Source of the DNA: Microcoleus sp.
GTDB taxonomy: Bacteria > Cyanobacteriota > Cyanobacteriia > Cyanobacteriales > Microcoleaceae
Reading direction: 5' to 3'
NCBI GenBank assembly: GCA_042408215.1
Contig: JAYFMW010000006.1
Location: forward strand, 640,001-704,000
Length of the DNA stretch: 64,000 nucleotides
Under the pieces are notes generated by a model. That model did not search any database. It was not told where the DNA came from and worked only from the letters and a program-made list of their open reading frames with translations. The translations under genes and the position numbers were made by a program. Position 1 is the stretch's first letter. The number at the start of each line of letters is the position of its first letter. This document shows, piece by piece, positions 1 to 64,000 of the stretch.

Positions 1-81
1 CACCGAGGAATGCTCAGGTGCGAGTCAGAACCAGGAACAGGAACCGAGTTTATCATTGAATTGCCAGTGCAACAAACTTAA
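1..81 (+). CDS. 3' end of a sensor histidine kinase (partial, HATPase_c C-terminus)
   Basis: Frame 1 reads HRGMLRCESEPGTGTEFIIELPVQQT*, a typical G2-box ending of HATPase_c. Confidence 0.75.
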   Translation, partial: HRGMLRCESEPGTGTEFIIELPVQQT

Positions 82-116
82 ACAGTTGATCAACCTTAAA
101 ATTTACCTGATTTATT

Positions 117-282
117 GTGGCACTGGCGTCCCGCCTGTGGTTCCGTGGCACTGGCGTCCCGCCTGTGGTTCCGTGGCACTGGCGTCCCGCCTGTGGTTCC
201 GTGGCACTGGCGTCCCGCCTGTGGTTCCGTGGCACTGGCGTCCCGCCTGTGGTTCCGTGGCACTGGCGTCCCGCCTGTGGTT
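117..282. repeat. Tandem repeat, 28-bp unit GTGGCACTGGCGTCCCGCCTGTGGTTCC, about 6 copies
   Basis: Identical units directly visible, no spacers, between convergent genes. Confidence 0.95.
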
Positions 283-308
283 ACGAAGCGGTTAAAATCT
301 ACAGATAC

Positions 309-662
309 CTACTCCAATTCTAACTTCAAAGTTGGCAACAGCTTTTCTAAATTCTTGAGAGATTTCTGTTGCCAAGGAACATCATTTGAACCCACTACCA
401 AGAGTTGAATCGTTTTCTTTTTCCGCACGGCAATTACAAACTTAGACAACATACTGATACCAGAACTATTAAGAAATTCCAATTTTTTTAAGTTCAAAGT
501 AATCGTGGATGGTTCTGGATTGGCGACCTCATCTAACAATTGGACTATGGGTGCATAATCTGCTGGTCCACCCAAGCTGAGTTCGCCTTGAAAATAGACA
601 GTCACCGATTCTCGATCGTATTGAATAATGTAGTCTTGACCTTTAATTTCTTGAATATCCAT
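309..662 (-). CDS. STAS-domain anti-sigma-factor-antagonist-like protein (Slr1659-like)
   Basis: 117 aa; LNLKKLEFLNSSGISML is the STAS phospho-acceptor motif. Confidence 0.85.
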   Translation of the reverse strand: MDIQEIKGQDYIIQYDRESVTVYFQGELSLGGPADYAPIVQLLDEVANPEPSTITLNLKKLEFLNSSGISMLSKFVIAVRKKKTIQLLVVGSNDVPWQQKSLKNLEKLLPTLKLELE

Positions 663-726
663 TGTTTTGTGGTTACCTGAGTGAATTGCGATCGCCTAAA
701 AAGAGTAAATATTGAAATGCTACAAA

Positions 727-1398
727 CTAAACAATAATTTGAGCTACAGTCGTCACCAGGATAGTATCAAGACTGTCTGGGATTGTCTCAAATCTCCAAC
801 CTATCTTGGCTGAATAGTCATTAATCATCGTCAGCAATCCCAATCCCGATGTTTCACTGTCTGTTTCAGCATTTTTTTCAAGCTGCTGTAAATAGAGTTC
901 AGTAGGGTCGTCGGAAGAGAGTAGCTCTTTAATGAATTCATGCAATTTATTGGCTGTTTCTGACTTGGCATAGTTGGTAGCAAAAATTACTACTATTACG
1001 TCAATATCCTCAATAAAGTGTATACCAAACCTGACCTTATAACTGGAAGTATCATCAGTAAATTTTATCGCATTTTCTAACAGTTCGTTGGCGACGTAAC
1101 TCACGGCTCCCTTGCTTTGTTTAATCCGTTTCTCGCTGCTAGCATCCTCCTCGTCTACCGGTAGAAAGCTAGACAAATAATCGGCCACAAAATGAGCTGA
1201 AAGCCTGTTGTTGCGCCATCGTTGCTTGATCGGGCGAGAACTGGGCGTAAATGTAAGCTCTAGGGAGTCGTGTTCCGGTGGAAATTGGTCGATGAATTCT
1301 CCAAAGATTTGTGTCACAGTTTGTAAGCTTCCAGATGTCATTATTTTTCTACCTTTAATTGATCTTTGAATGTCACTTCTGAGTAAATTTCCAGACAC
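727..1398 (-). CDS. GHKL-type Ser/Thr kinase-like regulator (Slr1658/SiaB-like); likely start about 1340
   Basis: ANELLENAIKF N-box and SGLGLLTM G-box, no HisKA domain; adjacent to the STAS gene. Confidence 0.75.
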   Translation of the reverse strand: MSGNLLRSDIQRSIKGRKIMTSGSLQTVTQIFGEFIDQFPPEHDSLELTFTPSSRPIKQRWRNNRLSAHFVADYLSSFLPVDEEDASSEKRIKQSKGAVSYVANELLENAIKFTDDTSSYKVRFGIHFIEDIDVIVVIFATNYAKSETANKLHEFIKELLSSDDPTELYLQQLEKNAETDSETSGLGLLTMINDYSAKIGWRFETIPDSLDTILVTTVAQIIV

Positions 1399-2608
1399 CC
1401 TTCCAGTTAGCCGGAATACTATTTTCTAACAGCGATTGGATGCGTTCTAGATAAAGTTTGCTGGGTTTGTCAGCGGGATTAATCGCCACAATCTGTTCAA
1501 AACAAACTTGGGCATTAGCAAAATTTCCCTGACAATATTGTTCCAGCCCCTCCTCAAAAATAGGCAAAGTTTGAATTTTGAGCGATCGCACAGGTTCTAC
1601 TTCAACATCTAACACCTCACAAACAGTAATGGCTTCTTGTCTACCTTTGACAATTGCCCGATCCAAAAAGCGAATATGATACTTTTCGGGTTGACTCAAA
1701 CGTTGTACCACATCTTCAGAAATTAATAAAGATACGCCGTAATACTTCGTTAAACTTTCCAGACGAGCCGTGAGATTGACATGATCCGAGATCGCATCGG
1801 CTTGCATCCGATTCGCGTCTCCAATAATCCCCACCATCGTATCACCCACATGGATACCAATGCCAATATTCACCGGTATCTCCCCATTTATTATACGGCT
1901 TTGATTGTATTTGTGCAACTGTTCAAACTTCACAATTGCTGCCTGAATAGCATCATCAACGCCCTCGGGAAAAACTGCCATCACTCCATCTCCCATATAC
2001 TTGACAATAAAACCGTTGTGATTGCGAATTTCGGGACTAATTTGCTGTAAATAGGTATTGATGAAGTCAAAGTTTTCTTGAGGAGTCATTTGCTCCGCCA
2101 TCGTGGTGAACGAACGTATATCGGAAAACATGATGGCCATCTCTTTGCTCACATGATCTCCAAGCTGGAAATCAACAATGCTATGCTTACCGAGAAATTG
2201 GAGATATTCATCGGGAACAAAACGTCCGTAAGCCTGCAAAAGTTTCTCTAATTCCTGTGCCCGCGCTTTCACCGTTTGCACCATATGGGAGAATACCTGT
2301 GCGAGTTCTCCCAGTGCATCGCTGCGCGCTGCCACATCTGACAATATCTGAGGTTCAAAGCAGTTGTTTTTCACAGCAATAGCTGCATCTATCACCTTTT
2401 TTACCTGCTCGATGTAAGTCTGCATCTCTCGATTGTTCTTACGGATCTGGTTTTCCAGATCCGTGGAGTGTTCCGTGATAATTTCTACTAAAGTTTCATA
2501 GCTGTTTTTTTCATCTTCGACTTCCTCAAGTTTTTGGATCAAATCCTGTATCTGTGTCTGGAGTTCTTCTGGAGATGTAGATGGTGCTAAATTGATTTGG
2601 GTTTTCAT
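1373..2608 (-). CDS. Class III adenylate/guanylate cyclase with N-terminal coiled coil and HAMP-like segment
   Basis: MFSDIRSFT, VKYMGDGVMA, GIGIHVG, VNLTARLESLTK and VKGRQE motifs. Confidence 0.92.
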   Translation of the reverse strand: MKTQINLAPSTSPEELQTQIQDLIQKLEEVEDEKNSYETLVEIITEHSTDLENQIRKNNREMQTYIEQVKKVIDAAIAVKNNCFEPQILSDVAARSDALGELAQVFSHMVQTVKARAQELEKLLQAYGRFVPDEYLQFLGKHSIVDFQLGDHVSKEMAIMFSDIRSFTTMAEQMTPQENFDFINTYLQQISPEIRNHNGFIVKYMGDGVMAVFPEGVDDAIQAAIVKFEQLHKYNQSRIINGEIPVNIGIGIHVGDTMVGIIGDANRMQADAISDHVNLTARLESLTKYYGVSLLISEDVVQRLSQPEKYHIRFLDRAIVKGRQEAITVCEVLDVEVEPVRSLKIQTLPIFEEGLEQYCQGNFANAQVCFEQIVAINPADKPSKLYLERIQSLLENSIPANWKGVWKFTQK

Positions 2609-2764
2609 AATTTATACTTCCGAATCTGGGAGCGCCAAATTGTTTCAATCGCTCGCTGTAAATTATTAGAACTTACAGGAGCAGAGCTAGAAATCCGGTT
2701 GCTGCTTCGATGCTTCGCCGCCCAATATAAGAGCGAGAGTAGAAACCGGGTTTATGACCGTCAA

Positions 2765-4909
2765 TCATAAATCATGCACAATAGTTCCCTGTTGCTTCAA
2801 TACTAGCAAAGTAATGTCATCAAATACCTTTTGTTCTCCAATAAATTCTCGCAAATCATCGATGGCGGCTTGCTTGATTTGTTCGGCGCTCAAATGCCAG
2901 TTTAGAGAAACCACTTCACAGAGTCTTTCCAGACCGTAGAATTGTTTGTGGATATTTCTCGCTTCGGGGATGCCGTCAGTATACAGCACCACCCCGTCCC
3001 CCGGCTCTAAGTCTACTAAAACATGGCTGATAAAATCTGAAATATCCTCATCTAAGCCGATGGGAAATCCTAAATCCATCATATCAATGCGTTCAATTTG
3101 ACCGCCTTTTCGGACTAGGATAGTTTCCTCATGTTGACCGCTAATACTAACTTTACGGTCTGCGTAATTGAGGATAGCTAGCGTCAGGTTTTTGTCCGAG
3201 TTCATGCGCTGGATATTTTTATAAATAGTGCGGTTGAGCGTATCTAAAAAGCGCACCGGATCGGATTCTTGCATTTCATGAAGAGTGCGGACAGCCGCTT
3301 GAGTCATCACCATCAAAATGCCGCTTTCTAGTCCGTGTCCGGTGACATCGCCGATGCCAATAGTTACCACACCGTCGGTATGGAGGATATCGTAATAATC
3401 GCCGCCCACTTCATCGGCTGGTTCCATGAATCCGGCCATGTCTAAATCTGCAATTTCCTCCAGTTCTTGGCCTTTGGGCAAAATCAATTGCTGCATTTGT
3501 TTGAGGATATCTAGTTCGGAACTCATCCGAAGATTTTCCGCTCTCAGTCGGTTATTCAGAGCGGCAATTTGTTGAGTGGCTGTAGCGAGTTCGGAGGTGC
3601 GTTCTTTGACTTTATCTTCCAGAGTTTCAAAGGATTCTTGCAGTTGTCTTGCCATGCTATTAAAGGATTTTGCTAAAATTTCAATTTCAAAAATCCGACT
3701 GGAATCAACCTTCTGATTGAGAGTTCCACCTGCTAGATATTCTGAAGCTTGAGCAATTTGGTTCAGGGGACGAGTAATCCAGCTAGCCGTGAGAAAACCC
3801 ACTCCAACAGAGACAACTAGAGCCACAATACACAGCAAAATAGTGTTGCGAGTGTTAGCATAAATTTGCGTCATAAAGTCGGCTTTAGGAACTACTACTA
3901 TAATCAGCCAGTTGAGACCGTACTTGTCAGTTAGCGGAGAAACTTGGATAAATTGTCGTTGACCGTTCAGCTTAAAGTCAAGTTGAACAGTGTGATTAAT
4001 GTCTTCCAAACGGTTGAAGCGATCGAACAGATAAAGCACACTTTGACGCATCATCTGGTTGCTGCTGTCCTGTGCTTTTATCCGCTTGCTATCTTTACCT
4101 TTTCCCACCGAAAGAGGCATATTTTTAACGGAACTGGCTATTAATTCACCCTGTGGCTCAATGATAAATACTTGACCGGAATTACCCACGCTTAAAGTTT
4201 GCAGGAAATTGTGAATTTGATCTAGACCCATCTGGCAAGTCAGCACGCCAATTAGTTTCCCGTCCGCATCATAATAGGGTAGACTCGCATTAATTTGCAG
4301 CGTACCGTAGCCAAAATTAATATAAACGTCACTCCAAGCTGCCTGTTTCTTCTCAACAACAACTCTGTAAAAAGGGCGCGTGCGAACATCATAATTGGGC
4401 GTGGTATTGTCAATTTTTGTCGGGTTTCCATCACCGTCAAGGTTGTAGAAGATCAAGTCGCCACCTCCGGGAATCAGTTGCTGAGCAAGCTGAGGTTGTT
4501 CAAGTCCAACCAGCCGATTTACCCAACCCACACGCAGGTACTGACCTTTTTCGTTGGCAATTCCCGCGTGACCGATCGCCTTAAATCGCAGAACTTGTTT
4601 CCATAAATAGGGTCGAGCTTGCTCCAAATCGTCAAAGTTCAACACCCCCAAAGGTAAAACATCCTGATTGATCTGATTCACCAGTGGCGGAGCTTCCAGA
4701 TAGGTTTGGACAAGTTCGTAAACTCTAGCACTCACTTCGGAGCGCAACTGACTAACAATATCGTTGACAATCTGCTCTCCGTTTCTGTAAGAGAGATAGC
4801 CAATGCAGCCAACAGCCGCCACAATTTGCAGCACAAAGGGAACCACCAAGACATTGCGGAGACGGAATTTGCCCGACCTGGAGGCGATCGCGCGTTTTTG
4901 AGAAACCAT
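2765..4909 (-). CDS. Membrane Cache-HAMP-SpoIIE (PP2C) phosphatase
   Basis: Two TM segments, HAMP, then VGGDYYD, IGDVTGHG, LYTDGIPEA, DDITLLV. Confidence 0.92.
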   Translation of the reverse strand: MVSQKRAIASRSGKFRLRNVLVVPFVLQIVAAVGCIGYLSYRNGEQIVNDIVSQLRSEVSARVYELVQTYLEAPPLVNQINQDVLPLGVLNFDDLEQARPYLWKQVLRFKAIGHAGIANEKGQYLRVGWVNRLVGLEQPQLAQQLIPGGGDLIFYNLDGDGNPTKIDNTTPNYDVRTRPFYRVVVEKKQAAWSDVYINFGYGTLQINASLPYYDADGKLIGVLTCQMGLDQIHNFLQTLSVGNSGQVFIIEPQGELIASSVKNMPLSVGKGKDSKRIKAQDSSNQMMRQSVLYLFDRFNRLEDINHTVQLDFKLNGQRQFIQVSPLTDKYGLNWLIIVVVPKADFMTQIYANTRNTILLCIVALVVSVGVGFLTASWITRPLNQIAQASEYLAGGTLNQKVDSSRIFEIEILAKSFNSMARQLQESFETLEDKVKERTSELATATQQIAALNNRLRAENLRMSSELDILKQMQQLILPKGQELEEIADLDMAGFMEPADEVGGDYYDILHTDGVVTIGIGDVTGHGLESGILMVMTQAAVRTLHEMQESDPVRFLDTLNRTIYKNIQRMNSDKNLTLAILNYADRKVSISGQHEETILVRKGGQIERIDMMDLGFPIGLDEDISDFISHVLVDLEPGDGVVLYTDGIPEARNIHKQFYGLERLCEVVSLNWHLSAEQIKQAAIDDLREFIGEQKVFDDITLLVLKQQGTIVHDL

Positions 4910-5090
4910 TCTTCACAACACTCCTAGATAAAAACTGCGATCGCGATTTACTCAGAACAGTTTTCGATGTGTTAATAGCGACGGACAATGTTATGATTAT
5001 ATCAAAAACTCAACAAACATCAAAAAATCTGCGTTCATCAGCGCTCATCTGCCTGCATCAGCAGGTAAAAATTAAAAAATCTTAAAAAAA

Positions 5091-5450
5091 ATGCAAATTA
5101 CCCAATCCCTCCACGCCGCCCTACTCATCTCCCACCTGGAAAAATCTCAACACTTTTACAGCACCGTATTAGGACTGCAAAAAATCGATCGAGAATTAAA
5201 TTTTCCCGGAATCTGGTATCAAATCGGCAACTTCCAGCTCCACCTAATTCTAGCTACCAAAATCATCCCAAATACCGTAGATTCTGAAAAATTAGGACGC
5301 CACCAACATCTAGCATTTTCCGTTGCTAACTTAGAGGCAGCAAAAGAGCAATTAATCGCTCACAATTGCCCGGTACAAATGAGCGCGTCAGGTCGATCGG
5401 CATTATTTACCCAAGACCCAGACGGAAACATCATCGAACTCAGCCAGTAA
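5091..5450 (+). CDS. VOC/glyoxalase family protein
   Basis: HAALLI...FYSTVLGL...HLAFSV...DPDGNIIEL. Confidence 0.9.
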   Translation: MQITQSLHAALLISHLEKSQHFYSTVLGLQKIDRELNFPGIWYQIGNFQLHLILATKIIPNTVDSEKLGRHQHLAFSVANLEAAKEQLIAHNCPVQMSASGRSALFTQDPDGNIIELSQ

Positions 5451-5453
5451 CAG

Positions 5454-6734
5454 ATGAAAATCATCGCCTACTCTTACACCGAACCTCTGCTAGAAACAGC
5501 ACCCGCACCGGAATTTTGGGGTCAAGAAGTCGATCGCACCTATCAAGACTTAGGAGGGCGACAGCAACTGCAACAACTCCTAAAAGACTGCCAAACAGAA
5601 CCAGTCAAATACCTGTTAATTCAGCGCTTTGAAGAACTAGGCGACACAGTTCAGCAAGTGTGCGCCCGCCTAGAACAACTGGAAAACCTCGGCATCCAAC
5701 TAATTGTCACAGACGAAAAACAAACAGAAAACAGAGCCAACTTGCTCAAACTCCTAGCAGAAATCCAGCGCAGCCAACACAGCCGCAGCATTCGCAAAGG
5801 ACACGCCCGCAACCGAATCAAATCGCGAATTCCACCGGGTAAGGCTCCCTACGGCTATCGGCGCAGCAAAGACCGTTATGCGATCGATAAAAGCACCGCC
5901 CCCACCGTCAAAGACTTTTTTGAACACTTTTTAATCTACGGTTCCTTGCGAGGTTCCGTGCGCTATTTAGCCAAAAAATACAACAAAAAAATCTCTGTCA
6001 GTACGGGCCGCCGCTGGCTGACAAATCCCGCCTACCGAGGCGATTTGGAATATCTAAACGGTCAAGTAATTTCTAATACCCACGTCCCGATTATTTCCAG
6101 AGAAGAAGCAGCCCAAATAGACAGGTTGCTGCGCCGCAATCGCCGCCTTTCTCCCCGCAGCGCCAGCGCCCCGCGTTCCCTGGCTGGTTTAGCGATTTGT
6201 GCGGAATGTCGATCGCCCATGACAGTAGCAAAAGTTACCTCCTACCGCAAAGACCGAGAATACCTTTATTTGCGGCCAATTAACTGTTCCCGCCAGCCTA
6301 AATGCAGTGGCCTTTCCTACGATGAAGTATTGCAATTAACCATCGCAGGAATTTGTCAGAATTTACCGGATGCTGTTGCGGGGTTGCAAATGCCGGATAT
6401 GAAGGGAATTAAAGTAGGAATTCTCAGGGCGATCGCATTTAAAGAACAAATCATAAGTCAACTAGCAGCCCTGATAGAAAATGGCATTTTAGATACTGAA
6501 ACTGCCGAATTGAGAGCCTACAAAATCCGCACCGAAATGGCAGATTTGCTTTGCAAATTGGCGCAACTACCGCCAGTGAATTTGCGAGAAACTGCTCAAA
6601 CTGTTTCTCTTCCCCAATTTTGGCTCGACTTGTCAGAATCGGAACGGAGGTTTTATTTTCGAGAATTTATCGATCGCATTGAGATAGTACGGGAAAATAA
6701 AAGTTGGAGTCTGCAAATTATTTTCATTTTTTAA
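5454..6734 (+). CDS. Large serine recombinase-family protein (recombinase plus Zn-ribbon domains, degenerate catalytic domain)
   Basis: GKAPYGYRR, LTNPAYRG, HVPIIS, LAGLAICAECRSPM. Confidence 0.8.
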   Translation: MKIIAYSYTEPLLETAPAPEFWGQEVDRTYQDLGGRQQLQQLLKDCQTEPVKYLLIQRFEELGDTVQQVCARLEQLENLGIQLIVTDEKQTENRANLLKLLAEIQRSQHSRSIRKGHARNRIKSRIPPGKAPYGYRRSKDRYAIDKSTAPTVKDFFEHFLIYGSLRGSVRYLAKKYNKKISVSTGRRWLTNPAYRGDLEYLNGQVISNTHVPIISREEAAQIDRLLRRNRRLSPRSASAPRSLAGLAICAECRSPMTVAKVTSYRKDREYLYLRPINCSRQPKCSGLSYDEVLQLTIAGICQNLPDAVAGLQMPDMKGIKVGILRAIAFKEQIISQLAALIENGILDTETAELRAYKIRTEMADLLCKLAQLPPVNLRETAQTVSLPQFWLDLSESERRFYFREFIDRIEIVRENKSWSLQIIFIF

Positions 6735-6852
6735 TTGGATTTTTTTTTGAACCGCAGAGGCCGCAGAGAGCGCAGAGGAAGAGAGGAAGAGAGCAAGAGG
6801 GATATTCTTATAGGTAGAATCTGGAAATATCTTTCTTGCTCTTTTTGTGGAT

Positions 6853-10167
<3,315 letters not shown>

Positions 10168-10280
10168 TGAGATTTTTTTTTTGAACCACAGAGAACACAG
10201 AGAACACAGAGTCGGAGAAGAGAAGAGAGGGTTTTTTCGTAAAGGTTCTGGAAGTATTCCTGTTTGACTAAGGTGAGTTA

Positions 10281-10491
10281 CAGCAGTGTCAACTTAAGCC
10301 TAAAACCATTGATAAATATCGCTTTTAGCTAAGTCTCGATCCCCCTAAATCCCCCTTAAAAAGGGGGACTTGAAGACGTTTCCGGTTCCCCCCTTCTTAA
10401 GGGGGAGTAGGGGGCAAGAATGCGGGGGGATCTGGCGTTAATAGTCAAACAGCAGTCTGTGATTGGGTTTGACGTTAAGTTGACACCAATG
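10281..10491. mobile_element. MITE with GTGTCAACTTAA terminal inverted repeats carrying the CCCCCTTAAAAAGGGGG hairpin cassette
   Basis: TIRs 10286-10297 and 10475-10486; near-duplicated flank GAGTTACAG/GAGCTACAG; inverted sibling at 14371. Confidence 0.8.
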
Positions 10492-10565
10492 GAGCTACAG
10501 CGCACCCTACCTTTAGATTTTTGGTGTAATTGATGCACTCTTAAAAACTGCAACATTAACCGCAT

Positions 10566-13500
10566 TTAGAGCGTTATTTGAGTGAAATCGCTAGCGGTGA
10601 GAGTATTAGTAATACCGTTCAACTTAGCCAACAATTGACCAGTGCCAGTCACACTAATCAAAGTTTGATTGTTGCTCGAAGTGATGCTGAGTTGATTGAA
10701 ACTCAAACCGGGATTCAACCCAATTAAATCCTCGCCCTTGCGGAAGTCAGTAATCGTATCAGTGCCCAGACTTTGATTTAGGAAAAACACGTCATTTCCC
10801 GAACCGCCGGTCAAAGTATCGTCCCCAACATCGCCGCTGAGGAAATCGTTGCCAGCATTTCCCAAGAGGATATCGTTGCCTTTACCGCCGTAAAGCGTAT
10901 CGTTGCCGGTGTAACCCTCAAGCAGATCGTTTTCATTGCCGCCGTAAAGCAAATCGTTGCCGTCGCCGCCGCCGAGACTGTCGTCGCCTTTGCCACCGTA
11001 AAGCGTGTCATTTCCAGCTTTACCAAAAATTAGGTCGGCATCCTCATTTCCAAACACAATGTCATTGCCATTTCCAGCATTAATTGTGTCATTGCCTAAG
11101 TTGCCTAAAATGTAGTCGTCGCCGTCTTCGCCCAGCAAGATATCGTCATCTTTGCCTCCGAAAATGCGATCGTTCCCAACACCGCCGGCAACAGTATCTT
11201 TGCCAATATCTCCTCTCAAAAAGTCGTCGCCGTCTCCGCCAACAACGGTGTCGTTATCTTTGCCGCCGTAGACGGTATTGTTGCCGGCACCGCCTTGAAG
11301 GAAATCAGTCCCGTCATTCCCGAAGATGGAATCATTATCGGCACCGCCGTCGATGTTGTCGTTGCCGCCCATACCGTAGAGAGTGTCATTCCCAGCAAGT
11401 CCGTTAATTGACTCATTTTGACCACCACCCATGATGAAGTCGGCAGTGTTAGCGCCGTTAATAGTTTGTTGGGGGGGATTGGGAGTAATGCTACTGAGGT
11501 CGAGTGTCGGAGCATTTAGGGGTTCGATGACGCTATTATCTGTGGCTGGTGTGGGTGTAGGTGTGGGTGTAGGTGTGGGTGTAGGTGTGGGTGTAGGCGC
11601 GGGTGTAGGTGTGGGTGTAGGCGCGGGTGTAGGTGTGGGTGTAGGTGTGGGTGTAGGCGCGGGTGTAGGCGCGGGTGTAGGTGTGGGTGTAGGCGCGGGT
11701 GTAGGCGCGGGTGTAGGCGCGGGTGTAGGCGCGGGTGTAGGCGCGGGTGTAGGCGCGGGTGTTGGTGTTGGAATTGGCGCGGGTGTTGGTGTTGGAATTG
11801 GCGCGGGTGTGGGCGTAGGCGTGGGTGTCGGTGTGGGTGTAGGTGTGGGTGTCGGAGTAGTGCTAAATTCAAAGGAACCACTGTCAACGATCGCCCCTGG
11901 AATCGTATCACCATCTTGAGGGCGAGCTACACCACGCTGATCTTTAGCTGGTGCGCCCGCAGCAATTCCTTTGTCAATGGCTGGACTTCCTGTTAGCAAG
12001 GGCCTGACAAAGGCGCCGTTGATATTTTGCAAAGGGCCTAGTAAGGGATCGGCGATCGTAATACTTGCGGTCGCATTATAATCGTTGAAGTTATTGGTTT
12101 TTTTGACAGGCCACTGAAAATTGCCACCTTGGTCAGTTAATTCGCTGCTGGTGTGTTGCTGAATCCCCCAATTATTTGTTCCATTAGCGGCTGTATTGTT
12201 GGCAAAAATCGTGTTTTTGACAGTGACAGAATTTCCCGCAGCAGCAGAGATACCTCCACCAACCCAATAGGCAAAATTATCAGCAATAGTTGTGTTAACA
12301 ATTGTTGTGGGGGCATAAAGAGCCATTGCACCGCCGACATTGCCATAAAAATCGCTAGTTCCAGTAACTTGATTGCCAGAAAAGGTGCTATTGGCGATCG
12401 TAGTAGGCGCATCCACGATCCACACTGCGCCACCTTGACCGGGGGCTTTGTTGTTAGCAAAGGTGGTGTTGGAGATAGTAAATCCCTTGTTAGCGCCGTT
12501 GTTCATTTGCACCAAGCCGCCTCCAACTCCGTCGTTACCCCCCGGTAGCGACAGAATTTCGTTGTCAGAGAAAGTGCTGTCTGCAACTGTTACGCTGTCT
12601 TGGGTGCCGGTATAGAGGTAAGCGGCTCCGCCTTCGCCTCGCCCTTTGTTGTTTTGAAATACGCTGCCGCTGATGTTAATTGTGCCAGAAGCTTCGCTCG
12701 GATTGCTGGCTCGATCGGTATAAAGTGCGCCGCCAAAACCCCTTAAGAAATCATTGGGCTGGCCTGTGGCGAACACGGCTGCGGTGGTGTCGTTGCCGAT
12801 GAATCGCGAGTTTTGAATGGTTAACTTGCCTTGAAGGCTGTTAATTGCTCCGCCGTTAATTCCTTTGTTGTTGGTGAAGTCACTGTTGGTGACTGTAAAA
12901 TTTTTGGAACTCAAAAAGCCGATCGCACCTGCACCGCGTTCATCGTTGGCTGCGGTGGCTACGTTACCGTTGAATTTACTGTTGGTAACAGTTAGAGTAT
13001 TGTTGAAATTGCCAAAAATTGCACCGCCACCTTTGTCGGCGACGTTGTTGTTGAACTGAACATTTTCTACTGTGAGGTTTACTTCGTCCGTTGTGCCGAT
13101 CGCCCCACCTCGATCGGTTGTTTTGCCGTTAGTAATAATCAGGTTTTTGACGGCAAAATTGGTAGAGGTATCAACATTAGCATTGACAAAAAACGCGCGG
13201 GATGCGTTGTTGCCGCTGATGGTTAAACCCGTTGCGGCCGCGCCGTCAATGGTGATGTTTTTGCCGGTGGGAATGTCTAGTTGACCGCTGGTGAGGGTGA
13301 TGGTTTGGCTGGCTAAACCGGGAGCAAAGGTGATGGTATCGCCGGCGGCGGCGGAGGCGATCGCCGCTCTTAAAGAACCAGCCCCGCTATCGTTATTATT
13401 GGCGACGACGATCGTAGCTAAATTCCCTTGGTAATTTGCCATCACATCGGCGCTCATCGCTAAGGGCGATTCAATTTCGCCCTTGGCAAATTCTAAATTC

Positions 13501-13973
13501 CAGTCGCCGCCACGGCCAGTTAAGTTGGTGGATGCTGCCACATCTGCCCCGGTTAATTCAGCAATGCGATCGACAAAATTAGCGCCTGTCCCCGATGCTA
13601 CATCGCAGCCGTAAAGCATAATATCTGCTTTTTCCGACAGTCCATTATGCCACTTTTCCAACTGGCTTTTGTATTGTTCTATGTTATCTGAACTCAGAGA
13701 AGTGTTGCCGAGTTCTAGATTCCCTGAATTCCCGTGAGAAATGATGTGAACAGAATCGATCGCCCCGTTGGTAGAGGCATATTTTTCAATTTCTGAGGTG
13801 ATTTGTTCGATGCCGTTTTTTTGGCGATCCAGTACGATTACCTGCTGGCCTGGTAGCACTCCTGCCACAATGGACTCGTAGTCTTCCACCCCAGAGTCAA
13901 TGAAGACTAAGGAACGCGGGGGGAGTTTTTCAAGTAAAGATTGTGAGTTAACTTGAGCGAACGTAGCAGTCAT
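10566..13973 (-). CDS. DUF4347 / beta-helix / PT-PA linker / RTX protein, paralog of 6853-10167
   Basis: Same architecture; near-identical C-terminal secretion region. Confidence 0.88.
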
Positions 13974-14370
13974 ATTTGATCCTCCATCAATGGCTTTATT
14001 GGTAGATACAGCCTAGGAGTAATCTCATCAGCCTTATTTGATTACATCTTAACACTTATTTCTGCGATTTGCAATAGATATTAAGGAAAATTTAAATTTA
14101 TTTTGTTCCTGATTTCTCTGGAATATCTAGTAGCGACTTAGAACATTATTTGCCAACACTGGTTATATAAACAACAAAATTTAGCGCGAATAATCACATA
14201 AATTTCGCATCGATCTACTGAATAATCCAATCTTTTTGAAAAAAGAATAGCGCTCTATTCATTGAGGATTGCTATCTAGATTTTCAACAATTAGAGCCGC
14301 TTTGAATCTATGTCCTAAGCTGTCCCGCCGTTCTATCTTCATCTTTAACGGAGGTGGACAAATCCTTTCC

Positions 14371-14578
14371 CATTGGTGTCAACTTAACGTTAAACCCAGT
14401 CAGAGACTGCTGTTTGACTATTAAGGCCAGATCCCCCCTAGCCCCCCTTAAGAAGGGGGGGACAGGAGTCTTCTCAAAGTCACCCCCTACTCCCCTTCTT
14501 AAGGGGGATTTAGGGGGATCTAGACTTGGCGTAAAACCCAGATTTCTCAAGGGTCTCAGGCTTAAGTTGACACTAATG
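14371..14578. mobile_element. MITE with 17-bp TIRs and a 9-bp target-site duplication
   Basis: CATTGGTGTCAACTTAA...TTAAGTTGACACTAATG flanked by ATCCTTTCC at 14362-14370 and 14579-14587. Confidence 0.88.
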
Positions 14579-15269
14579 ATCCTTTCCGTTCCCCTCTCTC
14601 CCCTTCTCTCCCCTTCTCCCCGGAATGCGATCGCAGGCAATTTATCTGCGTCACAGCTTAGAGCTTGTAGACAGCAACATACAGATGCCAAGCTTGTTTT
14701 TAGGCATCTACTAAAAATCCAAACTGTATGATTAATTGCACAGAGCGAGAAAATTTTTGCTACCGGCAACTATGCCCTTAGCGTTGGGGAATGCTTTTCT
14801 GATAATATTCAACGAACAATTCACAGATCCTGGCTCCAAGAGAGTGCTGAGTGGTAGATGCACCCTCTGGAGTGAGATTGTCTGGTAGGAACTGATGAAG
14901 CTGGATGTTACCCCTCTTGGTTTCACCCATTCTCGTTCAACCCTTCTATCAGTTTCACATATTTTTCTCACCGTTACATCCGCGATCGCACGGATTTTAT
15001 ATTCTCCGTAATTTCACCCAACTACCAGCGGGCCCGTAATTACCGATCGAGCCGCTCGATCGCCAGTATAGGTGACAATTGGTCGATCGGCCACCATGCT
15101 GCATCAGTCAATCAATTTGAGATTAAAGAATTGAAGAAAGCCACCCCCTCCTGAGTCTGCCCCGGAATGAATCCAGGGGCTTGTACCCTGGATGCTTTCA
15201 GTCAAGATTTTATAGAAGATGGCGGTTTCTTCCCTGAAGGGCGAATATTAATAAACTTGTTCACGTTAT

Positions 15270-15786
15270 CTAATTTAGCTTGAGCGTTTTTTGCCACCAA
15301 CTGCTGTACAAATTAACAGTCGATCGCAGCATCGCATCTTTCGACAACCTATTAATAATATTGATGGTGTCAGCATTAGCAACAATTGCGATCGCAGTTC
15401 CGAGCAAAATAGCAACACCTCTCGAATTTCCATTGTAAACGCCCGAAGCCCGCTGCATAGAGCGGTCAAACCATGTTTCAATTTATCGCTGAAACTGCTG
15501 CAACTGTTTCTGAGTATCACCGCCCTCTTTTTCGGCGCGCTGTGCTAAAATATAAAGGCTATTTTTCAGAGATTCTGGCATACTATCAACTGTTTCTTGA
15601 ATTTGTTTGTAAATCGGACTGTCCTCTTTCTCCTCCAGAATTTCTGTTACAGTCTCCTGAGTATTCCTGACTTGGCCCGCCACGGCAAAACAGTAGCAAT
15701 CAATTCCTGAATTTCGGAAGCTAGTAAGCTTAAACTCAGGTAGATAAAAACTAAGCCGATGATAATATGATGACGGGTAAATTCAT
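15270..15786 (-). pseudogene. Degraded conserved cyanobacterial membrane protein
   Basis: Fragments LSLSLLASEIQELIATVLPWRAK / LQQFQR*IETWFDRSMQRASGVY...VAILLG...ANADT, broken by stops and frameshifts. Confidence 0.65.
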
Positions 15787-15918
15787 AAAAAATCTCTGGT
15801 CGTAAATAACACTTGTCTAAGTTTACCGGAAATTTGGGACGCTAATATAGCAACCTTTTCGGCAGTTAGGAGGTTTTCAAGTGCTGAAGCCATTGATTTT
15901 ATTGCATTTTCACATTGA

Positions 15919-15979
15919 CTTCTTCCTTCTTCCTTCTTCCTTCTTCCTTCTTCCTTCTTCCTTCTTCCTTCTTCCTTCT
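15919..15979. repeat. Heptamer tandem repeat (TTCCTTC)n
   Basis: About 8 units directly visible. Confidence 0.9.
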
Positions 15980-15999
15980 GCGATAACTATCTTAAACTT

Positions 16000-17661
16000 A
16001 TGTCAGAAATCTTTCCACCGAGCACCGGAAAATACACAAGTCGCCTCAATGACAACTCGACAGATAAACTGTGGATGTTGGCTTGGATGTTCGCTGCTTT
16101 ACTAATCTTCGGGCTGAATCTCGGCGGCGTGGCTTTGCGGGATTGGGATGAAGCTATTGTGGCCCAGGTGAGTCGCGAAATCTGGCGCGGTAACTTAAAT
16201 TGGCTGTATCCAACCATCGACGGAGTGCCTTATTTGAACAAGCCACCCCTGGTACACTGGCTGATCGGGCTGTGTTTTGCCGTCGGCGGTGTCAGCGAAT
16301 GGACAGCCCGGTTGATGCCCGCCTTCCTCACAGCCACTTCAGTGCCCCTGCTTTACGCCATTGGCAGGGAGTTGTTTCCCAGACGCTCGATCGCCATTTT
16401 TTCGACTTTGGTCTATCTGACGCTGTTACCGGTGGTGCGGAATGGACGTTTGGCGATGTTGGATGGGGCGGTTTTGTGTTTTTTGCTGGCGGCGATGTGG
16501 TGTTTGTTGCGATCGCGCCGTGATTTGCGCTACGCCTTGGGCGCCGGTATTGGCTTCGGACTCATTTGCTTGACTAAGGGCGTGATGTTGGGGCTGCTAC
16601 TGGGGGCGATCGGCTTTTTGTTCCTAGTTTGGGATACCCCGCGACTCCTCACTTCTGGGTATCTTTGGGGCGGATTGGCGATCGGAACTGTCCCAGTAGC
16701 AGGTTGGTATTTTGCCCAATGGGTGCACTATGGTCAAGATTTCATCAACACCAATTTAGTCAACCAATCATTCCGGCGCATTTTGGAAACTGTTGAGCGT
16801 CACAAAGCCCCACCCTGGTATTATGTTTTAGAAATTTTCAAATCAGCTTGGCCTTGGCAATTATTTTGGCTGCAAGGACTGCGTTTGACATGGGAAAATC
16901 GCAATTTTCCTGGACCGAAATTAGTTTTAGTTTGGAGTGGAGTTTATCTGCTGGCTATTTCGGTGATGAATACTAAATTGCCTTGGTATATCTTACCAAT
17001 TTATCCAGCTTTTGCCCTAGCTGTTGGCAGTTATCTCGCCGAAGTTTGGGAGCAAATGTGGCTACCAGAAGAACGGGAAAAAGAGGAAGCAGAGGAACAT
17101 TTTGATGCTGTATCTTGTTTACCTCATCCGGCGATTTTGGGAGTGCTGGCTATAGTTGCTGTTGTCGGCTGCATTTACTTCAGCGGCTTAGTGCAAATTG
17201 GGAAACAAATTGCGCCGATGGAGCGAGATTTGCAGTTAATGCTGATGTTTGTAGCGTTGACAATGACAATATCGGCTGTGTTGCTGCATCGAAAAGACCG
17301 ACAGTTTCTATTAGTTTTAATTTGGGGAACTTACGTTACGCTGTTGGTATTTGTCGCATCAGATAACTGGGTTTGGGAATTGGCGGAGGATTATCCAGTT
17401 AAGCCGATCGCCGAAATAGTCCGCCAAGGAACCCCGGCTGGTCAACAAGTGTTTACTTCTCACCGCTTACCGCGTCCATCGCTGAATTTTTACAGCGAAC
17501 ACCAAGTTATTGTGGCTGACGGGCCAACACTAAAAGAAAAATGGCAAACTCTCCCTCAACCTTATTTTCTGTTGGAGAAACCAGTGCTCAAACATCTAGG
17601 TTTGCAGAATGCTGAGATTGTGAAAACAGTTGATGATTGGGTTTTGGTAACTCGAAAATAA
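16000..17661 (+). CDS. ArnT/GT39-like glycosyltransferase
   Basis: DWDEAIVAQVSRE, YLNKPPLVHW, LTKG, KLPWYILPIYP; multiple TM segments. Confidence 0.9.
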   Translation: MSEIFPPSTGKYTSRLNDNSTDKLWMLAWMFAALLIFGLNLGGVALRDWDEAIVAQVSREIWRGNLNWLYPTIDGVPYLNKPPLVHWLIGLCFAVGGVSEWTARLMPAFLTATSVPLLYAIGRELFPRRSIAIFSTLVYLTLLPVVRNGRLAMLDGAVLCFLLAAMWCLLRSRRDLRYALGAGIGFGLICLTKGVMLGLLLGAIGFLFLVWDTPRLLTSGYLWGGLAIGTVPVAGWYFAQWVHYGQDFINTNLVNQSFRRILETVERHKAPPWYYVLEIFKSAWPWQLFWLQGLRLTWENRNFPGPKLVLVWSGVYLLAISVMNTKLPWYILPIYPAFALAVGSYLAEVWEQMWLPEEREKEEAEEHFDAVSCLPHPAILGVLAIVAVVGCIYFSGLVQIGKQIAPMERDLQLMLMFVALTMTISAVLLHRKDRQFLLVLIWGTYVTLLVFVASDNWVWELAEDYPVKPIAEIVRQGTPAGQQVFTSHRLPRPSLNFYSEHQVIVADGPTLKEKWQTLPQPYFLLEKPVLKHLGLQNAEIVKTVDDWVLVTRK

Positions 17662-17664
17662 GTT

Positions 17665-18087
17665 GAGTAGTCAGAAACCGGGTTTTTTCCACAAGACTCA
17701 TTACAGACCGAAAACTGCGAAAAACCCGGTTTCTTTGGTTTACGAGTAATCAGAAACCGGGTTTTTTCCACAAGACTCATTACAGCACCCAAAACTGCGA
17801 AAAACCCGGTTTCTTTGGTTTACGAGTAATCAGAAACCGGGTTTTTTCCACAAGACTCATTACAGACCGAAAACTGCGAAAAACCCGGTTTCTTTGGTTT
17901 ACGAGTAATCAGAAACCGGGTTTTTTCCACAAGACTCATTACAGACCGAAAACTGCGAAAAACCCGGTTTCTTTGGTTTACGAGTAGTCAGAAACCGGGT
18001 TTTTTCCACAAGACTCATTACAGACCGAAAACTGCGAAAAACCCGGTTTCTTTGGTTTACGAGTAGTCAGAAACCGGGTTTTTACCA
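17665..18087. repeat. 79-bp tandem palindromic repeat (AGAAACCGGGTTTTT...AAAAACCCGGTTTCT), 5 copies plus a partial
   Basis: Near-identical units abutting the CRISPR trailer. Confidence 0.93.
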
Positions 18088-21000
18088 CATTCAATTAGTT
18101 TCCCCAACGAGTGGGGAGTACACAGACGATCGAGAAATATCTAGACGAAGCACAATTTAAGTTTCCATTCAATTAGTTTCCCCAACGAGTGGGGAGTTAA
18201 GACTTACACTGACAAAGATGCTAGTCATTTAATGTTTCCATTCAATTAGTTTCCCCAACGAGTGGGGAGTTTCGATCGCGCTGAGCCATAGTCATCGCCA
18301 ACCGCAGTCCAGTTTCCATTCAATTAGTTTCCCCAACGAGTGGGGAGCAAAGATATGATTCGCTATTTAGTCAGCGATAGGCGGTTTCCATTCAATTAGT
18401 TTCCCCAACGAGTGGGGAGCGACAGAACAAATAAGAGTTCCCAATTTGCACAACAGAAAAGTTTCCATTCAATTAGTTTCCCCAACGAGTGGGGAGCAAG
18501 CACATAACAGCCAAGGTAGCGCCCATAGGGTTGTTTCCATTCAATTAGTTTCCCCAACGAGTGGGGAGCGTCACAAGAGCTCAAGGTTATGACAACCTCG
18601 ACCTAGTTTCCATTCAATTAGTTTCCCCAACGAGTGGGGAGTTGTGGTATGTAGAGGCGGTAGCTGGACGTACTCGCAATCAATAGTTTCCATTCAATTA
18701 GTTTCCCCAACGAGTGGGGAGTAGTTATCTACGGAGGTGTGGAATGGCACCCTCGTTTCCATTCAATTAGTTTCCCCAACGAGTGGGGAGATATCGTTGG
18801 AAAATCTGGAAGAACCACCAGAACCAGACGGCGACGAACTAGACGTTTCCATTCAATTAGTTTCCCCAACGAGTGGGGAGCGAATTGCAGCCAGAAATGC
18901 AACTTGGCCCAACTGCAGGCAATGGAGTTTCCATTCAATTAGTTTCCCCAACGAGTGGGGAGTTCTGTAACGGTGAAGAAGACTTATACGTAAAGGCTAC
19001 AAGAAGGGTTTCCATTCAATTAGTTTCCCCAACGAGTGGGGAGGGGCGGTATGTATTGTCAGGCCTAGGCTTCCTTACTGACCTTGGTTTCCATTCAATT
19101 AGTTTCCCCAACGAGTGGGGAGCTTCCGCAAAACCCAATTTCGATTAAACACCCTAATTAGCTCGTTTCCATTCAATTAGTTTCCCCAACGAGTGGGGAG
19201 AGCACATCAGCAACCCCCGTAACTTGGTATAGCAACAACTACTGGGTTTCCATTCAATTAGTTTCCCCAACGAGTGGGGAGTCAACATACGCAACGAGCA
19301 GGGTGCCAAGCAAACCTATGTCTGTTTCCATTCAATTAGTTTCCCCAACGAGTGGGGAGACGGCCGTAAGATACGCTGATTTGTTGCTTCAAAAAATTAC
19401 AGAAGTTTCCATTCAATTAGTTTCCCCAACGAGTGGGGAGTTTTAATCCTCCCGTTCTTGTATCCCGATTCAGGATGTTTCCATTCAATTAGTTTCCCCA
19501 ACGAGTGGGGAGCAAGAATGCGACGGACGCTGGTGGGCATGGCTAGACGGTGGCATGTTTCCATTCAATTAGTTTCCCCAACGAGTGGGGAGCGCTGTCT
19601 ATCGTGTACAAAAGCGTGTAAAGTATCTAGTTTCCATTCAATTAGTTTCCCCAACGAGTGGGGAGGAATGAAGGACCTGATGGTAAGAAGAAGGATGGTA
19701 CTGTTTCCATTCAATTAGTTTCCCCAACGAGTGGGGAGTTGAGGTCAGTATCCACCCCATTCAGAGGGGCGGTACGTTTCCATTCAATTAGTTTCCCCAA
19801 CGAGTGGGGAGCCCATAGCTTAGTGAAGGCCGGCCCCAGCGAAGGTAAGTTTCCATTCAATTAGTTTCCCCAACGAGTGGGGAGGGGTGGGTACCTCGCT
19901 CAAGCCCATGGGTGCTACGGTTTCCATTCAATTAGTTTCCCCAACGAGTGGGGAGGTTGGGTACATGTAAGACACCACACAAACCCATGGTGAGCAAGTT
20001 TCCATTCAATTAGTTTCCCCAACGAGTGGGGAGCCTTCTTCGAGTCCTTCACTATCGCCCTACAAAATAAGGGTGTTTCCATTCAATTAGTTTCCCCAAC
20101 GAGTGGGGAGGAGTCTACCAATACCTTCTATAGAAGCACCATACACAGTGGTTTCCATTCAATTAGTTTCCCCAACGAGTGGGGAGATGGTTATCTTCTG
20201 AGGTTGGACAACAAGTAGAGGCAATGGGTTTCCATTCAATTAGTTTCCCCAACGAGTGGGGAGTGCCCGTAAGTCCGTGTCTCGCCGTACTCAATCCATT
20301 GTTTCCATTCAATTAGTTTCCCCAACGAGTGGGGAGCGCGTCAATACCAGTAAATGTATGGTATACACCCCTTATGTTTCCATTCAATTAGTTTCCCCAA
20401 CGAGTGGGGAGCACTCAGCTATATAGCGCTGTCTTCAAAGCAGCAGGCTTAGGTTTCCATTCAATTAGTTTCCCCAACGAGTGGGGAGAAGGAGTACCGC
20501 ATCTATGGCCCTGGGGAAGAGATGGTAGGTTTCCATTCAATTAGTTTCCCCAACGAGTGGGGAGCCAATAATCAAACTATCAGCACCACCATGAACGGTT
20601 TCCATTCAATTAGTTTCCCCAACGAGTGGGGAGCCAACCCTGATGCTCAGTGCAGCAACCACTTTCCGTTTCCATTCAATTAGTTTCCCCAACGAGTGGG
20701 GAGCTTGGATCAGATATCCGTGCTCCTCGCCGAGGAAGTAAAGTTTCCATTCAATTAGTTTCCCCAACGAGTGGGGAGTGTACAAATCGAAGATAGTGAC
20801 AACAAGGAAGGTTTCCATTCAATTAGTTTCCCCAACGAGTGGGGAGGTATTAAGACTGCGTTAATGGGGGAAAAGATTGTCGCAATTAGTTTCCATTCAA
20901 TTAGTTTCCCCAACGAGTGGGGAGGGAATGAATTAAAAGCGCTAACCGCACCCGTAGAGCCAGAGCGTTTCCATTCAATTAGTTTCCCCAACGAGTGGGG

Positions 21001-22762
21001 AGTATAGGAAAGCTAATAAATGGTCCCTATGCAGTAGTACGTTTCCATTCAATTAGTTTCCCCAACGAGTGGGGAGAAGATGACGGCAAGGCGTGGTCAC
21101 ACAGCACATACGCGTTTCCATTCAATTAGTTTCCCCAACGAGTGGGGAGAAGGCAAACCCCCACACCTCTAGCAAAGACAAGGGGTCTAGTTTCCATTCA
21201 ATTAGTTTCCCCAACGAGTGGGGAGGGCGGCTGCATTGCATGGATTCAATAACGTGGCCTTTGTCATCGAGGTTTCCATTCAATTAGTTTCCCCAACGAG
21301 TGGGGAGAGAATACCGAAATAACGACCGACATCCTGATACTAAAATTTCCATTCAATTAGTTTCCCCAACGAGTGGGGAGCCTTGTTAGTTAATGGCGCC
21401 ATTGAAGGTACCCAAGTGTATTTCCATTCAATTAGTTTCCCCAACGAGTGGGGAGGGTAACATTACCCGATGTAAGGGTATTAGTGGGAGATCCATCTAC
21501 TGTGCCAAATTTCCATTCAATTAGTTTCCCCAACGAGTGGGGAGTAAGAAGGTAATCAACAACAACCTAATCCCTGCTGCTATTGCAAAATTTCCATTCA
21601 ATTAGTTTCCCCAACGAGTGGGGAGTCTATCAACCCTTCATTCATTGAGACAGTCTCCCTAATTTCCATTCAATTAGTTTCCCCAACGAGTGGGGAGATC
21701 AAAGTAATCAATCATCATGGCTAACATATTCAATTTCCATTCAATTAGTTTCCCCAACGAGTGGGGAGTTGGCTGCTTCATCTGCCACTAACTCCGCAGC
21801 TAAAGCAGCATTTCCATTCAATTAGTTTCCCCAACGAGTGGGGAGGTAATCAATGGGGTAACGGTGCACGCTATCTGTGCTGCTAAATTTCCATTCAATT
21901 AGTTTCCCCAACGAGTGGGGAGTGACCTATGCAGACCTAACTAAGGTGGACCACACTGAAATTTCCATTCAATTAGTTTCCCCAACGAGTGGGGAGTGTC
22001 TCCAAGGCACGCCGTTGTACTCAAGTCTCTGCCGTTAATTTCCATTCAATTAGTTTCCCCAACGAGTGGGGAGTCTACACCCTCCTCGATACCAGTGCGG
22101 TGGGATATAAGGAATGCGATTTCCATTCAATTAGTTTCCCCAACGAGTGGGGAGGTCCATCGCTAACTTCCTGACCCCCGTAATGAAAGAGGGAGAATTT
22201 CCATTCAATTAGTTTCCCCAACGAGTGGGGAGGATAACATCGTAGATAAAGCCGCCCGTAAGGCTGAAGCTAAATTTCCATTCAATTAGTTTCCCCAACG
22301 AGTGGGGAGGATAATACCCCTGTACCAGTATCACAGTGGCTCTGTGGTAATTTCCATTCAATTAGTTTCCCCAACGAGTGGGGAGAGCAAGAAGAACGAC
22401 ACATGTCAAAGCTCCAAGAGGAAATTTCCATTCAATTAGTTTCCCCAACGAGTGGGGAGTTAACTTGACAGCTCGTTAATCGCTGAGGAGTTTTTCGCAT
22501 TTCCATTCAATTAGTTTCCCCAACGAGTGGGGAGTCTTGTTTTTTGTTTGTGTCCGAGGTGTTACCCTCATACAAATTTCCATTCAATTAGTTTCCCCAA
22601 CGAGTGGGGAGCACAATTGGGTGAGAATATCTCGTACACTCCCGAATTTCCATTCAATTAGTTTCCCCAACGAGTGGGGAGCCTAGGGTGGTGCCATAAC
22701 GATCTACACGGCAACAACATAGTCATATTTCCATTCAATTAGTTTCCCCAACGAGTGGGGAG
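18088..22762 (-). CRISPR. CRISPR array 1: about 62 repeats / 61 spacers; repeat CTCCCCACTCGTTGGGGAAACTAATTGAATGGAAAC (minus strand)
   Basis: Repeats counted manually; spacers about 32-54 nt; leader next to cas2 at the right end; trailer repeat truncated at 18088. Confidence 0.99.
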
Positions 22763-22949
22763 TCCTCTACATTAAACCTCATACAGCGCAAGATGTCTAG
22801 AGGCCATTTGCGAGGACTCCCAAAAATCTCTGTACAAACACCCTCCCAACCAATGTTACTAATGCCTGAAACCCTTACAGGGCAGTATATCGAAGGCTCC
22901 GACGAACTTCCGCCATCACAGCCATTTCTTCCAGCCCTCGCGAGTGATA
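22763..22949 (-). promoter_or_regulatory. CRISPR leader of array 1
   Basis: Lies between the cas2 stop and the first repeat; near-identical copy flanks array 2. Confidence 0.9.
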
Positions 22950-23231
22950 TTAGATAATCACCGACCCCGGCAACTCCGTGACAGGCGGGCCCACCCCCCA
23001 AGTCTGAACATTGCCCAAAGTATGCCCCGACACAGGATAGAACCTAATACTGTCCTCATCTAAATTGATTAACTTTCGGAGTCGCCGCTGGAGTTCTGCA
23101 AACTTCGCAGTTGGCAGCACACACTCAAAGGTAGAATATTGCACCCACTTGCCGTAACCTTTGAGTAAGTCATGCACCTTTTGTCTGCGCTTGTCAACCG
23201 GAATATCGTAGACAACGATATAAAGCAGCAT
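22950..23231 (-). CDS. cas2: CRISPR-associated endoribonuclease Cas2
   Basis: YIVVYDIPVDKRR, WVQYSTFEC, DSIRFYP. Confidence 0.97.
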   Translation of the reverse strand: MLLYIVVYDIPVDKRRQKVHDLLKGYGKWVQYSTFECVLPTAKFAELQRRLRKLINLDEDSIRFYPVSGHTLGNVQTWGVGPPVTELPGSVII

Positions 23232-23234
23232 ACT

Positions 23235-24233
23235 TTATCGAATTTGATAAGGTTGATAAAGCTCAAGAGGATTGTATACAAACTGCTTGAAAGCTTTCAC
23301 CTGCTGGTTAAGCAAATCCCATTTAGGTTGAGTGTCCCCGGAATTATTAGTAAAACCCTCTTCCATCCGTCGCAGAAAAGCTGTCAAAAATTTCTGTCGC
23401 CCAGAATCATTGAGAAAACAGCCACTATTTCGGAAAACAAAATCTTGGTCAGCTTTCATCATGCCGTTATTGACAAGATAAAAAACCAAACTATCAATAA
23501 TCGGTGCCCGAAATTCCTCAATCAAATCCGAAGCCAAAGCCGCATGGCGTTCCGTTCCCTGATGCAAACAAGCCGAATAAGGATCGAGCCCTTGCAACTC
23601 AATCAAACTCAACAAATGATTCCAGAGAACTTGATAGCCAAAACTGAGCATAGAATTAACCGGATTACCCGGAGGGCGGCGCGACCTACCCACAAACACA
23701 AAATCAGGATTGCTCAAACACTCTTCAAAAGCCGAAAAATACTGAGCCGCCCCCGCACCTTCCATCCCCATCAACTTCTCAATAGTTTCAGCCTCCCCAG
23801 CTTTTTTGATTAAATGTTCCAAACAGTTAATTGCAAAAGCAATGACATCAGAAGCTTGTCGGCGCTGCTGTCGCATGAGGATCACCCTGCTGTTTTTCAG
23901 CTTAGCCTGCACAATGCGTCTGGCTACTTGCAAACGTTCAGCAAAACACAACTGTTGCTGATAGCGAGAGAGTTGTCTGTAGCCCCGTTCGATAGGAAGA
24001 ATCCGCCCGTAACAGTAACCCATGCGGGAAAGATAAGCAATGGGAATATTCCGCCACAGACAAGTTCTAATTGCTTGAGTTGTGACTTGAGACTTACCAA
24101 AAATCAGCAGTTGTTCAAGCAAAGGAAGCTGTATTTCACCCAGCACAGATTCGCCTTTTTTGATAACCAACATTTCTTGGTGCAAGGAAACGTAACAACC
24201 AGGTTGAGAAACATAAACGGTACGCATAAGCAA
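23235..24233 (-). CDS. cas1: CRISPR integrase Cas1 (no RT fusion)
   Basis: MGMEGAGAAQYF, RSRRPPGNPVNSMLSFGY, ALASDLIEEFRAPIID. Confidence 0.98.
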   Translation of the reverse strand: MLMRTVYVSQPGCYVSLHQEMLVIKKGESVLGEIQLPLLEQLLIFGKSQVTTQAIRTCLWRNIPIAYLSRMGYCYGRILPIERGYRQLSRYQQQLCFAERLQVARRIVQAKLKNSRVILMRQQRRQASDVIAFAINCLEHLIKKAGEAETIEKLMGMEGAGAAQYFSAFEECLSNPDFVFVGRSRRPPGNPVNSMLSFGYQVLWNHLLSLIELQGLDPYSACLHQGTERHAALASDLIEEFRAPIIDSLVFYLVNNGMMKADQDFVFRNSGCFLNDSGRQKFLTAFLRRMEEGFTNNSGDTQPKWDLLNQQVKAFKQFVYNPLELYQPYQIR

Positions 24234-24239
24234 TTATTG

Positions 24240-24473
24240 GGTAATCAGAAACCGGGTTTTTCCGAAATACTTCGTCACACCACCTAAAAACCCATAAAAA
24301 CCCGGTTTCTTAGATTTTCGGGTAGCCAGAAACCGGGTTTTTGCGACAATACTCGTTACCGACGCAAAAACCCCGAAAAACCCGGTTTCTTAGACTTTGG
24401 AGTAGCCAGAAACCGGGTTTTTGCGAAAATACTCGTTACCGACGCAAAAACCCGGAAAAACCCGGTTTCTTAG
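24240..24473. repeat. Three units of the AGAAACCGGGTTTTT palindromic repeat family
   Basis: Same inverted ends as 17665 and 45087, with a different core. Confidence 0.85.
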
Positions 24474-24568
24474 ATTGTTGTGTGGGGGCGGGTTTATGTA
24501 GATGGTTGGTGGGTTTCAAATGTTATTGGTGAAACCCGCCCCTACAGCATTTGGATGGAGATATAAAA

Positions 24569-24853
24569 TTATTTCCGTTCTAAATTTTGCGAATCCCGTG
24601 GGAGAATTTGCGACGATTCCGGGGTATAATCTAAGGAATTTGGGATTTCTTTGGTGCGAGAAGGTTGGAGGTAGCGAACGATTTGGTCGGCGATGGTGGA
24701 TGCAAAAAAAGTGGCTAATGTGACTAGGAATGTGTTAGAAATTACCGCTGCTAATCCCAGGGGTGCGATGAGGAGAATGATGAGAGTGATGGTGCCGTTG
24801 ACGGCGGCTAGGGAGAAGTTGCGGATTGTGGAGGCGCGAGATGTGATGTACAT
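24569..24853 (-). CDS. csx18: CRISPR-associated membrane protein Csx18
   Basis: 94 aa, VNGTITLIILLIAPLGLAAVISNTFLV; upstream of cas1 as in cyanobacterial type III loci. Confidence 0.8.
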   Translation of the reverse strand: MYITSRASTIRNFSLAAVNGTITLIILLIAPLGLAAVISNTFLVTLATFFASTIADQIVRYLQPSRTKEIPNSLDYTPESSQILPRDSQNLERK

Positions 24854-24999
24854 AGTTGTGTTATTTTGTGTTGAATATGGATGGTAAAGTTTGGTTGTAA
24901 ATGGTGGTTGAAGGTAAAAATTTTAGTTAAGTTTGTGAGGCGGCCGGGGGTTGAAAACCCCGGCGGATGGGTGAATCTGTTGCAGATAGATAGTCGGTT

Positions 25000-26496
25000 T
25001 TATTTTTGCAGTTCGTAACGGGCGATCGCGTTCACCAATTCATCATGTACTTTCGCCATCAAACTAGCTGATTTTAACGAAACAAAGTTTTGCTTTGAAA
25101 CGAAATTTAAACAGCCCAAAACTCGCGATTCCCACTTTTCTTTACTATCTGTATTCCAAGCTTGGAATACATCTTTTCCCTCCAAACCATGCAAAGAATG
25201 AAAAGTCAAATTTCTTTCACCTATGGTATCGCCAGCAACTATTTGAATGTGAGGGTTTTGATTCCATTTATCTCGGTCAGATGCTTCAAGTAAAGTAAAT
25301 AGTGCTTTACCAAATAAGCCCACATTATTGTAATCGCGATTTTTATTTGCATTAAACCAATACCGTAAATTCTGAGGCAAATTTACATCATGGATATATG
25401 CTGTACTTGGTTGCTTGGCATTAGAGTATTTAATTTGTGGCTTATACTTGTATAATGCCCATTCTTTAATCAATCCTTCCACAGCCCGAAAACTGTGAAA
25501 TAGTGCCTCAACAGTGTTGTCTTGTTTTAAACGAATCACGCCTAAATAAGCAGCCTCATAACCCATCCACCACCACTCATTCAAACGCTCTTCTGCAACT
25601 TCTCCCCTAGCCTTACCAAAATCTTCAAACTTAGCAAAATTCCACTGTACCGCCATTCCTAACAAATCGCGAATTTCCACCAATAACGGATCTACAGAAT
25701 CTTTCCAGTAAGGTTTTAAAATGAGTTCAACTCCCTGGTAGTCATAGCGCTTTAATAACGCTTTCGCCTCTTGGACTAGCATCCCCTGCAAATAAGTAGA
25801 GCTTTCTATAAAATCACCCTTCTCTGCTAACTTTTCTTCATACTCATTGCTCACCAAAAACTTGACTTTATTACCAAACTTTGCTAAGCAATCAAATTGA
25901 ACAGCCGAAGAAATAGCTGGAGTTCCCGCCTGATGGCTAACATAGACATTTGCACTTTTATCAAACTCTAAACTAGACAAAGCTTGCTGAACCAGAAACA
26001 GTGCTTTATTCCAATTATCTAATCCCTCATTTTGGGATTTTGGTTTCAATTCTAAGTAATCAATTGATTTAACTTTAGGAAATTTTCTCTCAAAATATTT
26101 CTCAAATATCGGCTGAAGAGTGCAAGTATCCTGCCAATAGGGACTTTTTTCTATCCTCCTGTCTTGCTCATCAAAAACTGCTTCCTGATTAGTCAAAATC
26201 ACGATGATTCTGTCAGGATTTGTTCTGCCTTGTTCTAGCAGCTTGGCAGAAAAAGCATCCAACAGCGGAAAGTGCAAATCCTCATAATATTCATCTGTCA
26301 ACTGCGTTCCATAAACCATCCCCATCGCTCTCGCTGGTACGATAAAAGGTTCGCTATCATCAGTATTAGGCGGTTTTGTAGGTGCAAAACGGCGATCGTA
26401 TAATTGACTTCTCACCTTTCTAAACAAAGTCCCCCAATTGTCATCAGTTTTGAGCTTGACATCGCTGTTACCAGTAGTCACAATCCAGATATTCAT
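25000..26496 (-). CDS. Putative CARF-HEPN type III effector (Csm6/Csx1-like)
   Basis: Rossmann-like N-terminus (IVTTGNSD; VYVSHQAGTPAIS); C-terminal RNLTFH fits the HEPN RX4H motif. Confidence 0.7.
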   Translation of the reverse strand: MNIWIVTTGNSDVKLKTDDNWGTLFRKVRSQLYDRRFAPTKPPNTDDSEPFIVPARAMGMVYGTQLTDEYYEDLHFPLLDAFSAKLLEQGRTNPDRIIVILTNQEAVFDEQDRRIEKSPYWQDTCTLQPIFEKYFERKFPKVKSIDYLELKPKSQNEGLDNWNKALFLVQQALSSLEFDKSANVYVSHQAGTPAISSAVQFDCLAKFGNKVKFLVSNEYEEKLAEKGDFIESSTYLQGMLVQEAKALLKRYDYQGVELILKPYWKDSVDPLLVEIRDLLGMAVQWNFAKFEDFGKARGEVAEERLNEWWWMGYEAAYLGVIRLKQDNTVEALFHSFRAVEGLIKEWALYKYKPQIKYSNAKQPSTAYIHDVNLPQNLRYWFNANKNRDYNNVGLFGKALFTLLEASDRDKWNQNPHIQIVAGDTIGERNLTFHSLHGLEGKDVFQAWNTDSKEKWESRVLGCLNFVSKQNFVSLKSASLMAKVHDELVNAIARYELQK

Positions 26497-26498
26497 AA

Positions 26499-28250
26499 TT
26501 ATTCCTCAGTTGGCCAAAGTTTGATAAAGTCGCTCTGATTCTGTAAAAACTCAAGAAAATTCTGAGTTGTGTCCGAGTCATCAGGAAAAATCGTCAAAAG
26601 TTCTACATACTCTTGCCTTTTTTGTTTCAATTCTCCGGTTCTAAGTTTGAGATAGCGGGGATACATCCGATGCCAAATGCGACCAATATTATTGAGTTTT
26701 CCAGTCAAATCAGTTTGCTTAATAAACTGATTTTTTGAGTAGTGACCGTGAAACCAATTAATTGCTTCGCTGCTATTCTTATCCTCAGCAATTCTTCCCC
26801 AGACTTCCACTTTTTCTGGATGCCAGACTTCGCGCCAAGTAGTAGCATGATGACTCAGTTCTACATGATTAACTGTTAACCATTCTATTGCTCTCTGCTG
26901 ACCCTCTGCCAAAAATTTAGCAATATTTCTGAGGTCATCACTAGCAGCCGTGACGTACAAATCCTTTGAACTTTCATTAAACTTCCAGTGACAGCCGATC
27001 GCGGGTTTGTCATTTCTGTTAAAATACTCTGGGAAAAACAGGCTGTGATCGACTCGCCGCCACGATTTGCCAAAACCGCCGAGTAAGAGAGAAAATTTAA
27101 TTAAGTAAGTGACAAACTTTTTTAACTCCTTCTGGGGATAGGTATTATTCAGGCATAGCAAATCTAACTTGCCAGCTTGCAAGTCGTAGGTTGGCATCAC
27201 TACAACTTTGTTGCCGTTAGGCTTATATCTGTGTTCGCCAAAATCGAGTTCCTCAGCGGTAAAATTAATCCCCAACTGCCCGATAATTGCCCCTGTATCA
27301 TCGCGTCTTTCACCAATTCCTCCCCAAAGTTTCTTCGTTAACAGTTGCGCTGTATTAACATCCGTGACCCCAGCCAACAACCGTAAAGTATGACCCCGCA
27401 GGGCAGCTTTAAACATATTTGGTCGAAATTCTGGGGTTCTATTCAGCAGTTGGGACGTTAACCCGCAGCCGCTCAAATTGACAGAAAGTAAGATGCGATC
27501 GGCACTTTTTACCTCTGCCATGCGGCCGTAGCCTGCACTTACCCTAGAACCAATTCCGTGCCCTAAAGCTTGTTCCCAAATTTGCCAAATCTCCTCCCAT
27601 TCTTGTTTTCCAAGCTGCTTGTTGCTGGAAATGCCAAATTGTAATTGACACTGATAAAGCGAAATTTGCACGTTAGCACTGGTGACAGCATTTTCCATCA
27701 CTTGGCGTTTTTGTTGCGAGTGAACGACATCGACTAAACGCTCTTTTTCTGCCCAAGACATATCAGCAGGAAAGCCGCCGTGAAAGCGCAAAATTCCGGG
27801 TCTTGCACTACGCTGTCCGTCCTCTACAACCTCTCCTCCGCAGTATTCTTCTCGCTTTTGAGGAGGACACGATCGCCAGAAAGCGCCTTTCATGCTAGAA
27901 CCCGGATAAAATGGCAAACCTTTCGCACCAATTACGGGTCGAATTACGTCTTCATCTTGTCCGCTATTTGTAACCAAACGCCAGCTAATTGTGTATTGTT
28001 TTGTTTCCACTCCCCGGCCGAATTCAGGCATTTTCACGGGTGATTTAGTTCGGCCTCGCTGCCAGAGGGGAACGCTTTCATCATTGCTTTCGGGGACGGG
28101 AGGACAGGATTTTAACCACTGTTTCACCCAATCAGAAGCCGGGCCAGCATCGCCTGCATACTGAATTTTTCCTCTTCCAGCTAACTGTGCTTGAAACATC
28201 AAAGGAACGCGATCGCTATCACTCATCTTCTTCACCTCCATTATTGCCAT
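26499..28250 (-). CDS. cmr6: RAMP protein, Cmr6/Cmr1-type fusion
   Basis: PFYPGSSMKGAF, GIGSRVSAGYG; second RAMP FKAALRGH...LGGFGKSWRR. Confidence 0.85.
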   Translation of the reverse strand: MAIMEVKKMSDSDRVPLMFQAQLAGRGKIQYAGDAGPASDWVKQWLKSCPPVPESNDESVPLWQRGRTKSPVKMPEFGRGVETKQYTISWRLVTNSGQDEDVIRPVIGAKGLPFYPGSSMKGAFWRSCPPQKREEYCGGEVVEDGQRSARPGILRFHGGFPADMSWAEKERLVDVVHSQQKRQVMENAVTSANVQISLYQCQLQFGISSNKQLGKQEWEEIWQIWEQALGHGIGSRVSAGYGRMAEVKSADRILLSVNLSGCGLTSQLLNRTPEFRPNMFKAALRGHTLRLLAGVTDVNTAQLLTKKLWGGIGERRDDTGAIIGQLGINFTAEELDFGEHRYKPNGNKVVVMPTYDLQAGKLDLLCLNNTYPQKELKKFVTYLIKFSLLLGGFGKSWRRVDHSLFFPEYFNRNDKPAIGCHWKFNESSKDLYVTAASDDLRNIAKFLAEGQQRAIEWLTVNHVELSHHATTWREVWHPEKVEVWGRIAEDKNSSEAINWFHGHYSKNQFIKQTDLTGKLNNIGRIWHRMYPRYLKLRTGELKQKRQEYVELLTIFPDDSDTTQNFLEFLQNQSDFIKLWPTEE

Positions 28251-28647
28251 TATTCTTAGTAGGTTTATAACGCTGAGTCCACCAAACCATACTGTCGCAA
28301 AGTTGAGTTAGCACAGCTATAGCTACTTTGCGCTGTTCTACGGGAAAATCCCACAATTTATTTGCCATGATTTTAATGGCTGCTGTATCGTCAGGACTAA
28401 CATTATCGTTGGGAATTTTAACGCCAGCATTTGCCATAATTTTAACTAACGCCTTCCAAGTATCCCGCCAATAATCAGCTTGATCTTTGTCCTTGACTAA
28501 CCGAAACTGTTCTCCCCAAAATCGCTCTAAACCATAAGCAACCGAAACACGCATTTTGTATGCTTGATTAGGAGCATCTTTTTTGTCGCGGTATTTGATA
28601 ACTAAATCGTGAGCCTCTTGGTCTAATTTGTAAGATTCCCAAGCCAT
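28219..28647 (-). CDS. cmr5: Small subunit Cmr5 (Cas11)
   Basis: 142 aa helical protein between cmr4 and cmr6; AYGLERFWGE. Confidence 0.75.
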   Translation of the reverse strand: MAWESYKLDQEAHDLVIKYRDKKDAPNQAYKMRVSVAYGLERFWGEQFRLVKDKDQADYWRDTWKALVKIMANAGVKIPNDNVSPDDTAAIKIMANKLWDFPVEQRKVAIAVLTQLCDSMVWWTQRYKPTKNNGNNGGEEDE

Positions 28648-28650
28648 AAA

Positions 28651-29484
28651 TTATACCTCCTTTAAGGTTAGATAGCAGTGACCGAAACCTATTGATTCTA
28701 AACCGCCGAGATAAATGTCTGCACCACTAGCAGCACCAAAAGGTTGCCATGTCTCTTGGTTGTCTTTGAGGGCGATCGGAAATACTAAAATTGTGCCTTC
28801 TGGCAAAGCTTCAGTATTAAAAAAAGCTCCTTTTTTCGCCTTTTTTTCCTCTTTGTCTAAGGCTACTCGACTCTGGCGATATAAAGCCATATCGTGAATC
28901 ATGGCAATTTCATCATCAGCAACAACAACGGCTGGCAATTCCTCTCCTAAAGGAAACCAAACAGACAAATCCTGAGTTTTCTCAACTGTCAAAAAGCCAA
29001 AGTTAAAAAATAGCTTTGGTTTGCCATTTATGTCGAGAGCTTTTAAGGTTTGAGAACCTGTATAATTAGCGGGAATTTTTGCAGTATTGAGTAACTTACC
29101 ATCCTTTAGCTTGACAGAATCTCCAGCAATTCGCTGATAGCGTTTGAGCAAACGAGGACAAGTTACCCAGACAATTGGTTGACCGGGACAAAACACTGGC
29201 AACCATAGCAGCGAAGCATATTCAAACTTAACTACAGACTCCGTGGTACTGTCTGGTTTTCCTAATTCTGCTTCCTGACCGTACCATTTATTGGCTTCAG
29301 TTTCTCCCAGACTGCGGCGGATTTCCGATCGCAATCTCCCGCGAATCGAACTGCCGGGAATAATGCCAGTTTGGGTAAACTGGTCGCGGAAAATTAAGTT
29401 TAAGTTTCCGCTTTCTTCACCAGCCGTTGCTCCCACATGAACAGGAGCAAGGGTTTCAATAATACCGTAAGCTTTTTTGTACAT
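28651..29484 (-). CDS. cmr4: Cmr4 (Cas7-family backbone)
   Basis: LAPVHVGA, IPGSSIRGRLR, FNTEALPEGT, LGGLESIGFG. Confidence 0.92.
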   Translation of the reverse strand: MYKKAYGIIETLAPVHVGATAGEESGNLNLIFRDQFTQTGIIPGSSIRGRLRSEIRRSLGETEANKWYGQEAELGKPDSTTESVVKFEYASLLWLPVFCPGQPIVWVTCPRLLKRYQRIAGDSVKLKDGKLLNTAKIPANYTGSQTLKALDINGKPKLFFNFGFLTVEKTQDLSVWFPLGEELPAVVVADDEIAMIHDMALYRQSRVALDKEEKKAKKGAFFNTEALPEGTILVFPIALKDNQETWQPFGAASGADIYLGGLESIGFGHCYLTLKEV

Positions 29485-30479
29485 TATTCAACTCCTTGAA
29501 TTTCAATGGGTAAACACAAACCGCATCCAACTTGTTTCAGGCTAAAACCTTCTTTGGGAAACCAATCTTCAGGGAATTCCCACCAAGTTTTATCTAAAGG
29601 TTCTCTGAGAAGATAGACAGTTCCAGGCGAAACTGCATAGCGTCCCCGTCCCATTTGTCCTTTCGCGCGGTAGCGATAGGAAATGGGTTTATCTGTGAGC
29701 ATTTCCGGTCGTTTTTTCGAGAAATCTTCATTTTTGGGATAGCGGAATGAAAATTTTTTAGATCCCCAAATTCCCGGCGTAATTAAAGCAAAAGAACGCT
29801 GAATTGGTTGGCGTAAAAGTTTGGCGATCGGGCTGTTATCATCCAGTGGAAGACTCTTTATTTCAACCAAATGATTTTCGCCACCAAAGCGATACCAACC
29901 ATCTGCTAAAGGATGAGTTGAGAGATAAACCAGACAACATTCATCATCCATCTGCACGGAATTTTCCAGAAACAAACCATCTTCTGCTAAAGTGCAGCGT
30001 TCGTCATCTTTTGTTTTGGGATGCAAGATAGGGACGTATGTCCAAGGAGTATCAGCTGCATCGCCATTTTTCTTAATGGCAGCAGTCTTATTTCCCCAAG
30101 AATTAACGGTTTGCCAGCGATAATCTGGGTCTACATCATCAGATTCCCGATGCCACTTTCCTGTTTGTCTTTTCCATTCATCCACTCCTTTTTGAGAAAT
30201 AATTTTGTGCCAAGGAATGGGGACGTAAAAGTATTCAGGATCGTCTGATTTTGCCCAAAATGGACCAGCGACAAATAGGTTATATCTGAGTTCTTCTTGA
30301 GAAGTATAAGACCTAACTTTGTTGGCGCTGAAAAATAGACCGGAGAGAGTAGCGGCTTCTGGAGGGAATTTTGCCCCAGAACGTCCGACCAGATTTTCTG
30401 GCGATAAAAATCCGCCTGAACTGCCGTACATAAATCCTAAAGGACTTATAGTGATGAGATATTTGAACATAGCTGCCAT
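29484..30479 (-). CDS. cmr3: Cmr3 (Cas5-family)
   Basis: FPPEAATLSG, RFGGENH, ALITPGIW, AVSPGTVY, VGCG. Confidence 0.88.
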   Translation of the reverse strand: MAAMFKYLITISPLGFMYGSSGGFLSPENLVGRSGAKFPPEAATLSGLFFSANKVRSYTSQEELRYNLFVAGPFWAKSDDPEYFYVPIPWHKIISQKGVDEWKRQTGKWHRESDDVDPDYRWQTVNSWGNKTAAIKKNGDAADTPWTYVPILHPKTKDDERCTLAEDGLFLENSVQMDDECCLVYLSTHPLADGWYRFGGENHLVEIKSLPLDDNSPIAKLLRQPIQRSFALITPGIWGSKKFSFRYPKNEDFSKKRPEMLTDKPISYRYRAKGQMGRGRYAVSPGTVYLLREPLDKTWWEFPEDWFPKEGFSLKQVGCGLCLPIEIQGVE

Positions 30480-32062
30480 CCCACATTTATTAGGTCACTA
30501 ATCCAGTAAATAAGTTCATTAGTTGGTTCATTTGGAAAATCTCCAACGATATGCTTGCAGTTTTGTTCCAAATGCTCTCTGTCATTAAAGTAAAGTTGAA
30601 AAATAGTTAAAGCCAATCGGTCATCTGGCCTTTTTTCCTTGGGATTAAAGCTGATAGCATGACGATTTTTAAGATGAGCTAAATCGTTGTAAACATGAGT
30701 CCAATTAGGGAAAAGTTTTTTATCTTTCCCTTCTGATTCCCATTTACTATAGGTTTTACCATCGCGATCGCGATACCTCTTCAAAATATCTAGATAATCC
30801 CAAGGGCAAGTCCACTGCACAAATTGACCGCTGTTAAAGACTACTCGAATTGTGACTCTATTTCGCCCCAAACTTTTCGCCCGTTTTTCCGCTTCTCGAC
30901 AGTGTTGAAGAATATCTCGCTGCGGTACACTGTGACCAGCCCAAACAAAACCTACACTTAAATTAATATCCTGTCCGTGCTTTTTCCATTCATCGGACAA
31001 TTTCATTAACCATTCTAATGCCTCTATAGGTTCCGGCGGCTTTTCGGGCTTGGTACTGTAAATTACGCCGAGGAAATCGTCACCGCCTGCATAAACAACT
31101 CGCCCTAGGTCTTTGGGGAAATTCTTGATAAATTTACCGCCCCAATTCCGCATGGCTTCGCTGAAGTTTTTTAAACCTTCATCTCCTTTTTCTTTAGCAA
31201 TTTCCTGAAGTTTTTTGCCAACTTTATCACCATCTCCCATAAACCAGCCAGTCCAGTGTTCTGGTTCACGAATAATGTCGCTAAATGCTGATTCAAGCGG
31301 AGATATCCCAATGTTTCTGGCAATATCTTCGTCACGAGTTACCAATCGCTTAACTAACTCAGGAATGCTCAATCTTTCATTAGGTGCGAGAAATTTTCCT
31401 TCGGGTTTGCCATCTGGGGGAAGATTCTCTAAAACACAGGAGAGACGCTGATAGAAATCCTTAAGTTCAGCTTTTTCTGGATCGGATAGTTGCCGCCCTG
31501 GATTTGAATGTTCCAAACCTAAACCCGGCCAGGCGATCGCATCGGTGCCGGTCAAACTCGAACTGTCGCCAATCCAATTAATCGCCGTCCAATCGCGACG
31601 CAATTTGCGAGTCTCTAAATTCTTCATCGCACACTCTATGCAATCTCCGTGCCCCCAAAATATTTCCCAAGTGTACAAACCCCATCGCATCCACTCTTGC
31701 TGCCAAAAGTATTGCTCTTTAGGAGGTACTTCTCGTTCTATCCAAACTCGACATTCATTTAATATTTCTTGCCATGATTTCTGAAGGGTGTTCGTCACAT
31801 CATTCCTGGAAAATTCCCCTTCCCCTTTCAGAAGTATCCGATTGGGCATTCCTTTCTGGATGTTGGGGGAACCGGGAGAAATGACATTGAAACCTGATTT
31901 TTCGGCTTGCTTGACTAGCTTGTAACTCAGATAAGACAGAATTAGTGAAGCCCCAAATAAATCTCTGAGTTTACGAGATTTTTCAATAAAACCCTGGACG
32001 GGTGCAAAGGCGATCGCAGTATATGCAGACATAGATTCAATTTTAAAGCGGGCAGAGCCCAC
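30446..32062 (-). CDS. cas10: Cas10/Cmr2, short form lacking the HD nuclease (start likely 32032)
   Basis: PVQGFIEKSRKLRDLFGASLILS, MGDGDKVG, VVYAGGDDFLG. Confidence 0.95.
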   Translation of the reverse strand: MGSARFKIESMSAYTAIAFAPVQGFIEKSRKLRDLFGASLILSYLSYKLVKQAEKSGFNVISPGSPNIQKGMPNRILLKGEGEFSRNDVTNTLQKSWQEILNECRVWIEREVPPKEQYFWQQEWMRWGLYTWEIFWGHGDCIECAMKNLETRKLRRDWTAINWIGDSSSLTGTDAIAWPGLGLEHSNPGRQLSDPEKAELKDFYQRLSCVLENLPPDGKPEGKFLAPNERLSIPELVKRLVTRDEDIARNIGISPLESAFSDIIREPEHWTGWFMGDGDKVGKKLQEIAKEKGDEGLKNFSEAMRNWGGKFIKNFPKDLGRVVYAGGDDFLGVIYSTKPEKPPEPIEALEWLMKLSDEWKKHGQDINLSVGFVWAGHSVPQRDILQHCREAEKRAKSLGRNRVTIRVVFNSGQFVQWTCPWDYLDILKRYRDRDGKTYSKWESEGKDKKLFPNWTHVYNDLAHLKNRHAISFNPKEKRPDDRLALTIFQLYFNDREHLEQNCKHIVGDFPNEPTNELIYWISDLINVGWQLCSNISSL

Positions 32063-32118
32063 ATGAATGCTGCTGGTAGTGTCTCAAGTAGCTAAACTGC
32101 TTAAGTCCTACTCAACTC

Positions 32119-32127
32119 AGTATACCA
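32119..32127 (-). promoter_or_regulatory. Candidate extended -10 promoter (TGGTATACT) for the cas operon
   Basis: TGnTAnnnT about 90 nt upstream of the likely cas10 start. Confidence 0.4.
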
Positions 32128-32283
32128 GCCGAGTCAGCTCCATGTCTTCAGATTCACAATATTTATCAAATGTATTTTAAAGTACAAAGTTATTGTAAAT
32201 AATAGCTTCCAGACAATTCTATATTTTTATGTCAATATTGTCTTTTACTTGAAATTTCAGCAACTTACTGATAGACACCCATC

Positions 32284-33462
32284 ATGGCAAAAAAACCAAC
32301 CCCTCACCCCTACGCCGATCGACTAACGTTCGATCGCATAATGCTCCTAATTGCCACATTAGTAAACCATCCCGGAATCGGACACTCCGACACCGAAACA
32401 TCCGACAGTAAATATCACGACGCTTTACTAGAAGTCAAATCTCAATTACAGAAAATTGCCGCCGAATTCAACATCGAATTCCCCGAAAACTATCCCGCAA
32501 CTCCCACAATTCGCAAAGACTTAGAAACTTTGCGCCACTACGGAATCCTCGACAAAAGAATGTATCGCTTCGGATATTATCTCGGTACCGGCGCAATGAC
32601 TCGCGAAGAACTACTTTTCGCATTTCAAGCAATAGCATCTCAAGCTAAATATCAAGGAAATCCCCAAGCCCGCAAAATTTGTGAAAAACTCACTAAACTG
32701 TTGCGCGGATTAGATATCGAACTCAAAGGCCAATTGTTTTATCCGGTTCGCGAACACCTGAATCGTGCGATTATTTACACCGATCCTGTCGAAATGCTCG
32801 ATCGCCAAGAATATCGGAATACCCTATTTCACAAATTAGAAACCGTAGAAACAGCCATAGTTCGAGGCCAGGCGATCGAACTTTACCGCGAAAAAGATTA
32901 TTATGGTAAAGGCAATGTCGGTTTCCGGCGAATCTGGCCTCTGCAACTGATTTATCACGATATCGCCTGGTACCTGATTTGCGAAAATTGCGAAAACGGA
33001 CATTTGACCGTAGAACGGGTGAATCGCTTTACCGACTACTGCGAAATTATCGATCCAGAGGGGCGTGGTTTAGCCCTACAGGAACAAAGTTTGAAAATAG
33101 CCCAAAAGTTGTTAAAAAACGGCTGGGGGCTGTTTTTGGGCAATCCAGAGCAACAGCAGGCAGAATTGGAAGGTACGCTGAAGTTGCAAAAAGTGAAGGT
33201 GCGATTTTTTCAGAAGGTAGTTGGATTTATTCTAGAGGGCGATCGGCGACATCCGCGACAAAAGATTAACGAAGGCCCAAAGGATAGTTTTGGCAATCTG
33301 CTATATGTGGATTATCAGATAGATTTGCCCGATCGCTCTTTGAACGAATTTAGTCTATGGGTTAACAAATATATGGAAAACGCCCAAGTGCTTTCCCCGC
33401 CGAGTTTGGTGGAAAAACACCGACAAGCAGCGAGAGATTTGTGCGATCGATATAGCTTGTAA
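32284..33462 (+). CDS. wHTH-WYL-WCX transcriptional regulator
   Basis: TIRKDLETLRHYG (HTH), IWPLQLIYHDIAWYL...ERVNRF, AQVLSPPSLVE. Confidence 0.93.
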   Translation: MAKKPTPHPYADRLTFDRIMLLIATLVNHPGIGHSDTETSDSKYHDALLEVKSQLQKIAAEFNIEFPENYPATPTIRKDLETLRHYGILDKRMYRFGYYLGTGAMTREELLFAFQAIASQAKYQGNPQARKICEKLTKLLRGLDIELKGQLFYPVREHLNRAIIYTDPVEMLDRQEYRNTLFHKLETVETAIVRGQAIELYREKDYYGKGNVGFRRIWPLQLIYHDIAWYLICENCENGHLTVERVNRFTDYCEIIDPEGRGLALQEQSLKIAQKLLKNGWGLFLGNPEQQQAELEGTLKLQKVKVRFFQKVVGFILEGDRRHPRQKINEGPKDSFGNLLYVDYQIDLPDRSLNEFSLWVNKYMENAQVLSPPSLVEKHRQAARDLCDRYSL

Positions 33463-33469
33463 ATTCTCC

Positions 33470-33655
33470 TAGGGGCGGGTTTCATCAATCATGGTTCGAC
33501 TACGCTCACCAACCATAAAAGCTTAAAACCAACCATCTCAAAAACCCGCCCCCACCGGGCGAAAAAATCACCATCCAAATTCCCCAAATTATCCTAGGGC
33601 GGGTTACACAAACCATCTACGTCAGAAACCAACAACATAATAAACCCGCCCCCAC
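33470..33655. repeat. REP-like palindromes (TAGGGGCGGGTTT...AAACCCGCCCC), two copies
   Basis: Family recurs at about 24481, 48725, 59423-59700 and 63614-63768. Confidence 0.8.
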
Positions 33656-33676
33656 ATACTGAGAATTGTTATATTT

Positions 33677-33701
33677 AGCCCCGATTATGGGGCTTTTTTT
33701 T
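33677..33701 (+). terminator. Intrinsic terminator downstream of WYL
   Basis: AGCCCC-gattat-GGGGCT followed by a T-run. Confidence 0.75.
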
Positions 33702-33840
33702 GTGCTTGTTAATTCTTCGCAACTAGGATTGGTTGCAGAAATTTGAGTTGTAAAAGTTGGTCTTTGGAGTTTTCCAGAGGTTGAAAAGTTAGAGCTTTTG
33801 GCACAAAAGAAGGCTCTGATTTTTTAATTTCTGTTTGCGG

Positions 33841-34034
33841 TGTCGGGGGGATCGAAGCCTCCTTCGATTCCGCATTAATAGAAGACTTCGAAAAGCTTTG
33901 TCTTAGCTATGTATTTCTAGCAAGTGACAAGCTAACTTGCTAGACAGTGCCGTAACCCTTCGGCTGGGGGATAGGACGATGCCTTAAAGACGTTTACTCT
34001 ATGCGGTAGAGGCGTCCCCTAAAGGCATCCCCCC
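33841..34034 (-). ncRNA. Putative structured ncRNA of about 190 nt, family not recognised
   Basis: Promoter immediately upstream, multiple hairpins, complementary ends, no ORF of 60 aa or more. Confidence 0.6.
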
Positions 34035-34040
34035 AAAATT

Positions 34041-34069
34041 AGACTACTAGAAATCTAGTCTTTTGTCAA
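34041..34069 (-). promoter_or_regulatory. sigma70-type promoter TTGACA-N17-TAGTCT with an internal palindrome
   Basis: -35 at 34064-34069, -10 at 34041-34046; ACTAG-ATTT-CTAGT overlaps the spacer. Confidence 0.75.
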
Positions 34070-34134
34070 GAGCTATTTATGGTTGCTCTTAAACTGTCGC
34101 ATTAATAGAAGACTTCCACTAATTTTGTTTTAGC

Positions 34135-36267
<2,133 letters not shown>

Positions 36268-36454
36268 TCCTCTACATTAAACCTCATACAGCGCAAGATG
36301 TCTAGAGGCCATTTGCGAGGACTCCCAAAAATCTCTGTACAAACACCCTCCCAACCTATGTTACTAACACCTGAAACCCTTACAGGGCAGTATATCGAAG
36401 GCTCCGACGAACTTCGGTCATCACAGCCATTTCTTTCAGCCCTCGCGAGTGATA
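36268..36454 (-). promoter_or_regulatory. CRISPR leader of array 2 (copy of 22763-22949)
   Basis: Colinear, about 6 substitutions in 187 bp. Confidence 0.92.
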
Positions 36455-36562
36455 TTAGATAATCACCGACCCCGGCAACTCCGTGACAGGCGGGCCCACC
36501 CCCCAAGTCTGGACATTACCCAAAGTATGCCCCGACACAGGATAGAACCTGATGCTACTCAT
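36455..36562 (-). pseudogene. cas2: cas2 3' fragment / 35-aa mini-ORF
   Basis: MSSIRFYPVSGHTLGNVQTWGVGPPVTELPGSVII*; the last 33 aa are identical to the Cas2 C-terminus. Confidence 0.88.
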
Positions 36563-39500
36563 TCCCCGACTCCTGACGGTGCAACCTCTACGTTTTTCAA
36601 AGCCGTCTCAACTCTTTGATACTCAGCTTCAACTTGTTCTAAAACCTCCCCGGCTTTCGCAGAGAAAGGCTTGTTCGCATTGAGCCCAATCCGCGCCATG
36701 ACTTCGAGTTCCTCGCACAACTCAAACAAGCGAAAAGCACCGAGAGTACCGCTAATCGATTTCAAAGAGTGAGCCGCCTGCCGTAAATCCAGCGGAGCGG
36801 CACTATTTACAGCCGCAGAGATGCCAAGCAGCAATTGGGGGGCTGTTTCGAGGTAAATTTCAATCACCTCATCTAAGGCCTCTACTTCTCGTAATCCATC
36901 CAGAATTTTTTGACTCAGACAGTTATCATCTTCTGGCGCGCCCTCAACAGTAAATTGACTGGGCGCAGGTTTTGCATCAGCAATTGTGCATTGTTGATTT
37001 CCGGTAAAAGTCAAATTCGTTAGCGCAGCCCTCGAAGTCGATCGCACTTCTAATTCACTTTTTCCCCCTATCTGTTCAGCATTGGAGTTAACAGAAACCA
37101 TAGATGGAACTCGATCGCACTCCCGATTAGATCTAGATTTACAGGCGCTTAAAACTCGAACAAGTTCCTCGATTTCGATCGGCTTGCTCAAATAGTCGTC
37201 CATCCCCGCAGCCATACACTCTTCGCGATCGCCCTGCATCGCATTTGCCGTCATCGCCACCACGATCGGCCGCTCAGTATCCCCCCATTCTTGACAAATC
37301 AGCCGCGAAGCTTCCAAACCGTCCATTTCCGGCATTTGCACATCCATCAGCACCACATCGTAAGGCTGGCGGCGCAAAGCTTCGATCGCTTCGAGACCAT
37401 TTCCGGCGACATCTGCGCGATACCCCATCCGCTGCAAAATCCGCAAAGCCACCTTCTGATTCACCGGGTGATCGTCAGCCAAAAGAATCCGCAGCGGTGA
37501 CTGCTCGGCTAGTACAGGTATAGTTTGCAAGAAAGTCCCACGGTTGGGCTGCACTCTAACTTCTGTTGCCGATTCCCGAAAAATATTGATCAAAACATTG
37601 TAAAGCTGAGATTGTTTGATCGGCTTATTCAAAAAAGCAGCAAAATCCACATCCCAAGCCTGGGTGTCGATTTCTTGCCTACCCATCGAAGTCAGCATGA
37701 CTAAAGGCAACTGTTCTCCGTCGGGATACTGGCGAATTTGCGCCGCTAAAGTCAACCCGTCCATTTCCGGCATTTGCATATCTAAAACCGCCAAGTCAAA
37801 CTGTTCTTTGGCAGCGAGCCACTCTAAAGCCAAACGAGCCGAACCAGAAGTTCGAGTCACCATTCCCCAAGACTGAGCTTGGAGAGTCAAAATTTGGCGG
37901 TTGGTAGCATTGTCATCCACAATCAGCACTCGCTTTCCGGCTAATTCAGGTTGAGAATTGCTCAAGTTAAGTGGCAAGGAACAATGGCTGGATGAAACGA
38001 TCGTCGTGAAATAAAAGGTAGAACCCGTCGATTTTAAATTTTGGGCGATCGACTTGCCAGCAAGTGTTGATTTGGGAGAGGAACATTGTTCGGTGATGTC
38101 TTCAGATGCTCCCCATTCCCCATCCCAAACTGCTGCTTGAAAATCTTCGGGAGGACACCCGGCCAAGTTGCCCATACTTTCCACCCACATCCGGCCGCCC
38201 ATCATTTTGACCAAACGCTTGCTAATTGCCAAACCCAATCCCGTACCGCCGTAGTGTCGGCTTGTGGAAGAATCAACCTGGCTGAAAGATTTAAACAGCC
38301 GATCCATGCGATCGCTTGGAATACCGATGCCAGTATCTTTAACCGCGAATTGTATTTCGTATGTTTGGTTAATTGCTAATTTTTCGCTATTAATTACTGC
38401 TGGTTCTGTGGCGATCGCAAAGGGCACTGACATCTTTCTAGCAGTGCAGGACACCACAACTTCTCCAGTTGCTGTAAATTTAACTGCATTGCTGAGCAAA
38501 TTGATTAAAATTTGCCTCAAGCGGGCGCTATCGCCGATCGCCGTGGATGGTACTGAACGGTCGATCAAATAACCCAATTCGAGTTGTTTTTGTGCCGCCT
38601 TAGCAGCTACCAAGTCGAGAGATTCCTCAATGCAAGTGCGGATGTCAAAGGGATGTTCCTCCAAGTCCAATTTGCCCGATTCAATTTTCGAGAAATCTAG
38701 AATATCGTTAATCAGAGTTAGCAAGGCATCGCCGCTGCTGCGGATAGTTTCTACAAAATCCCGTTGTTCGGAAGTTAAGCGGGTATCCAGCAGCAAGCCT
38801 GTCATGCCGATGACCCCATTCATCGGGGTGCGAATTTCGTGGCTCATGGTGGCCAAAAATTCACTTTTGGCTCTGGTAGCCGCCAGTGCTTCGTCGCGGG
38901 CTTTTGCCAAATCGATGTCTGTTTGCGATAGTTCGAGTTCACTACCTACCCACTGAGCCATCAGTTTCACCAACTCTCTATCTACAACTCGGAACGGTTC
39001 GCAAAGAGGTGTTGAACTCCAGAAGCACAGGGTGCCGTAAACTTTACCGGCCACTGTTACGGGAATGCCCATGTAAGCTTCTATATTGAAGGCCTCGTCG
39101 AGATTGTTGAAGGAAAAACCCGAATATCTGATCGACTCAAAGTGAAGCGGTTCTTTGATCGTTGCCGTAGCCACGCAGAAGGTTTTTTCCAAGTCATAGA
39201 TTTGTCCTTTGACGATCGACCCGTCTGGACACTCAACAGCAATGATTTGATAGTTGTCGCCTTCAATAGCCGACAAAATCCCAACCTCTAGCCCAAACTG
39301 TTGGCATCCCATAGCCAGCAGTTCTTGGAGGCGCAAATCAAAGGTAGAGAAGCGGTTGAGCGGGTCTGTACCGGGAGCCGAAGTCACTTGATACAAAGCT
39401 TTAATTGCAGCTTCGCTTTCTCGCAGTTCTTGTTCTGTTTGCTTTCGCAGGCTGATGTCGCGCGAGATGCCGATAATTTCTTGCACTTCGCCGGAAACCT

Positions 39501-40929
39501 TGTCGCGGATGGTGCGGCTGGTGGTTTCAAACCAGATGTATTGGCCGTCTTGGCGGCGGACGCGGTAGCTGACGGTGTATGTAATTGGCAGCGCCATTAC
39601 TTTTGTGTGTGCTTTGGCGATATCTTCTAAATCCTCGGGGTGAAAATAATCCTTGGGGAGGCGGCCGATTAGTTCCGATGGTTCGTATCCCAGCAATGCG
39701 TGACAGGCGGGCGAGACGTAAACAAAAACGCCTTCGGGGTTGTGTCTGCTGATCATGTCGGTTGAGTTCTCAGCCATCAACCGATAGCGGTCTTCGCTTT
39801 CATTGCGTTCGACTTGAGAATTACTCAATGCTTCTAGCATCCGGTTGATGGCGTCGGCCAGGCCGGAGAGTTCATCTGCTCCGGGCATCTGAACGCGCAA
39901 GTCTGGGTCGCCGTTGGCTGCGATGTTGCTGACACTGGTACTCAAGTCATGCAATCTCGCCAAGACTAATTTTTCTAGCAATAACAGGGCGATCGCGCTA
40001 AATATTAAACCTACTGCCAATATCGACAAAGTAAACAGCTCCAAGGTAGCTTGACCCTGGCGATAGATGATGCGATCGACCTCTACTCGCAGCAGCAGCC
40101 CTAGGTTGCCACTGATGTCCCGAATCAGCGCATATCCTGCGACTTTGCTTTCACTGACTGGCTCGACTAAAATTTCTACTGATTTGAGGTGGGAAATCTG
40201 GAGTTGGCGATTTTCCACCAGGCCCGATTTAGGTACTACCAAGGTGCCCAGGCTTGAGTAGCTCGTCGCTCCCACTTTAAAATTTAAACTCGGTAATCTA
40301 AAATCCACTGACAGGTGAGTCAGTTCTGACAGCAAACCGATTTCGGTGCGATCGAGATAGCGCCCTAGTATCAGCGTCCCCTGGGCTGGGCCTTCAGCAT
40401 TACTGTTGAGGATCGGCTTTGAAGCAATCAGCAGCGTGGCTTCTGGCAGGGTGAGGACGCCTGTTTTATTACGTCCCGGGCGATCGCCCAGAGTACCAGT
40501 CCCAGAATTTAGGAGCGCCTCTGTCAAGTGCTGTTTTAAGTTTTCGGGAATCGGGATTTCGGTTTTGGACTTGAGGTCGAAACCTTTACTGAAGACGGTC
40601 TGACCCTTGGAGTCCAGCAGCACCAATAAATTTAGCCTTAAGTAAATAAATGTGGAATCCACCAAATTTGATTTGACAAAATCAGCATTATGTGTATTGA
40701 CAAACGAGTAGGTGTCGTCCCACTCAGCGTAATCTCGTGCACTGGTGTCTAAATTCGACAAATCATCATCTAAGGCATCCAAAGCCCGCGCGACATCCAG
40801 GCGGACGTACTGGGCCTCCAGGTTGCGGAAATCGTGCAGCAAGATGGTTGATGCAGTGGCATAGAGAACCACAATTAGGCTGATCAGCGCAGCACCGACG
40901 ATTAATAGTGTTTTTTTGCGGAGTTGCAT
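36559..40929 (-). CDS. Hybrid histidine kinase CHASE4-HAMP-PAS-GAF-HisKA-HATPase-REC-REC-Hpt
   Basis: DYAEWDDTY, FLATMSHEIRTPMNG, GGTGLGLAI, two DMQMP/DVQMP receivers, AAHSLKSISG. Confidence 0.95.
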   Translation of the reverse strand: MQLRKKTLLIVGAALISLIVVLYATASTILLHDFRNLEAQYVRLDVARALDALDDDLSNLDTSARDYAEWDDTYSFVNTHNADFVKSNLVDSTFIYLRLNLLVLLDSKGQTVFSKGFDLKSKTEIPIPENLKQHLTEALLNSGTGTLGDRPGRNKTGVLTLPEATLLIASKPILNSNAEGPAQGTLILGRYLDRTEIGLLSELTHLSVDFRLPSLNFKVGATSYSSLGTLVVPKSGLVENRQLQISHLKSVEILVEPVSESKVAGYALIRDISGNLGLLLRVEVDRIIYRQGQATLELFTLSILAVGLIFSAIALLLLEKLVLARLHDLSTSVSNIAANGDPDLRVQMPGADELSGLADAINRMLEALSNSQVERNESEDRYRLMAENSTDMISRHNPEGVFVYVSPACHALLGYEPSELIGRLPKDYFHPEDLEDIAKAHTKVMALPITYTVSYRVRRQDGQYIWFETTSRTIRDKVSGEVQEIIGISRDISLRKQTEQELRESEAAIKALYQVTSAPGTDPLNRFSTFDLRLQELLAMGCQQFGLEVGILSAIEGDNYQIIAVECPDGSIVKGQIYDLEKTFCVATATIKEPLHFESIRYSGFSFNNLDEAFNIEAYMGIPVTVAGKVYGTLCFWSSTPLCEPFRVVDRELVKLMAQWVGSELELSQTDIDLAKARDEALAATRAKSEFLATMSHEIRTPMNGVIGMTGLLLDTRLTSEQRDFVETIRSSGDALLTLINDILDFSKIESGKLDLEEHPFDIRTCIEESLDLVAAKAAQKQLELGYLIDRSVPSTAIGDSARLRQILINLLSNAVKFTATGEVVVSCTARKMSVPFAIATEPAVINSEKLAINQTYEIQFAVKDTGIGIPSDRMDRLFKSFSQVDSSTSRHYGGTGLGLAISKRLVKMMGGRMWVESMGNLAGCPPEDFQAAVWDGEWGASEDITEQCSSPKSTLAGKSIAQNLKSTGSTFYFTTIVSSSHCSLPLNLSNSQPELAGKRVLIVDDNATNRQILTLQAQSWGMVTRTSGSARLALEWLAAKEQFDLAVLDMQMPEMDGLTLAAQIRQYPDGEQLPLVMLTSMGRQEIDTQAWDVDFAAFLNKPIKQSQLYNVLINIFRESATEVRVQPNRGTFLQTIPVLAEQSPLRILLADDHPVNQKVALRILQRMGYRADVAGNGLEAIEALRRQPYDVVLMDVQMPEMDGLEASRLICQEWGDTERPIVVAMTANAMQGDREECMAAGMDDYLSKPIEIEELVRVLSACKSRSNRECDRVPSMVSVNSNAEQIGGKSELEVRSTSRAALTNLTFTGNQQCTIADAKPAPSQFTVEGAPEDDNCLSQKILDGLREVEALDEVIEIYLETAPQLLLGISAAVNSAAPLDLRQAAHSLKSISGTLGAFRLFELCEELEVMARIGLNANKPFSAKAGEVLEQVEAEYQRVETALKNVEVAPSGVGE

Positions 40930-41584
40930 GGTGTCGCCCTCCTCACGGTGCTACTAGGCAACTAGCCTGTGGAGGTTGTTTGAGATGTAAATCGTTAAGC
41001 ATATCGACAGGGCCTGGGTGTGTTGACGCTTGCTGGGCTGTTCAAGCCATTGGTATGCCCAAGGTATCGGGTATCTCGCCCATCACAGTCTAATGTAGTA
41101 TTTCCATGCCTTTAGTTCCTTACTGATTATCCATAGTCTATAAACTACGAGTTATTACCTCAATATCAGTATTTTCTCTGATTCTAACGGGTCAATCGGA
41201 AAACAATTAAAGTTTGATACTGCCGGATGTTGGCGACGGGAGGCTGGTTTTACAGATGCTGGGTGGATGGCCTCAAGTATTACTCTAGCTACAAATTAAT
41301 AGTGCGATCGCTCCCCCGGTTGGGCGTAGTTTTGTCAAAAAAAAGGTGCGCCTCCAGAAGCTTTGTGGAATATTTTAAGTTATTTTCGCTCAGTATTTTT
41401 GATTAAGTTTTTTGGCGCGAGGCTTTCCCTTCCCCAAAAAATATCAAAGGGAAAACCGATCGTTTTCCCTTTGATATTTGGTATTAATCGACTTAACTGC
41501 GATGGTTCGACTCCGCTCACCAACCATCGAGTTTTTGTGATTTCTGACTGCTGACGAATCAGGAATGCCTAATTTCGATCGCCT

Positions 41585-44500
41585 TTACCGGAGCACAGCT
41601 AAAGCACCAGCACCGGCTGACGCCGCGGCCGAGGAAAGAGCGGTAAAAAACAGCCACCAAGCCGCAACTTCTGCTGCTTTGCGAGTTTCTTCCGCTTTTT
41701 GTTCCGCTTGCAATTTGATGCTTTCCAGGCGGATTTGCGCTGATTGATGCAAGCGTTCGGCTCTTTGCAGGACGGTGTTTCGGCTGCTTTCGATTTGGTC
41801 GATCAAGCGGTTCGCGTCTGCTTCGGAAATGTCCTCGCGGGAACTAATGAGTGCGACTATTGTATCGCGATTGAATTGACTGAGCCGATCGCGCAAAGCA
41901 TCAAATCCGGCTTGCGGATCGTCAAATAACTGACGAACATCCCGCGTGATACCTTCGTAATTGAGTTCAGGTCGATCGAGAGAATTGAGGTAATCCCGAA
42001 CCTTTGCCAGAATCCCGTCAATTACAGACTGAATGCGCTCCTGTATTTTCTGAATTTGCTGTTGGAATTGGTCGCGCACCGACACAATTTGATCGACAAT
42101 GCGATTAGCTTCTGCTTCCGAAATATCCGGCCGCTGAGACAACAGAGAAACGATTGTCGCTCGATCGATATGCGACAGCCGATCGCCCAAACTGTAAGCG
42201 CCGACTTTTGGGTCATGCAGCAGCAGTTGCAAGTCACGCTTGATGGCTTCGGGATTTAATTCTTCCTTGCCTGTATGGCGCAAATAATCTGCTAAAACAC
42301 CCTGAAAATCTTGCACTTGAATTTGCATCCGTCTTGCTAAACGGCGCGGCGCTTTCACAATCGAGCCAATTGTATCCTGCACTTGGTCGATAATTTGATT
42401 AACTTGTTCCTCGGTCAAATCTTCTCTTTGAGAAAGCAGTTTTACCCAAGTTTCGCGGTCAAATTTAGACAGGCGAAATCCCAGGGCTAAAGCTCCTGCT
42501 TTGGGATGTTCCAGCAATTTGGTCAAATCGCGCTTAATCCCTTCAGGATTAAGTTCTGATTTGCCCGTATTCCGCAGATAATCTGCCAGCGCAGTAGTTG
42601 TTTCGTCGTACTGTTCCTTAGCTTTGTCCGCAATCTTTTGCGGTGCGTTCAGGGCGCTATGCCAAGTCTCTTCTGCGCTGTCTAGGAGTTGATTCACTTG
42701 GTCTTCGCTGAGGTCTTTCCGCTGAGATAGCAATTTTACCAAAGTTTCGCGATCGAACTTAGAAGCTCTCGATTTCAGCGCCCACATTCCCGCTTCGGGA
42801 TTATCTAACAGGGTTTTGAAATCGCGCTTAATGCCTTCGGGATTGAGTTCCGCTTGGCCCGTAGACTGCAAGTATTCTTGCACTTTTTGCCACTGGTTGT
42901 CTAGGCGGACTTTAGCTGCTTCTTGCAGGCCTTGAGCATCTGCCAAAACTACATCTTTTGTCCTTTCCAACTCTTTAACAATCTGTTCTACTTCCTGAAA
43001 GCCGAAGTTTTCCCGACCTCTGAGGATTTGGACGAAACTATCGCGGGTGTAAGGAGCAAGCCGATCGCGCAACTGTTCGTAAGTAGCATCGTCATCTTCT
43101 AGAATTTGCTTGAAATCCTTGTCAATACCTGCTGCTGTCAGTTCCTCTTTTGGCGTCAAATTCAAATATGTTTCCAATCGCCACTGCAAATCGCGGGTTT
43201 TTTCTTCCTCCTCCGCCAAAATAACTGTGTTTAAAACTCGCTTTCTAATAGCTTCCAATTCATTAACAATTTCTTTGATTTTGCTTTGAGTAAACACTCC
43301 TCTGCTGGCCAGAATTTCTGCAAACTTTGACTGATTGAGTTTTTCTAATTCGCGGCGAACTGTTCCCGGATCGGCGGTGGGATCGTAGATAACTTCTCGA
43401 AATTCGCGCTCGATAGTTTGCGGGTTCATCTGCCAGGAATAAGCATTGAGCAGGTAGTTTTCTACATCGGCTCGAATAGGGCTGTAAGGTTCTGGTTCGC
43501 CTTTGACTTGAGCGGTAATTTTATCAGTTTGCTGGCTAACTTTGTCTTTGGCTGTTTTTAACTGACCGACTACTTTTTCCACATCGAAGTCAGAAATATC
43601 AGTCCGTCCCAATACTATTCCCATTAAAGCATTGACTGCCATTGTCGTTGCTTGGGACATCATTGTTGGGCTTTGTCCTTGATTTTGACTCCCCAGATTT
43701 CCCAGGGCTTGTTCTACTCTACTTGTCAATTTATCTGAGAGCAATTCTCCAGATTTTGCCGATTTGAGATATTCTACTAATTGGGCAATCCCGTCTGTTT
43801 GCTGTCCTTGTTTTCCTACTTGTTTCCAAGCGTCTTGGAGTTGGTCTACAATGCGGTTGACGTCGCGTTTTGATAGGTCCGATCGCGAACTGACTAATTC
43901 TACAAGGGTTTGGCGATCGAGATTGGGCAAATTTTCGCCAGCAATAGATTTGAGTTGCGGATCGTTGAGCAATTTTTCAAACTCACTCCGCATCCCTTTG
44001 ATGTCTAATTCAGGCGGTTTGAGGCTGTGAATATAGTCTTCGACGTTTTCCCGCAGACTTATGGGATCGATCGCGCTACCGAGCTCGTGGCCCACTGCTG
44101 CTGCTGCGGCTTTGGCTGTGGCCACCACTTGATTGCTGGCTGCTTTTGCGCCCAGGGCGGCGGCTGCGGTGCCGACAATCGCTTGAAAGCCTGATGTGGC
44201 GGTGTTGACGACGGAACCGATCAGGGAACCGACGGTGGTGGAGCTCACCCACACCAGCATGGAGAAGTAGGTGGCCCACACGACTAAGCCGACGATCGCA
44301 CCTAAACCGGGGCTGCTAATCAAGCTGAGTTTAACTGCTAGCAAGCAGGCGAAGAATAGGGCGATGGTAACGGTGATTAGCGTCCAAGTTCCTACCTTTT
44401 TACCGATGTGCCGCACTTGGGGGCTGTCGCCGTCAGCAGGGGAACTTTCGTGGGATTGATTTCCCATGTAAGAAAGGCCGGCTGCTACTGATAAGTTGGT

Positions 44501-44680
44501 TAGCAAGAGTTGGAAGGCGAAGGCGAGTACAACTCCAGCTATTAAGGCGATAAAAAATTGTGGCCCGGAATACAAGAGTGCTGCGTCTTCTGCGGTGTTG
44601 ACAGTCCGTTGTGCTGGTACTTGGGCGAGCCAGAGGCTGATATTATACATTGGTGGAGTTATTGGCAAGTTTTGATACAT
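41585..44680 (-). CDS. Large conserved cyanobacterial membrane-anchored protein with helical internal repeats
   Basis: N- and C-terminal TM segments; repeated ELNPEGIKRD...DRETLVKLLSQR units. Confidence 0.75.
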   Translation of the reverse strand: MYQNLPITPPMYNISLWLAQVPAQRTVNTAEDAALLYSGPQFFIALIAGVVLAFAFQLLLTNLSVAAGLSYMGNQSHESSPADGDSPQVRHIGKKVGTWTLITVTIALFFACLLAVKLSLISSPGLGAIVGLVVWATYFSMLVWVSSTTVGSLIGSVVNTATSGFQAIVGTAAAALGAKAASNQVVATAKAAAAAVGHELGSAIDPISLRENVEDYIHSLKPPELDIKGMRSEFEKLLNDPQLKSIAGENLPNLDRQTLVELVSSRSDLSKRDVNRIVDQLQDAWKQVGKQGQQTDGIAQLVEYLKSAKSGELLSDKLTSRVEQALGNLGSQNQGQSPTMMSQATTMAVNALMGIVLGRTDISDFDVEKVVGQLKTAKDKVSQQTDKITAQVKGEPEPYSPIRADVENYLLNAYSWQMNPQTIEREFREVIYDPTADPGTVRRELEKLNQSKFAEILASRGVFTQSKIKEIVNELEAIRKRVLNTVILAEEEEKTRDLQWRLETYLNLTPKEELTAAGIDKDFKQILEDDDATYEQLRDRLAPYTRDSFVQILRGRENFGFQEVEQIVKELERTKDVVLADAQGLQEAAKVRLDNQWQKVQEYLQSTGQAELNPEGIKRDFKTLLDNPEAGMWALKSRASKFDRETLVKLLSQRKDLSEDQVNQLLDSAEETWHSALNAPQKIADKAKEQYDETTTALADYLRNTGKSELNPEGIKRDLTKLLEHPKAGALALGFRLSKFDRETWVKLLSQREDLTEEQVNQIIDQVQDTIGSIVKAPRRLARRMQIQVQDFQGVLADYLRHTGKEELNPEAIKRDLQLLLHDPKVGAYSLGDRLSHIDRATIVSLLSQRPDISEAEANRIVDQIVSVRDQFQQQIQKIQERIQSVIDGILAKVRDYLNSLDRPELNYEGITRDVRQLFDDPQAGFDALRDRLSQFNRDTIVALISSREDISEADANRLIDQIESSRNTVLQRAERLHQSAQIRLESIKLQAEQKAEETRKAAEVAAWWLFFTALSSAAASAGAGALAVLR

Positions 44681-44880
44681 AGTATATTCCTCGTTAAGGG
44701 GTGGGTTCGCAGGTTTGAGTGAGTTGGTGCGCGCGATCGGCTAATGTATAGTTTCTGTTTTTTGCTCTCAATACCAGCATCACCTGATTAACGAGCTAAA
44801 GCATCCCCCTACAGTCGGAAGTATATATAGCAGTTCTCAATAAACTGAGGTATGCCCTAGGCCCTAGGCCCTAGGCCCTA

Positions 44881-45011
44881 GGGCGTGTTTTCAAAGTCTT
44901 AGATCCCCCCCAGCCCCCCTTAAAAAGGGGGGAGAAAGAGTCTCAAAGTCCCCCTTTTTAAGGGGGATTTAGGGGGATCGGGATCTGATTGGAGAGTTTG
45001 AAAACACGCCC
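44881..45011. mobile_element. MITE with 15-bp TIRs GGGCGTGTTTTCAAA (IS5-like, CTAG/TA target)
   Basis: Perfect TIRs; flanked by (GCCCTAG)n. Confidence 0.8.
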
Positions 45012-45086
45012 TAGGCCCTAGGCCCTATATCAAGCGTGCACCGCACTGTTACCGAGAAAGGCTATTTGTGCTAAATGAAACTTTAC

Positions 45087-45572
45087 GAATAGTCAGAAAC
45101 CGGGTTTTTGCAGAGAAGACACGTTACACCTCGTAGAAACTGCTAAAAACCCGGTTATGAAGGTTTACGAGTAGTCAGAAACCGGGTTTTTGCAGAGAAG
45201 ACACGTTACACCTCGTAGAAACTGCTAAAAACCCGGTTATGAAGGTTTACGAGTAGTCAGAAACCGGGTTTTTGCAGAGAAGACACGTTACACCTCGTAG
45301 AAACTGCTAAAAACCCGGTTATGAAGGTTTACGAGTAGTCAGAAACCGGGTTTTTGCAGAGAAGACACGTTACACCTCGTAGAAACTGCTAAAAACCCGG
45401 TTATGAAACTTTACGAGTAGTCAGAAACCGGGTTTTTGCAGAGAAGACACGTTACACCTCGTAGAAACTGCTAAAAACCCGGTTATGAAGGTTTACGAGT
45501 AGTCAGAAACCGGGTTTTTTACCGAGATACTGCATTAGAGCCTTTAACTAAAGTAAAAAACCCGGTTTCTTT
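45087..45572. repeat. 82-bp tandem palindromic repeat, 5 copies plus one divergent unit
   Basis: GAGTAGTCAGAAACCGGGTTTTT...AAAAACCCGGTT units. Confidence 0.93.
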
Positions 45573-45626
45573 AGTCGGGGTGTGGCTATGCCATCATTAA
45601 TCAGAGAATGAAATGAATTATGAACC

Positions 45627-45806
45627 ATGAAAACCCCCGTTAAACTTAACGAATAATTGGTTAAAGAAGCCTTTCGCTTAACCAATTTCAAGACAGAAAA
45701 AGAACTAATTGACTTGGCTTTGCAAGAATTAATTCGCACCAGCAAAAAGCGGAACCTACTTGATTTAAGCGGACCAATTCAATTGGCCACCTTCACATTC
45801 TTTTAA
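45627..45806 (+). pseudogene. VapB-like antitoxin remnant
   Basis: MKTPVKLNE*LVKEAFRLTNFKTEKELIDLALQELIR...NLLDLSG with an internal stop; no toxin follows. Confidence 0.6.
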
Positions 45807-45814
45807 CTCAGGCT

Positions 45815-46159
45815 AAAATCATCCTCGAACAGTTGTTTCCCGGCTTGCAAAACGAACTTGTAGCTGCTGATGTTCCTATCTTAGATCCGAAGTCGATCGC
45901 CTGGTTTAGTCCCGCAGGTTGGGCACCGCAATTTACCCCAGATCTAAATGATTTAATTATGTTCAGTCGGGATTTACTAGATTGGGTAGTTCGCCGCCGA
46001 TTGGCTGAAAATACCAACTTGCATTTTCAAGAAGGAGGAACAGTCACGGGATTACTGCTAAATGCCGATCGCCAGTCGGTGACAGGAGTGTCGGTGCGTT
46101 TTCGCGATCGAAGGCGATCGCTGGTTTGTGACTCTCGCTGGAGGCGATCGGGCTGTTAG
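45815..46159 (+). pseudogene. Internal fragment of an FAD-dependent oxidoreductase/monooxygenase
   Basis: ILEQLFPGLQNEL...SRDLLDWVVRRRL...VTGLL...VTGV; both termini missing. Confidence 0.6.
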
Positions 46160-46263
46160 TCAATAGAAGAATGCTAAGGGTTAAGTAAATCAACCTAATT
46201 AAACGTAAAACGCGATCGCTGTTAGCTCCCCGACTTATTGAAGAAGTCGGGACTCTATCGACA

Positions 46264-46941
46264 TTATGGGACATTTTTGTCCGTAGGTCGATCGGCAATT
46301 AGGGCGATCGCACCTACCATAATTTTGTGCTCTTGCACCTGAATTCTCCCGTGCAGCGTTTCTGCCGTATCATCAGGGAGTATCGGCACCGCTGCTTGCA
46401 TTAAAATCGGGCCGCTGTCTACTTCTAAACGAGCGATATGCACCGTACATCCAGTGATTTTCACACCCGCTTTCAGCGCTTGCTCAACCGATCTAATTCC
46501 CGGAAAACTCGGCAGCAAACTGGGGTGAATGTTCACAACTTTGTCGGGGAAAGCATCGAGCAAAACTTTGGTAACTATTCGCATCCAGCCTGCCATGATC
46601 ACCCATTCTACATCATGTTCTTGGAAAGTTTTGACAATTTTTGTATCTAATTCTTCGCGGCTTTTGCAGTCGCGGTGATTGAGGAGAATTGAGGGAATAC
46701 CGTATTTTTCGGCTCGCGCTGCGGCTTTGGCTTCGGGGTTGTTGTAAATTAATACTTGGACTTGAGCGTTGAGTTGTTGGTTTTGAATTGCTTGGGCAAT
46801 TACCTCAAAGTTGCTACCGCTTCCAGAGGCTAAAATTCCTAGTTTTAATGGCTGGCTAATAGCCGTATTTTTTTCAACTCCAGCGGGAGGAATTGCGGGA
46901 ACAATTAAACAATCTATAGAATTGGTATTTGCTGCTATCAT
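46264..46941 (-). CDS. purN: Phosphoribosylglycinamide formyltransferase
   Basis: ASGSGSNFE, MAGWMRI, NIHPSLLPSFPG, VDSGPI. Confidence 0.97.
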   Translation of the reverse strand: MIAANTNSIDCLIVPAIPPAGVEKNTAISQPLKLGILASGSGSNFEVIAQAIQNQQLNAQVQVLIYNNPEAKAAARAEKYGIPSILLNHRDCKSREELDTKIVKTFQEHDVEWVIMAGWMRIVTKVLLDAFPDKVVNIHPSLLPSFPGIRSVEQALKAGVKITGCTVHIARLEVDSGPILMQAAVPILPDDTAETLHGRIQVQEHKIMVGAIALIADRPTDKNVP

Positions 46942-47153
46942 AAAAATTTTACCGTCCTATGAAAGAAGAATTAACTGGGCATCTAAAGTTGGCTAGGTCA
47001 CTATAGCGGTTGTCAAATAAGTGAGGTACTGATCGAGGCTAATCTGTAGGGTGCGTCGCTGTGAGATGTTCCATTGAACTTGCAAATTTTAGCGACGCAC
47101 CTTACCTATCCGATCAAGGCTATATTTCTCGAATTGTACCATCTACATACCTG

Positions 47154-47777
47154 CTAATCTGCTCGAACGACAAAAAAATCATCCCTGAGAATCGAATAAA
47201 TTTTGAGATCCCAATATCTGCCTTTGACAAATAGCTGCTGTCGCAATATTCCTTCCAATTGCATCCCCACTTTTTCCATCACGCGGGCTGAACCAATATT
47301 ATTAACTTCACATTTAGCCTCAATTCTATTCAGCAGCATTTCCCGAAAGCCGAACTCCATAATTGCATTGACAGCCTCACTCATGTATCCTTGATTCCAA
47401 TATTTGCGATCCAGCGCGTATCCAATTTCACCGCGACTGTGTGTCATACTCCATTCCACATATCCGCAAGTGCCGATCAATTTTTTCTCGGCTTTATGAA
47501 CTATTCCCCAATCTACAAGTTCTCGTCTTTTGTACATTTTCAGCAGCGACTTTAGAAAATACTTAGTCTCTTCGATCGAGCCATGAGTAGACCACATTGT
47601 GTATTCTGATACTTGGGGGTCGGCAGCATACTCAAACATATCGTTGGCATCGTTTAACGTAATTTTTCTCATCAGGAGTCTATCAGTTTCTATAGAGGGC
47701 AAATTGGATAATATATCTAGAAGTTTCATTTTGACATTGACCTGTATTGTGATATAATTTAAACCTAAAAACTCCAA
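47154..47777 (-). CDS. RimJ/RimL-type GNAT acetyltransferase (start likely 47729)
   Basis: IETDRLLMR, EIGYAL...WNQGYMSEA, NIGSARVMEKVGM. Confidence 0.9.
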   Translation of the reverse strand: MEFLGLNYITIQVNVKMKLLDILSNLPSIETDRLLMRKITLNDANDMFEYAADPQVSEYTMWSTHGSIEETKYFLKSLLKMYKRRELVDWGIVHKAEKKLIGTCGYVEWSMTHSRGEIGYALDRKYWNQGYMSEAVNAIMEFGFREMLLNRIEAKCEVNNIGSARVMEKVGMQLEGILRQQLFVKGRYWDLKIYSILRDDFFVVRAD

Positions 47778-47795
47778 GCTAAAATTTTCAAGCCA

Positions 47796-48686
47796 ATGGT
47801 GACAATAAAATCTGGGCGTTTTAACTGGTTGGACAATGAGTCGATCGCAGCTTGGACTTTCCTCGCGCCGGCTTTGCTGTTTCTGGGTATTTTTTTGATT
47901 TGGCCGATCGGCTATTTATTTTACCTCAGCTTTACCAGTGGCAGTTTTACCCAGTCGGGTATCCGTTTAATTGGCTTAAAAAACTACTGGCGCTTGCTCG
48001 ACAACCCGGATTTCTGGCAAGTTCTCCAAAACACCATCTATTTTACTACTGCTACAGTCATTCCTAGCTTAGTTATTCCCTTGGGTTTAGCAGTCTTGCT
48101 AAATCGATCGTTTGCTGGGCGAGGCGCTCTCCGTACCGCCTATTTTATTCCTTCTATTACCTCTTTAGTTGCCGTTGGCTTGGGTTGGCGCTGGCTGTTT
48201 CAAACCGAAGGCCCAGTCAATAATATACTAATGTCGATCGGCCTCAATCCGATCCCTTGGCTCAGTAGCACAGTTTGGGCAATGCCAGTCATAATTCTTC
48301 TAAGTATTTGGAAACAATTAGGCTTTAATATGGTAGTATTTTTAGCAGGACTACAAGCAATTCCGGTCAACCGCTACGAAGCCGCAGAATTAGATGGAGC
48401 TAATGCTTGGCAGCAATTCCGGTACATCACTTTACCCGGTTTGCGGCCGACTTTGGTGTTTGCTACTGTCACAACTGCTATTTTTACCCTGCGGAGTTTC
48501 GAGCAAGTTTATGCGATCACTGGTGGCGGCCCTTTGAACTCTACTAATTTGCTAGTTTATTATATTTACGAGCAAGCTTTTTCGCAATTTGATTTTGGCT
48601 ACGCAGCCGCCGCGGCAACTTTGCTGATGGCTGTGGCTTTGGTATTAGTTTATTTGCAACTAAAGGTTTGGGGCGAAGATTCTTGA
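47796..48686 (+). CDS. Carbohydrate ABC transporter permease
   Basis: EAA loop YEAAELDGANAWQQFRYITLP. Confidence 0.93.
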   Translation: MVTIKSGRFNWLDNESIAAWTFLAPALLFLGIFLIWPIGYLFYLSFTSGSFTQSGIRLIGLKNYWRLLDNPDFWQVLQNTIYFTTATVIPSLVIPLGLAVLLNRSFAGRGALRTAYFIPSITSLVAVGLGWRWLFQTEGPVNNILMSIGLNPIPWLSSTVWAMPVIILLSIWKQLGFNMVVFLAGLQAIPVNRYEAAELDGANAWQQFRYITLPGLRPTLVFATVTTAIFTLRSFEQVYAITGGGPLNSTNLLVYYIYEQAFSQFDFGYAAAAATLLMAVALVLVYLQLKVWGEDS

Positions 48687-48889
48687 GTCCTGTTGAAAGA
48701 GGTAGATTGCGATTTACGGTTGCGTGGAGGCGGGTTTATTGAGATTGTTGGTAGTTGTTAGATATTGTTGGTGAACCCTTCGACTACGCTCAGGGCATCG
48801 CCCGCCCCTACATAATTATTGATATTAGTGGGGGCGGATTTGTTTAACTTGAGGGAAAAGCAGGGGCTGCTAAAAGTCAAGTTGCAGAA

Positions 48890-49036
48890 CTATTGGATGA
48901 TATGGAAATAGTAGGCTGCAACCAGAAAATTGATACCTAGTAGTACCAAAAACCAGGCCATCCGAAAGGTGTAAGGTGGCTTGCCCGTTTTCATCACGGA
49001 TTCGGATTTTAGTTGATTCTTCACTATCTCTGCCAT
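48890..49036 (-). CDS. psaX: Photosystem I subunit PsaX (48 aa; absent from the ORF track)
   Basis: MAEIVKNQLKSESVMKTGKPPYTFRMAWFLVLLGINFLVAAYYFHIIQ; AGGAG RBS upstream. Confidence 0.92.
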   Translation of the reverse strand: MAEIVKNQLKSESVMKTGKPPYTFRMAWFLVLLGINFLVAAYYFHIIQ

Positions 49037-49058
49037 AGGTCAAACTCCTAATTAATCT

Positions 49059-49569
49059 TTGACACTCCCCAGCTATCAAGGCGTGGGGATTCTTGGTTCT
49101 AGCGACACACCTTAAAACTAGCTATCCTTGCGGCAATACTTAAACCAAATATCCGTTCAAAGGAACCAAATATCGAGCCTAATTTAGTTAGTCCCAGAGG
49201 GTTTGATCTCCCCAAGCGTTCGAGAATTACTTCTCATGTTACCGGATGTCCTACGGTACGTTTTAACTTCCCAAAATTTACTTTTCTGATTTGGGCTGAC
49301 ATTAGTCAGCCTAGCTATGTTTTTCGTGGTTTTCGCCACCCACTAACCATTATTGTTTTCCGACCCGTCGTTTGAGCTTAGTGTCTCATGTGTATCGGCG
49401 GTTATTCTACCTGTGGCATAAGTATTATTGTACTCTATTTTAAAGAGAATGCAAGGAAATTTGAAAAATAGATATTAAATGCTTGAATGCTTATAAGGTA
49501 GACCCTTAATTAAAGCCATCCTATAAGGACGGGGCTTTAGCCCGACGCTACGCTCCGCCCAATTTTGTG
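49059..49569 (-). mobile_element. Non-autonomous IS200/IS605 (IS608-type) element without tnpA/tnpB
   Basis: Left end TTAC|...AAAG plus hairpin; right end GAAT-hairpin-TCAA; tnpB 3'-end-like sequence retained. Confidence 0.85.
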
Positions 49570-49602
49570 GTAACTAGGAATTTATACTGAGTGGGATTAG
49601 TT

Positions 49603-50685
49603 TTAATCGCTCTCTCCGGCGTGGTAGGAACTGCGGACGAGAGGGCCCGATCGCACGCGCCCAAAGCCCATCTCCCCCGCGATGCCCCCCAAATGGTCAA
49701 ATTCAGCGGGAGTCCAGTATTTTCGCACTGGGAGGTGTTCTAGAGATGGTCTCATGTATTGACCGAGGGTGAGTCGATCGCACCCCGCAGCCCGCAAATC
49801 GGCCATCGCTGCGACTATCTCCGCTTCCGTTTCCCCGTGCCCCAACATCAAACCCGATTTGGTGGGAATGCTGGGGTCAAATTCCTTAACAATGCGGAGA
49901 ACGTCCAGGGAGCGATCGTACTTGGCCCCCCTCCGCACAAGCCCTTGCAACCGGCGCACTGTCTCAATATTGTGGTTGTAACAAGCCGGTTTAGCCTCCA
50001 CAACCGTCCGAATTCGCGATCGCTGCAATTCATCTAAGGGGCTGCACGTCTCCACATCGGGGGCGGGCACGGGGGCGGGCACGGGGGCGGGCACGGGGGC
50101 ACCGCCCCTACCTCCCCAAAAATCTGCTGTTAGTACCTCAATTTGAGTATCGGGGTTTAATTGTCGGATGGCTGCGATCGTCATCGCAAACCAACCTGCA
50201 CCCCCATCCGGCAAATCATCCCTCGCCACCGAAGTCAGCACCGCATAGCGCAAACCCAGCAGATTTACTGCTTCCGCTACCTTTTGCGGTTCTTCGGGGT
50301 CGAGGGGCATGGGAGAATGACCTTTATCTACTTGACAAAATGCACAGGCGCGGGTGCAAGTTGGCCCCATTAATAAAAAAGTTGCCGTTTTTTGGGCATA
50401 GCACTCGCCCCGGTTGGGACATCTGCCCTCCTCGCAAATTGTGTGAATTTGCCGCTGCTTAATGATTTTTTGTACTTCGGAGAGTTCGCTAGCTTTGCCA
50501 ATTGGGCGGCGCAGCCACTCCGGTATCAGCTCAATTTCAGCCCGCATTTGGGCGGAACTTGCTTTGGCTGCGGGAGTTTGAGGGGCTTGGGATGGCATAA
50601 TATGAAGTGCGATCGGGTTAATGCTGTCGATCGTAGCCGAAATCAAAGTCCCCTGAACTTTGCAAGAATCCTGCCCAAAATCCAA
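49603..50685 (-). CDS. lipA: Lipoyl synthase (start likely about 50598)
   Basis: [30 protein letters not shown]. Confidence 0.97.
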
Positions 50686-50927
50686 ATCGCCCTCAGTTGT
50701 AGCAAAAACTAAACTCAGACAGGATTCTGGGCAGAATCAGGTCTTTATGTCATATAGAATGAATTTAGCCGATCGGATTTAGGTGAAAAACCTTGGTAGT
50801 ATGTTACATCCTATAGGAATAAGTAGCCTCTACAGTATCAAAGCAAATAATCAGATTGGCTAATTGCTGTCAGCGAAAACCAAGCGGTCAGCAAAATTAT
50901 AAGTGCTTGTAGAGATTTCTACGGGCA

Positions 50928-51566
50928 TTGGTTAATATGTATTTGTTAGCAAATGTTAGCAAAAAAGTATCGGTTGCAAATCATCACTCATTACTGAAGG
51001 AGTCAGTCGTGGCTGGTCAAAAAATCTTAGTCATCGATGACAGTAAAGTCATCCGCGTCCGAGTCCGAGAGATGTTACCCCAGGGTAACTGTGAAGTTCT
51101 AGAAGCAAAAGACGGGGAAGAGGGACTAAAGCTGATCCGTGAAGCCCGTCCCAATCTAATTATGTTAGATTTCCTACTGCCCAAAGTCAGTGGTTGGGAA
51201 GTGTATCAAAAAGTTCAAGCCCATCCCGAACTGTCCAAGATCCCCTTGGTGATCATGTCTGGTAGGGAAGAAGAAGTAATGGAGAAAATTCCTAAACCCT
51301 TTGAGAAGCATTTTTTTGCATTTATCGCCAAACCCTTCGAGAAAAAGCAGCTAACCGAGGCGATTAAATTAGCGATGGTATTGGCTAAAAAGAAACCAGT
51401 ACCAGAAGCCCCAGCCACCCCTGCTGCCGCACCGAGTTCGGGAGCAGGTGCTGCTGAAATTCAGGCGATGACCCTGAAAATGGCCAAAATGCAAGCTGAA
51501 ATTGACACACTCAAGAAACAAATGACTCAGGTGATTACTATCATCAAGCAAATGAAGTCGAAATAA
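50928..51566 (+). CDS. Response regulator receiver with C-terminal coiled coil (start likely GTG 51009)
   Basis: KILVIDDS, LIMLDFLLPKVSGWEV, IAKPF. Confidence 0.9.
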   Translation: MVNMYLLANVSKKVSVANHHSLLKESVVAGQKILVIDDSKVIRVRVREMLPQGNCEVLEAKDGEEGLKLIREARPNLIMLDFLLPKVSGWEVYQKVQAHPELSKIPLVIMSGREEEVMEKIPKPFEKHFFAFIAKPFEKKQLTEAIKLAMVLAKKKPVPEAPATPAAAPSSGAGAAEIQAMTLKMAKMQAEIDTLKKQMTQVITIIKQMKSK

Positions 51567-51691
51567 TGCTGCTTTCCCAAGGTAGAAGGTAGAAGACAAC
51601 TTTCACACCTTGAAAGTTTCTCTAATCAATTAAAAGTTACCCATCAAAACAGGGAGGAAATTATTATTAATCTTTAGCTGAAATTTTTTAT

Positions 51692-52837
51692 TTGCCGATC
51701 GTCCCGCACTCAATTATCAACTCCTCAGTCTCATTTTTTTTGTTCATGACTAACGACTATTCCGATTTTTTGCCTCAACTGCGTGCCTCAACTGAGCAAT
51801 TATTGAAAAGATTAGACTGTTTCGATCGAGCACAGGTATTAGCGATCGGAGATTTGACCTTGGACGAGTTTGTTACCGGACAAGTAGAGCGAATTTCCCG
51901 CGAAGCACCAGTGTTGATTTTGCGCTACGAAAATACTCGGCAAGTACCGGGAGGTGGCGCAAATGCTGTCTATAATTTAGCCAAACTGGGAGGCCAAGTA
52001 AAAGTTGCTGGTTTGGTGGGAAAAGATGACCAAGGAAAGGCTTTGTGCGGTATTTTTGAGGCTGCGGGAATTGATACGGCTGGCATTTTCGTCGATTCCC
52101 AGCGTCCAACAGTCACCAAAACTCGCATTTCCGGGCACGCGCGGCAGTCTGTGACTCAGCAAATCGTCCGAGTCGATCGCAAATCCGACGAGTTACCAAA
52201 TTTAGATTTGCAGTTACAATTAGCAGATTATATCCGCCAGCAAATACCGACAGTAGATGCAGTGGTTTGTTCCGACTACGGCGACGGAGTGTTGACTAAT
52301 TTGGCGATCGAATCGGCTGTTGTTCGTGGTAAAACAATTGTGGATGCTCAAACAAATTTGCAGCGATATTCTGGAGCAATGTTATTTACTCCGAACTTAC
52401 CAGAAGCCGAACAAGCAGTCGGATATGCTATTAATAATTCTCAAACTTTAATGCAAGCAGGACGCGATTTGTTGAACTTAACTCAAGCTCAAAAAATCCT
52501 AATTACTCGCGGTGAAGAAGGGATGAGTTTATTTGAAAGGGTGAAGGTTGAAGCCATCAAAAACTCACCCCCTCCAACCTCCACTTGCCAATCCGGGGAA
52601 TTTTCAATTCAAAGTTGGGATATTCCCCCTTTTAACAAGACTGATGTATTTGACGTAACCGGTGCTGGGGATACAGTAGTAGCAGCAATGACTTTAGCTT
52701 TGTGCGTTGGTGCATCTGGTTGGGAAGCGGCGGTTTTGGGCAATTTAGCGGCTAGCATTGTCGTGCGTCAATTTGGTACGGCGACGACAACAACAGAGGA
52801 GATGAAAGAAGCTCTGAAAGCGATGATTTATGAGTAG
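51692..52837 (+). CDS. RfaE/HldA-like heptose-7-phosphate kinase (PfkB family)
   Basis: ERISREAPV, PGGGANAVYN, FDVTGAGDTVVA. Confidence 0.9.
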   Translation: MPIVPHSIINSSVSFFLFMTNDYSDFLPQLRASTEQLLKRLDCFDRAQVLAIGDLTLDEFVTGQVERISREAPVLILRYENTRQVPGGGANAVYNLAKLGGQVKVAGLVGKDDQGKALCGIFEAAGIDTAGIFVDSQRPTVTKTRISGHARQSVTQQIVRVDRKSDELPNLDLQLQLADYIRQQIPTVDAVVCSDYGDGVLTNLAIESAVVRGKTIVDAQTNLQRYSGAMLFTPNLPEAEQAVGYAINNSQTLMQAGRDLLNLTQAQKILITRGEEGMSLFERVKVEAIKNSPPPTSTCQSGEFSIQSWDIPPFNKTDVFDVTGAGDTVVAAMTLALCVGASGWEAAVLGNLAASIVVRQFGTATTTTEEMKEALKAMIYE

Positions 52838-52840
52838 TAA

Positions 52841-53069
52841 TTTGGCCGTTGGCCGTTGGCCGTTGGCCGTTGGTTATTTGTTGGTAGGAAGAATTAAGAA
52901 TTAAGAATTAATAACTAATTCCCAATTCCCAATTCCCAATTCCCAATGACCAATTCCCAATGACCAATTCCCAATTCCCAATTCCCAATTCCCAATTCCC
53001 AATTCCCAATTCCCAATTCCCAATTCCCAATTCACCAATTCCCAATTCCCAATTCCCAATTCCCAATGA
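52841..53069. repeat. Heptamer STRR cluster (TTGGCCG)n, (AAGAATT)n, (CCCAATT)n
   Basis: Directly visible between convergent genes. Confidence 0.92.
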
Positions 53070-54896
53070 CTACTTACTTGTTTTCAAAATTAGCCCCTTG
53101 TCATCAATTTTCAAACCAGTATTCGGAAAATCGCTTTTCGTAAGACTACGAATCAACCCCACACTTCTAAAATCCTCATCCACAGAAGGAAGGCCCCGCC
53201 CATCAAGTTCCACTGGGATAATCTTACCAGAAACAAAATCCCCTTGTGGATTCATTTTCACATCCAAAATCAGAGATTGACCGAGTTCTCCAGCCGTCGA
53301 GAGGGTGCGGTATCCCATAAAATTACCCAGCGAATACGCAATCAATTTCCCTTTGTAAAGTTCCAAAGCTCTCGTAACGTGCGGGCCATGTCCCAAAATC
53401 AAATCCGCTCCCGCATCAATCATAGTTCGCGAAAACAAAACCATATTTCCCCGGTTTTCTCCGTAAAAGAACTCAGTTTTATTTCTCACATTGAGAGCAC
53501 CCGTTCCTTCAGCTCCAGCATGAACTGAGATGACTACAATATCAGCCTTTTCCTTAGCTTTTTTGACAATTTCTGACCCCGCTTTCAGTTCCAGTAAGGA
53601 ATTGTGAACTTCGCCATAGTTGCTGAAACCGATAAAAGCAAAGTTCACACCTTTGACATTTTTGTAGACAATTTGACCTTTTTTGCCAACGGACTTCATG
53701 CCGTTGCTTTCAATGTTTTTAATCGTGTCATTAAATCCCTGCTCGTTAAAATCGTAAGAATGATTGTTGGCAATATTCAAAATATTAAAGCCAGCTTCTT
53801 TCAAGATTTTGGCATAACTCGGAGGCGTCCGAAAAGCAAACAGCATACCTCCGCCGCCTCCTTTGGAACTGTAGGGATAATCGGTCATCGTGCTTTCAAA
53901 ATTGCCAAACAGAATATCAGCGCCTTTAAGGTACGGTTTGACTGACTCAAATAAAAGCTCCTTTTTTTCTGGCAGTTTGTTGTAGGGGAAATTCGTGCCG
54001 GGGATGATGTCTCCAACTGCTTTGATGCTGACTGTTACTGGTAGATTGACAGGTTTTTGTGCAGCCTGAGAGGGTGATTTTGGAGCTGGGAGAGGCCGGG
54101 TGGTGGGTACTGGGGAGGGGGTCGATTCCCTAGGGGATAGCTGCGCCGCGCGTACTTTTTGTACCGCAGGCTTTGCCGTTTGAGGGTTATTGGGAGCGGT
54201 GCTTGAGGATTTGTACAGTTGAGAACCTAGAACCAAGGCAGATATGGGAACTAAAATCAGGCTGAGAGTACCGATTGAAAGCCAAGATTTGTGAGGTTTG
54301 CTGGCCACCAACTCTGGTTTTTGTGGTTGTGGCTGTGGTTGTGGCTGTGGTTGTGGCTGTGGTTGTGGCTGTGGTTGTGGCTGTGGCTGTGGCTGTGGCT
54401 GCGCTGGCTGTGGCTGGCTGGTTGGTTTTGGAGTTTCAATTGTAGCTGGTTTTGGTGGCGATTTTTCTATGGTTTGAGTCGCCGTACTTCTGACATTGGG
54501 GGTTTTTTCTATTTTTTGCAAAGCCGCAGAAATTGCGGAAGCCGATGCACTTGCGGACTCGGAAGTCAAGGGTTGTTTTAATTCTACCCTTTGAGTCCAA
54601 GCAGGCAATTGATGGTCAATCTTTCGCCCGTAAATTGTCAGGGAACATACGTTATTTGGTTGCAGTCGCTGCAAGCCTTTGACTGCGACTCTGATGCAGG
54701 CTTCTTTAGCCGGCAAGTGTTCTCCTTCCAGCAGCAAATGCAGGCTGTCTGATTCTCGACTGGCTTTAGCCGTGACGCCAAAGCTTTGTAGTGCTTGACC
54801 GATCAGAAAGGCGATCGCCTGAGCATCGCCTTCTTTTGCTAAATTTAAAATATCTTGTTGGCTCACAAATGTCTCCACTCTCACACTAAAAACCAC
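53070..54896 (-). CDS. CapA/PGA_cap metallophosphatase-family protein with a (PQ)n linker
   Basis: [45 protein letters not shown]. Confidence 0.9.
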
Positions 54897-55492
54897 CTCG
54901 ATCTTATAACAATTTTGGCTGTACAGGATTAAATACGAATTGATTTAACTTGAACTTGCTCTCAATTGGTAGGTCTAAGGTGGGGTGTGCATGGAGCCCT
55001 AGGAATAGAGTTGGTGCGTAAGCAGATATTTTAGTCGATCGCCCAAACACTTCCATCCGGCATAATTTCCCCCTTTAAATTAACATCAGTCAAATCAGCA
55101 CCCTCTTCGCGGTGAATCCGAGACACCGTTACTCACCTTCGCACCAAAAGCGATCGGGCCGATCATTCTGTTTATTTAATTTCAGTAGATTGCAACTTGG
55201 GGTACTGGGAATATAGATATAGCAGTTCTTTACTGTATTAAAAAATTAGCCGTATAAGTTTATAGTTCCCTTGCCTCAAAACCAGAACCTATGCGTTCCT
55301 TTAATCACAGGAGCAATAGTTTTAATTAGCTCAATTAAAGAATGGGAATTGAGAGAGAGGAGGTAATTGGTAAACTTTCTTGTCCTGTTTTGTCCGTCAC
55401 ATCCCTATTCCGACTTCTGCCGCCGAGATGGTCTTGCAAAAGGAGAGGGGGACTGCTCGTCCGCTTGTTAAACTCTTTCTCATGCCTGTTGT

Positions 55493-55633
55493 ACCAATTT
55501 TTTATGAGGCTGCATAGAATCTGATCCCCCCTAACCCCCCTTAATAAGGGGGGGACAAGAGTGTGGTCAAAGTCCCCCTTATTAAGGGGGATTTAGGGGG
55601 ATCGGAATATATGCAACTTCAAATTAAATTGGT
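55493..55633. mobile_element. MITE-like element with imperfect 24-bp TIRs enclosing the CCCCCTTAATAAGGGGG cassette
   Basis: ACCAATTTTTTATGAGGCTGCATA...TATGCAACTTCAAATTAAATTGGT. Confidence 0.7.
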
Positions 55634-56046
55634 GTTGCTGAGAACTCGACGCGGTTAGCAAATCACGCCCGCCCGAAATGCGATCGCCCCGCAAAGCTGT
55701 TTATCGCTCTGAGCACCCTAACATGGTATATAGCTGATGTTCTGCTTGCCGATCTGACTCGCAAACAGCATCCCAAACCATTGGCGAGGCCGTTTCTCCA
55801 CCGTTCCCCAGTGACAAAGTTGCAATCAACTTTCCGCTTTCCGCTGTCATGGCCGAGACCACCGCAGTAGCTGTTTTACGCTAATTAGTTCAAAAACTGG
55901 CGTGTCGATCGCACAATTGTGTGACTGCTGCACCAGAGGGCTGCCATCTCAAACCATAATTTTTCCATAGTCCGACGCCAGTTCTGAGTTAGTTGAGCTC
56001 ATAGCAGCTAGGATCGAGCTAACTCAAGCTTACATTAAAGCTCGTC

Positions 56047-57255
56047 ATGCGGCGTTGCCTCTCAAAACCCCGGTTGAGTCTTATGGCGCACTACCGCTCC
56101 AGTTTATTTTTATTCACCTGCATCGCCTGTCTAGGCAGCAGTTTCAGTCCAAGTGCAGAGTCCGGGCAACAGGCCCTCAATTTGTCCTACCGCGTTTTTG
56201 CCCAAGAAACAGCTCAGACCGACTCCCCCTCGGACGATCGTCCTGAGCCTAAGCCCGAAACACCCTCTCCAGCAACCGATAGAAGCAAATCTAAGCCGTC
56301 CCAAACGTCAAAATCCAATTCCAAAATCCCCAAACCGATTGTCAATCTAATCGTTATTTTGTCTCGCCAGCGGGGGTTGTTAATCTTGAGTTTTGCCGCC
56401 GTTGCGATCACGGCAGCGGCAGTGTTTATCATGCTTAAATTAGTTGGCAATGATGAGTCAAATAATTACAAACGAAGACAAGCAAAAATCGAACGCGACC
56501 AACCAAGAAACTCTCAATTCACAAATCCCGCTTCTCAAAAAAAAATCCCGAAAATTCCACAACCAAAGGTTGATTTTGGGCCAGCAACAACTCTGCCACC
56601 CTTGGGCTACTCCTTAGATGTTACAAAAACCTACAGTCCCGAAAGTAGCGATCGACTGTCACCCTTTATTTTAGAACCGGGCGAAGCAGGATCGGAAGAG
56701 GGAGTGGATCAAAAGGACGATCGAATCAATCCCGAAGGCCGCAAAGGTTTCAACATTTCCGAAAAAACTGAGCGAGTGGATTCCCTGGCCAGTCGAGCGA
56801 ATGAAATTGCCAGGCCAGAAACTTCTGAGCAACCTAAACTTGATATTATTGAAGCACTGATTGAAGATTTGCAGCACCTAAATCCAGCCAAGCGTCGCAA
56901 AGCAATTTGGGAACTCGGCCAGCAAGGAGATTCTAGGGCTGTTGAGCCGTTGCTCGACCTCCTAGCAAATTCTGACTCTAAGCAGTACAGTTTAATTTTG
57001 GCGAGTCTCTCGGAAATTGGCATTCGCACGCTCAAACCGATGAATCACGCTTGGTCAATTTCACTGCAAAATGAAAACCCCGAAGTGCGTAAAAATGCGA
57101 TTCGGGATTTGACACGAATTTATGAATTGGTGAATCAAATCAGTCATTTATTGCACCGTGCTACTGACGATCCCGATCCAGAAGTTCAGGAAACAGCTCG
57201 CTGGGCCATCAATCAGTTGAACCGGATTCGCCCTCGTTCAGGAAGGGATAATTAA
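56047..57255 (+). CDS. Membrane-anchored HEAT-repeat protein
   Basis: RRKAIWELGQQGDSRAVEPL, EVRKNAIRDL, EVQETARWAI. Confidence 0.82.
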   Translation: MRRCLSKPRLSLMAHYRSSLFLFTCIACLGSSFSPSAESGQQALNLSYRVFAQETAQTDSPSDDRPEPKPETPSPATDRSKSKPSQTSKSNSKIPKPIVNLIVILSRQRGLLILSFAAVAITAAAVFIMLKLVGNDESNNYKRRQAKIERDQPRNSQFTNPASQKKIPKIPQPKVDFGPATTLPPLGYSLDVTKTYSPESSDRLSPFILEPGEAGSEEGVDQKDDRINPEGRKGFNISEKTERVDSLASRANEIARPETSEQPKLDIIEALIEDLQHLNPAKRRKAIWELGQQGDSRAVEPLLDLLANSDSKQYSLILASLSEIGIRTLKPMNHAWSISLQNENPEVRKNAIRDLTRIYELVNQISHLLHRATDDPDPEVQETARWAINQLNRIRPRSGRDN

Positions 57256-57381
57256 TCATTTGTTCCCATCGAAATTATTCATCTCTCTCTGCTCTTCCTC
57301 TGCGTTCTCTGCGTTCTCTGCGGTTAAAACATTCCGGTGCAACCGAATGTGATATAACAAATAACCAATCACAAATAACCC

Positions 57382-58467
57382 ATGAAAAATAACAAAATAA
57401 AAATATTATTTCTCTCAACTTCTGTCGGCAAACTCGGTTCTGGATTAGGCGGCGGAGTCGAACTTACGGTTCTCAACATTGCGAAAGAATTGCAGCGTCG
57501 CGGCCATAAAATAGCAGTGGTAGCGCCTGTAGATTCAGTTTTAGAATCAATTCCAGTCATCGAAATAACTGGTGATTTGCAAGTAACTGCCCAAACGCAA
57601 GATTACGCTGCTCCGATTGTGATGCCGGCAGATTCTGTGCTGGCAAATATGTGGGAATATGCTCGAAAAGTTGAGCAGGAATGGGATGTTATTGTTAATT
57701 TTGCCTACGATTGGTTGCCGTTTTATTTGACACCATTTTTTAAGACTCCGATCGCACATTTGATCAGCATGGCATCCCTTTCGGCATTCCTCGATCGCAT
57801 AGCCGAACAAATAGCAGTCCAGTTTCCTGGTACGATCGGAGTTCACACCGCGAATCAAGCCCAAACATTCGCCTTTGCTGATGGATGTCAGTTGTTGGGA
57901 AACGGCATAGATTTATCCCTGTACGAATTTTGCGACAAACCAGAGTCCAAATTAGCTTGGCTAGGCCGCATCGCCCCGGAGAAAGGCTTAGAAGATGCCG
58001 TAGCAGCAGCGAAAATTACAAACATTCCCCTCAAAATTATGGGCAAAATGCAGGATGAGGATTATTGGCAAAAAATTTGTGCAGATTACCCCGATGCTCC
58101 GGTAGAATATTTAGGGTTTCTGACCACAACCCAAATGCAAGAGCAAGTCCGAAAGTGTCAAGCATTGTTGATGACACCGCGCTGGGTGGAAGCTTTCGGA
58201 AATGTCGCCGTTGAGGCCTTAGCCTGCGGTGTGCCTGTGATTGCCTACGCGCGCGGGGGGCCGGTCGAAATTGTTCGAGACGGACTGACGGGCTTTTTAG
58301 TCGAGCCTGATAGTGTAAATGGTTTGGTAGGTGCGATCGGTCGAATCGACCAAATTGACCGCAGCGCTTGCCGTAGCCAAGCAGAGGTAGAATACTCTTT
58401 AGTAGCTTTGGGCGATCGATTTGAACACTGGTTCAACTCGATCGCTGATAGTAGGGTGCGTCAGTAA
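57382..58467 (+). CDS. Glycosyltransferase family 4
   Basis: GRIAPEKG, EAFGNVAVEALACGVPVI. Confidence 0.93.
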   Translation: MKNNKIKILFLSTSVGKLGSGLGGGVELTVLNIAKELQRRGHKIAVVAPVDSVLESIPVIEITGDLQVTAQTQDYAAPIVMPADSVLANMWEYARKVEQEWDVIVNFAYDWLPFYLTPFFKTPIAHLISMASLSAFLDRIAEQIAVQFPGTIGVHTANQAQTFAFADGCQLLGNGIDLSLYEFCDKPESKLAWLGRIAPEKGLEDAVAAAKITNIPLKIMGKMQDEDYWQKICADYPDAPVEYLGFLTTTQMQEQVRKCQALLMTPRWVEAFGNVAVEALACGVPVIAYARGGPVEIVRDGLTGFLVEPDSVNGLVGAIGRIDQIDRSACRSQAEVEYSLVALGDRFEHWFNSIADSRVRQ

Positions 58468-58602
58468 TAATACTGGCAAATTTTGAGAAAGATCCGCTGA
58501 CTGACGCACCTTACAAGTTTATTGAACAGCAATTCAAATCTATTCTAAAATAGAGTTAAATAAACTCTTAATCAACCACAAAAAAAGACAACAAAAACAA
58601 CT

Positions 58603-59364
58603 ATGGCAACCGAACGTTTAGTGCTTTTATCAAGTAGAGAAATCGAGAAAATGCGCCAAGCAGGCCGCTTAGCAGCCCAACTGTTGCTACATCTCGAACC
58701 AATGGTAAAACCGGGTGTCAGCACTTTAGCAATTAATGACGAAGCCGAACGCTGGACTTTAGCACATGGAGCAAAAAGTGCTCCGCTAGGTTATAAAGGA
58801 TTTCCTAAATCTCTGTGCGCTAGTGTCAATCAAGTAGTCTGTCACGGCATCCCAAATGCTAAACAAATTCTTAAAGAAGGTGACATTATTAATATTGATG
58901 TAACCCCTTTAGTTGATGGTTATCATGGCGATACTTCCAAAACTTTTTTTGTTGGGAAACCTTCGCCTGTCGCTAAAAAGTTAGTGGAAGTAACAGAGGA
59001 ATGTCTGAGAAGAGGAATTGCTGAAGTAAAACCGGGTGCTCGTACCGGCGACATCGGCGCAGCGATTCAAGAGTATGCGGAAGCACAGGGTTTTTCGGTA
59101 GTGCGAAATTTTGCGGGGCACGGGGTTCATCGAGTCTTTCATACGGAACCGGAAATTCTGCACTATGGGAAGCGGGGGACTGGAAAAAAGTTGAGACAAG
59201 GGATGGTTTTTACGATCGAGCCTATGATTAATGAGGGCACTTGGGAAGTGGAAATTCTCGCCGATGGTTGGACTGCTGTGACTCTAGATGGAAAGCTTTC
59301 GGCTCAATTTGAGCACACGTTGGCGGTGACAGATTCTGGGGTAGAAATTCTGACTTTACCGTAG
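58603..59364 (+). CDS. map: Methionine aminopeptidase type I
   Basis: VCHGIP, NIDVT, GYHGDTS, GHGV, FTIEPMIN, SAQFEHT. Confidence 0.97.
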   Translation: MATERLVLLSSREIEKMRQAGRLAAQLLLHLEPMVKPGVSTLAINDEAERWTLAHGAKSAPLGYKGFPKSLCASVNQVVCHGIPNAKQILKEGDIINIDVTPLVDGYHGDTSKTFFVGKPSPVAKKLVEVTEECLRRGIAEVKPGARTGDIGAAIQEYAEAQGFSVVRNFAGHGVHRVFHTEPEILHYGKRGTGKKLRQGMVFTIEPMINEGTWEVEILADGWTAVTLDGKLSAQFEHTLAVTDSGVEILTLP

Positions 59365-59778
59365 CAATCATTAACAAACAATCTCAAAAACCCACTTCTA
59401 GATCCAAGAATTAACAACATCCCGTAGGGGCGGGTTTCACCGACAATTTCCGCCTCAAACAGACAATCTCGAAAACCCGCCCCCACCCAACAAAAAATCT
59501 AAATGCGGGTAATGTTAATGTCGATTGTCGGTGAGTGAGTTCGGGGTGGGTTTATGAGATTGTTTATTTCAGTCGTTGATAGTTGATCAAACCCGCCCCT
59601 TGTATTTTAAAAGATGTAGATTGCGATTGATGGTGGCGCGGGGGCGGGTTTACCAGATTGAAGGTTTTAGGCAATTATTTTCGGTGAACCAGCCCCTACC
59701 GGATTCATGAAAAATTCACCAAACATGATCTAACAAATAACCCATAACCAATAACCAATAACCAATAACCAATCACCA

Positions 59779-60740
59779 ATGAGTAACATCAAATTTCTGC
59801 AACCAGGAGATTTACTGATGGCAATTTCCCCTAGCGGCACTTTGCGAGAATTAACTAACTTTGAACAAGGTGTAGAAATTTGGAAATCTCGCGGCTATCG
59901 AGTTGAATTAAGTCCCGGTTTTGACAGCCGCTGGGGCTATTTGGCCGGTGACGACGCAAACCGCCTCCGACAGCTCGCAGATGCCCTCAATGACCCAAAT
60001 TGTCGCGGTATTCTATGTGCGCGAGGTGGTTTCGGCAGCACTAGACTTTTGGAAAAAGGAAAAGTGGCAGCAGCAAAAAATACCCAATCACCAATTCCCG
60101 ATGCCCCATGCCCGATGCCCCATGCCCCATGCCCAATTACCGATTCCCATTCCCCGAAATGGCTGATTGGCTTTTCTGATATTACTGCTTTGCTCTGGAA
60201 TTACCCTAAATTGGGCATTTGGGGCGTTCATGGGCCACTGCTGACTACTTTGGCTGCGGAACCGGATTGGTCTGTCGATCGTCTTTTTGACTATATAGAA
60301 GGTCGTCCTTTACAATCTTTGTCGGGTAAGGGATGGGGCGGTGGAAAGGCTACGGGGAGGCTGTTTCCGGCGAATCTGACGGTGGCTTCTCACTTGCTCG
60401 GAACCCCGTATCAACCGGATTTGACAGGGGTTATTCTCGCATTTGAGGATGTTTCCGAGGCTCCTTACAGGGTCGATCGAATGTTGACGACTTGGCGGAT
60501 GGCGGGGGCTTTGGCGGGGGTGCGGGGCATTGCTTTGGGGCGTTTCAGTCGCTGCGAGATTGACCCGAATATTCCCAGTTTTAGTATAGAAGAGGTTTTG
60601 CGCGATCGGCTCTTGGTGACTTAAATATTCCCATTGTCTCGGATTTACCCTTTGGGCACGATGGCGTTAACGCTGCTTTACCAGTGGGAATTATGGCTAG
60701 TCTGGATGCTGATTCGGGATTGCTAATTTGTGAAGAGTAA
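59779..60740 (+). pseudogene. LD-carboxypeptidase (S66), frameshifted near 60610
   Basis: ARGGFG, GFSDIT, AFEDV; the tail LGDLNIPIVSDLPFGHDG...EE* continues in another frame. Confidence 0.85.
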
Positions 60741-60943
60741 TTATAAAAATGTAGGGTGCGTCAGAGCATTCAAACCGATTGAAATCGAAATAATCAATGT
60801 CTGACGCACCTTACAAATCGGCTAAATAGTCCGGTTCGGTGAGGTTGACACTCGATCGCCGAAATTACATTTAAAATGGATTATATGTGGAAATGTCGCT
60901 GCAAACAGCCAAAAAATTTTAAAACTTTCCCCAAGAGGTTGAT

Positions 60944-61684
60944 ATGAAAGCACACAAGTTTTTAAACAGTATTACCGCCACTGTCCTAGTTGCAGGATTA
61001 GCACTCACAGGGATTTCATCCGGTGCTGTTGCTGAACAGATACAGAATAATACATTGACGGACGGAGTAATTCGCCGCACTTCCCCCATCTACCGTTTCC
61101 GAAATATGTGGACACCCGGAGCTCCCACAGAAGAATTGCGGGGTCAAGAATACACTTTTAGTGCAAAGGAAGGCGACGACATTCAAGTTTATTTAGACAC
61201 CAACAGAGGTGGCGGCTTTACTCCTGTGATGGTGCTGTTTTACGGGAATAACAAACAAGTAGCTTTTACGCAAGAGGCTTCTTTTAATTATCGGATTCCC
61301 CGTAGCGGCGATTATAAACTGTTAGTGTTAGCAAAAGATGCTGCTAGGGGCGGAAATTATACACTGGAAGTTTCGGGAATTGCGGGCGACAGACGGGATC
61401 GCAATTCGCGGGATAACAGGGGAAATAACAATCAGTTAGACGGAGAACGGATTTTGCGAAATGATTTTGGTTTGCGGCCTGTGGATTGTAGCCAGAGACG
61501 TTCTCTGGTGAGAGTCAGGTTTGATGATGGAGATACGACTTATTGTGCAATACCAACTCGCGATTATCCCCAGGGAGATTATTACTATAACCCGCGCACT
61601 AGGAATTTAGATTCGGCTCGGATTGATGATCGAGGTCGCGATCGGTGTCGGGTAATGGTGGGTGGAAAATGCGTGACTAGGTAA
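60944..61684 (+). CDS. Secreted protein with a PPC (pre-peptidase C-terminal)-like domain
   Basis: Signal peptide; EYTFSAKEGD...IPRSGDYKLLV...GNYTLEV. Confidence 0.7.
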   Translation: MKAHKFLNSITATVLVAGLALTGISSGAVAEQIQNNTLTDGVIRRTSPIYRFRNMWTPGAPTEELRGQEYTFSAKEGDDIQVYLDTNRGGGFTPVMVLFYGNNKQVAFTQEASFNYRIPRSGDYKLLVLAKDAARGGNYTLEVSGIAGDRRDRNSRDNRGNNNQLDGERILRNDFGLRPVDCSQRRSLVRVRFDDGDTTYCAIPTRDYPQGDYYYNPRTRNLDSARIDDRGRDRCRVMVGGKCVTR

Positions 61685-61810
61685 TGTGGAATGCAACAGG
61701 CTTTCCGGCCTGTTGCACAAGAAATTTTCTTAATTGTGGAACGGGCATATTGCCCGTTTATGACATTAATAAATTGGTATATTAATAATATTAATGATGT
61801 GGCAAAATGT

Positions 61811-62008
61811 ATGAGTGTTAAAGAACTTGAAGCAGCAATTATGAACTTGTCAGTTAAGGAACTATCCGAACTTACTGCTTGGCTGATAGAGTATCGCCAA
61901 CAAGTCTGGGATCGGCAAATTGAAGACGATTTGGAGGATGGGCGGTTAGATGCGCTACTTGATGAAGTTGATGCAGAGTATGAAGCGGGATTGGCTAAAG
62001 TGTTATGA
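61811..62008 (+). CDS. Probable type II antitoxin
   Basis: MSVKELEAAI...WDRQIEDDLEDGRLDALL; ATGA overlap with the toxin. Confidence 0.75.
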   Translation: MSVKELEAAIMNLSVKELSELTAWLIEYRQQVWDRQIEDDLEDGRLDALLDEVDAEYEAGLAKVL

Positions 62009-62274
62009 AGCATCTGACTTTACCGCGTTTTTGGAACTGCTATCACCAGCTACCTCAAGAAATACAAGCCTTAGCCGATAAAAATTACGAATTACTGAAA
62101 GTCGATCCGTATCACCCTTCGCTGCATTTTAAAAAAGTTGGCAGGCGAAAGCAATTGCAATCGGTGCGAGTAGGCGATAGTTACCGAGCTTTGGGAGTTG
62201 AGAAACCTGAAGGTATTGTCTGGTTTTGGATAGGGACTCATGGCGATTACGATGCAATATTAGCTCAGAAATAA
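62005..62274 (+). CDS. RelE/ParE-superfamily toxin
   Basis: DPYHPSLHFKKV, SVRVGDSYRALG, WFWIGTHGDYD. Confidence 0.85.
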   Translation: MKHLTLPRFWNCYHQLPQEIQALADKNYELLKVDPYHPSLHFKKVGRRKQLQSVRVGDSYRALGVEKPEGIVWFWIGTHGDYDAILAQK

Positions 62275-62301
62275 AGCCGCCGATCGAGTGTGACGATCGA
62301 C

Positions 62302-62337
62302 GTTTCCATTTAATTACTGTCCCCAGCGAGTGGGGAG
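62302..62337 (-). CRISPR. Solitary degenerate CRISPR repeat
   Basis: GTTTCCATTTAATTACTGTCCCCAGCGAGTGGGGAG matches the array repeat at 32/36. Confidence 0.85.
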
Positions 62338-62520
62338 GGGCATTTCAGCGATTTTACCGCCAGCCTCGCAACCAACCAAATCCCGATCGCCCAAAATCGA
62401 ACTCAGCCACTCCCCTCATCTCCCTGAGTGCCGACAGATGAATTTTTGATCGAAAAGGACGATCGCACAAGTGGTAAGCTACCAAAGGCATTAAAATACC
62501 TAAATCCGAGAAAAATTAAA

Positions 62521-63585
62521 ATGTCAGCATTAAATGAAGTTCCCTTGCTACTGCGGGCAGCCCGTGGCGAAACCCTAGAACGCCCGCCCGTGTGGATGAT
62601 GCGCCAAGCCGGCCGCTACATGAAGGCCTATCGAGATTTGCGAGAACAGTATCCATCCTTTCGCGAACGTTCCGAAATTCCCGAAGTTGCGATTCAAGTT
62701 TCCCTCCAGCCGTGGCACGCATTTCAACCCGACGGCGTAATTCTGTTCTCCGATATTGTGACACCTATGCCCGGTTTGGGCATCGACATGGATATTGCCG
62801 AAGGTAAAGGCCCGATTATCCACTCACCCATCCGCACTCAGCAGCAAATCGACGCATTGCAACCGCTGAATCCCGAAGAAAGCTTGCCTTTCATCAAAAC
62901 CATCCTGCAATCCCTCCGCCAGGAAGTCGGCAACAAATCCACCGTGCTCGGCTTTGTTGGCGCACCCTGGACGTTGGCCGCCTACGCCGTTGAGGGCAAA
63001 GGTTCCAAGGATTATGCGATTATCAAAAACATGGCATTTTCCGATCCAACTTTACTACATCAGTTGTTGTCGAAATTTGCAGATGCGATCGCCGTTTACG
63101 TGCGCTACCAAATCGACTGTGGCGCGCAAGTAGTGCAGATGTTCGACTCCTGGGCGGGACAACTTTGCCCCCAAGACTACGACACCTTCGCCCTACCTTA
63201 CCAGAAACAAGTATTCGAGCAAGTCAAAAAAACCCATCCTGACACACCGTTAATTCTGTTAGTCAGCGGTAGCGCCGGCGTGCTCGAACGCATGGGCAAA
63301 TCTGGCGCCGATATCGTCAGCGTCGATTGGACTGTTGACATGGCTGATGCGCGGCAACGTTTGGGCCCTAACATGAACGTTCAGGGAAATTTAGATCCTG
63401 GTGTCTTGTTTGGTTCTCAAGCGTTTATTCGCGATCGAATTCTGGATACTATTCGCAAAGCAGGCCCGCGCGGACACATCCTGAATTTGGGACACGGCGT
63501 ATTACCCAACACTCCCGAAGACAACGTGCGTTTCTTCTTTGAAACCGCCAAACAAGCCGACAAATTGCTTGCAGTTACAGCTTGA
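62521..63585 (+). CDS. hemE: Uroporphyrinogen decarboxylase
   Basis: [36 protein letters not shown]. Confidence 0.98.
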
Positions 63586-63814
63586 ATTTGACAGGAATTC
63601 AAACCCCAAAAACCGTAGGGGCGGGTTCAGCAACCACCTTAAAAAGTGTAAACAGGTGAAATAAACCCGCCCCCACCCCACCGAAAATCGCATTCTCAAA
63701 AACCCGTAGGGGCGGGTTCACTCTTGAGCCTTGAAAAGTGCAAACAGGTGAAATAAACCCGCCCCCACCCTACCGAAAATCCCTGTTAACTGCTGGTAAC
63801 GAGTAGAACCCGGA

Positions 63815-63938
63815 GATCCCCCCTAACCCCCCTTAAGAAGGGGGGAACAAGAACACTCAAACTCCCGCTTTTTAAGACGGGACAAGTATTCTCAAAGTCA
63901 ACCCCTACTCCCCTTCTTAAGGGGGATTTAGGGGGATC
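63815..63938. repeat. CCCCCTTAAGAAGGGGG hairpin cassette
   Basis: GATCCCCCCTAACCCCCCTT...GGGGGATTTAGGGGGATC. Confidence 0.85.
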
Positions 63939-64000
63939 AAAACTCAACTTTCACCTAAATTTATTGGCGACTAAAGCCTTAAATTCACACCAATAACTCT

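What the first reader, a model, noticed from the sequence alone, without database searches (positions are those of the whole stretch)
33841..34092. Unrecognised ~190-nt structured ncRNA with its own promoter inside the type III-Bv locus
Seen (minus strand): TTGACA-N17-TAGTCT, with the expected +1 falling on GGGGGG at 34034, which can pair with CCCCCC at 33850-33845. Enclosed helices: AUGCCUU/AAGGCAU extended by GGGGACG/CGUCUUU and CUCUA/UAGAG; GCCG/CGGC; a 10-bp UCUAGCAAGU/ACUUGCUAGA; AAGAC/GUCUU; and AUCGAAG/CUUCGAU stacked on the closing stem, followed by GACA. The G-U pairs work only on this strand. The promoter is overlapped by palindromes (ACTAG-ATTT-CTAGT; AAGAGC-N11-GCTCTT). I recognise no RNA family. 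Inference: a dedicated CRISPR-linked RNA, for example a CreTA-like toxin/antitoxin RNA, a WYL ligand or regulated target, or a decoy/substrate for the HEPN effector.
Basis: partly seen in the sequence, partly recalled or inferred. Interest (0 to 1): 0.85.

Follow-up and report, generated by a model that had tools for sequence, protein, structure and literature searches.

The report
Small RNA gene embedded in CRISPR array
A conserved, apparently self-transcribed structured small RNA gene sits right after the last repeat of a cyanobacterial type III CRISPR array, and the array's final spacer is a co-evolving copy of part of that RNA, an arrangement I could not find described before.

Summary
The arrays are transcribed on the minus strand, so the element lies at the trailer end of array B. 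A promoter (TTGACA-N17-TAGTCT, or TAATAT in relatives) is kept in 23 of 25 homologs. It is followed by about 250 nt ending in a hairpin plus U run.

Homologs occur in five families of one cyanobacterial order. Each sits directly after a CRISPR repeat of the III-Bv type, sometimes a lone repeat with its own leader promoter. Compensatory changes support helices P1, P4 and P5.

The 37-nt terminal spacer S is repeated inside the RNA as S', the 5' strand of the 13-bp helix P4. S and S' stay alike within genomes while diverging between them.

There is no Rfam match, the element is single-copy, and it is more conserved than neighbouring synonymous sites. Its function is unknown. My best guess is a CRISPR-linked regulatory RNA paired with a dedicated crRNA. 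A strict CreTA mechanism is not supported.

The parts
34135..36267 (-). CRISPR array B: 28 repeats, transcribed on the minus strand from 36267 down to 34135. The last repeat R is at 34135-34170.
   Evidence: Repeat search. Orientation from the leader duplicate.
36268..36545 (-). Leader of array B. It is a near-identical copy of the cas2 3' end plus the leader of array A (22763-23050). This fixes the array polarity.
34098..34134 (-). S: the 37-nt terminal spacer-like segment directly after the last repeat, upstream of the sRNA promoter.
   Evidence: It follows a repeat in all 15 loci examined.
34041..34069 (-). Promoter: -35 TTGACA (34069-34064), a 17-nt spacer, -10 TAGTCT (34046-34041). The expected start is about 34034.
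   Evidence: Conserved in 23 of 25 rows, and also in G188, G283, G231 and G216. The transcription start is inferred, not observed.
34020..34034 (-). Lineage-specific 15-nt insertion (the G run plus AUGCC...).
   Evidence: Absent in 10 of 25 rows, including all distant lineages.
33986..34019 (-). P1 (34019-34013 pairs with 33992-33986). It encloses hairpin P1b (34011-33997) with the invariant loop CCGCA.
   Evidence: 3 of 7 P1 pairs show changes on both sides, and 97.6% of cells are paired.
33950..33970 (-). P2 region: conserved CCCCCAGCC-GAAG-GGUUACGG with a small tetraloop-type hairpin.
33916..33944 (-). 10-bp hairpin found only in the window's sublineage. Other lineages have a 7-bp GAAA-tetraloop hairpin (P3) here.
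33871..33907 (-). S': an internal copy of S, 31 of 37 identical in the window. Its core is the 5' strand of P4.
33851..33892 (-). P4: a 13-bp helix (33892-33880 pairs with 33863-33851) closing a 16-nt loop (33879-33864) that holds the invariant AAUGCGGAA.
   Evidence: MFE fold, RNAalifold, pair counts: 98.3% of cells paired, 4 pairs changed on both sides, 7 on one side.
33784..33817 (-). P5: a terminator-like hairpin plus a short U run. This is the probable 3' end of the sRNA.
   Evidence: G216 and G103 carry longer stems and runs of 6-7 U.
33725..33783 (-). Conserved tail. In other genomes it runs up to a downstream repeat R'. In the window R' is missing.
32284..33462 (+). WYL-domain gene, convergent with the element. 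Its terminator is at 33677-33694 (+).
25000..32062 (-). cmr operon (Cmr2/Cas10 at 30446-32062, plus RAMP genes), followed by cas1, cas2, a leader and array A.

Best explanation
It is a member of an undescribed family of small RNA genes that live inside CRISPR arrays of the Cas6-less type III-Bv kind.

The conserved module, read on the minus strand, is:
- a repeat R;
- the 37-nt spacer S;
- a sigma-70-type promoter;
- a structured RNA of about 250 nt (P1, P2, a variable hairpin, the 13-bp helix P4 whose 5' strand S' copies S, a single-stranded stretch, and the terminator hairpin P5);
- a tail of about 57 nt;
- in many genomes, a second repeat R'.

The whole unit therefore fills the oldest 'spacer' slot of the array, and new spacers pile up between it and the leader.

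Shown here:
- the position of the element;
- conservation of the promoter and terminator;
- covariation in P1, P4 and P5;
- concerted evolution of S and S';
- conservation above that of neighbouring synonymous sites;
- restriction to one cyanobacterial order among the genomes searched.

Inferred:
- The array or leader promoter makes a dedicated crRNA carrying S, and the internal promoter makes the sRNA carrying S'.
- I think the two form a guide/cognate pair that ties the sRNA to the type III complex. The crRNA has the same sense as the sRNA and so cannot attack it. It would recognise RNA antisense to S', or compete with S' for the P4 arm.
- I put about 0.25 on that specific mechanism. I put about 0.8 on the element being a real, selected, transcribed RNA gene.
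For: Array polarity: the leader of array B duplicates the cas2 3' end plus the leader of array A.

Distribution:
- Single copy in the own genome.
- BLAST homologs in 22 of 143 other genomes of the family.
- The covariance model adds G188, G283, G231 and G216 from three further families, and G290, G291 and G292.
- No hit outside the order in a draw of 150 genomes from the phylum.
- 32 copies in 30 loci in all.
- S follows a repeat in 15 of 15 loci examined.
- 7 loci have a lone repeat, and 6 of them have a scan-flagged -10-like box ending 1-7 nt upstream of it. In G155 this lies in a recognisable array leader.

Promoter: conserved in 23 of 25 rows and in the distant loci.

Structure:
- On the MAFFT alignment, 92.6% of cells are paired. 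8 pairs change on both sides, against 2.0 +/- 1.0 in shuffles (0 of 500 reach it) and 0-4 in slid controls.
- On the model-fitted alignment, 12 pairs change on both sides, against 3.2 +/- 1.3 in shuffles (0 of 500) and 3-5 in slid controls. P4 is 98.3% paired.
- G-U pairs fit only the minus strand.

S and S': within-genome identity is 0.89 against 0.73 across genomes. None of 20000 random pairings reaches the observed value.

Selection: the element is 95% and 89.5% identical between the window and G025 and G135. Synonymous-type third positions of the flanking HK and WYL genes are only 71-77% identical.

Link to the cas genes: Cmr2 was found in 17 of 23 element-bearing genomes, against 37 of 121 genomes without the element.

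Expression: metatranscriptome contigs of relatives cover 33459-34164. In run X2 that contig has depth 122, against 13.5 for the WYL contig and 25 for an array contig. This is a weak hint only.
Against: - No transcript end, strand or start was observed. The RNA runs are contigs bounded by repeats and may hold DNA.
- The -10 box in the window is weak and fell below the scan tool's threshold.
- The plus strand folds nearly as well.
- Covariation rests on few independent lineages, about 8. Most Microcoleus rows are 86-96% identical, and alignment A6 is fitted to the model.
- Six element-bearing genomes show no Cmr2 with this query, so dependence on the III-Bv effector is not shown.
- S pairs with the sRNA no better than shuffled S does.
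- S drifts at positions that break pairing with the arm in L025, L007b and L021. The arm therefore tracks S', and gene conversion alone could keep S like S'.
- No target of S exists elsewhere in the genome.
- Patchy distribution together with high identity could partly reflect recent horizontal transfer rather than selection.
Confidence: 0.55

Rival explanations
1. A cis-acting array element rather than a trans-acting RNA. On this view it is an internal promoter and leader that drives a downstream array or repeat R', combined with termination or insulation of the upstream array. The folded RNA would be only a 5' leader or a set of processing signals, for example for RNase E or RNase J.
For: - A repeat-like sequence in the same orientation lies downstream in 17 of 32 copies, and 49-61 nt after the model hit in 5 of them.
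- In several Microcoleus genomes a real second array follows.
- The tail up to R' is conserved.
- In III-Bv systems, processing depends on a stem-loop followed by an AU-rich stretch (PMC12464536, passages read).
Against: - A conserved hairpin plus U run stands between the RNA and R'.
- 15 of 32 copies, the window among them, have no downstream repeat, or only a single degenerate repeat follows.
- Compensatory changes in P1 and P4 point to a selected fold.
Confidence: 0.2
2. A CreTA-like addiction module adapted to type III. The sRNA would be a toxin, for instance one that sequesters tRNA through an Arg-codon-rich mini-ORF. The terminal crRNA S would guide the Cmr complex to silence it.
For: - The layout of repeat, spacer and adjacent RNA gene with a spacer-matching segment recalls creA/creT (PMC8501985, abstract and passages read).
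- An invariant AUG in the P4 loop is followed in the window by CGG, CGA, AGG, AGG and CGA codons (read).
- A stable stem-loop is present.
Against: - No Cas3 core above the cut-off and no Cas6 (PF01881) in a 99.98% complete genome, so no DNA-binding Cascade is available.
- S has the same sense as the sRNA. Its only complement is the 13-nt arm, and that pairing is no better than with shuffled S.
- There is no Shine-Dalgarno sequence before the AUG.
- The frame and the tandem rare codons are not kept in L022, L003, L004 or G103 (read).
- The element, with an intact promoter, persists in G103, where no Cmr2 was found.
Confidence: 0.08
3. A relic without function of its own: decayed repeat-spacer units, or the scar of a small insertion or duplication at the array end. 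On this view it looks conserved only because the array cassette spread recently by horizontal transfer, and gene conversion between the direct repeats keeps S like S'.
For: - Patchy distribution: 23 of 144, 5 of 19, 1 of 52 and 1 of 2 genomes per family.
- Tandem second copies in G034 and G135, and a second locus on another contig in G120.
- For type III systems, mini-arrays near arrays were judged to be degraded repeats without targets (preprint 10.1101/2023.03.03.530964, passages read).
Against: - The promoter, the terminator and the helices are kept by compensatory changes across five families, down to about 50-bit similarity to the model.
- The direct repeats S and S' should promote deletion of the promoter and the 5' domain, yet no such deletion form was seen in the 32 copies.
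- Identity exceeds that of neighbouring synonymous sites.
Confidence: 0.1
4. One reading: a closed RNA of about 190 nt whose ends pair through GGGGGG/CCCCCC, with the listed internal helices.
For: It can be drawn in the window and resembles the MFE fold. 91.9% of cells are paired on the alignment.
Against: - The 5' strand of the closing stem is missing in 10 of 25 rows.
- One closing-stem pair is broken in 8 of the 15 rows that have it.
- The 10-bp hairpin is confined to one sublineage.
- Conservation and the terminator extend about 60 nt beyond the proposed 3' end.
Confidence: 0.05

Closest known systems
CreTA / CreR / crRNA-like regulatory mini-arrays (types I, V-A)
   Same: A repeat plus a conserved spacer next to an RNA gene or promoter that carries a matching sequence. 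The guide and its match co-vary between lineages. The module is physically part of a CRISPR locus.
   Different: - Here the effector is type III (RNA-targeting), and no Cas3 or Cas6 was found.
- The match is same-sense and lies inside the RNA as one strand of a helix, not in a promoter.
- The match is near-complete, not limited to a seed.
- No conserved toxin mini-ORF is present.
- The published survey I read found no conserved or targeted mini-arrays in type III loci.
Synechocystis CRISPR3 (type III-Bv), with crRNA maturation by RNase E and RNase J
   Same: The repeat architecture is the same: a 5' stem-loop followed by an AU-rich single strand ending in GAAAC-like sequence. The genome has no Cas6. 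The locus has a short Cmr2 and a WYL-type neighbour gene.
   Different: The passages I read (PMC12464536) report no array-embedded sRNA gene for that system. I could not examine the Synechocystis array itself. A distant BLAST search of the plasmid collection found nothing.
CRISPR leader
   Same: A conserved non-coding sequence of several hundred nt that abuts a repeat and holds a promoter.
   Different: It lies at the trailer end. The true leader is a different sequence at the other end of the array. The element's promoter fires away from the array it abuts.
tracrRNA / anti-repeat RNAs
   Same: A separately transcribed RNA encoded beside an array. The window's sRNA has an 8-nt complement to the repeat stem.
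   Different: The complementarity is short. It does not follow the repeat changes in G188, G144 and G149 (read). This is not a type II or type V system.

Membership tests
CreTA (CreT toxin RNA + CreA guide) | A DNA-binding type I (or V-A) effector that the guide directs to the toxin promoter | tested here: not met
   No Cas3 core above the cut-off and no Cas6 (PF01881) in the own genome, which is 99.98% complete. The locus is cmr.
CreTA (CreT toxin RNA + CreA guide) | The guide spacer is partially complementary to the toxin promoter | tested here: not met
   S matches S' at about +127 to +163 inside the transcript, not the promoter. The match is 31/37 to about 39/41 and same-sense.
CreTA (CreT toxin RNA + CreA guide) | A strong Shine-Dalgarno sequence, a start codon, two consecutive rare codons and a stable stem-loop (PMC8501985) | tested here: not met
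   An AUG and AGG AGG exist in the window, but no Shine-Dalgarno sequence precedes the AUG. The frame and the tandem codons are not kept in L022, G103, L003 or L004. A stem-loop is present.
crRNA-like regulatory mini-array (CreR/crlRNA type) | A stand-alone repeat plus a conserved spacer with its own promoter | tested here: met
   7 loci have a lone repeat. In 6 of them the scan flags a -10-like box ending 1-7 nt upstream of the repeat. S is conserved and follows the repeat in 15 of 15 loci.
crRNA-like regulatory mini-array (CreR/crlRNA type) | The spacer has a cognate target near or in the locus that co-varies with it | tested here: inconclusive
   S and S' co-vary, but they are same-sense. 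For a type III effector only an antisense RNA would be a target, and none was shown.
Known Rfam RNA family | A covariance-model match at the gathering score | tested here: not met
   0 matches in the whole window. Within the element there was nothing at E up to 10.
MITE / multicopy repeat | Many dispersed copies per genome | tested here: not met
   1 copy in the own genome. Relatives hold 1-2 copies, always at arrays.
CRISPR leader | Lies upstream of the first repeat, on the side where new spacers are added | tested here: not met
   The leader, with the cas2 3' end, is at 36268-36545 on the other side of array B.
tracrRNA-like anti-repeat RNA | Extended complementarity to the repeat that follows repeat changes | tested here: not met
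   Only 8 nt in the window. The sRNA motif stays the same in G188 although its repeat stem differs.
Type III-Bv locus (context) | cmr genes without Cas6, and a repeat with a 5' stem-loop plus an AU-rich 3' half | tested here: met
   Pfam hits to Cmr2 and RAMPs. No Cas6. The repeat form was read and compared with the description in PMC12464536. The subtype label itself is taken from that comparison, not from a classifier.

The most novel reading that the evidence does not exclude
A type III counterpart of the crRNA-like guide/target regulatory circuits (CreTA, CreR, crlRNA). On this reading a dedicated, always-present terminal crRNA (S) and an array-embedded sRNA carrying the same 37 nt (S') form a self-referential pair that works at the RNA level.

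Possible modes of action:
- The Cmr-S complex watches for RNA antisense to S'. Such RNA would have non-self flanks, so it could trigger Cas10 signalling.
- The Cmr-S complex competes with S' for the P4 arm and switches the sRNA between two folds.

Either way the state of the sRNA would be tied to the presence of active type III complexes. The module would also be the seed from which these arrays grow.
Probability: 0.2. Interest if true: 0.9.

Novelty: new variant of a known kind. Interest (0 to 1): 0.72.

Why it matters
Regulatory or addictive RNAs tied to CRISPR (tracrRNA, scaRNA, CreA/CreT, CreR, crlRNAs) are known for types I, II and V. For type III, the survey I read concluded that nearby mini-arrays are just decay products.

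A conserved RNA gene that occupies the oldest spacer slot of type III-Bv arrays, with a co-evolving copy of itself as the terminal spacer, would give type III systems their first candidate built-in riboregulator. It would also give a handle on how Cas6-less arrays are organised, terminated or supervised.

It can be tested directly in culturable Microcoleus and Oscillatoria-type strains by Northern blot, dRNA-seq and Cmr pull-down. Even if the function proves modest, it is a new, taxonomically restricted structured RNA family with defined boundaries and a covariance model.

Tried and rejected
- Rfam at gathering and at E up to 10: nothing in the element.
- A degenerate 17-nt pattern scan of genome contigs gave almost only chance hits. 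Just 3 fetched loci matched the element by BLAST (L067, L085, L133). Of these, L085 and L133 duplicate loci already held (L024, L005), and L067 (Phorm 6) is a window-like copy at 94.5% identity. The scan did give the genus name Microcoleus.
- BLAST against the plasmid and phage collections: no match.
- Earlier notes of this scan: nothing, in 3 look-ups.
- A search for a second target of S or S' in the own genome found only chance matches of 17 nt or less.
- Duplex prediction of S against the sRNA: no better than shuffled S.
- Duplex prediction of the sRNA against the cmr2, WYL and cas1 upstream regions and the leader: energies within the shuffled range, and full-length duplexes that mean nothing (one search timed out).
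- Coding reading: no ORF of 40 aa or more in 33489-34224, and the mini-ORF from the loop AUG is not kept in frame.
- Anti-repeat (tracrRNA-like) reading: rejected, because the sRNA motif does not follow the repeat changes.
- A scan for a conserved plus-strand promoter found only a weak box confined to Microcoleus.
- RNA runs: only contigs were available. They cover the element but show no ends or strand. Parts without cover carry no weight.
- One fuzzy-regex script timed out. The question was answered by the repeat finder instead.
- Literature: "III-Bv CRISPR", CreTA terms, "CRISPR, trailer, small RNA, cyanobacteri, type III" (0 papers), and crRNA-like/type III/mini-array terms. None describes such an element. 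Subscription papers, such as the original RNase E study cited in PMC12464536, were not seen.

Full report
**What is at the coordinates.**
- TTGACA at 34069-34064, 17 nt, then TAGTCT at 34046-34041;
- a G run at 34034-34029;
- a C run at 33850-33845, followed by GACA.

The 194-nt stretch folds at -70.1 kcal/mol, z -3.83, with 0 of 200 shuffles as good. The plus strand does nearly as well, z -3.54. Rfam gives nothing in the window at gathering score, and nothing inside the element at E up to 10. No ORF of 40 aa or more lies between 33489 and 34224.

**Where it lies.**
- The window holds two arrays with one repeat family: array A (18161-22762, 61 repeats) and array B (34135-36267, 28 repeats).
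- Between them lie cas2, cas1 (23235-24233), a cmr operon (25000-32062, with Cmr2 at 30446-32062) and a divergent WYL gene (32284-33462).
- Beyond array B lies a hybrid histidine kinase gene.
- The sequence next to array B at 36268-36545 is a near-identical copy of the cas2 3' end plus the leader of array A.
- Both arrays are therefore read on the minus strand, and the element sits at the trailer end of array B, directly after its last repeat.
- The own genome has no Cas6 (PF01881) and no Cas3 core above the cut-off.
- The repeat has a 5' stem-loop followed by an AU-rich half. This matches the Cas6-less III-Bv system of Synechocystis, which is matured by RNase E and RNase J (PMC12464536, passages read).

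**Relatives.**
- The element is single-copy in its genome.
- BLAST finds it in 10 of 36 genomes of the same genus and in 0 of 24 genomes from other families of the order in a first draw.
- In the whole family it is in 22 of 143 other genomes: 19 of 78 in the own genus, 3 of 12 in a second genus, and 0 of 53 in the remaining 13 genera.
- One record title names the genus as Microcoleus.
- I built a covariance model of the 3' domain (R1). It finds further copies in G188, G283, G231 and G216, which belong to three other families, and in G290, G291 and G292.
- Two hits at 31 bits are doubtful.
- Nothing more turned up in the families of G188 (1 of 2) and G216 (1 of 52).
- A draw of 150 genomes from the phylum gave nothing outside the order.
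- There are 32 copies in 30 loci in all.
- The plasmid and phage collections have no match.

**The conserved module.** In every lineage looked at, the order is the same:
- a CRISPR repeat R;
- a spacer-length segment S;
- a TTGACA promoter with a 17-18-nt spacer and a -10 box of TAGTCT, TAATAT, TAATCT, TAGACT or TACTCT;
- a 5' domain;
- a hairpin;
- a copy of S, called S';
- a loop;
- an arm complementary to the core of S';
- a single-stranded stretch with CCGCAAA;
- a hairpin followed by a U run;
- a conserved tail.

A repeat-like sequence R' in the same orientation follows in 17 of 32 copies. In G144, G283, G231, G290 and G291 it begins only 49-61 nt after the model hit. The unit thus fills a 'spacer' position between two repeats.

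In 7 loci the upstream repeat is alone. In 6 of them the scan flags a -10-like box ending 1-7 nt before the repeat, and in G155 the box lies in a recognisable copy of the array leader. Since new spacers enter at the leader, the module looks like the oldest slot of these arrays. It may be their seed.

In the window and in G008, R' is missing and the convergent WYL gene follows. In G025 and G135 the order is kinase, WYL, cmr operon, array, element.

**Promoter and ends.** The promoter sits at the same alignment position in 23 of 25 rows, and the distant loci keep it. The tool's stricter scan did not list it in the window. The hairpin plus U run (33817-33784) is weak in the window, with 4 U. It is longer in G103 (7 U) and G216 (10-bp stem, 6 U). 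I infer an RNA of about 250 nt running from about 34034 to about 33787. It could run on to R' where R' exists. Neither end has been observed.

**Structure.** RNAalifold on a MAFFT alignment of 24 rows predicts the following:
- P1 (34019-34013 pairing with 33992-33986), which encloses a hairpin with an invariant CCGCA loop;
- a small P2;
- a 13-bp helix P4 (33892-33880 pairing with 33863-33851), which is also part of the MFE fold of the window;
- P5.

Pair counts on the MAFFT alignment A4:
- 92.6% of cells are paired.
- 8 pairs change on both sides, against 2.0 +/- 1.0 in shuffles (0 of 500 reach it) and 0-4 when the partners are slid.

Pair counts on the model-fitted alignment of 32 copies, which leans towards the model:
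- 12 pairs change on both sides, against 3.2 +/- 1.3 in shuffles (0 of 500) and 3-5 when slid.
- P4 is 98.3% paired, with 4 pairs changed on both sides and 7 on one side.

G103 is out of register by one column in A4. Read by hand, it keeps 12 of 13 P4 pairs, with two more double changes. P1 also shows double changes in G144, G149, G283 and G188. Conserved G-U pairs in P1 and P4 fit only the minus strand.

- The closing stem has letters in only 15 of 25 rows, because its 5' strand lies in a 15-nt insertion. One of its pairs is broken in 8 of those 15.
- The 10-bp hairpin is confined to the window's sublineage. Elsewhere a 7-bp GAAA-tetraloop hairpin stands in its place.
- AAGAC/GUCUU and AUCGAAG/CUUCGAU exclude P4. 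They may be an alternative fold.

The support rests on about eight independent lineages, so it is moderate rather than overwhelming.

**The spacer copy.** The 37 nt after the last repeat (S, 34134-34098) recur at 33907-33871 (S'), with 31 of 37 identical, including a 19-nt exact run. Chance expectation for the 19-mer is 0.01 matches. The similarity starts exactly at the repeat/spacer border and has spacer length.

Across 11 lineages:
- S and S' are on average 0.89 identical within a genome but 0.73 across genomes.
- The within-genome pair is the best in 8 of 11 rows and 9 of 11 columns.
- No random pairing out of 20000 reaches the observed mean.

An old duplication followed by independent drift would not give this pattern, so the two copies evolve in concert. 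The P4 arm compensates for changes in S' in G188, G283/G231, G216 and G103.

S itself is less constrained. It carries G where S' has C at core position 3 in Microcoleus, G144 and G188. In L025, L007b and L021 it has changes that would break pairing with the arm. Predicted S:sRNA duplexes are no better than with shuffled S. S has no other match in the genome. Because S and S' are same-sense, a crRNA carrying S cannot pair with S'. It could pair only with RNA antisense to S', or with the 13-nt arm.

**Selection and expression.**
- Between the window and G025 and G135, the roughly 395-nt element is 95% and 89.5% identical. Third positions of conserved four-fold-type codons in the flanking kinase and WYL genes are only 71-77% identical.
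- In G135 the Cmr proteins are only 38-61% identical to the window's.
- Cmr2 homologs occur in 17 of 23 element-bearing genomes and in 37 of 121 others in the family. Related genomes are not independent.
- Six carriers, including the complete G103, show none with this query.
- Metatranscriptome contigs from four studies cover 33459-34164 of close relatives. They are bounded by repeats, give no strand or ends, and may contain DNA.
- In run X2 the contig over the element has depth 122, against 13.5 (WYL) and 25 (array). I take this as a weak hint only.

**What it most likely is.** I conclude, with about 0.8 confidence, that this is a real, selected, separately transcribed RNA gene of a new family bound to III-Bv-type arrays.

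How it works is inferred. The constant company of R-S, the concerted evolution of S and S', and the placement of S' in the central helix suggest that a dedicated terminal crRNA and the sRNA form a functional pair that links the sRNA to the type III complex. I give that about 0.25.

Rivals:
- A cis-acting internal promoter or leader and terminator for a downstream array (0.2).
- A relic kept similar by horizontal transfer and gene conversion (0.1).
- A CreTA-like toxin/antitoxin (0.08).

The CreTA reading fails on four defining features:
- no DNA-binding effector is present;
- the match is not in a promoter;
- there is no Shine-Dalgarno sequence;
- the tandem rare codons are not conserved.

These features are taken from PMC8501985, abstract and passages read.

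**Novelty.** My searches found no description of such an element. A survey of repeat-like elements reported that type III mini-arrays show no conserved position and no targets (preprint 10.1101/2023.03.03.530964, passages read). Papers outside the held library, and all supplements, were not seen.

Noticed in passing
window 17700-18130 (minus strand): Array A ends in a truncated repeat. At least six tandem units of about 61 nt follow, each with a terminator-like hairpin and a U run. This is a different kind of array trailer from that of array B.
   Followed up: no
window 36268-36545 versus 22763-23050: The leader of array B carries a copy of the last ~80 nt of cas2 together with the array A leader. 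Array B therefore arose by duplication of a cas2'-leader-array cassette, inserted between the kinase and WYL genes, which are adjacent in G025 and G135.
   Followed up: partly
window 18161-22762: Array A has two blocks of repeat variants. On the plus strand, 42 repeats begin with G and the 19 on the leader side begin with A. This fits a mutation in the leader-proximal repeat being copied into new units.
   Followed up: no
window 33500-33660, and relatives' loci (L005, L011): Small dispersed inverted repeats of the form GGGGCGGG...CCCGCCCC lie downstream of the element. They are inserted at varying places in relatives and look like MITE-type filler.
   Followed up: no
own genome C30:155245-156885 (outside the window): A second, diverged Cmr2-like gene, 46-48% identical and matched in two pieces. 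It suggests another type III locus in the genome.
   Followed up: no
L007/L012 (G034), L020/L026 (G135), L018 and L025 (G120): G034 and G135 carry two tandem copies of the element about 560 nt apart, one of the window type and one of an older-looking type. G120 has two arrays on different contigs, each with its own copy.
   Followed up: partly
window 34047-34063 and homologs: The spacer between the -35 and -10 boxes (AAAAGA.TAGATTTC...) is unusually conserved across families. This hints at an operator overlapping the promoter.
   Followed up: partly
window 34002-34006, 33870-33875, 33836-33840: The invariant loop motif CCGCA(U) in P1b, and a second CCGCA in the single-stranded stretch, are both complementary to the invariant (A)UGCGG in the P4 loop. 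A kissing contact or an alternative helix is possible. Because none of these positions vary, this cannot be tested by covariation.
   Followed up: no
L024 (G103, Microcoleus sp. GLPB): An orphan copy with a single repeat. No array or cmr genes lie within 20 kb, and no Cmr2 was found in the complete genome. Its 5' domain is internally duplicated (units of about 124 nt), and S equals S' over 20 nt.
   Followed up: partly

Follow-up and report, generated by a model that had tools for sequence, protein, structure and literature searches.

Why does the last spacer of a CRISPR array recur, in the same sense, inside a neighbouring non-coding RNA (ncRNA)? The question arises from a locus of Microcoleus sp. 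(contig JAYFMW010000006.1, positions 640,001 to 704,000). This whole stretch of 64,000 nucleotides is called the window, and coordinates without a locus label are those of the window. An earlier note on this DNA had linked the trailer spacer of array 2 to the ncRNA by an exact 19-nt repeat. Comparison with homologous sequences indicates that the repeat belongs to a real crRNA-ncRNA module, conserved and co-evolving in type III systems of cyanobacteria, whose structured ncRNA is new.

The trailer spacer and its internal copy

The 19-mer CGCATTAATAGAAGACTTC was found at 33871-33889 and 34098-34116, as the earlier note had it, and there was no third copy in the 7.36-Mb genome. When the region 33461-34134 was shuffled (n = 60), the longest exact direct repeat was 7-11 nt, as against the 19 nt observed. 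The extent of the shared segment had been undercounted in that note. The 19-mer makes up the seed half of a longer match, 37 nt with 31/37 identities (33871-33907 and 34098-34134), which spans the whole trailer spacer (the guide) up to the repeat boundary. The 3′ flank of the internal copy, UAUGU in the plus-strand reading, is not complementary to the tag.

Array 2 is read on the minus strand: leader-like sequence lies at its right, and in homologues degenerate repeats lie leftward. The transcribed repeat ends in GAAAC, which we take as a sign of this direction. The trailer spacer is the oldest spacer of this RNA-targeting type III-B array. Unlike the conserved trailer spacer, the next spacer (34171-34216) was absent from the fetched loci of other genomes. 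Since no other fetched locus shares it, the conservation of the trailer spacer is not ordinary trailer inheritance. Among the other spacers of both arrays, 6/87 had partial genomic matches of 16-21 nt, none of full length.

Recognisable repeats stand at the place of the probable terminal remnant (Table 1), on the far side of the module, in L039, L043 and L081-L084. Thus, with repeats on both sides in these loci, the module lies within the trailer end of the array. In L043 (5590-5630) and L081-L083 (1415-1460), a further conserved spacer is located between two degenerate repeats left of the module; it is possibly another regulatory guide.

In the effector operon of the window, cas10 has GGDD and csx1 encodes a CARF-HEPN protein with RNLTFH (RxxxxH motif). 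In array 1 (21345-22762), the 19 leader-proximal repeats start with ATTTCC and the older ones with GTTTCC, the ATTTCC variant being a repeat mutation propagated from the leader end. Related tandem repeats of 79-82 nt with an internal inverted repeat occur at 17665-18089, 24239-24476 and 45075-45519; one of these abuts the trailer end of array 1 and one is between cas1 and csx18.

Table 1. Features of the CRISPR locus and the putative ncRNA module in the window.
Feature	Coordinates	Strand	Remark
csx18, cas1, cas2	22950..24853	-	no reverse transcriptase domain match
Type III-B effector operon: cas10, cmr3, cmr4, cmr5, cmr6, csx1	25000..32062	-	
WYL-domain regulator	32284..33462	+	placement relative to module differs among homologues
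Intrinsic terminator	33677..33701	+	against plus-strand read-through into module
Probable terminal CRISPR repeat remnant	33703..33735	-	repeats at same place in homologues
Predicted ncRNA, ~290 nt, unannotated	33745..34034	-	3′ end approximate
Helix a:c, 33764-33774 with 33881-33891	33764..33891	+	stable on plus strand only
Long hairpin	33775..33833	+	G.U-rich on plus strand in window
Helix b:c, 33851-33862 with 33881-33892	33851..33892	-	stable on minus strand only
Internal copy S′	33871..33907	+	crRNA target when read on plus strand
5′ hairpin, loop CCGCA 34006-34002	33978..34034	-	predicted kissing partner of UGCGG 33874-33870
Sigma70-type ncRNA promoter	34041..34069	-	TTGACA 34069-34064, 17 nt, TAGTCT 34046-34041
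Trailer spacer S, guide	34098..34134	-	kept across families
CRISPR array 2, 28 repeats	34135..36267	-	repeat 34135-34170 gives guide's 5′ handle

Co-variation of guide and internal copy

One check proposed in the earlier note was a comparison of the two copies across homologous loci, and the copies were found to change together. Both copies carry GAAAGCTCCAAC in L034, ATTAACAG in L036, TGTGTTGGC in L038 and ATTCGTATAAG in L043. In L081, a one-base insertion is common to guide and internal copy. The match is kept in L084 despite an insertion separating the guide from the promoter. G235 and G747 have a guide unrelated to that of the window, yet it is duplicated in the same architecture, and where the two diverge from one another, the same base is changed in guide and internal copy. 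The shared segment also co-varies with its partners a and b inside the locus. As judged from these alignments, complementarity of the guide to one site in the conserved ncRNA locus is maintained, and the two form a co-evolving pair.

No empty-site allele was found among 144 genomes of the family. The promoter-to-repeat distance varies from 48 to 224 nt across homologues (224 nt in L084 against 48-68 nt). Since the copies co-vary and no empty site was seen, the alternative of a target duplication or an att pair, which the earlier note had kept, is rejected. Its claim that the trailer crRNA has a segment of guide type in common with a same-sense ncRNA agrees with the co-varying copies and with the minus-strand promoter.

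Mismatch pattern of the guide-target pairs

Numbered from the repeat, the mismatches in the window are at positions 6, 12, 13 (G.U), 15, 16 and 18. We collected 26 distinct guide/target pairs, a set that leaves out L082 and L083, which the pattern missed. Of the 35 distinct mismatch states, 16 fell at multiples of six (p 6e-5; phase counts 16, 4, 4, 5, 2 and 4), a statistic in which related pairs are not independent. When only positions 1-34 were counted, as positions 35-36 may fall outside the mature guide, the value was 12/29 (p 4.5e-4), and it became 13/36 (p 1.2e-3) when two pairs of family f2, counted by hand, were added. With one pair per clade (8 clades), 14/26 states were in phase. Family f2 alone showed a weak phase, with 1/7 new mismatch states at multiples of six.

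No mismatch was found in segment 7-11 in any of the 26 pairs. In segment 13-17, mismatches occurred 24 times, and four pairs (L034, L043, L081 and L084) have their bulges there. Segment 19-34 was mostly intact: the 3′ seed at 19-23 had 6 mismatch occurrences, and positions 25-29 had 2, together with a deletion at 25 in three loci and one bulge after 23. Positions 1-5 and 7-11 were fully paired, with G.U counted, in 20/26 pairs including the window. True mismatches at positions 1-3 were present in 6/26 pairs of several lineages. In f2, mismatches near the repeat were at 1 and 3 in G235 and at 1, 2 and 3 in G747.

In TtCmr, according to PMC8376896, every sixth base is unpaired, positions 19-23 are the seed, positions 1-11 govern cyclic oligoadenylate (cOA) synthesis and positions 13-17 are of little weight; mismatches at 1-3 cut the cOA output and spare cleavage. 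Of the properties of a Cmr crRNA-target duplex, freedom at every sixth base was found here, weakly in f2, and so was 3′ seed pairing. The phase suggests that, against the complementary strand, the spacer serves as a genuine guide for Cmr, and the mismatch pattern looks as expected for a duplex inside the Cmr (Cas7) backbone. The earlier note missed this phase. Since gene conversion yields no six-base phase, conversion cannot explain the pattern.

Strand and structure of the ncRNA

A leftward promoter of the form TTGACA-17/18-(T/C)AnnnT was present in 13/13 lineage representatives, and a similar minus-strand promoter is visible in f2. The support for the promoter in the window is this conservation, as a generic promoter scan did not call TTGACA-17-TAGTCT. 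Because of the leftward promoter, the minus strand is most likely the one expressed as ncRNA, same-sense with the crRNA, and its start is predicted at ~34034. The loops CCGCA of the 5′ hairpin and UGCGG of helix b:c are both exchanged in G235 and G747, for ACGC and GCGU, and a kissing interaction between the two loops is probable.

Helices a:c and b:c mask the same 12 nt, which correspond to guide positions 16-27. Helix b:c, which hides these positions in the ncRNA, had 25 minus-only G.U cells and 0 plus-only cells among 156. In helix a:c, which masks the seed site for Cmr on the complementary RNA, 31 plus-only and 1 minus-only G.U cells were counted among 143. The a:c partners were found with a strand-specific score, yet at homologous offsets; 95% of the cells were paired, 0/500 shuffles were as high and slid controls reached at most 68%, which is not to be read as a probability. 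The complement of the ncRNA therewith has its own conserved helix in most clades, and the plus strand, to judge from the alignments, is also under selection in families f1, f19 and f45. In f2, the long hairpin is present with a different sequence.

Left of the element, plus-strand terminators were found in 6/12 rows and minus-strand ones in 0/12; the L043 row, for which a wrong repeat had been picked, was taken out of the pairing analysis and kept in this count. No plus-strand promoter was found, and TAAAAG at 33751-33756 is conserved but is not a consensus -10 box. We had initially read the ncRNA on the plus strand, where the window folds better (z -6.6 vs -2.9). This reading was given up: the consensus folds tie (-32.9 vs -32.2), the minus strand carries the promoter and the kissing loops, and it is by far the better-folding strand in G235 (z -7.3 vs -3.0 on the plus strand). 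Contigs assembled from RNA runs X1, X2 and X6 cover the element and a 119-nt contig of X8 covers guide and repeat, without usable depth or strand information.

Rfam gave no family above the gathering threshold for the ncRNA locus, the only matches being sub-threshold terminators and hairpins. No conserved ORF was seen in the ncRNA when homologues were compared. An Arg-rich minus-strand ORF from 33875 was considered as a gene and dismissed, since its frame is lost in homologues (read by eye). Between cas10 and the module, both f2 loci contain a promoter-like TTGACA site on the plus strand, with a terminator-like hairpin following within ~80 nt (L133:1301-1385, L170:1203-1300); judged by eye, it is perhaps a small RNA or a left-over WYL promoter.

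Distribution of the module

With a sequence-only model, the module was detected in 22/143 other genomes of the family, namely 19/78 in genus g1 (one of them counted on the guide end alone, beside an N gap) and 3/12 in g14. BLAST and model searches of 401 sampled genomes added five genomes of f19 and one of f45. Family f2 contributed two genomes with the module (G235 and G747) and one truncated remnant. By these similarities, the module recurs in four cyanobacterial families. Named records that carry it are Microcoleus species and Phormidium pseudopriestleyi. In a metagenome pattern search, 16/23 matches were homologues and 7 were discarded; 1/16 matches among named records and 1/1 in another search were also discarded as non-homologues.

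The element has its own repeat and guide within 330 nt in 36 of 38 distinct copies, and the remaining two are tandem copies beside a complete one. Tandem duplications occur in G049 and G110 (L012:918-1984 and L015): the first copy lacks a repeat and its guide is truncated, and the second is complete. In G054, G125 and G131, orphan modules consisting of one repeat, guide and ncRNA lie among housekeeping genes far from cas, and Cmr genes are present elsewhere in the genome. G812 (L171:1440-1560) contains a remnant, the left half only, which is cut inside the target, lacks promoter and guide, and adjoins arrays of another repeat family.

All 19 g1 carriers have a type III operon (17 detected via Cmr4 and 2 via RAMP and Cas10 profiles); Cmr4 was found in 35/78 g1 genomes overall. 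Most type III-B carriers are without the module. Cas10 GGDD was intact in 6/6 homologous operons read, in addition to that of the window, and CARF-HEPN genes adjoin the module loci tested. In G607 (L109:1366-9086), a type III-B remnant with Cas10, Cmr3 and a CorA-like effector was seen, with a second CARF-HEPN gene across the module from it.

Independent guide in G131

In G131, 5 nt are deleted from the guide repeat of the module itself. This genome possesses a second type III array (25 repeats of a different repeat family) next to a GGDD Cas10. The trailer spacer of this array (L164:8710-8745, C47) matches the internal site at 35/36 positions, the exception being a G.U pair. It has the same polarity and includes flank bases missing from the old guide. 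The sequences indicate that the source of this spacer was the internal copy and not the old guide. Since it sits in another array, conversion between neighbouring copies cannot account for the match; it is a single case. Among the other spacers of the array, 1/24 has 17 nt in common with a gene that lies 2.6 kb away from the module, which we took as chance.

Search for other targets

The earlier note had suggested common targeting, sponging or promoter autoregulation, and our results support none of the three. When the guide was compared with the genome, the internal copy scored 27.5/30 and the best other site 22.5. A search for host RNAs that could pair with either strand gave none (best E 0.35), and no foreign protospacer appeared in IMG/VR (a chance match only), 50,697 phage records or 72,556 plasmids. 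As for sponging, pairing of the guide gave -39.6 kcal/mol with the complementary strand vs -17.9 kcal/mol with the same-sense RNA. As for autoregulation, 127-163 nt separate the internal copy from the predicted start upstream of it, and Cmr targets RNA. A 42-nt match of 86% to ycf3 of G363 was dismissed as chance, as ycf3 of the present genome is unmatched.

Comparison with known systems

In cis-encoded sense/antisense pairs such as type I toxin-antitoxin systems, both strands are structured, one promoter is strong and loop motifs are present. The module shares these features; it differs in its third component, a CRISPR guide, and in that no conserved peptide ORF was seen. Retron msr-msd, TnpB omega RNA and the template repeat of diversity-generating retroelements (DGR) are structured ncRNAs with an internal guide- or template-like segment. 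The module likewise has an internal guide-like segment, and one half folds better as the complement. We dismissed a retron or DGR, as no RT gene stands beside the annotated loci and the RT matches of G000 look like group II intron RTs; unlike in DGRs, the mismatches are not adenine-biased. An origin from TnpB omega RNA, which the ncRNA resembles, was also set aside: no TnpB gene stands beside the annotated loci, and nhmmer gave no match in the 35 TnpB 3′ regions tested (of 150).

CreTA is a CRISPR-regulated RNA toxin-antitoxin of type I-B and other systems (PMC9458426, PMC12737573), and we compare it here as described in these papers. In both cases an all-RNA module is located at a CRISPR locus, the guide is partly matched to a neighbouring RNA gene, and persistence as a single repeat and guide is possible. 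In contrast to CreTA, the effector here is of type III, the guide follows a normal array repeat and is not between degenerate ectopic repeats, and the match is inside the transcribed region (33871-33907), not in the promoter (34041-34069). Moreover, there is no constant PAM (ATA, GTA, GTC, GGA, TAA and GTG were seen), the linked effector is Cmr, the mismatch pattern is that of a 3′ seed, and the predicted target is the complementary RNA. The module is not a CreTA member as delimited in these sources, since it has neither ectopic degenerate repeats nor a promoter target, nor a PAM with a DNA-binding effector.

A self-matching guide near cas genes is also known from CreR and regulatory mini-arrays (10.1101/2023.03.03.530964). 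This survey describes the type III mini-arrays as having no conserved positions or targets and as likely degraded, whereas position, target and co-variation are conserved here and the target is not a cas promoter. For CRISPR3 of Synechocystis, type III-Bv, mature guides of 42/48 nt with handles of 13-14 nt are reported in PMC12464536. These lengths leave at most ~35 nt of spacer, which matches the length of the match here, and the observed phase would fit a six-base register with such handles. That locus is likewise a Cas6-less Cmr locus with csx18, and maturation by RNase E/J is plausible; in what is accessible of the paper, no such ncRNA or self-guide is described. We found no description of the module in the literature, mostly openly readable, and the supplements of the survey could list such loci.

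Possible function

It is established that Cmr pairs with RNA complementary to its guide. Since guide and ncRNA are same-sense, the target must be a plus-strand RNA. The conservation described above marks the trailer spacer, at the sequence level, as a selected self-targeting guide. The trailer crRNA would be processed from the array end and loaded into the Cmr complex, and this step, the guide in Cmr, is by itself highly probable. Cmr would then bind and cut the plus-strand RNA, the complement of the promoter-driven ncRNA, and keep it from accumulating. Candidate sources of this RNA are a weak promoter near TAAAAG, read-through, or copying of the ncRNA. Once Cmr is lost or inhibited, the sense/antisense pair might harm or arrest the cell, and the module would act like CreTA, as an addiction device and a guard against anti-CRISPRs, through RNA cleavage and not promoter repression.

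We favor this whole addiction reading, an RNA-level counterpart of CreTA, tentatively, and would not yet call it probable. The guide is retained in every complete copy, survives in the orphan modules and is replaced in G131, and a type III operon is present in each of the 19 g1 carriers. In addition, the mismatches at 1-3 (6/26 pairs and both f2 genomes) are of the kind that spares cleavage but lowers cOA in TtCmr. Against it, the target RNA is hypothetical, with no plus-strand promoter and a frequent terminator; Cmr cannot target the minus strand, which is the strongly promoted RNA with the kissing loops; no complementary host RNA was found; the f2 plus strand folds weakly and f2 shows little phase; co-occurrence with Cmr is largely physical linkage; and the module is absent from most type III-B carriers. 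Constant targeting would also be costly, since positions 1-11 are paired in 20/26 pairs, the flank is non-self and GGDD is intact.

In a rival reading, the plus-strand RNA would normally be absent, through the terminator and an excess of antisense ncRNA, and infection would produce it, by antitermination, host shut-off or copying of the ncRNA by an invader polymerase. Cmr would then bind it, and cOA made by Cas10 would lead to dormancy through Csx1, with no phage-specific spacer needed. This tripwire is a lesser but serious possibility: the addiction reading is ahead, and the two remain close. The paired seed and Cas10-activating segments (20/26 pairs), a flank never tag-complementary at position -2, the GGDD and CARF-HEPN genes in the operons examined, the terminator insulating the plus strand (6/12 rows) and the tolerance of a near-perfect self spacer in G131 are all in line with it. 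Helix a:c, however, hides the seed site in the plus-strand RNA, and mismatches within 1-3 in f2, and at 1 or 2 in 6/26 other pairs, are of a kind that strongly reduces cOA in TtCmr. The ncRNA may instead be a domesticated template, made constantly from its own promoter, whose complement arises not from DNA but when a host or invader polymerase copies the RNA, which we consider rather unlikely. Each strand's helix would hide the same 12 nt, in the way that replicating RNAs avoid re-annealing, and the terminator would keep the DNA-templated plus strand away; Cmr would either cap the amplification, making the cell dependent on Cmr, or read the copy as an alarm for foreign RNA-templated synthesis.

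That the crRNA and the ncRNA segment are both guides against a common foreign RNA is improbable. Two guides tracking one target would also differ at every sixth position, and the G131 spacer, acquired from the invader in this case, carries two flank bases beyond the old guide; but IMG/VR, phage records and plasmids gave no match, the segment co-varies with partners a and b, and no repeat handle precedes the internal copy. Slightly less credible still is a neutral relic, that is, an old duplication, a target-site duplication or a self spacer homogenised by gene conversion. The shared 1-nt insertion of L081 is easiest to obtain by copying, and the copies are ~230 nt apart. This reading is largely refuted by the six-base phase, the lack of an empty site, the conservation of promoter and helices over four families and the independent spacer in another array. 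Type I Cascade requires the repeat-proximal end and a PAM, which is GTN for type I-D. A type I-D Cascade that borrows the crRNA and blocks ncRNA transcription at the internal copy, as in CreTA, would suit the minus-strand 5′ flank of that copy, GTA, GTC or GTG in most clades including f2, and Csc2 was found in 4/5 carriers tested. We hold it very improbable, since the flank is ATA in the window and GGA or TAA elsewhere, G110, a single-contig genome of 99% completeness with two module copies, gave no Csc2 match, the repeat family belongs to the Cmr locus, and the type III pattern is seen, with PAM-proximal positions 1-3 mismatched in f2 and distal positions 19-34 best kept. The lowest rating goes to a sponge or conformational switch in which the crRNA displaces helix b:c in the same-sense ncRNA. 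Guide positions 16-27 are complementary to arm b, but this pairing has ~12 bp only, is far weaker than that with the complement, and leaves the identity and phase over positions 1-15 unexplained.

In the accessible literature, CRISPR-guarded RNA modules have so far been described for DNA-binding effectors. What is new here is that an RNA-cutting type III system has a guide and a target which are conserved and co-evolve, and this suggests an inbuilt RNA switch by which the cell is bound to a functional immune system. From the pair, cuts every 6 nt in 33871-33907, dependence on cmr4 and tuning of cOA by mismatches at positions 1 and 2 are predicted. If this holds, it would show how loss of type III systems may be prevented, or how they may be protected from anti-CRISPRs; alternatively, type III systems would possess an innate alarm independent of acquired spacers.

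Other observations

The G000 genome contains 150 matches to TnpB-type zinc ribbons, a type I-D Csc2 on C26, further type III operons on C20 and C30, and on C20 a 5-repeat array of the same family without the module. In the window, a serine recombinase related to XisF (below the cut-off) is located at 5454-6734. Two paralogous secreted-type proteins of ~1100 aa are encoded at 6853-13973, with calcium-binding repeats, a choice-of-anchor Q domain and PT-rich linkers.
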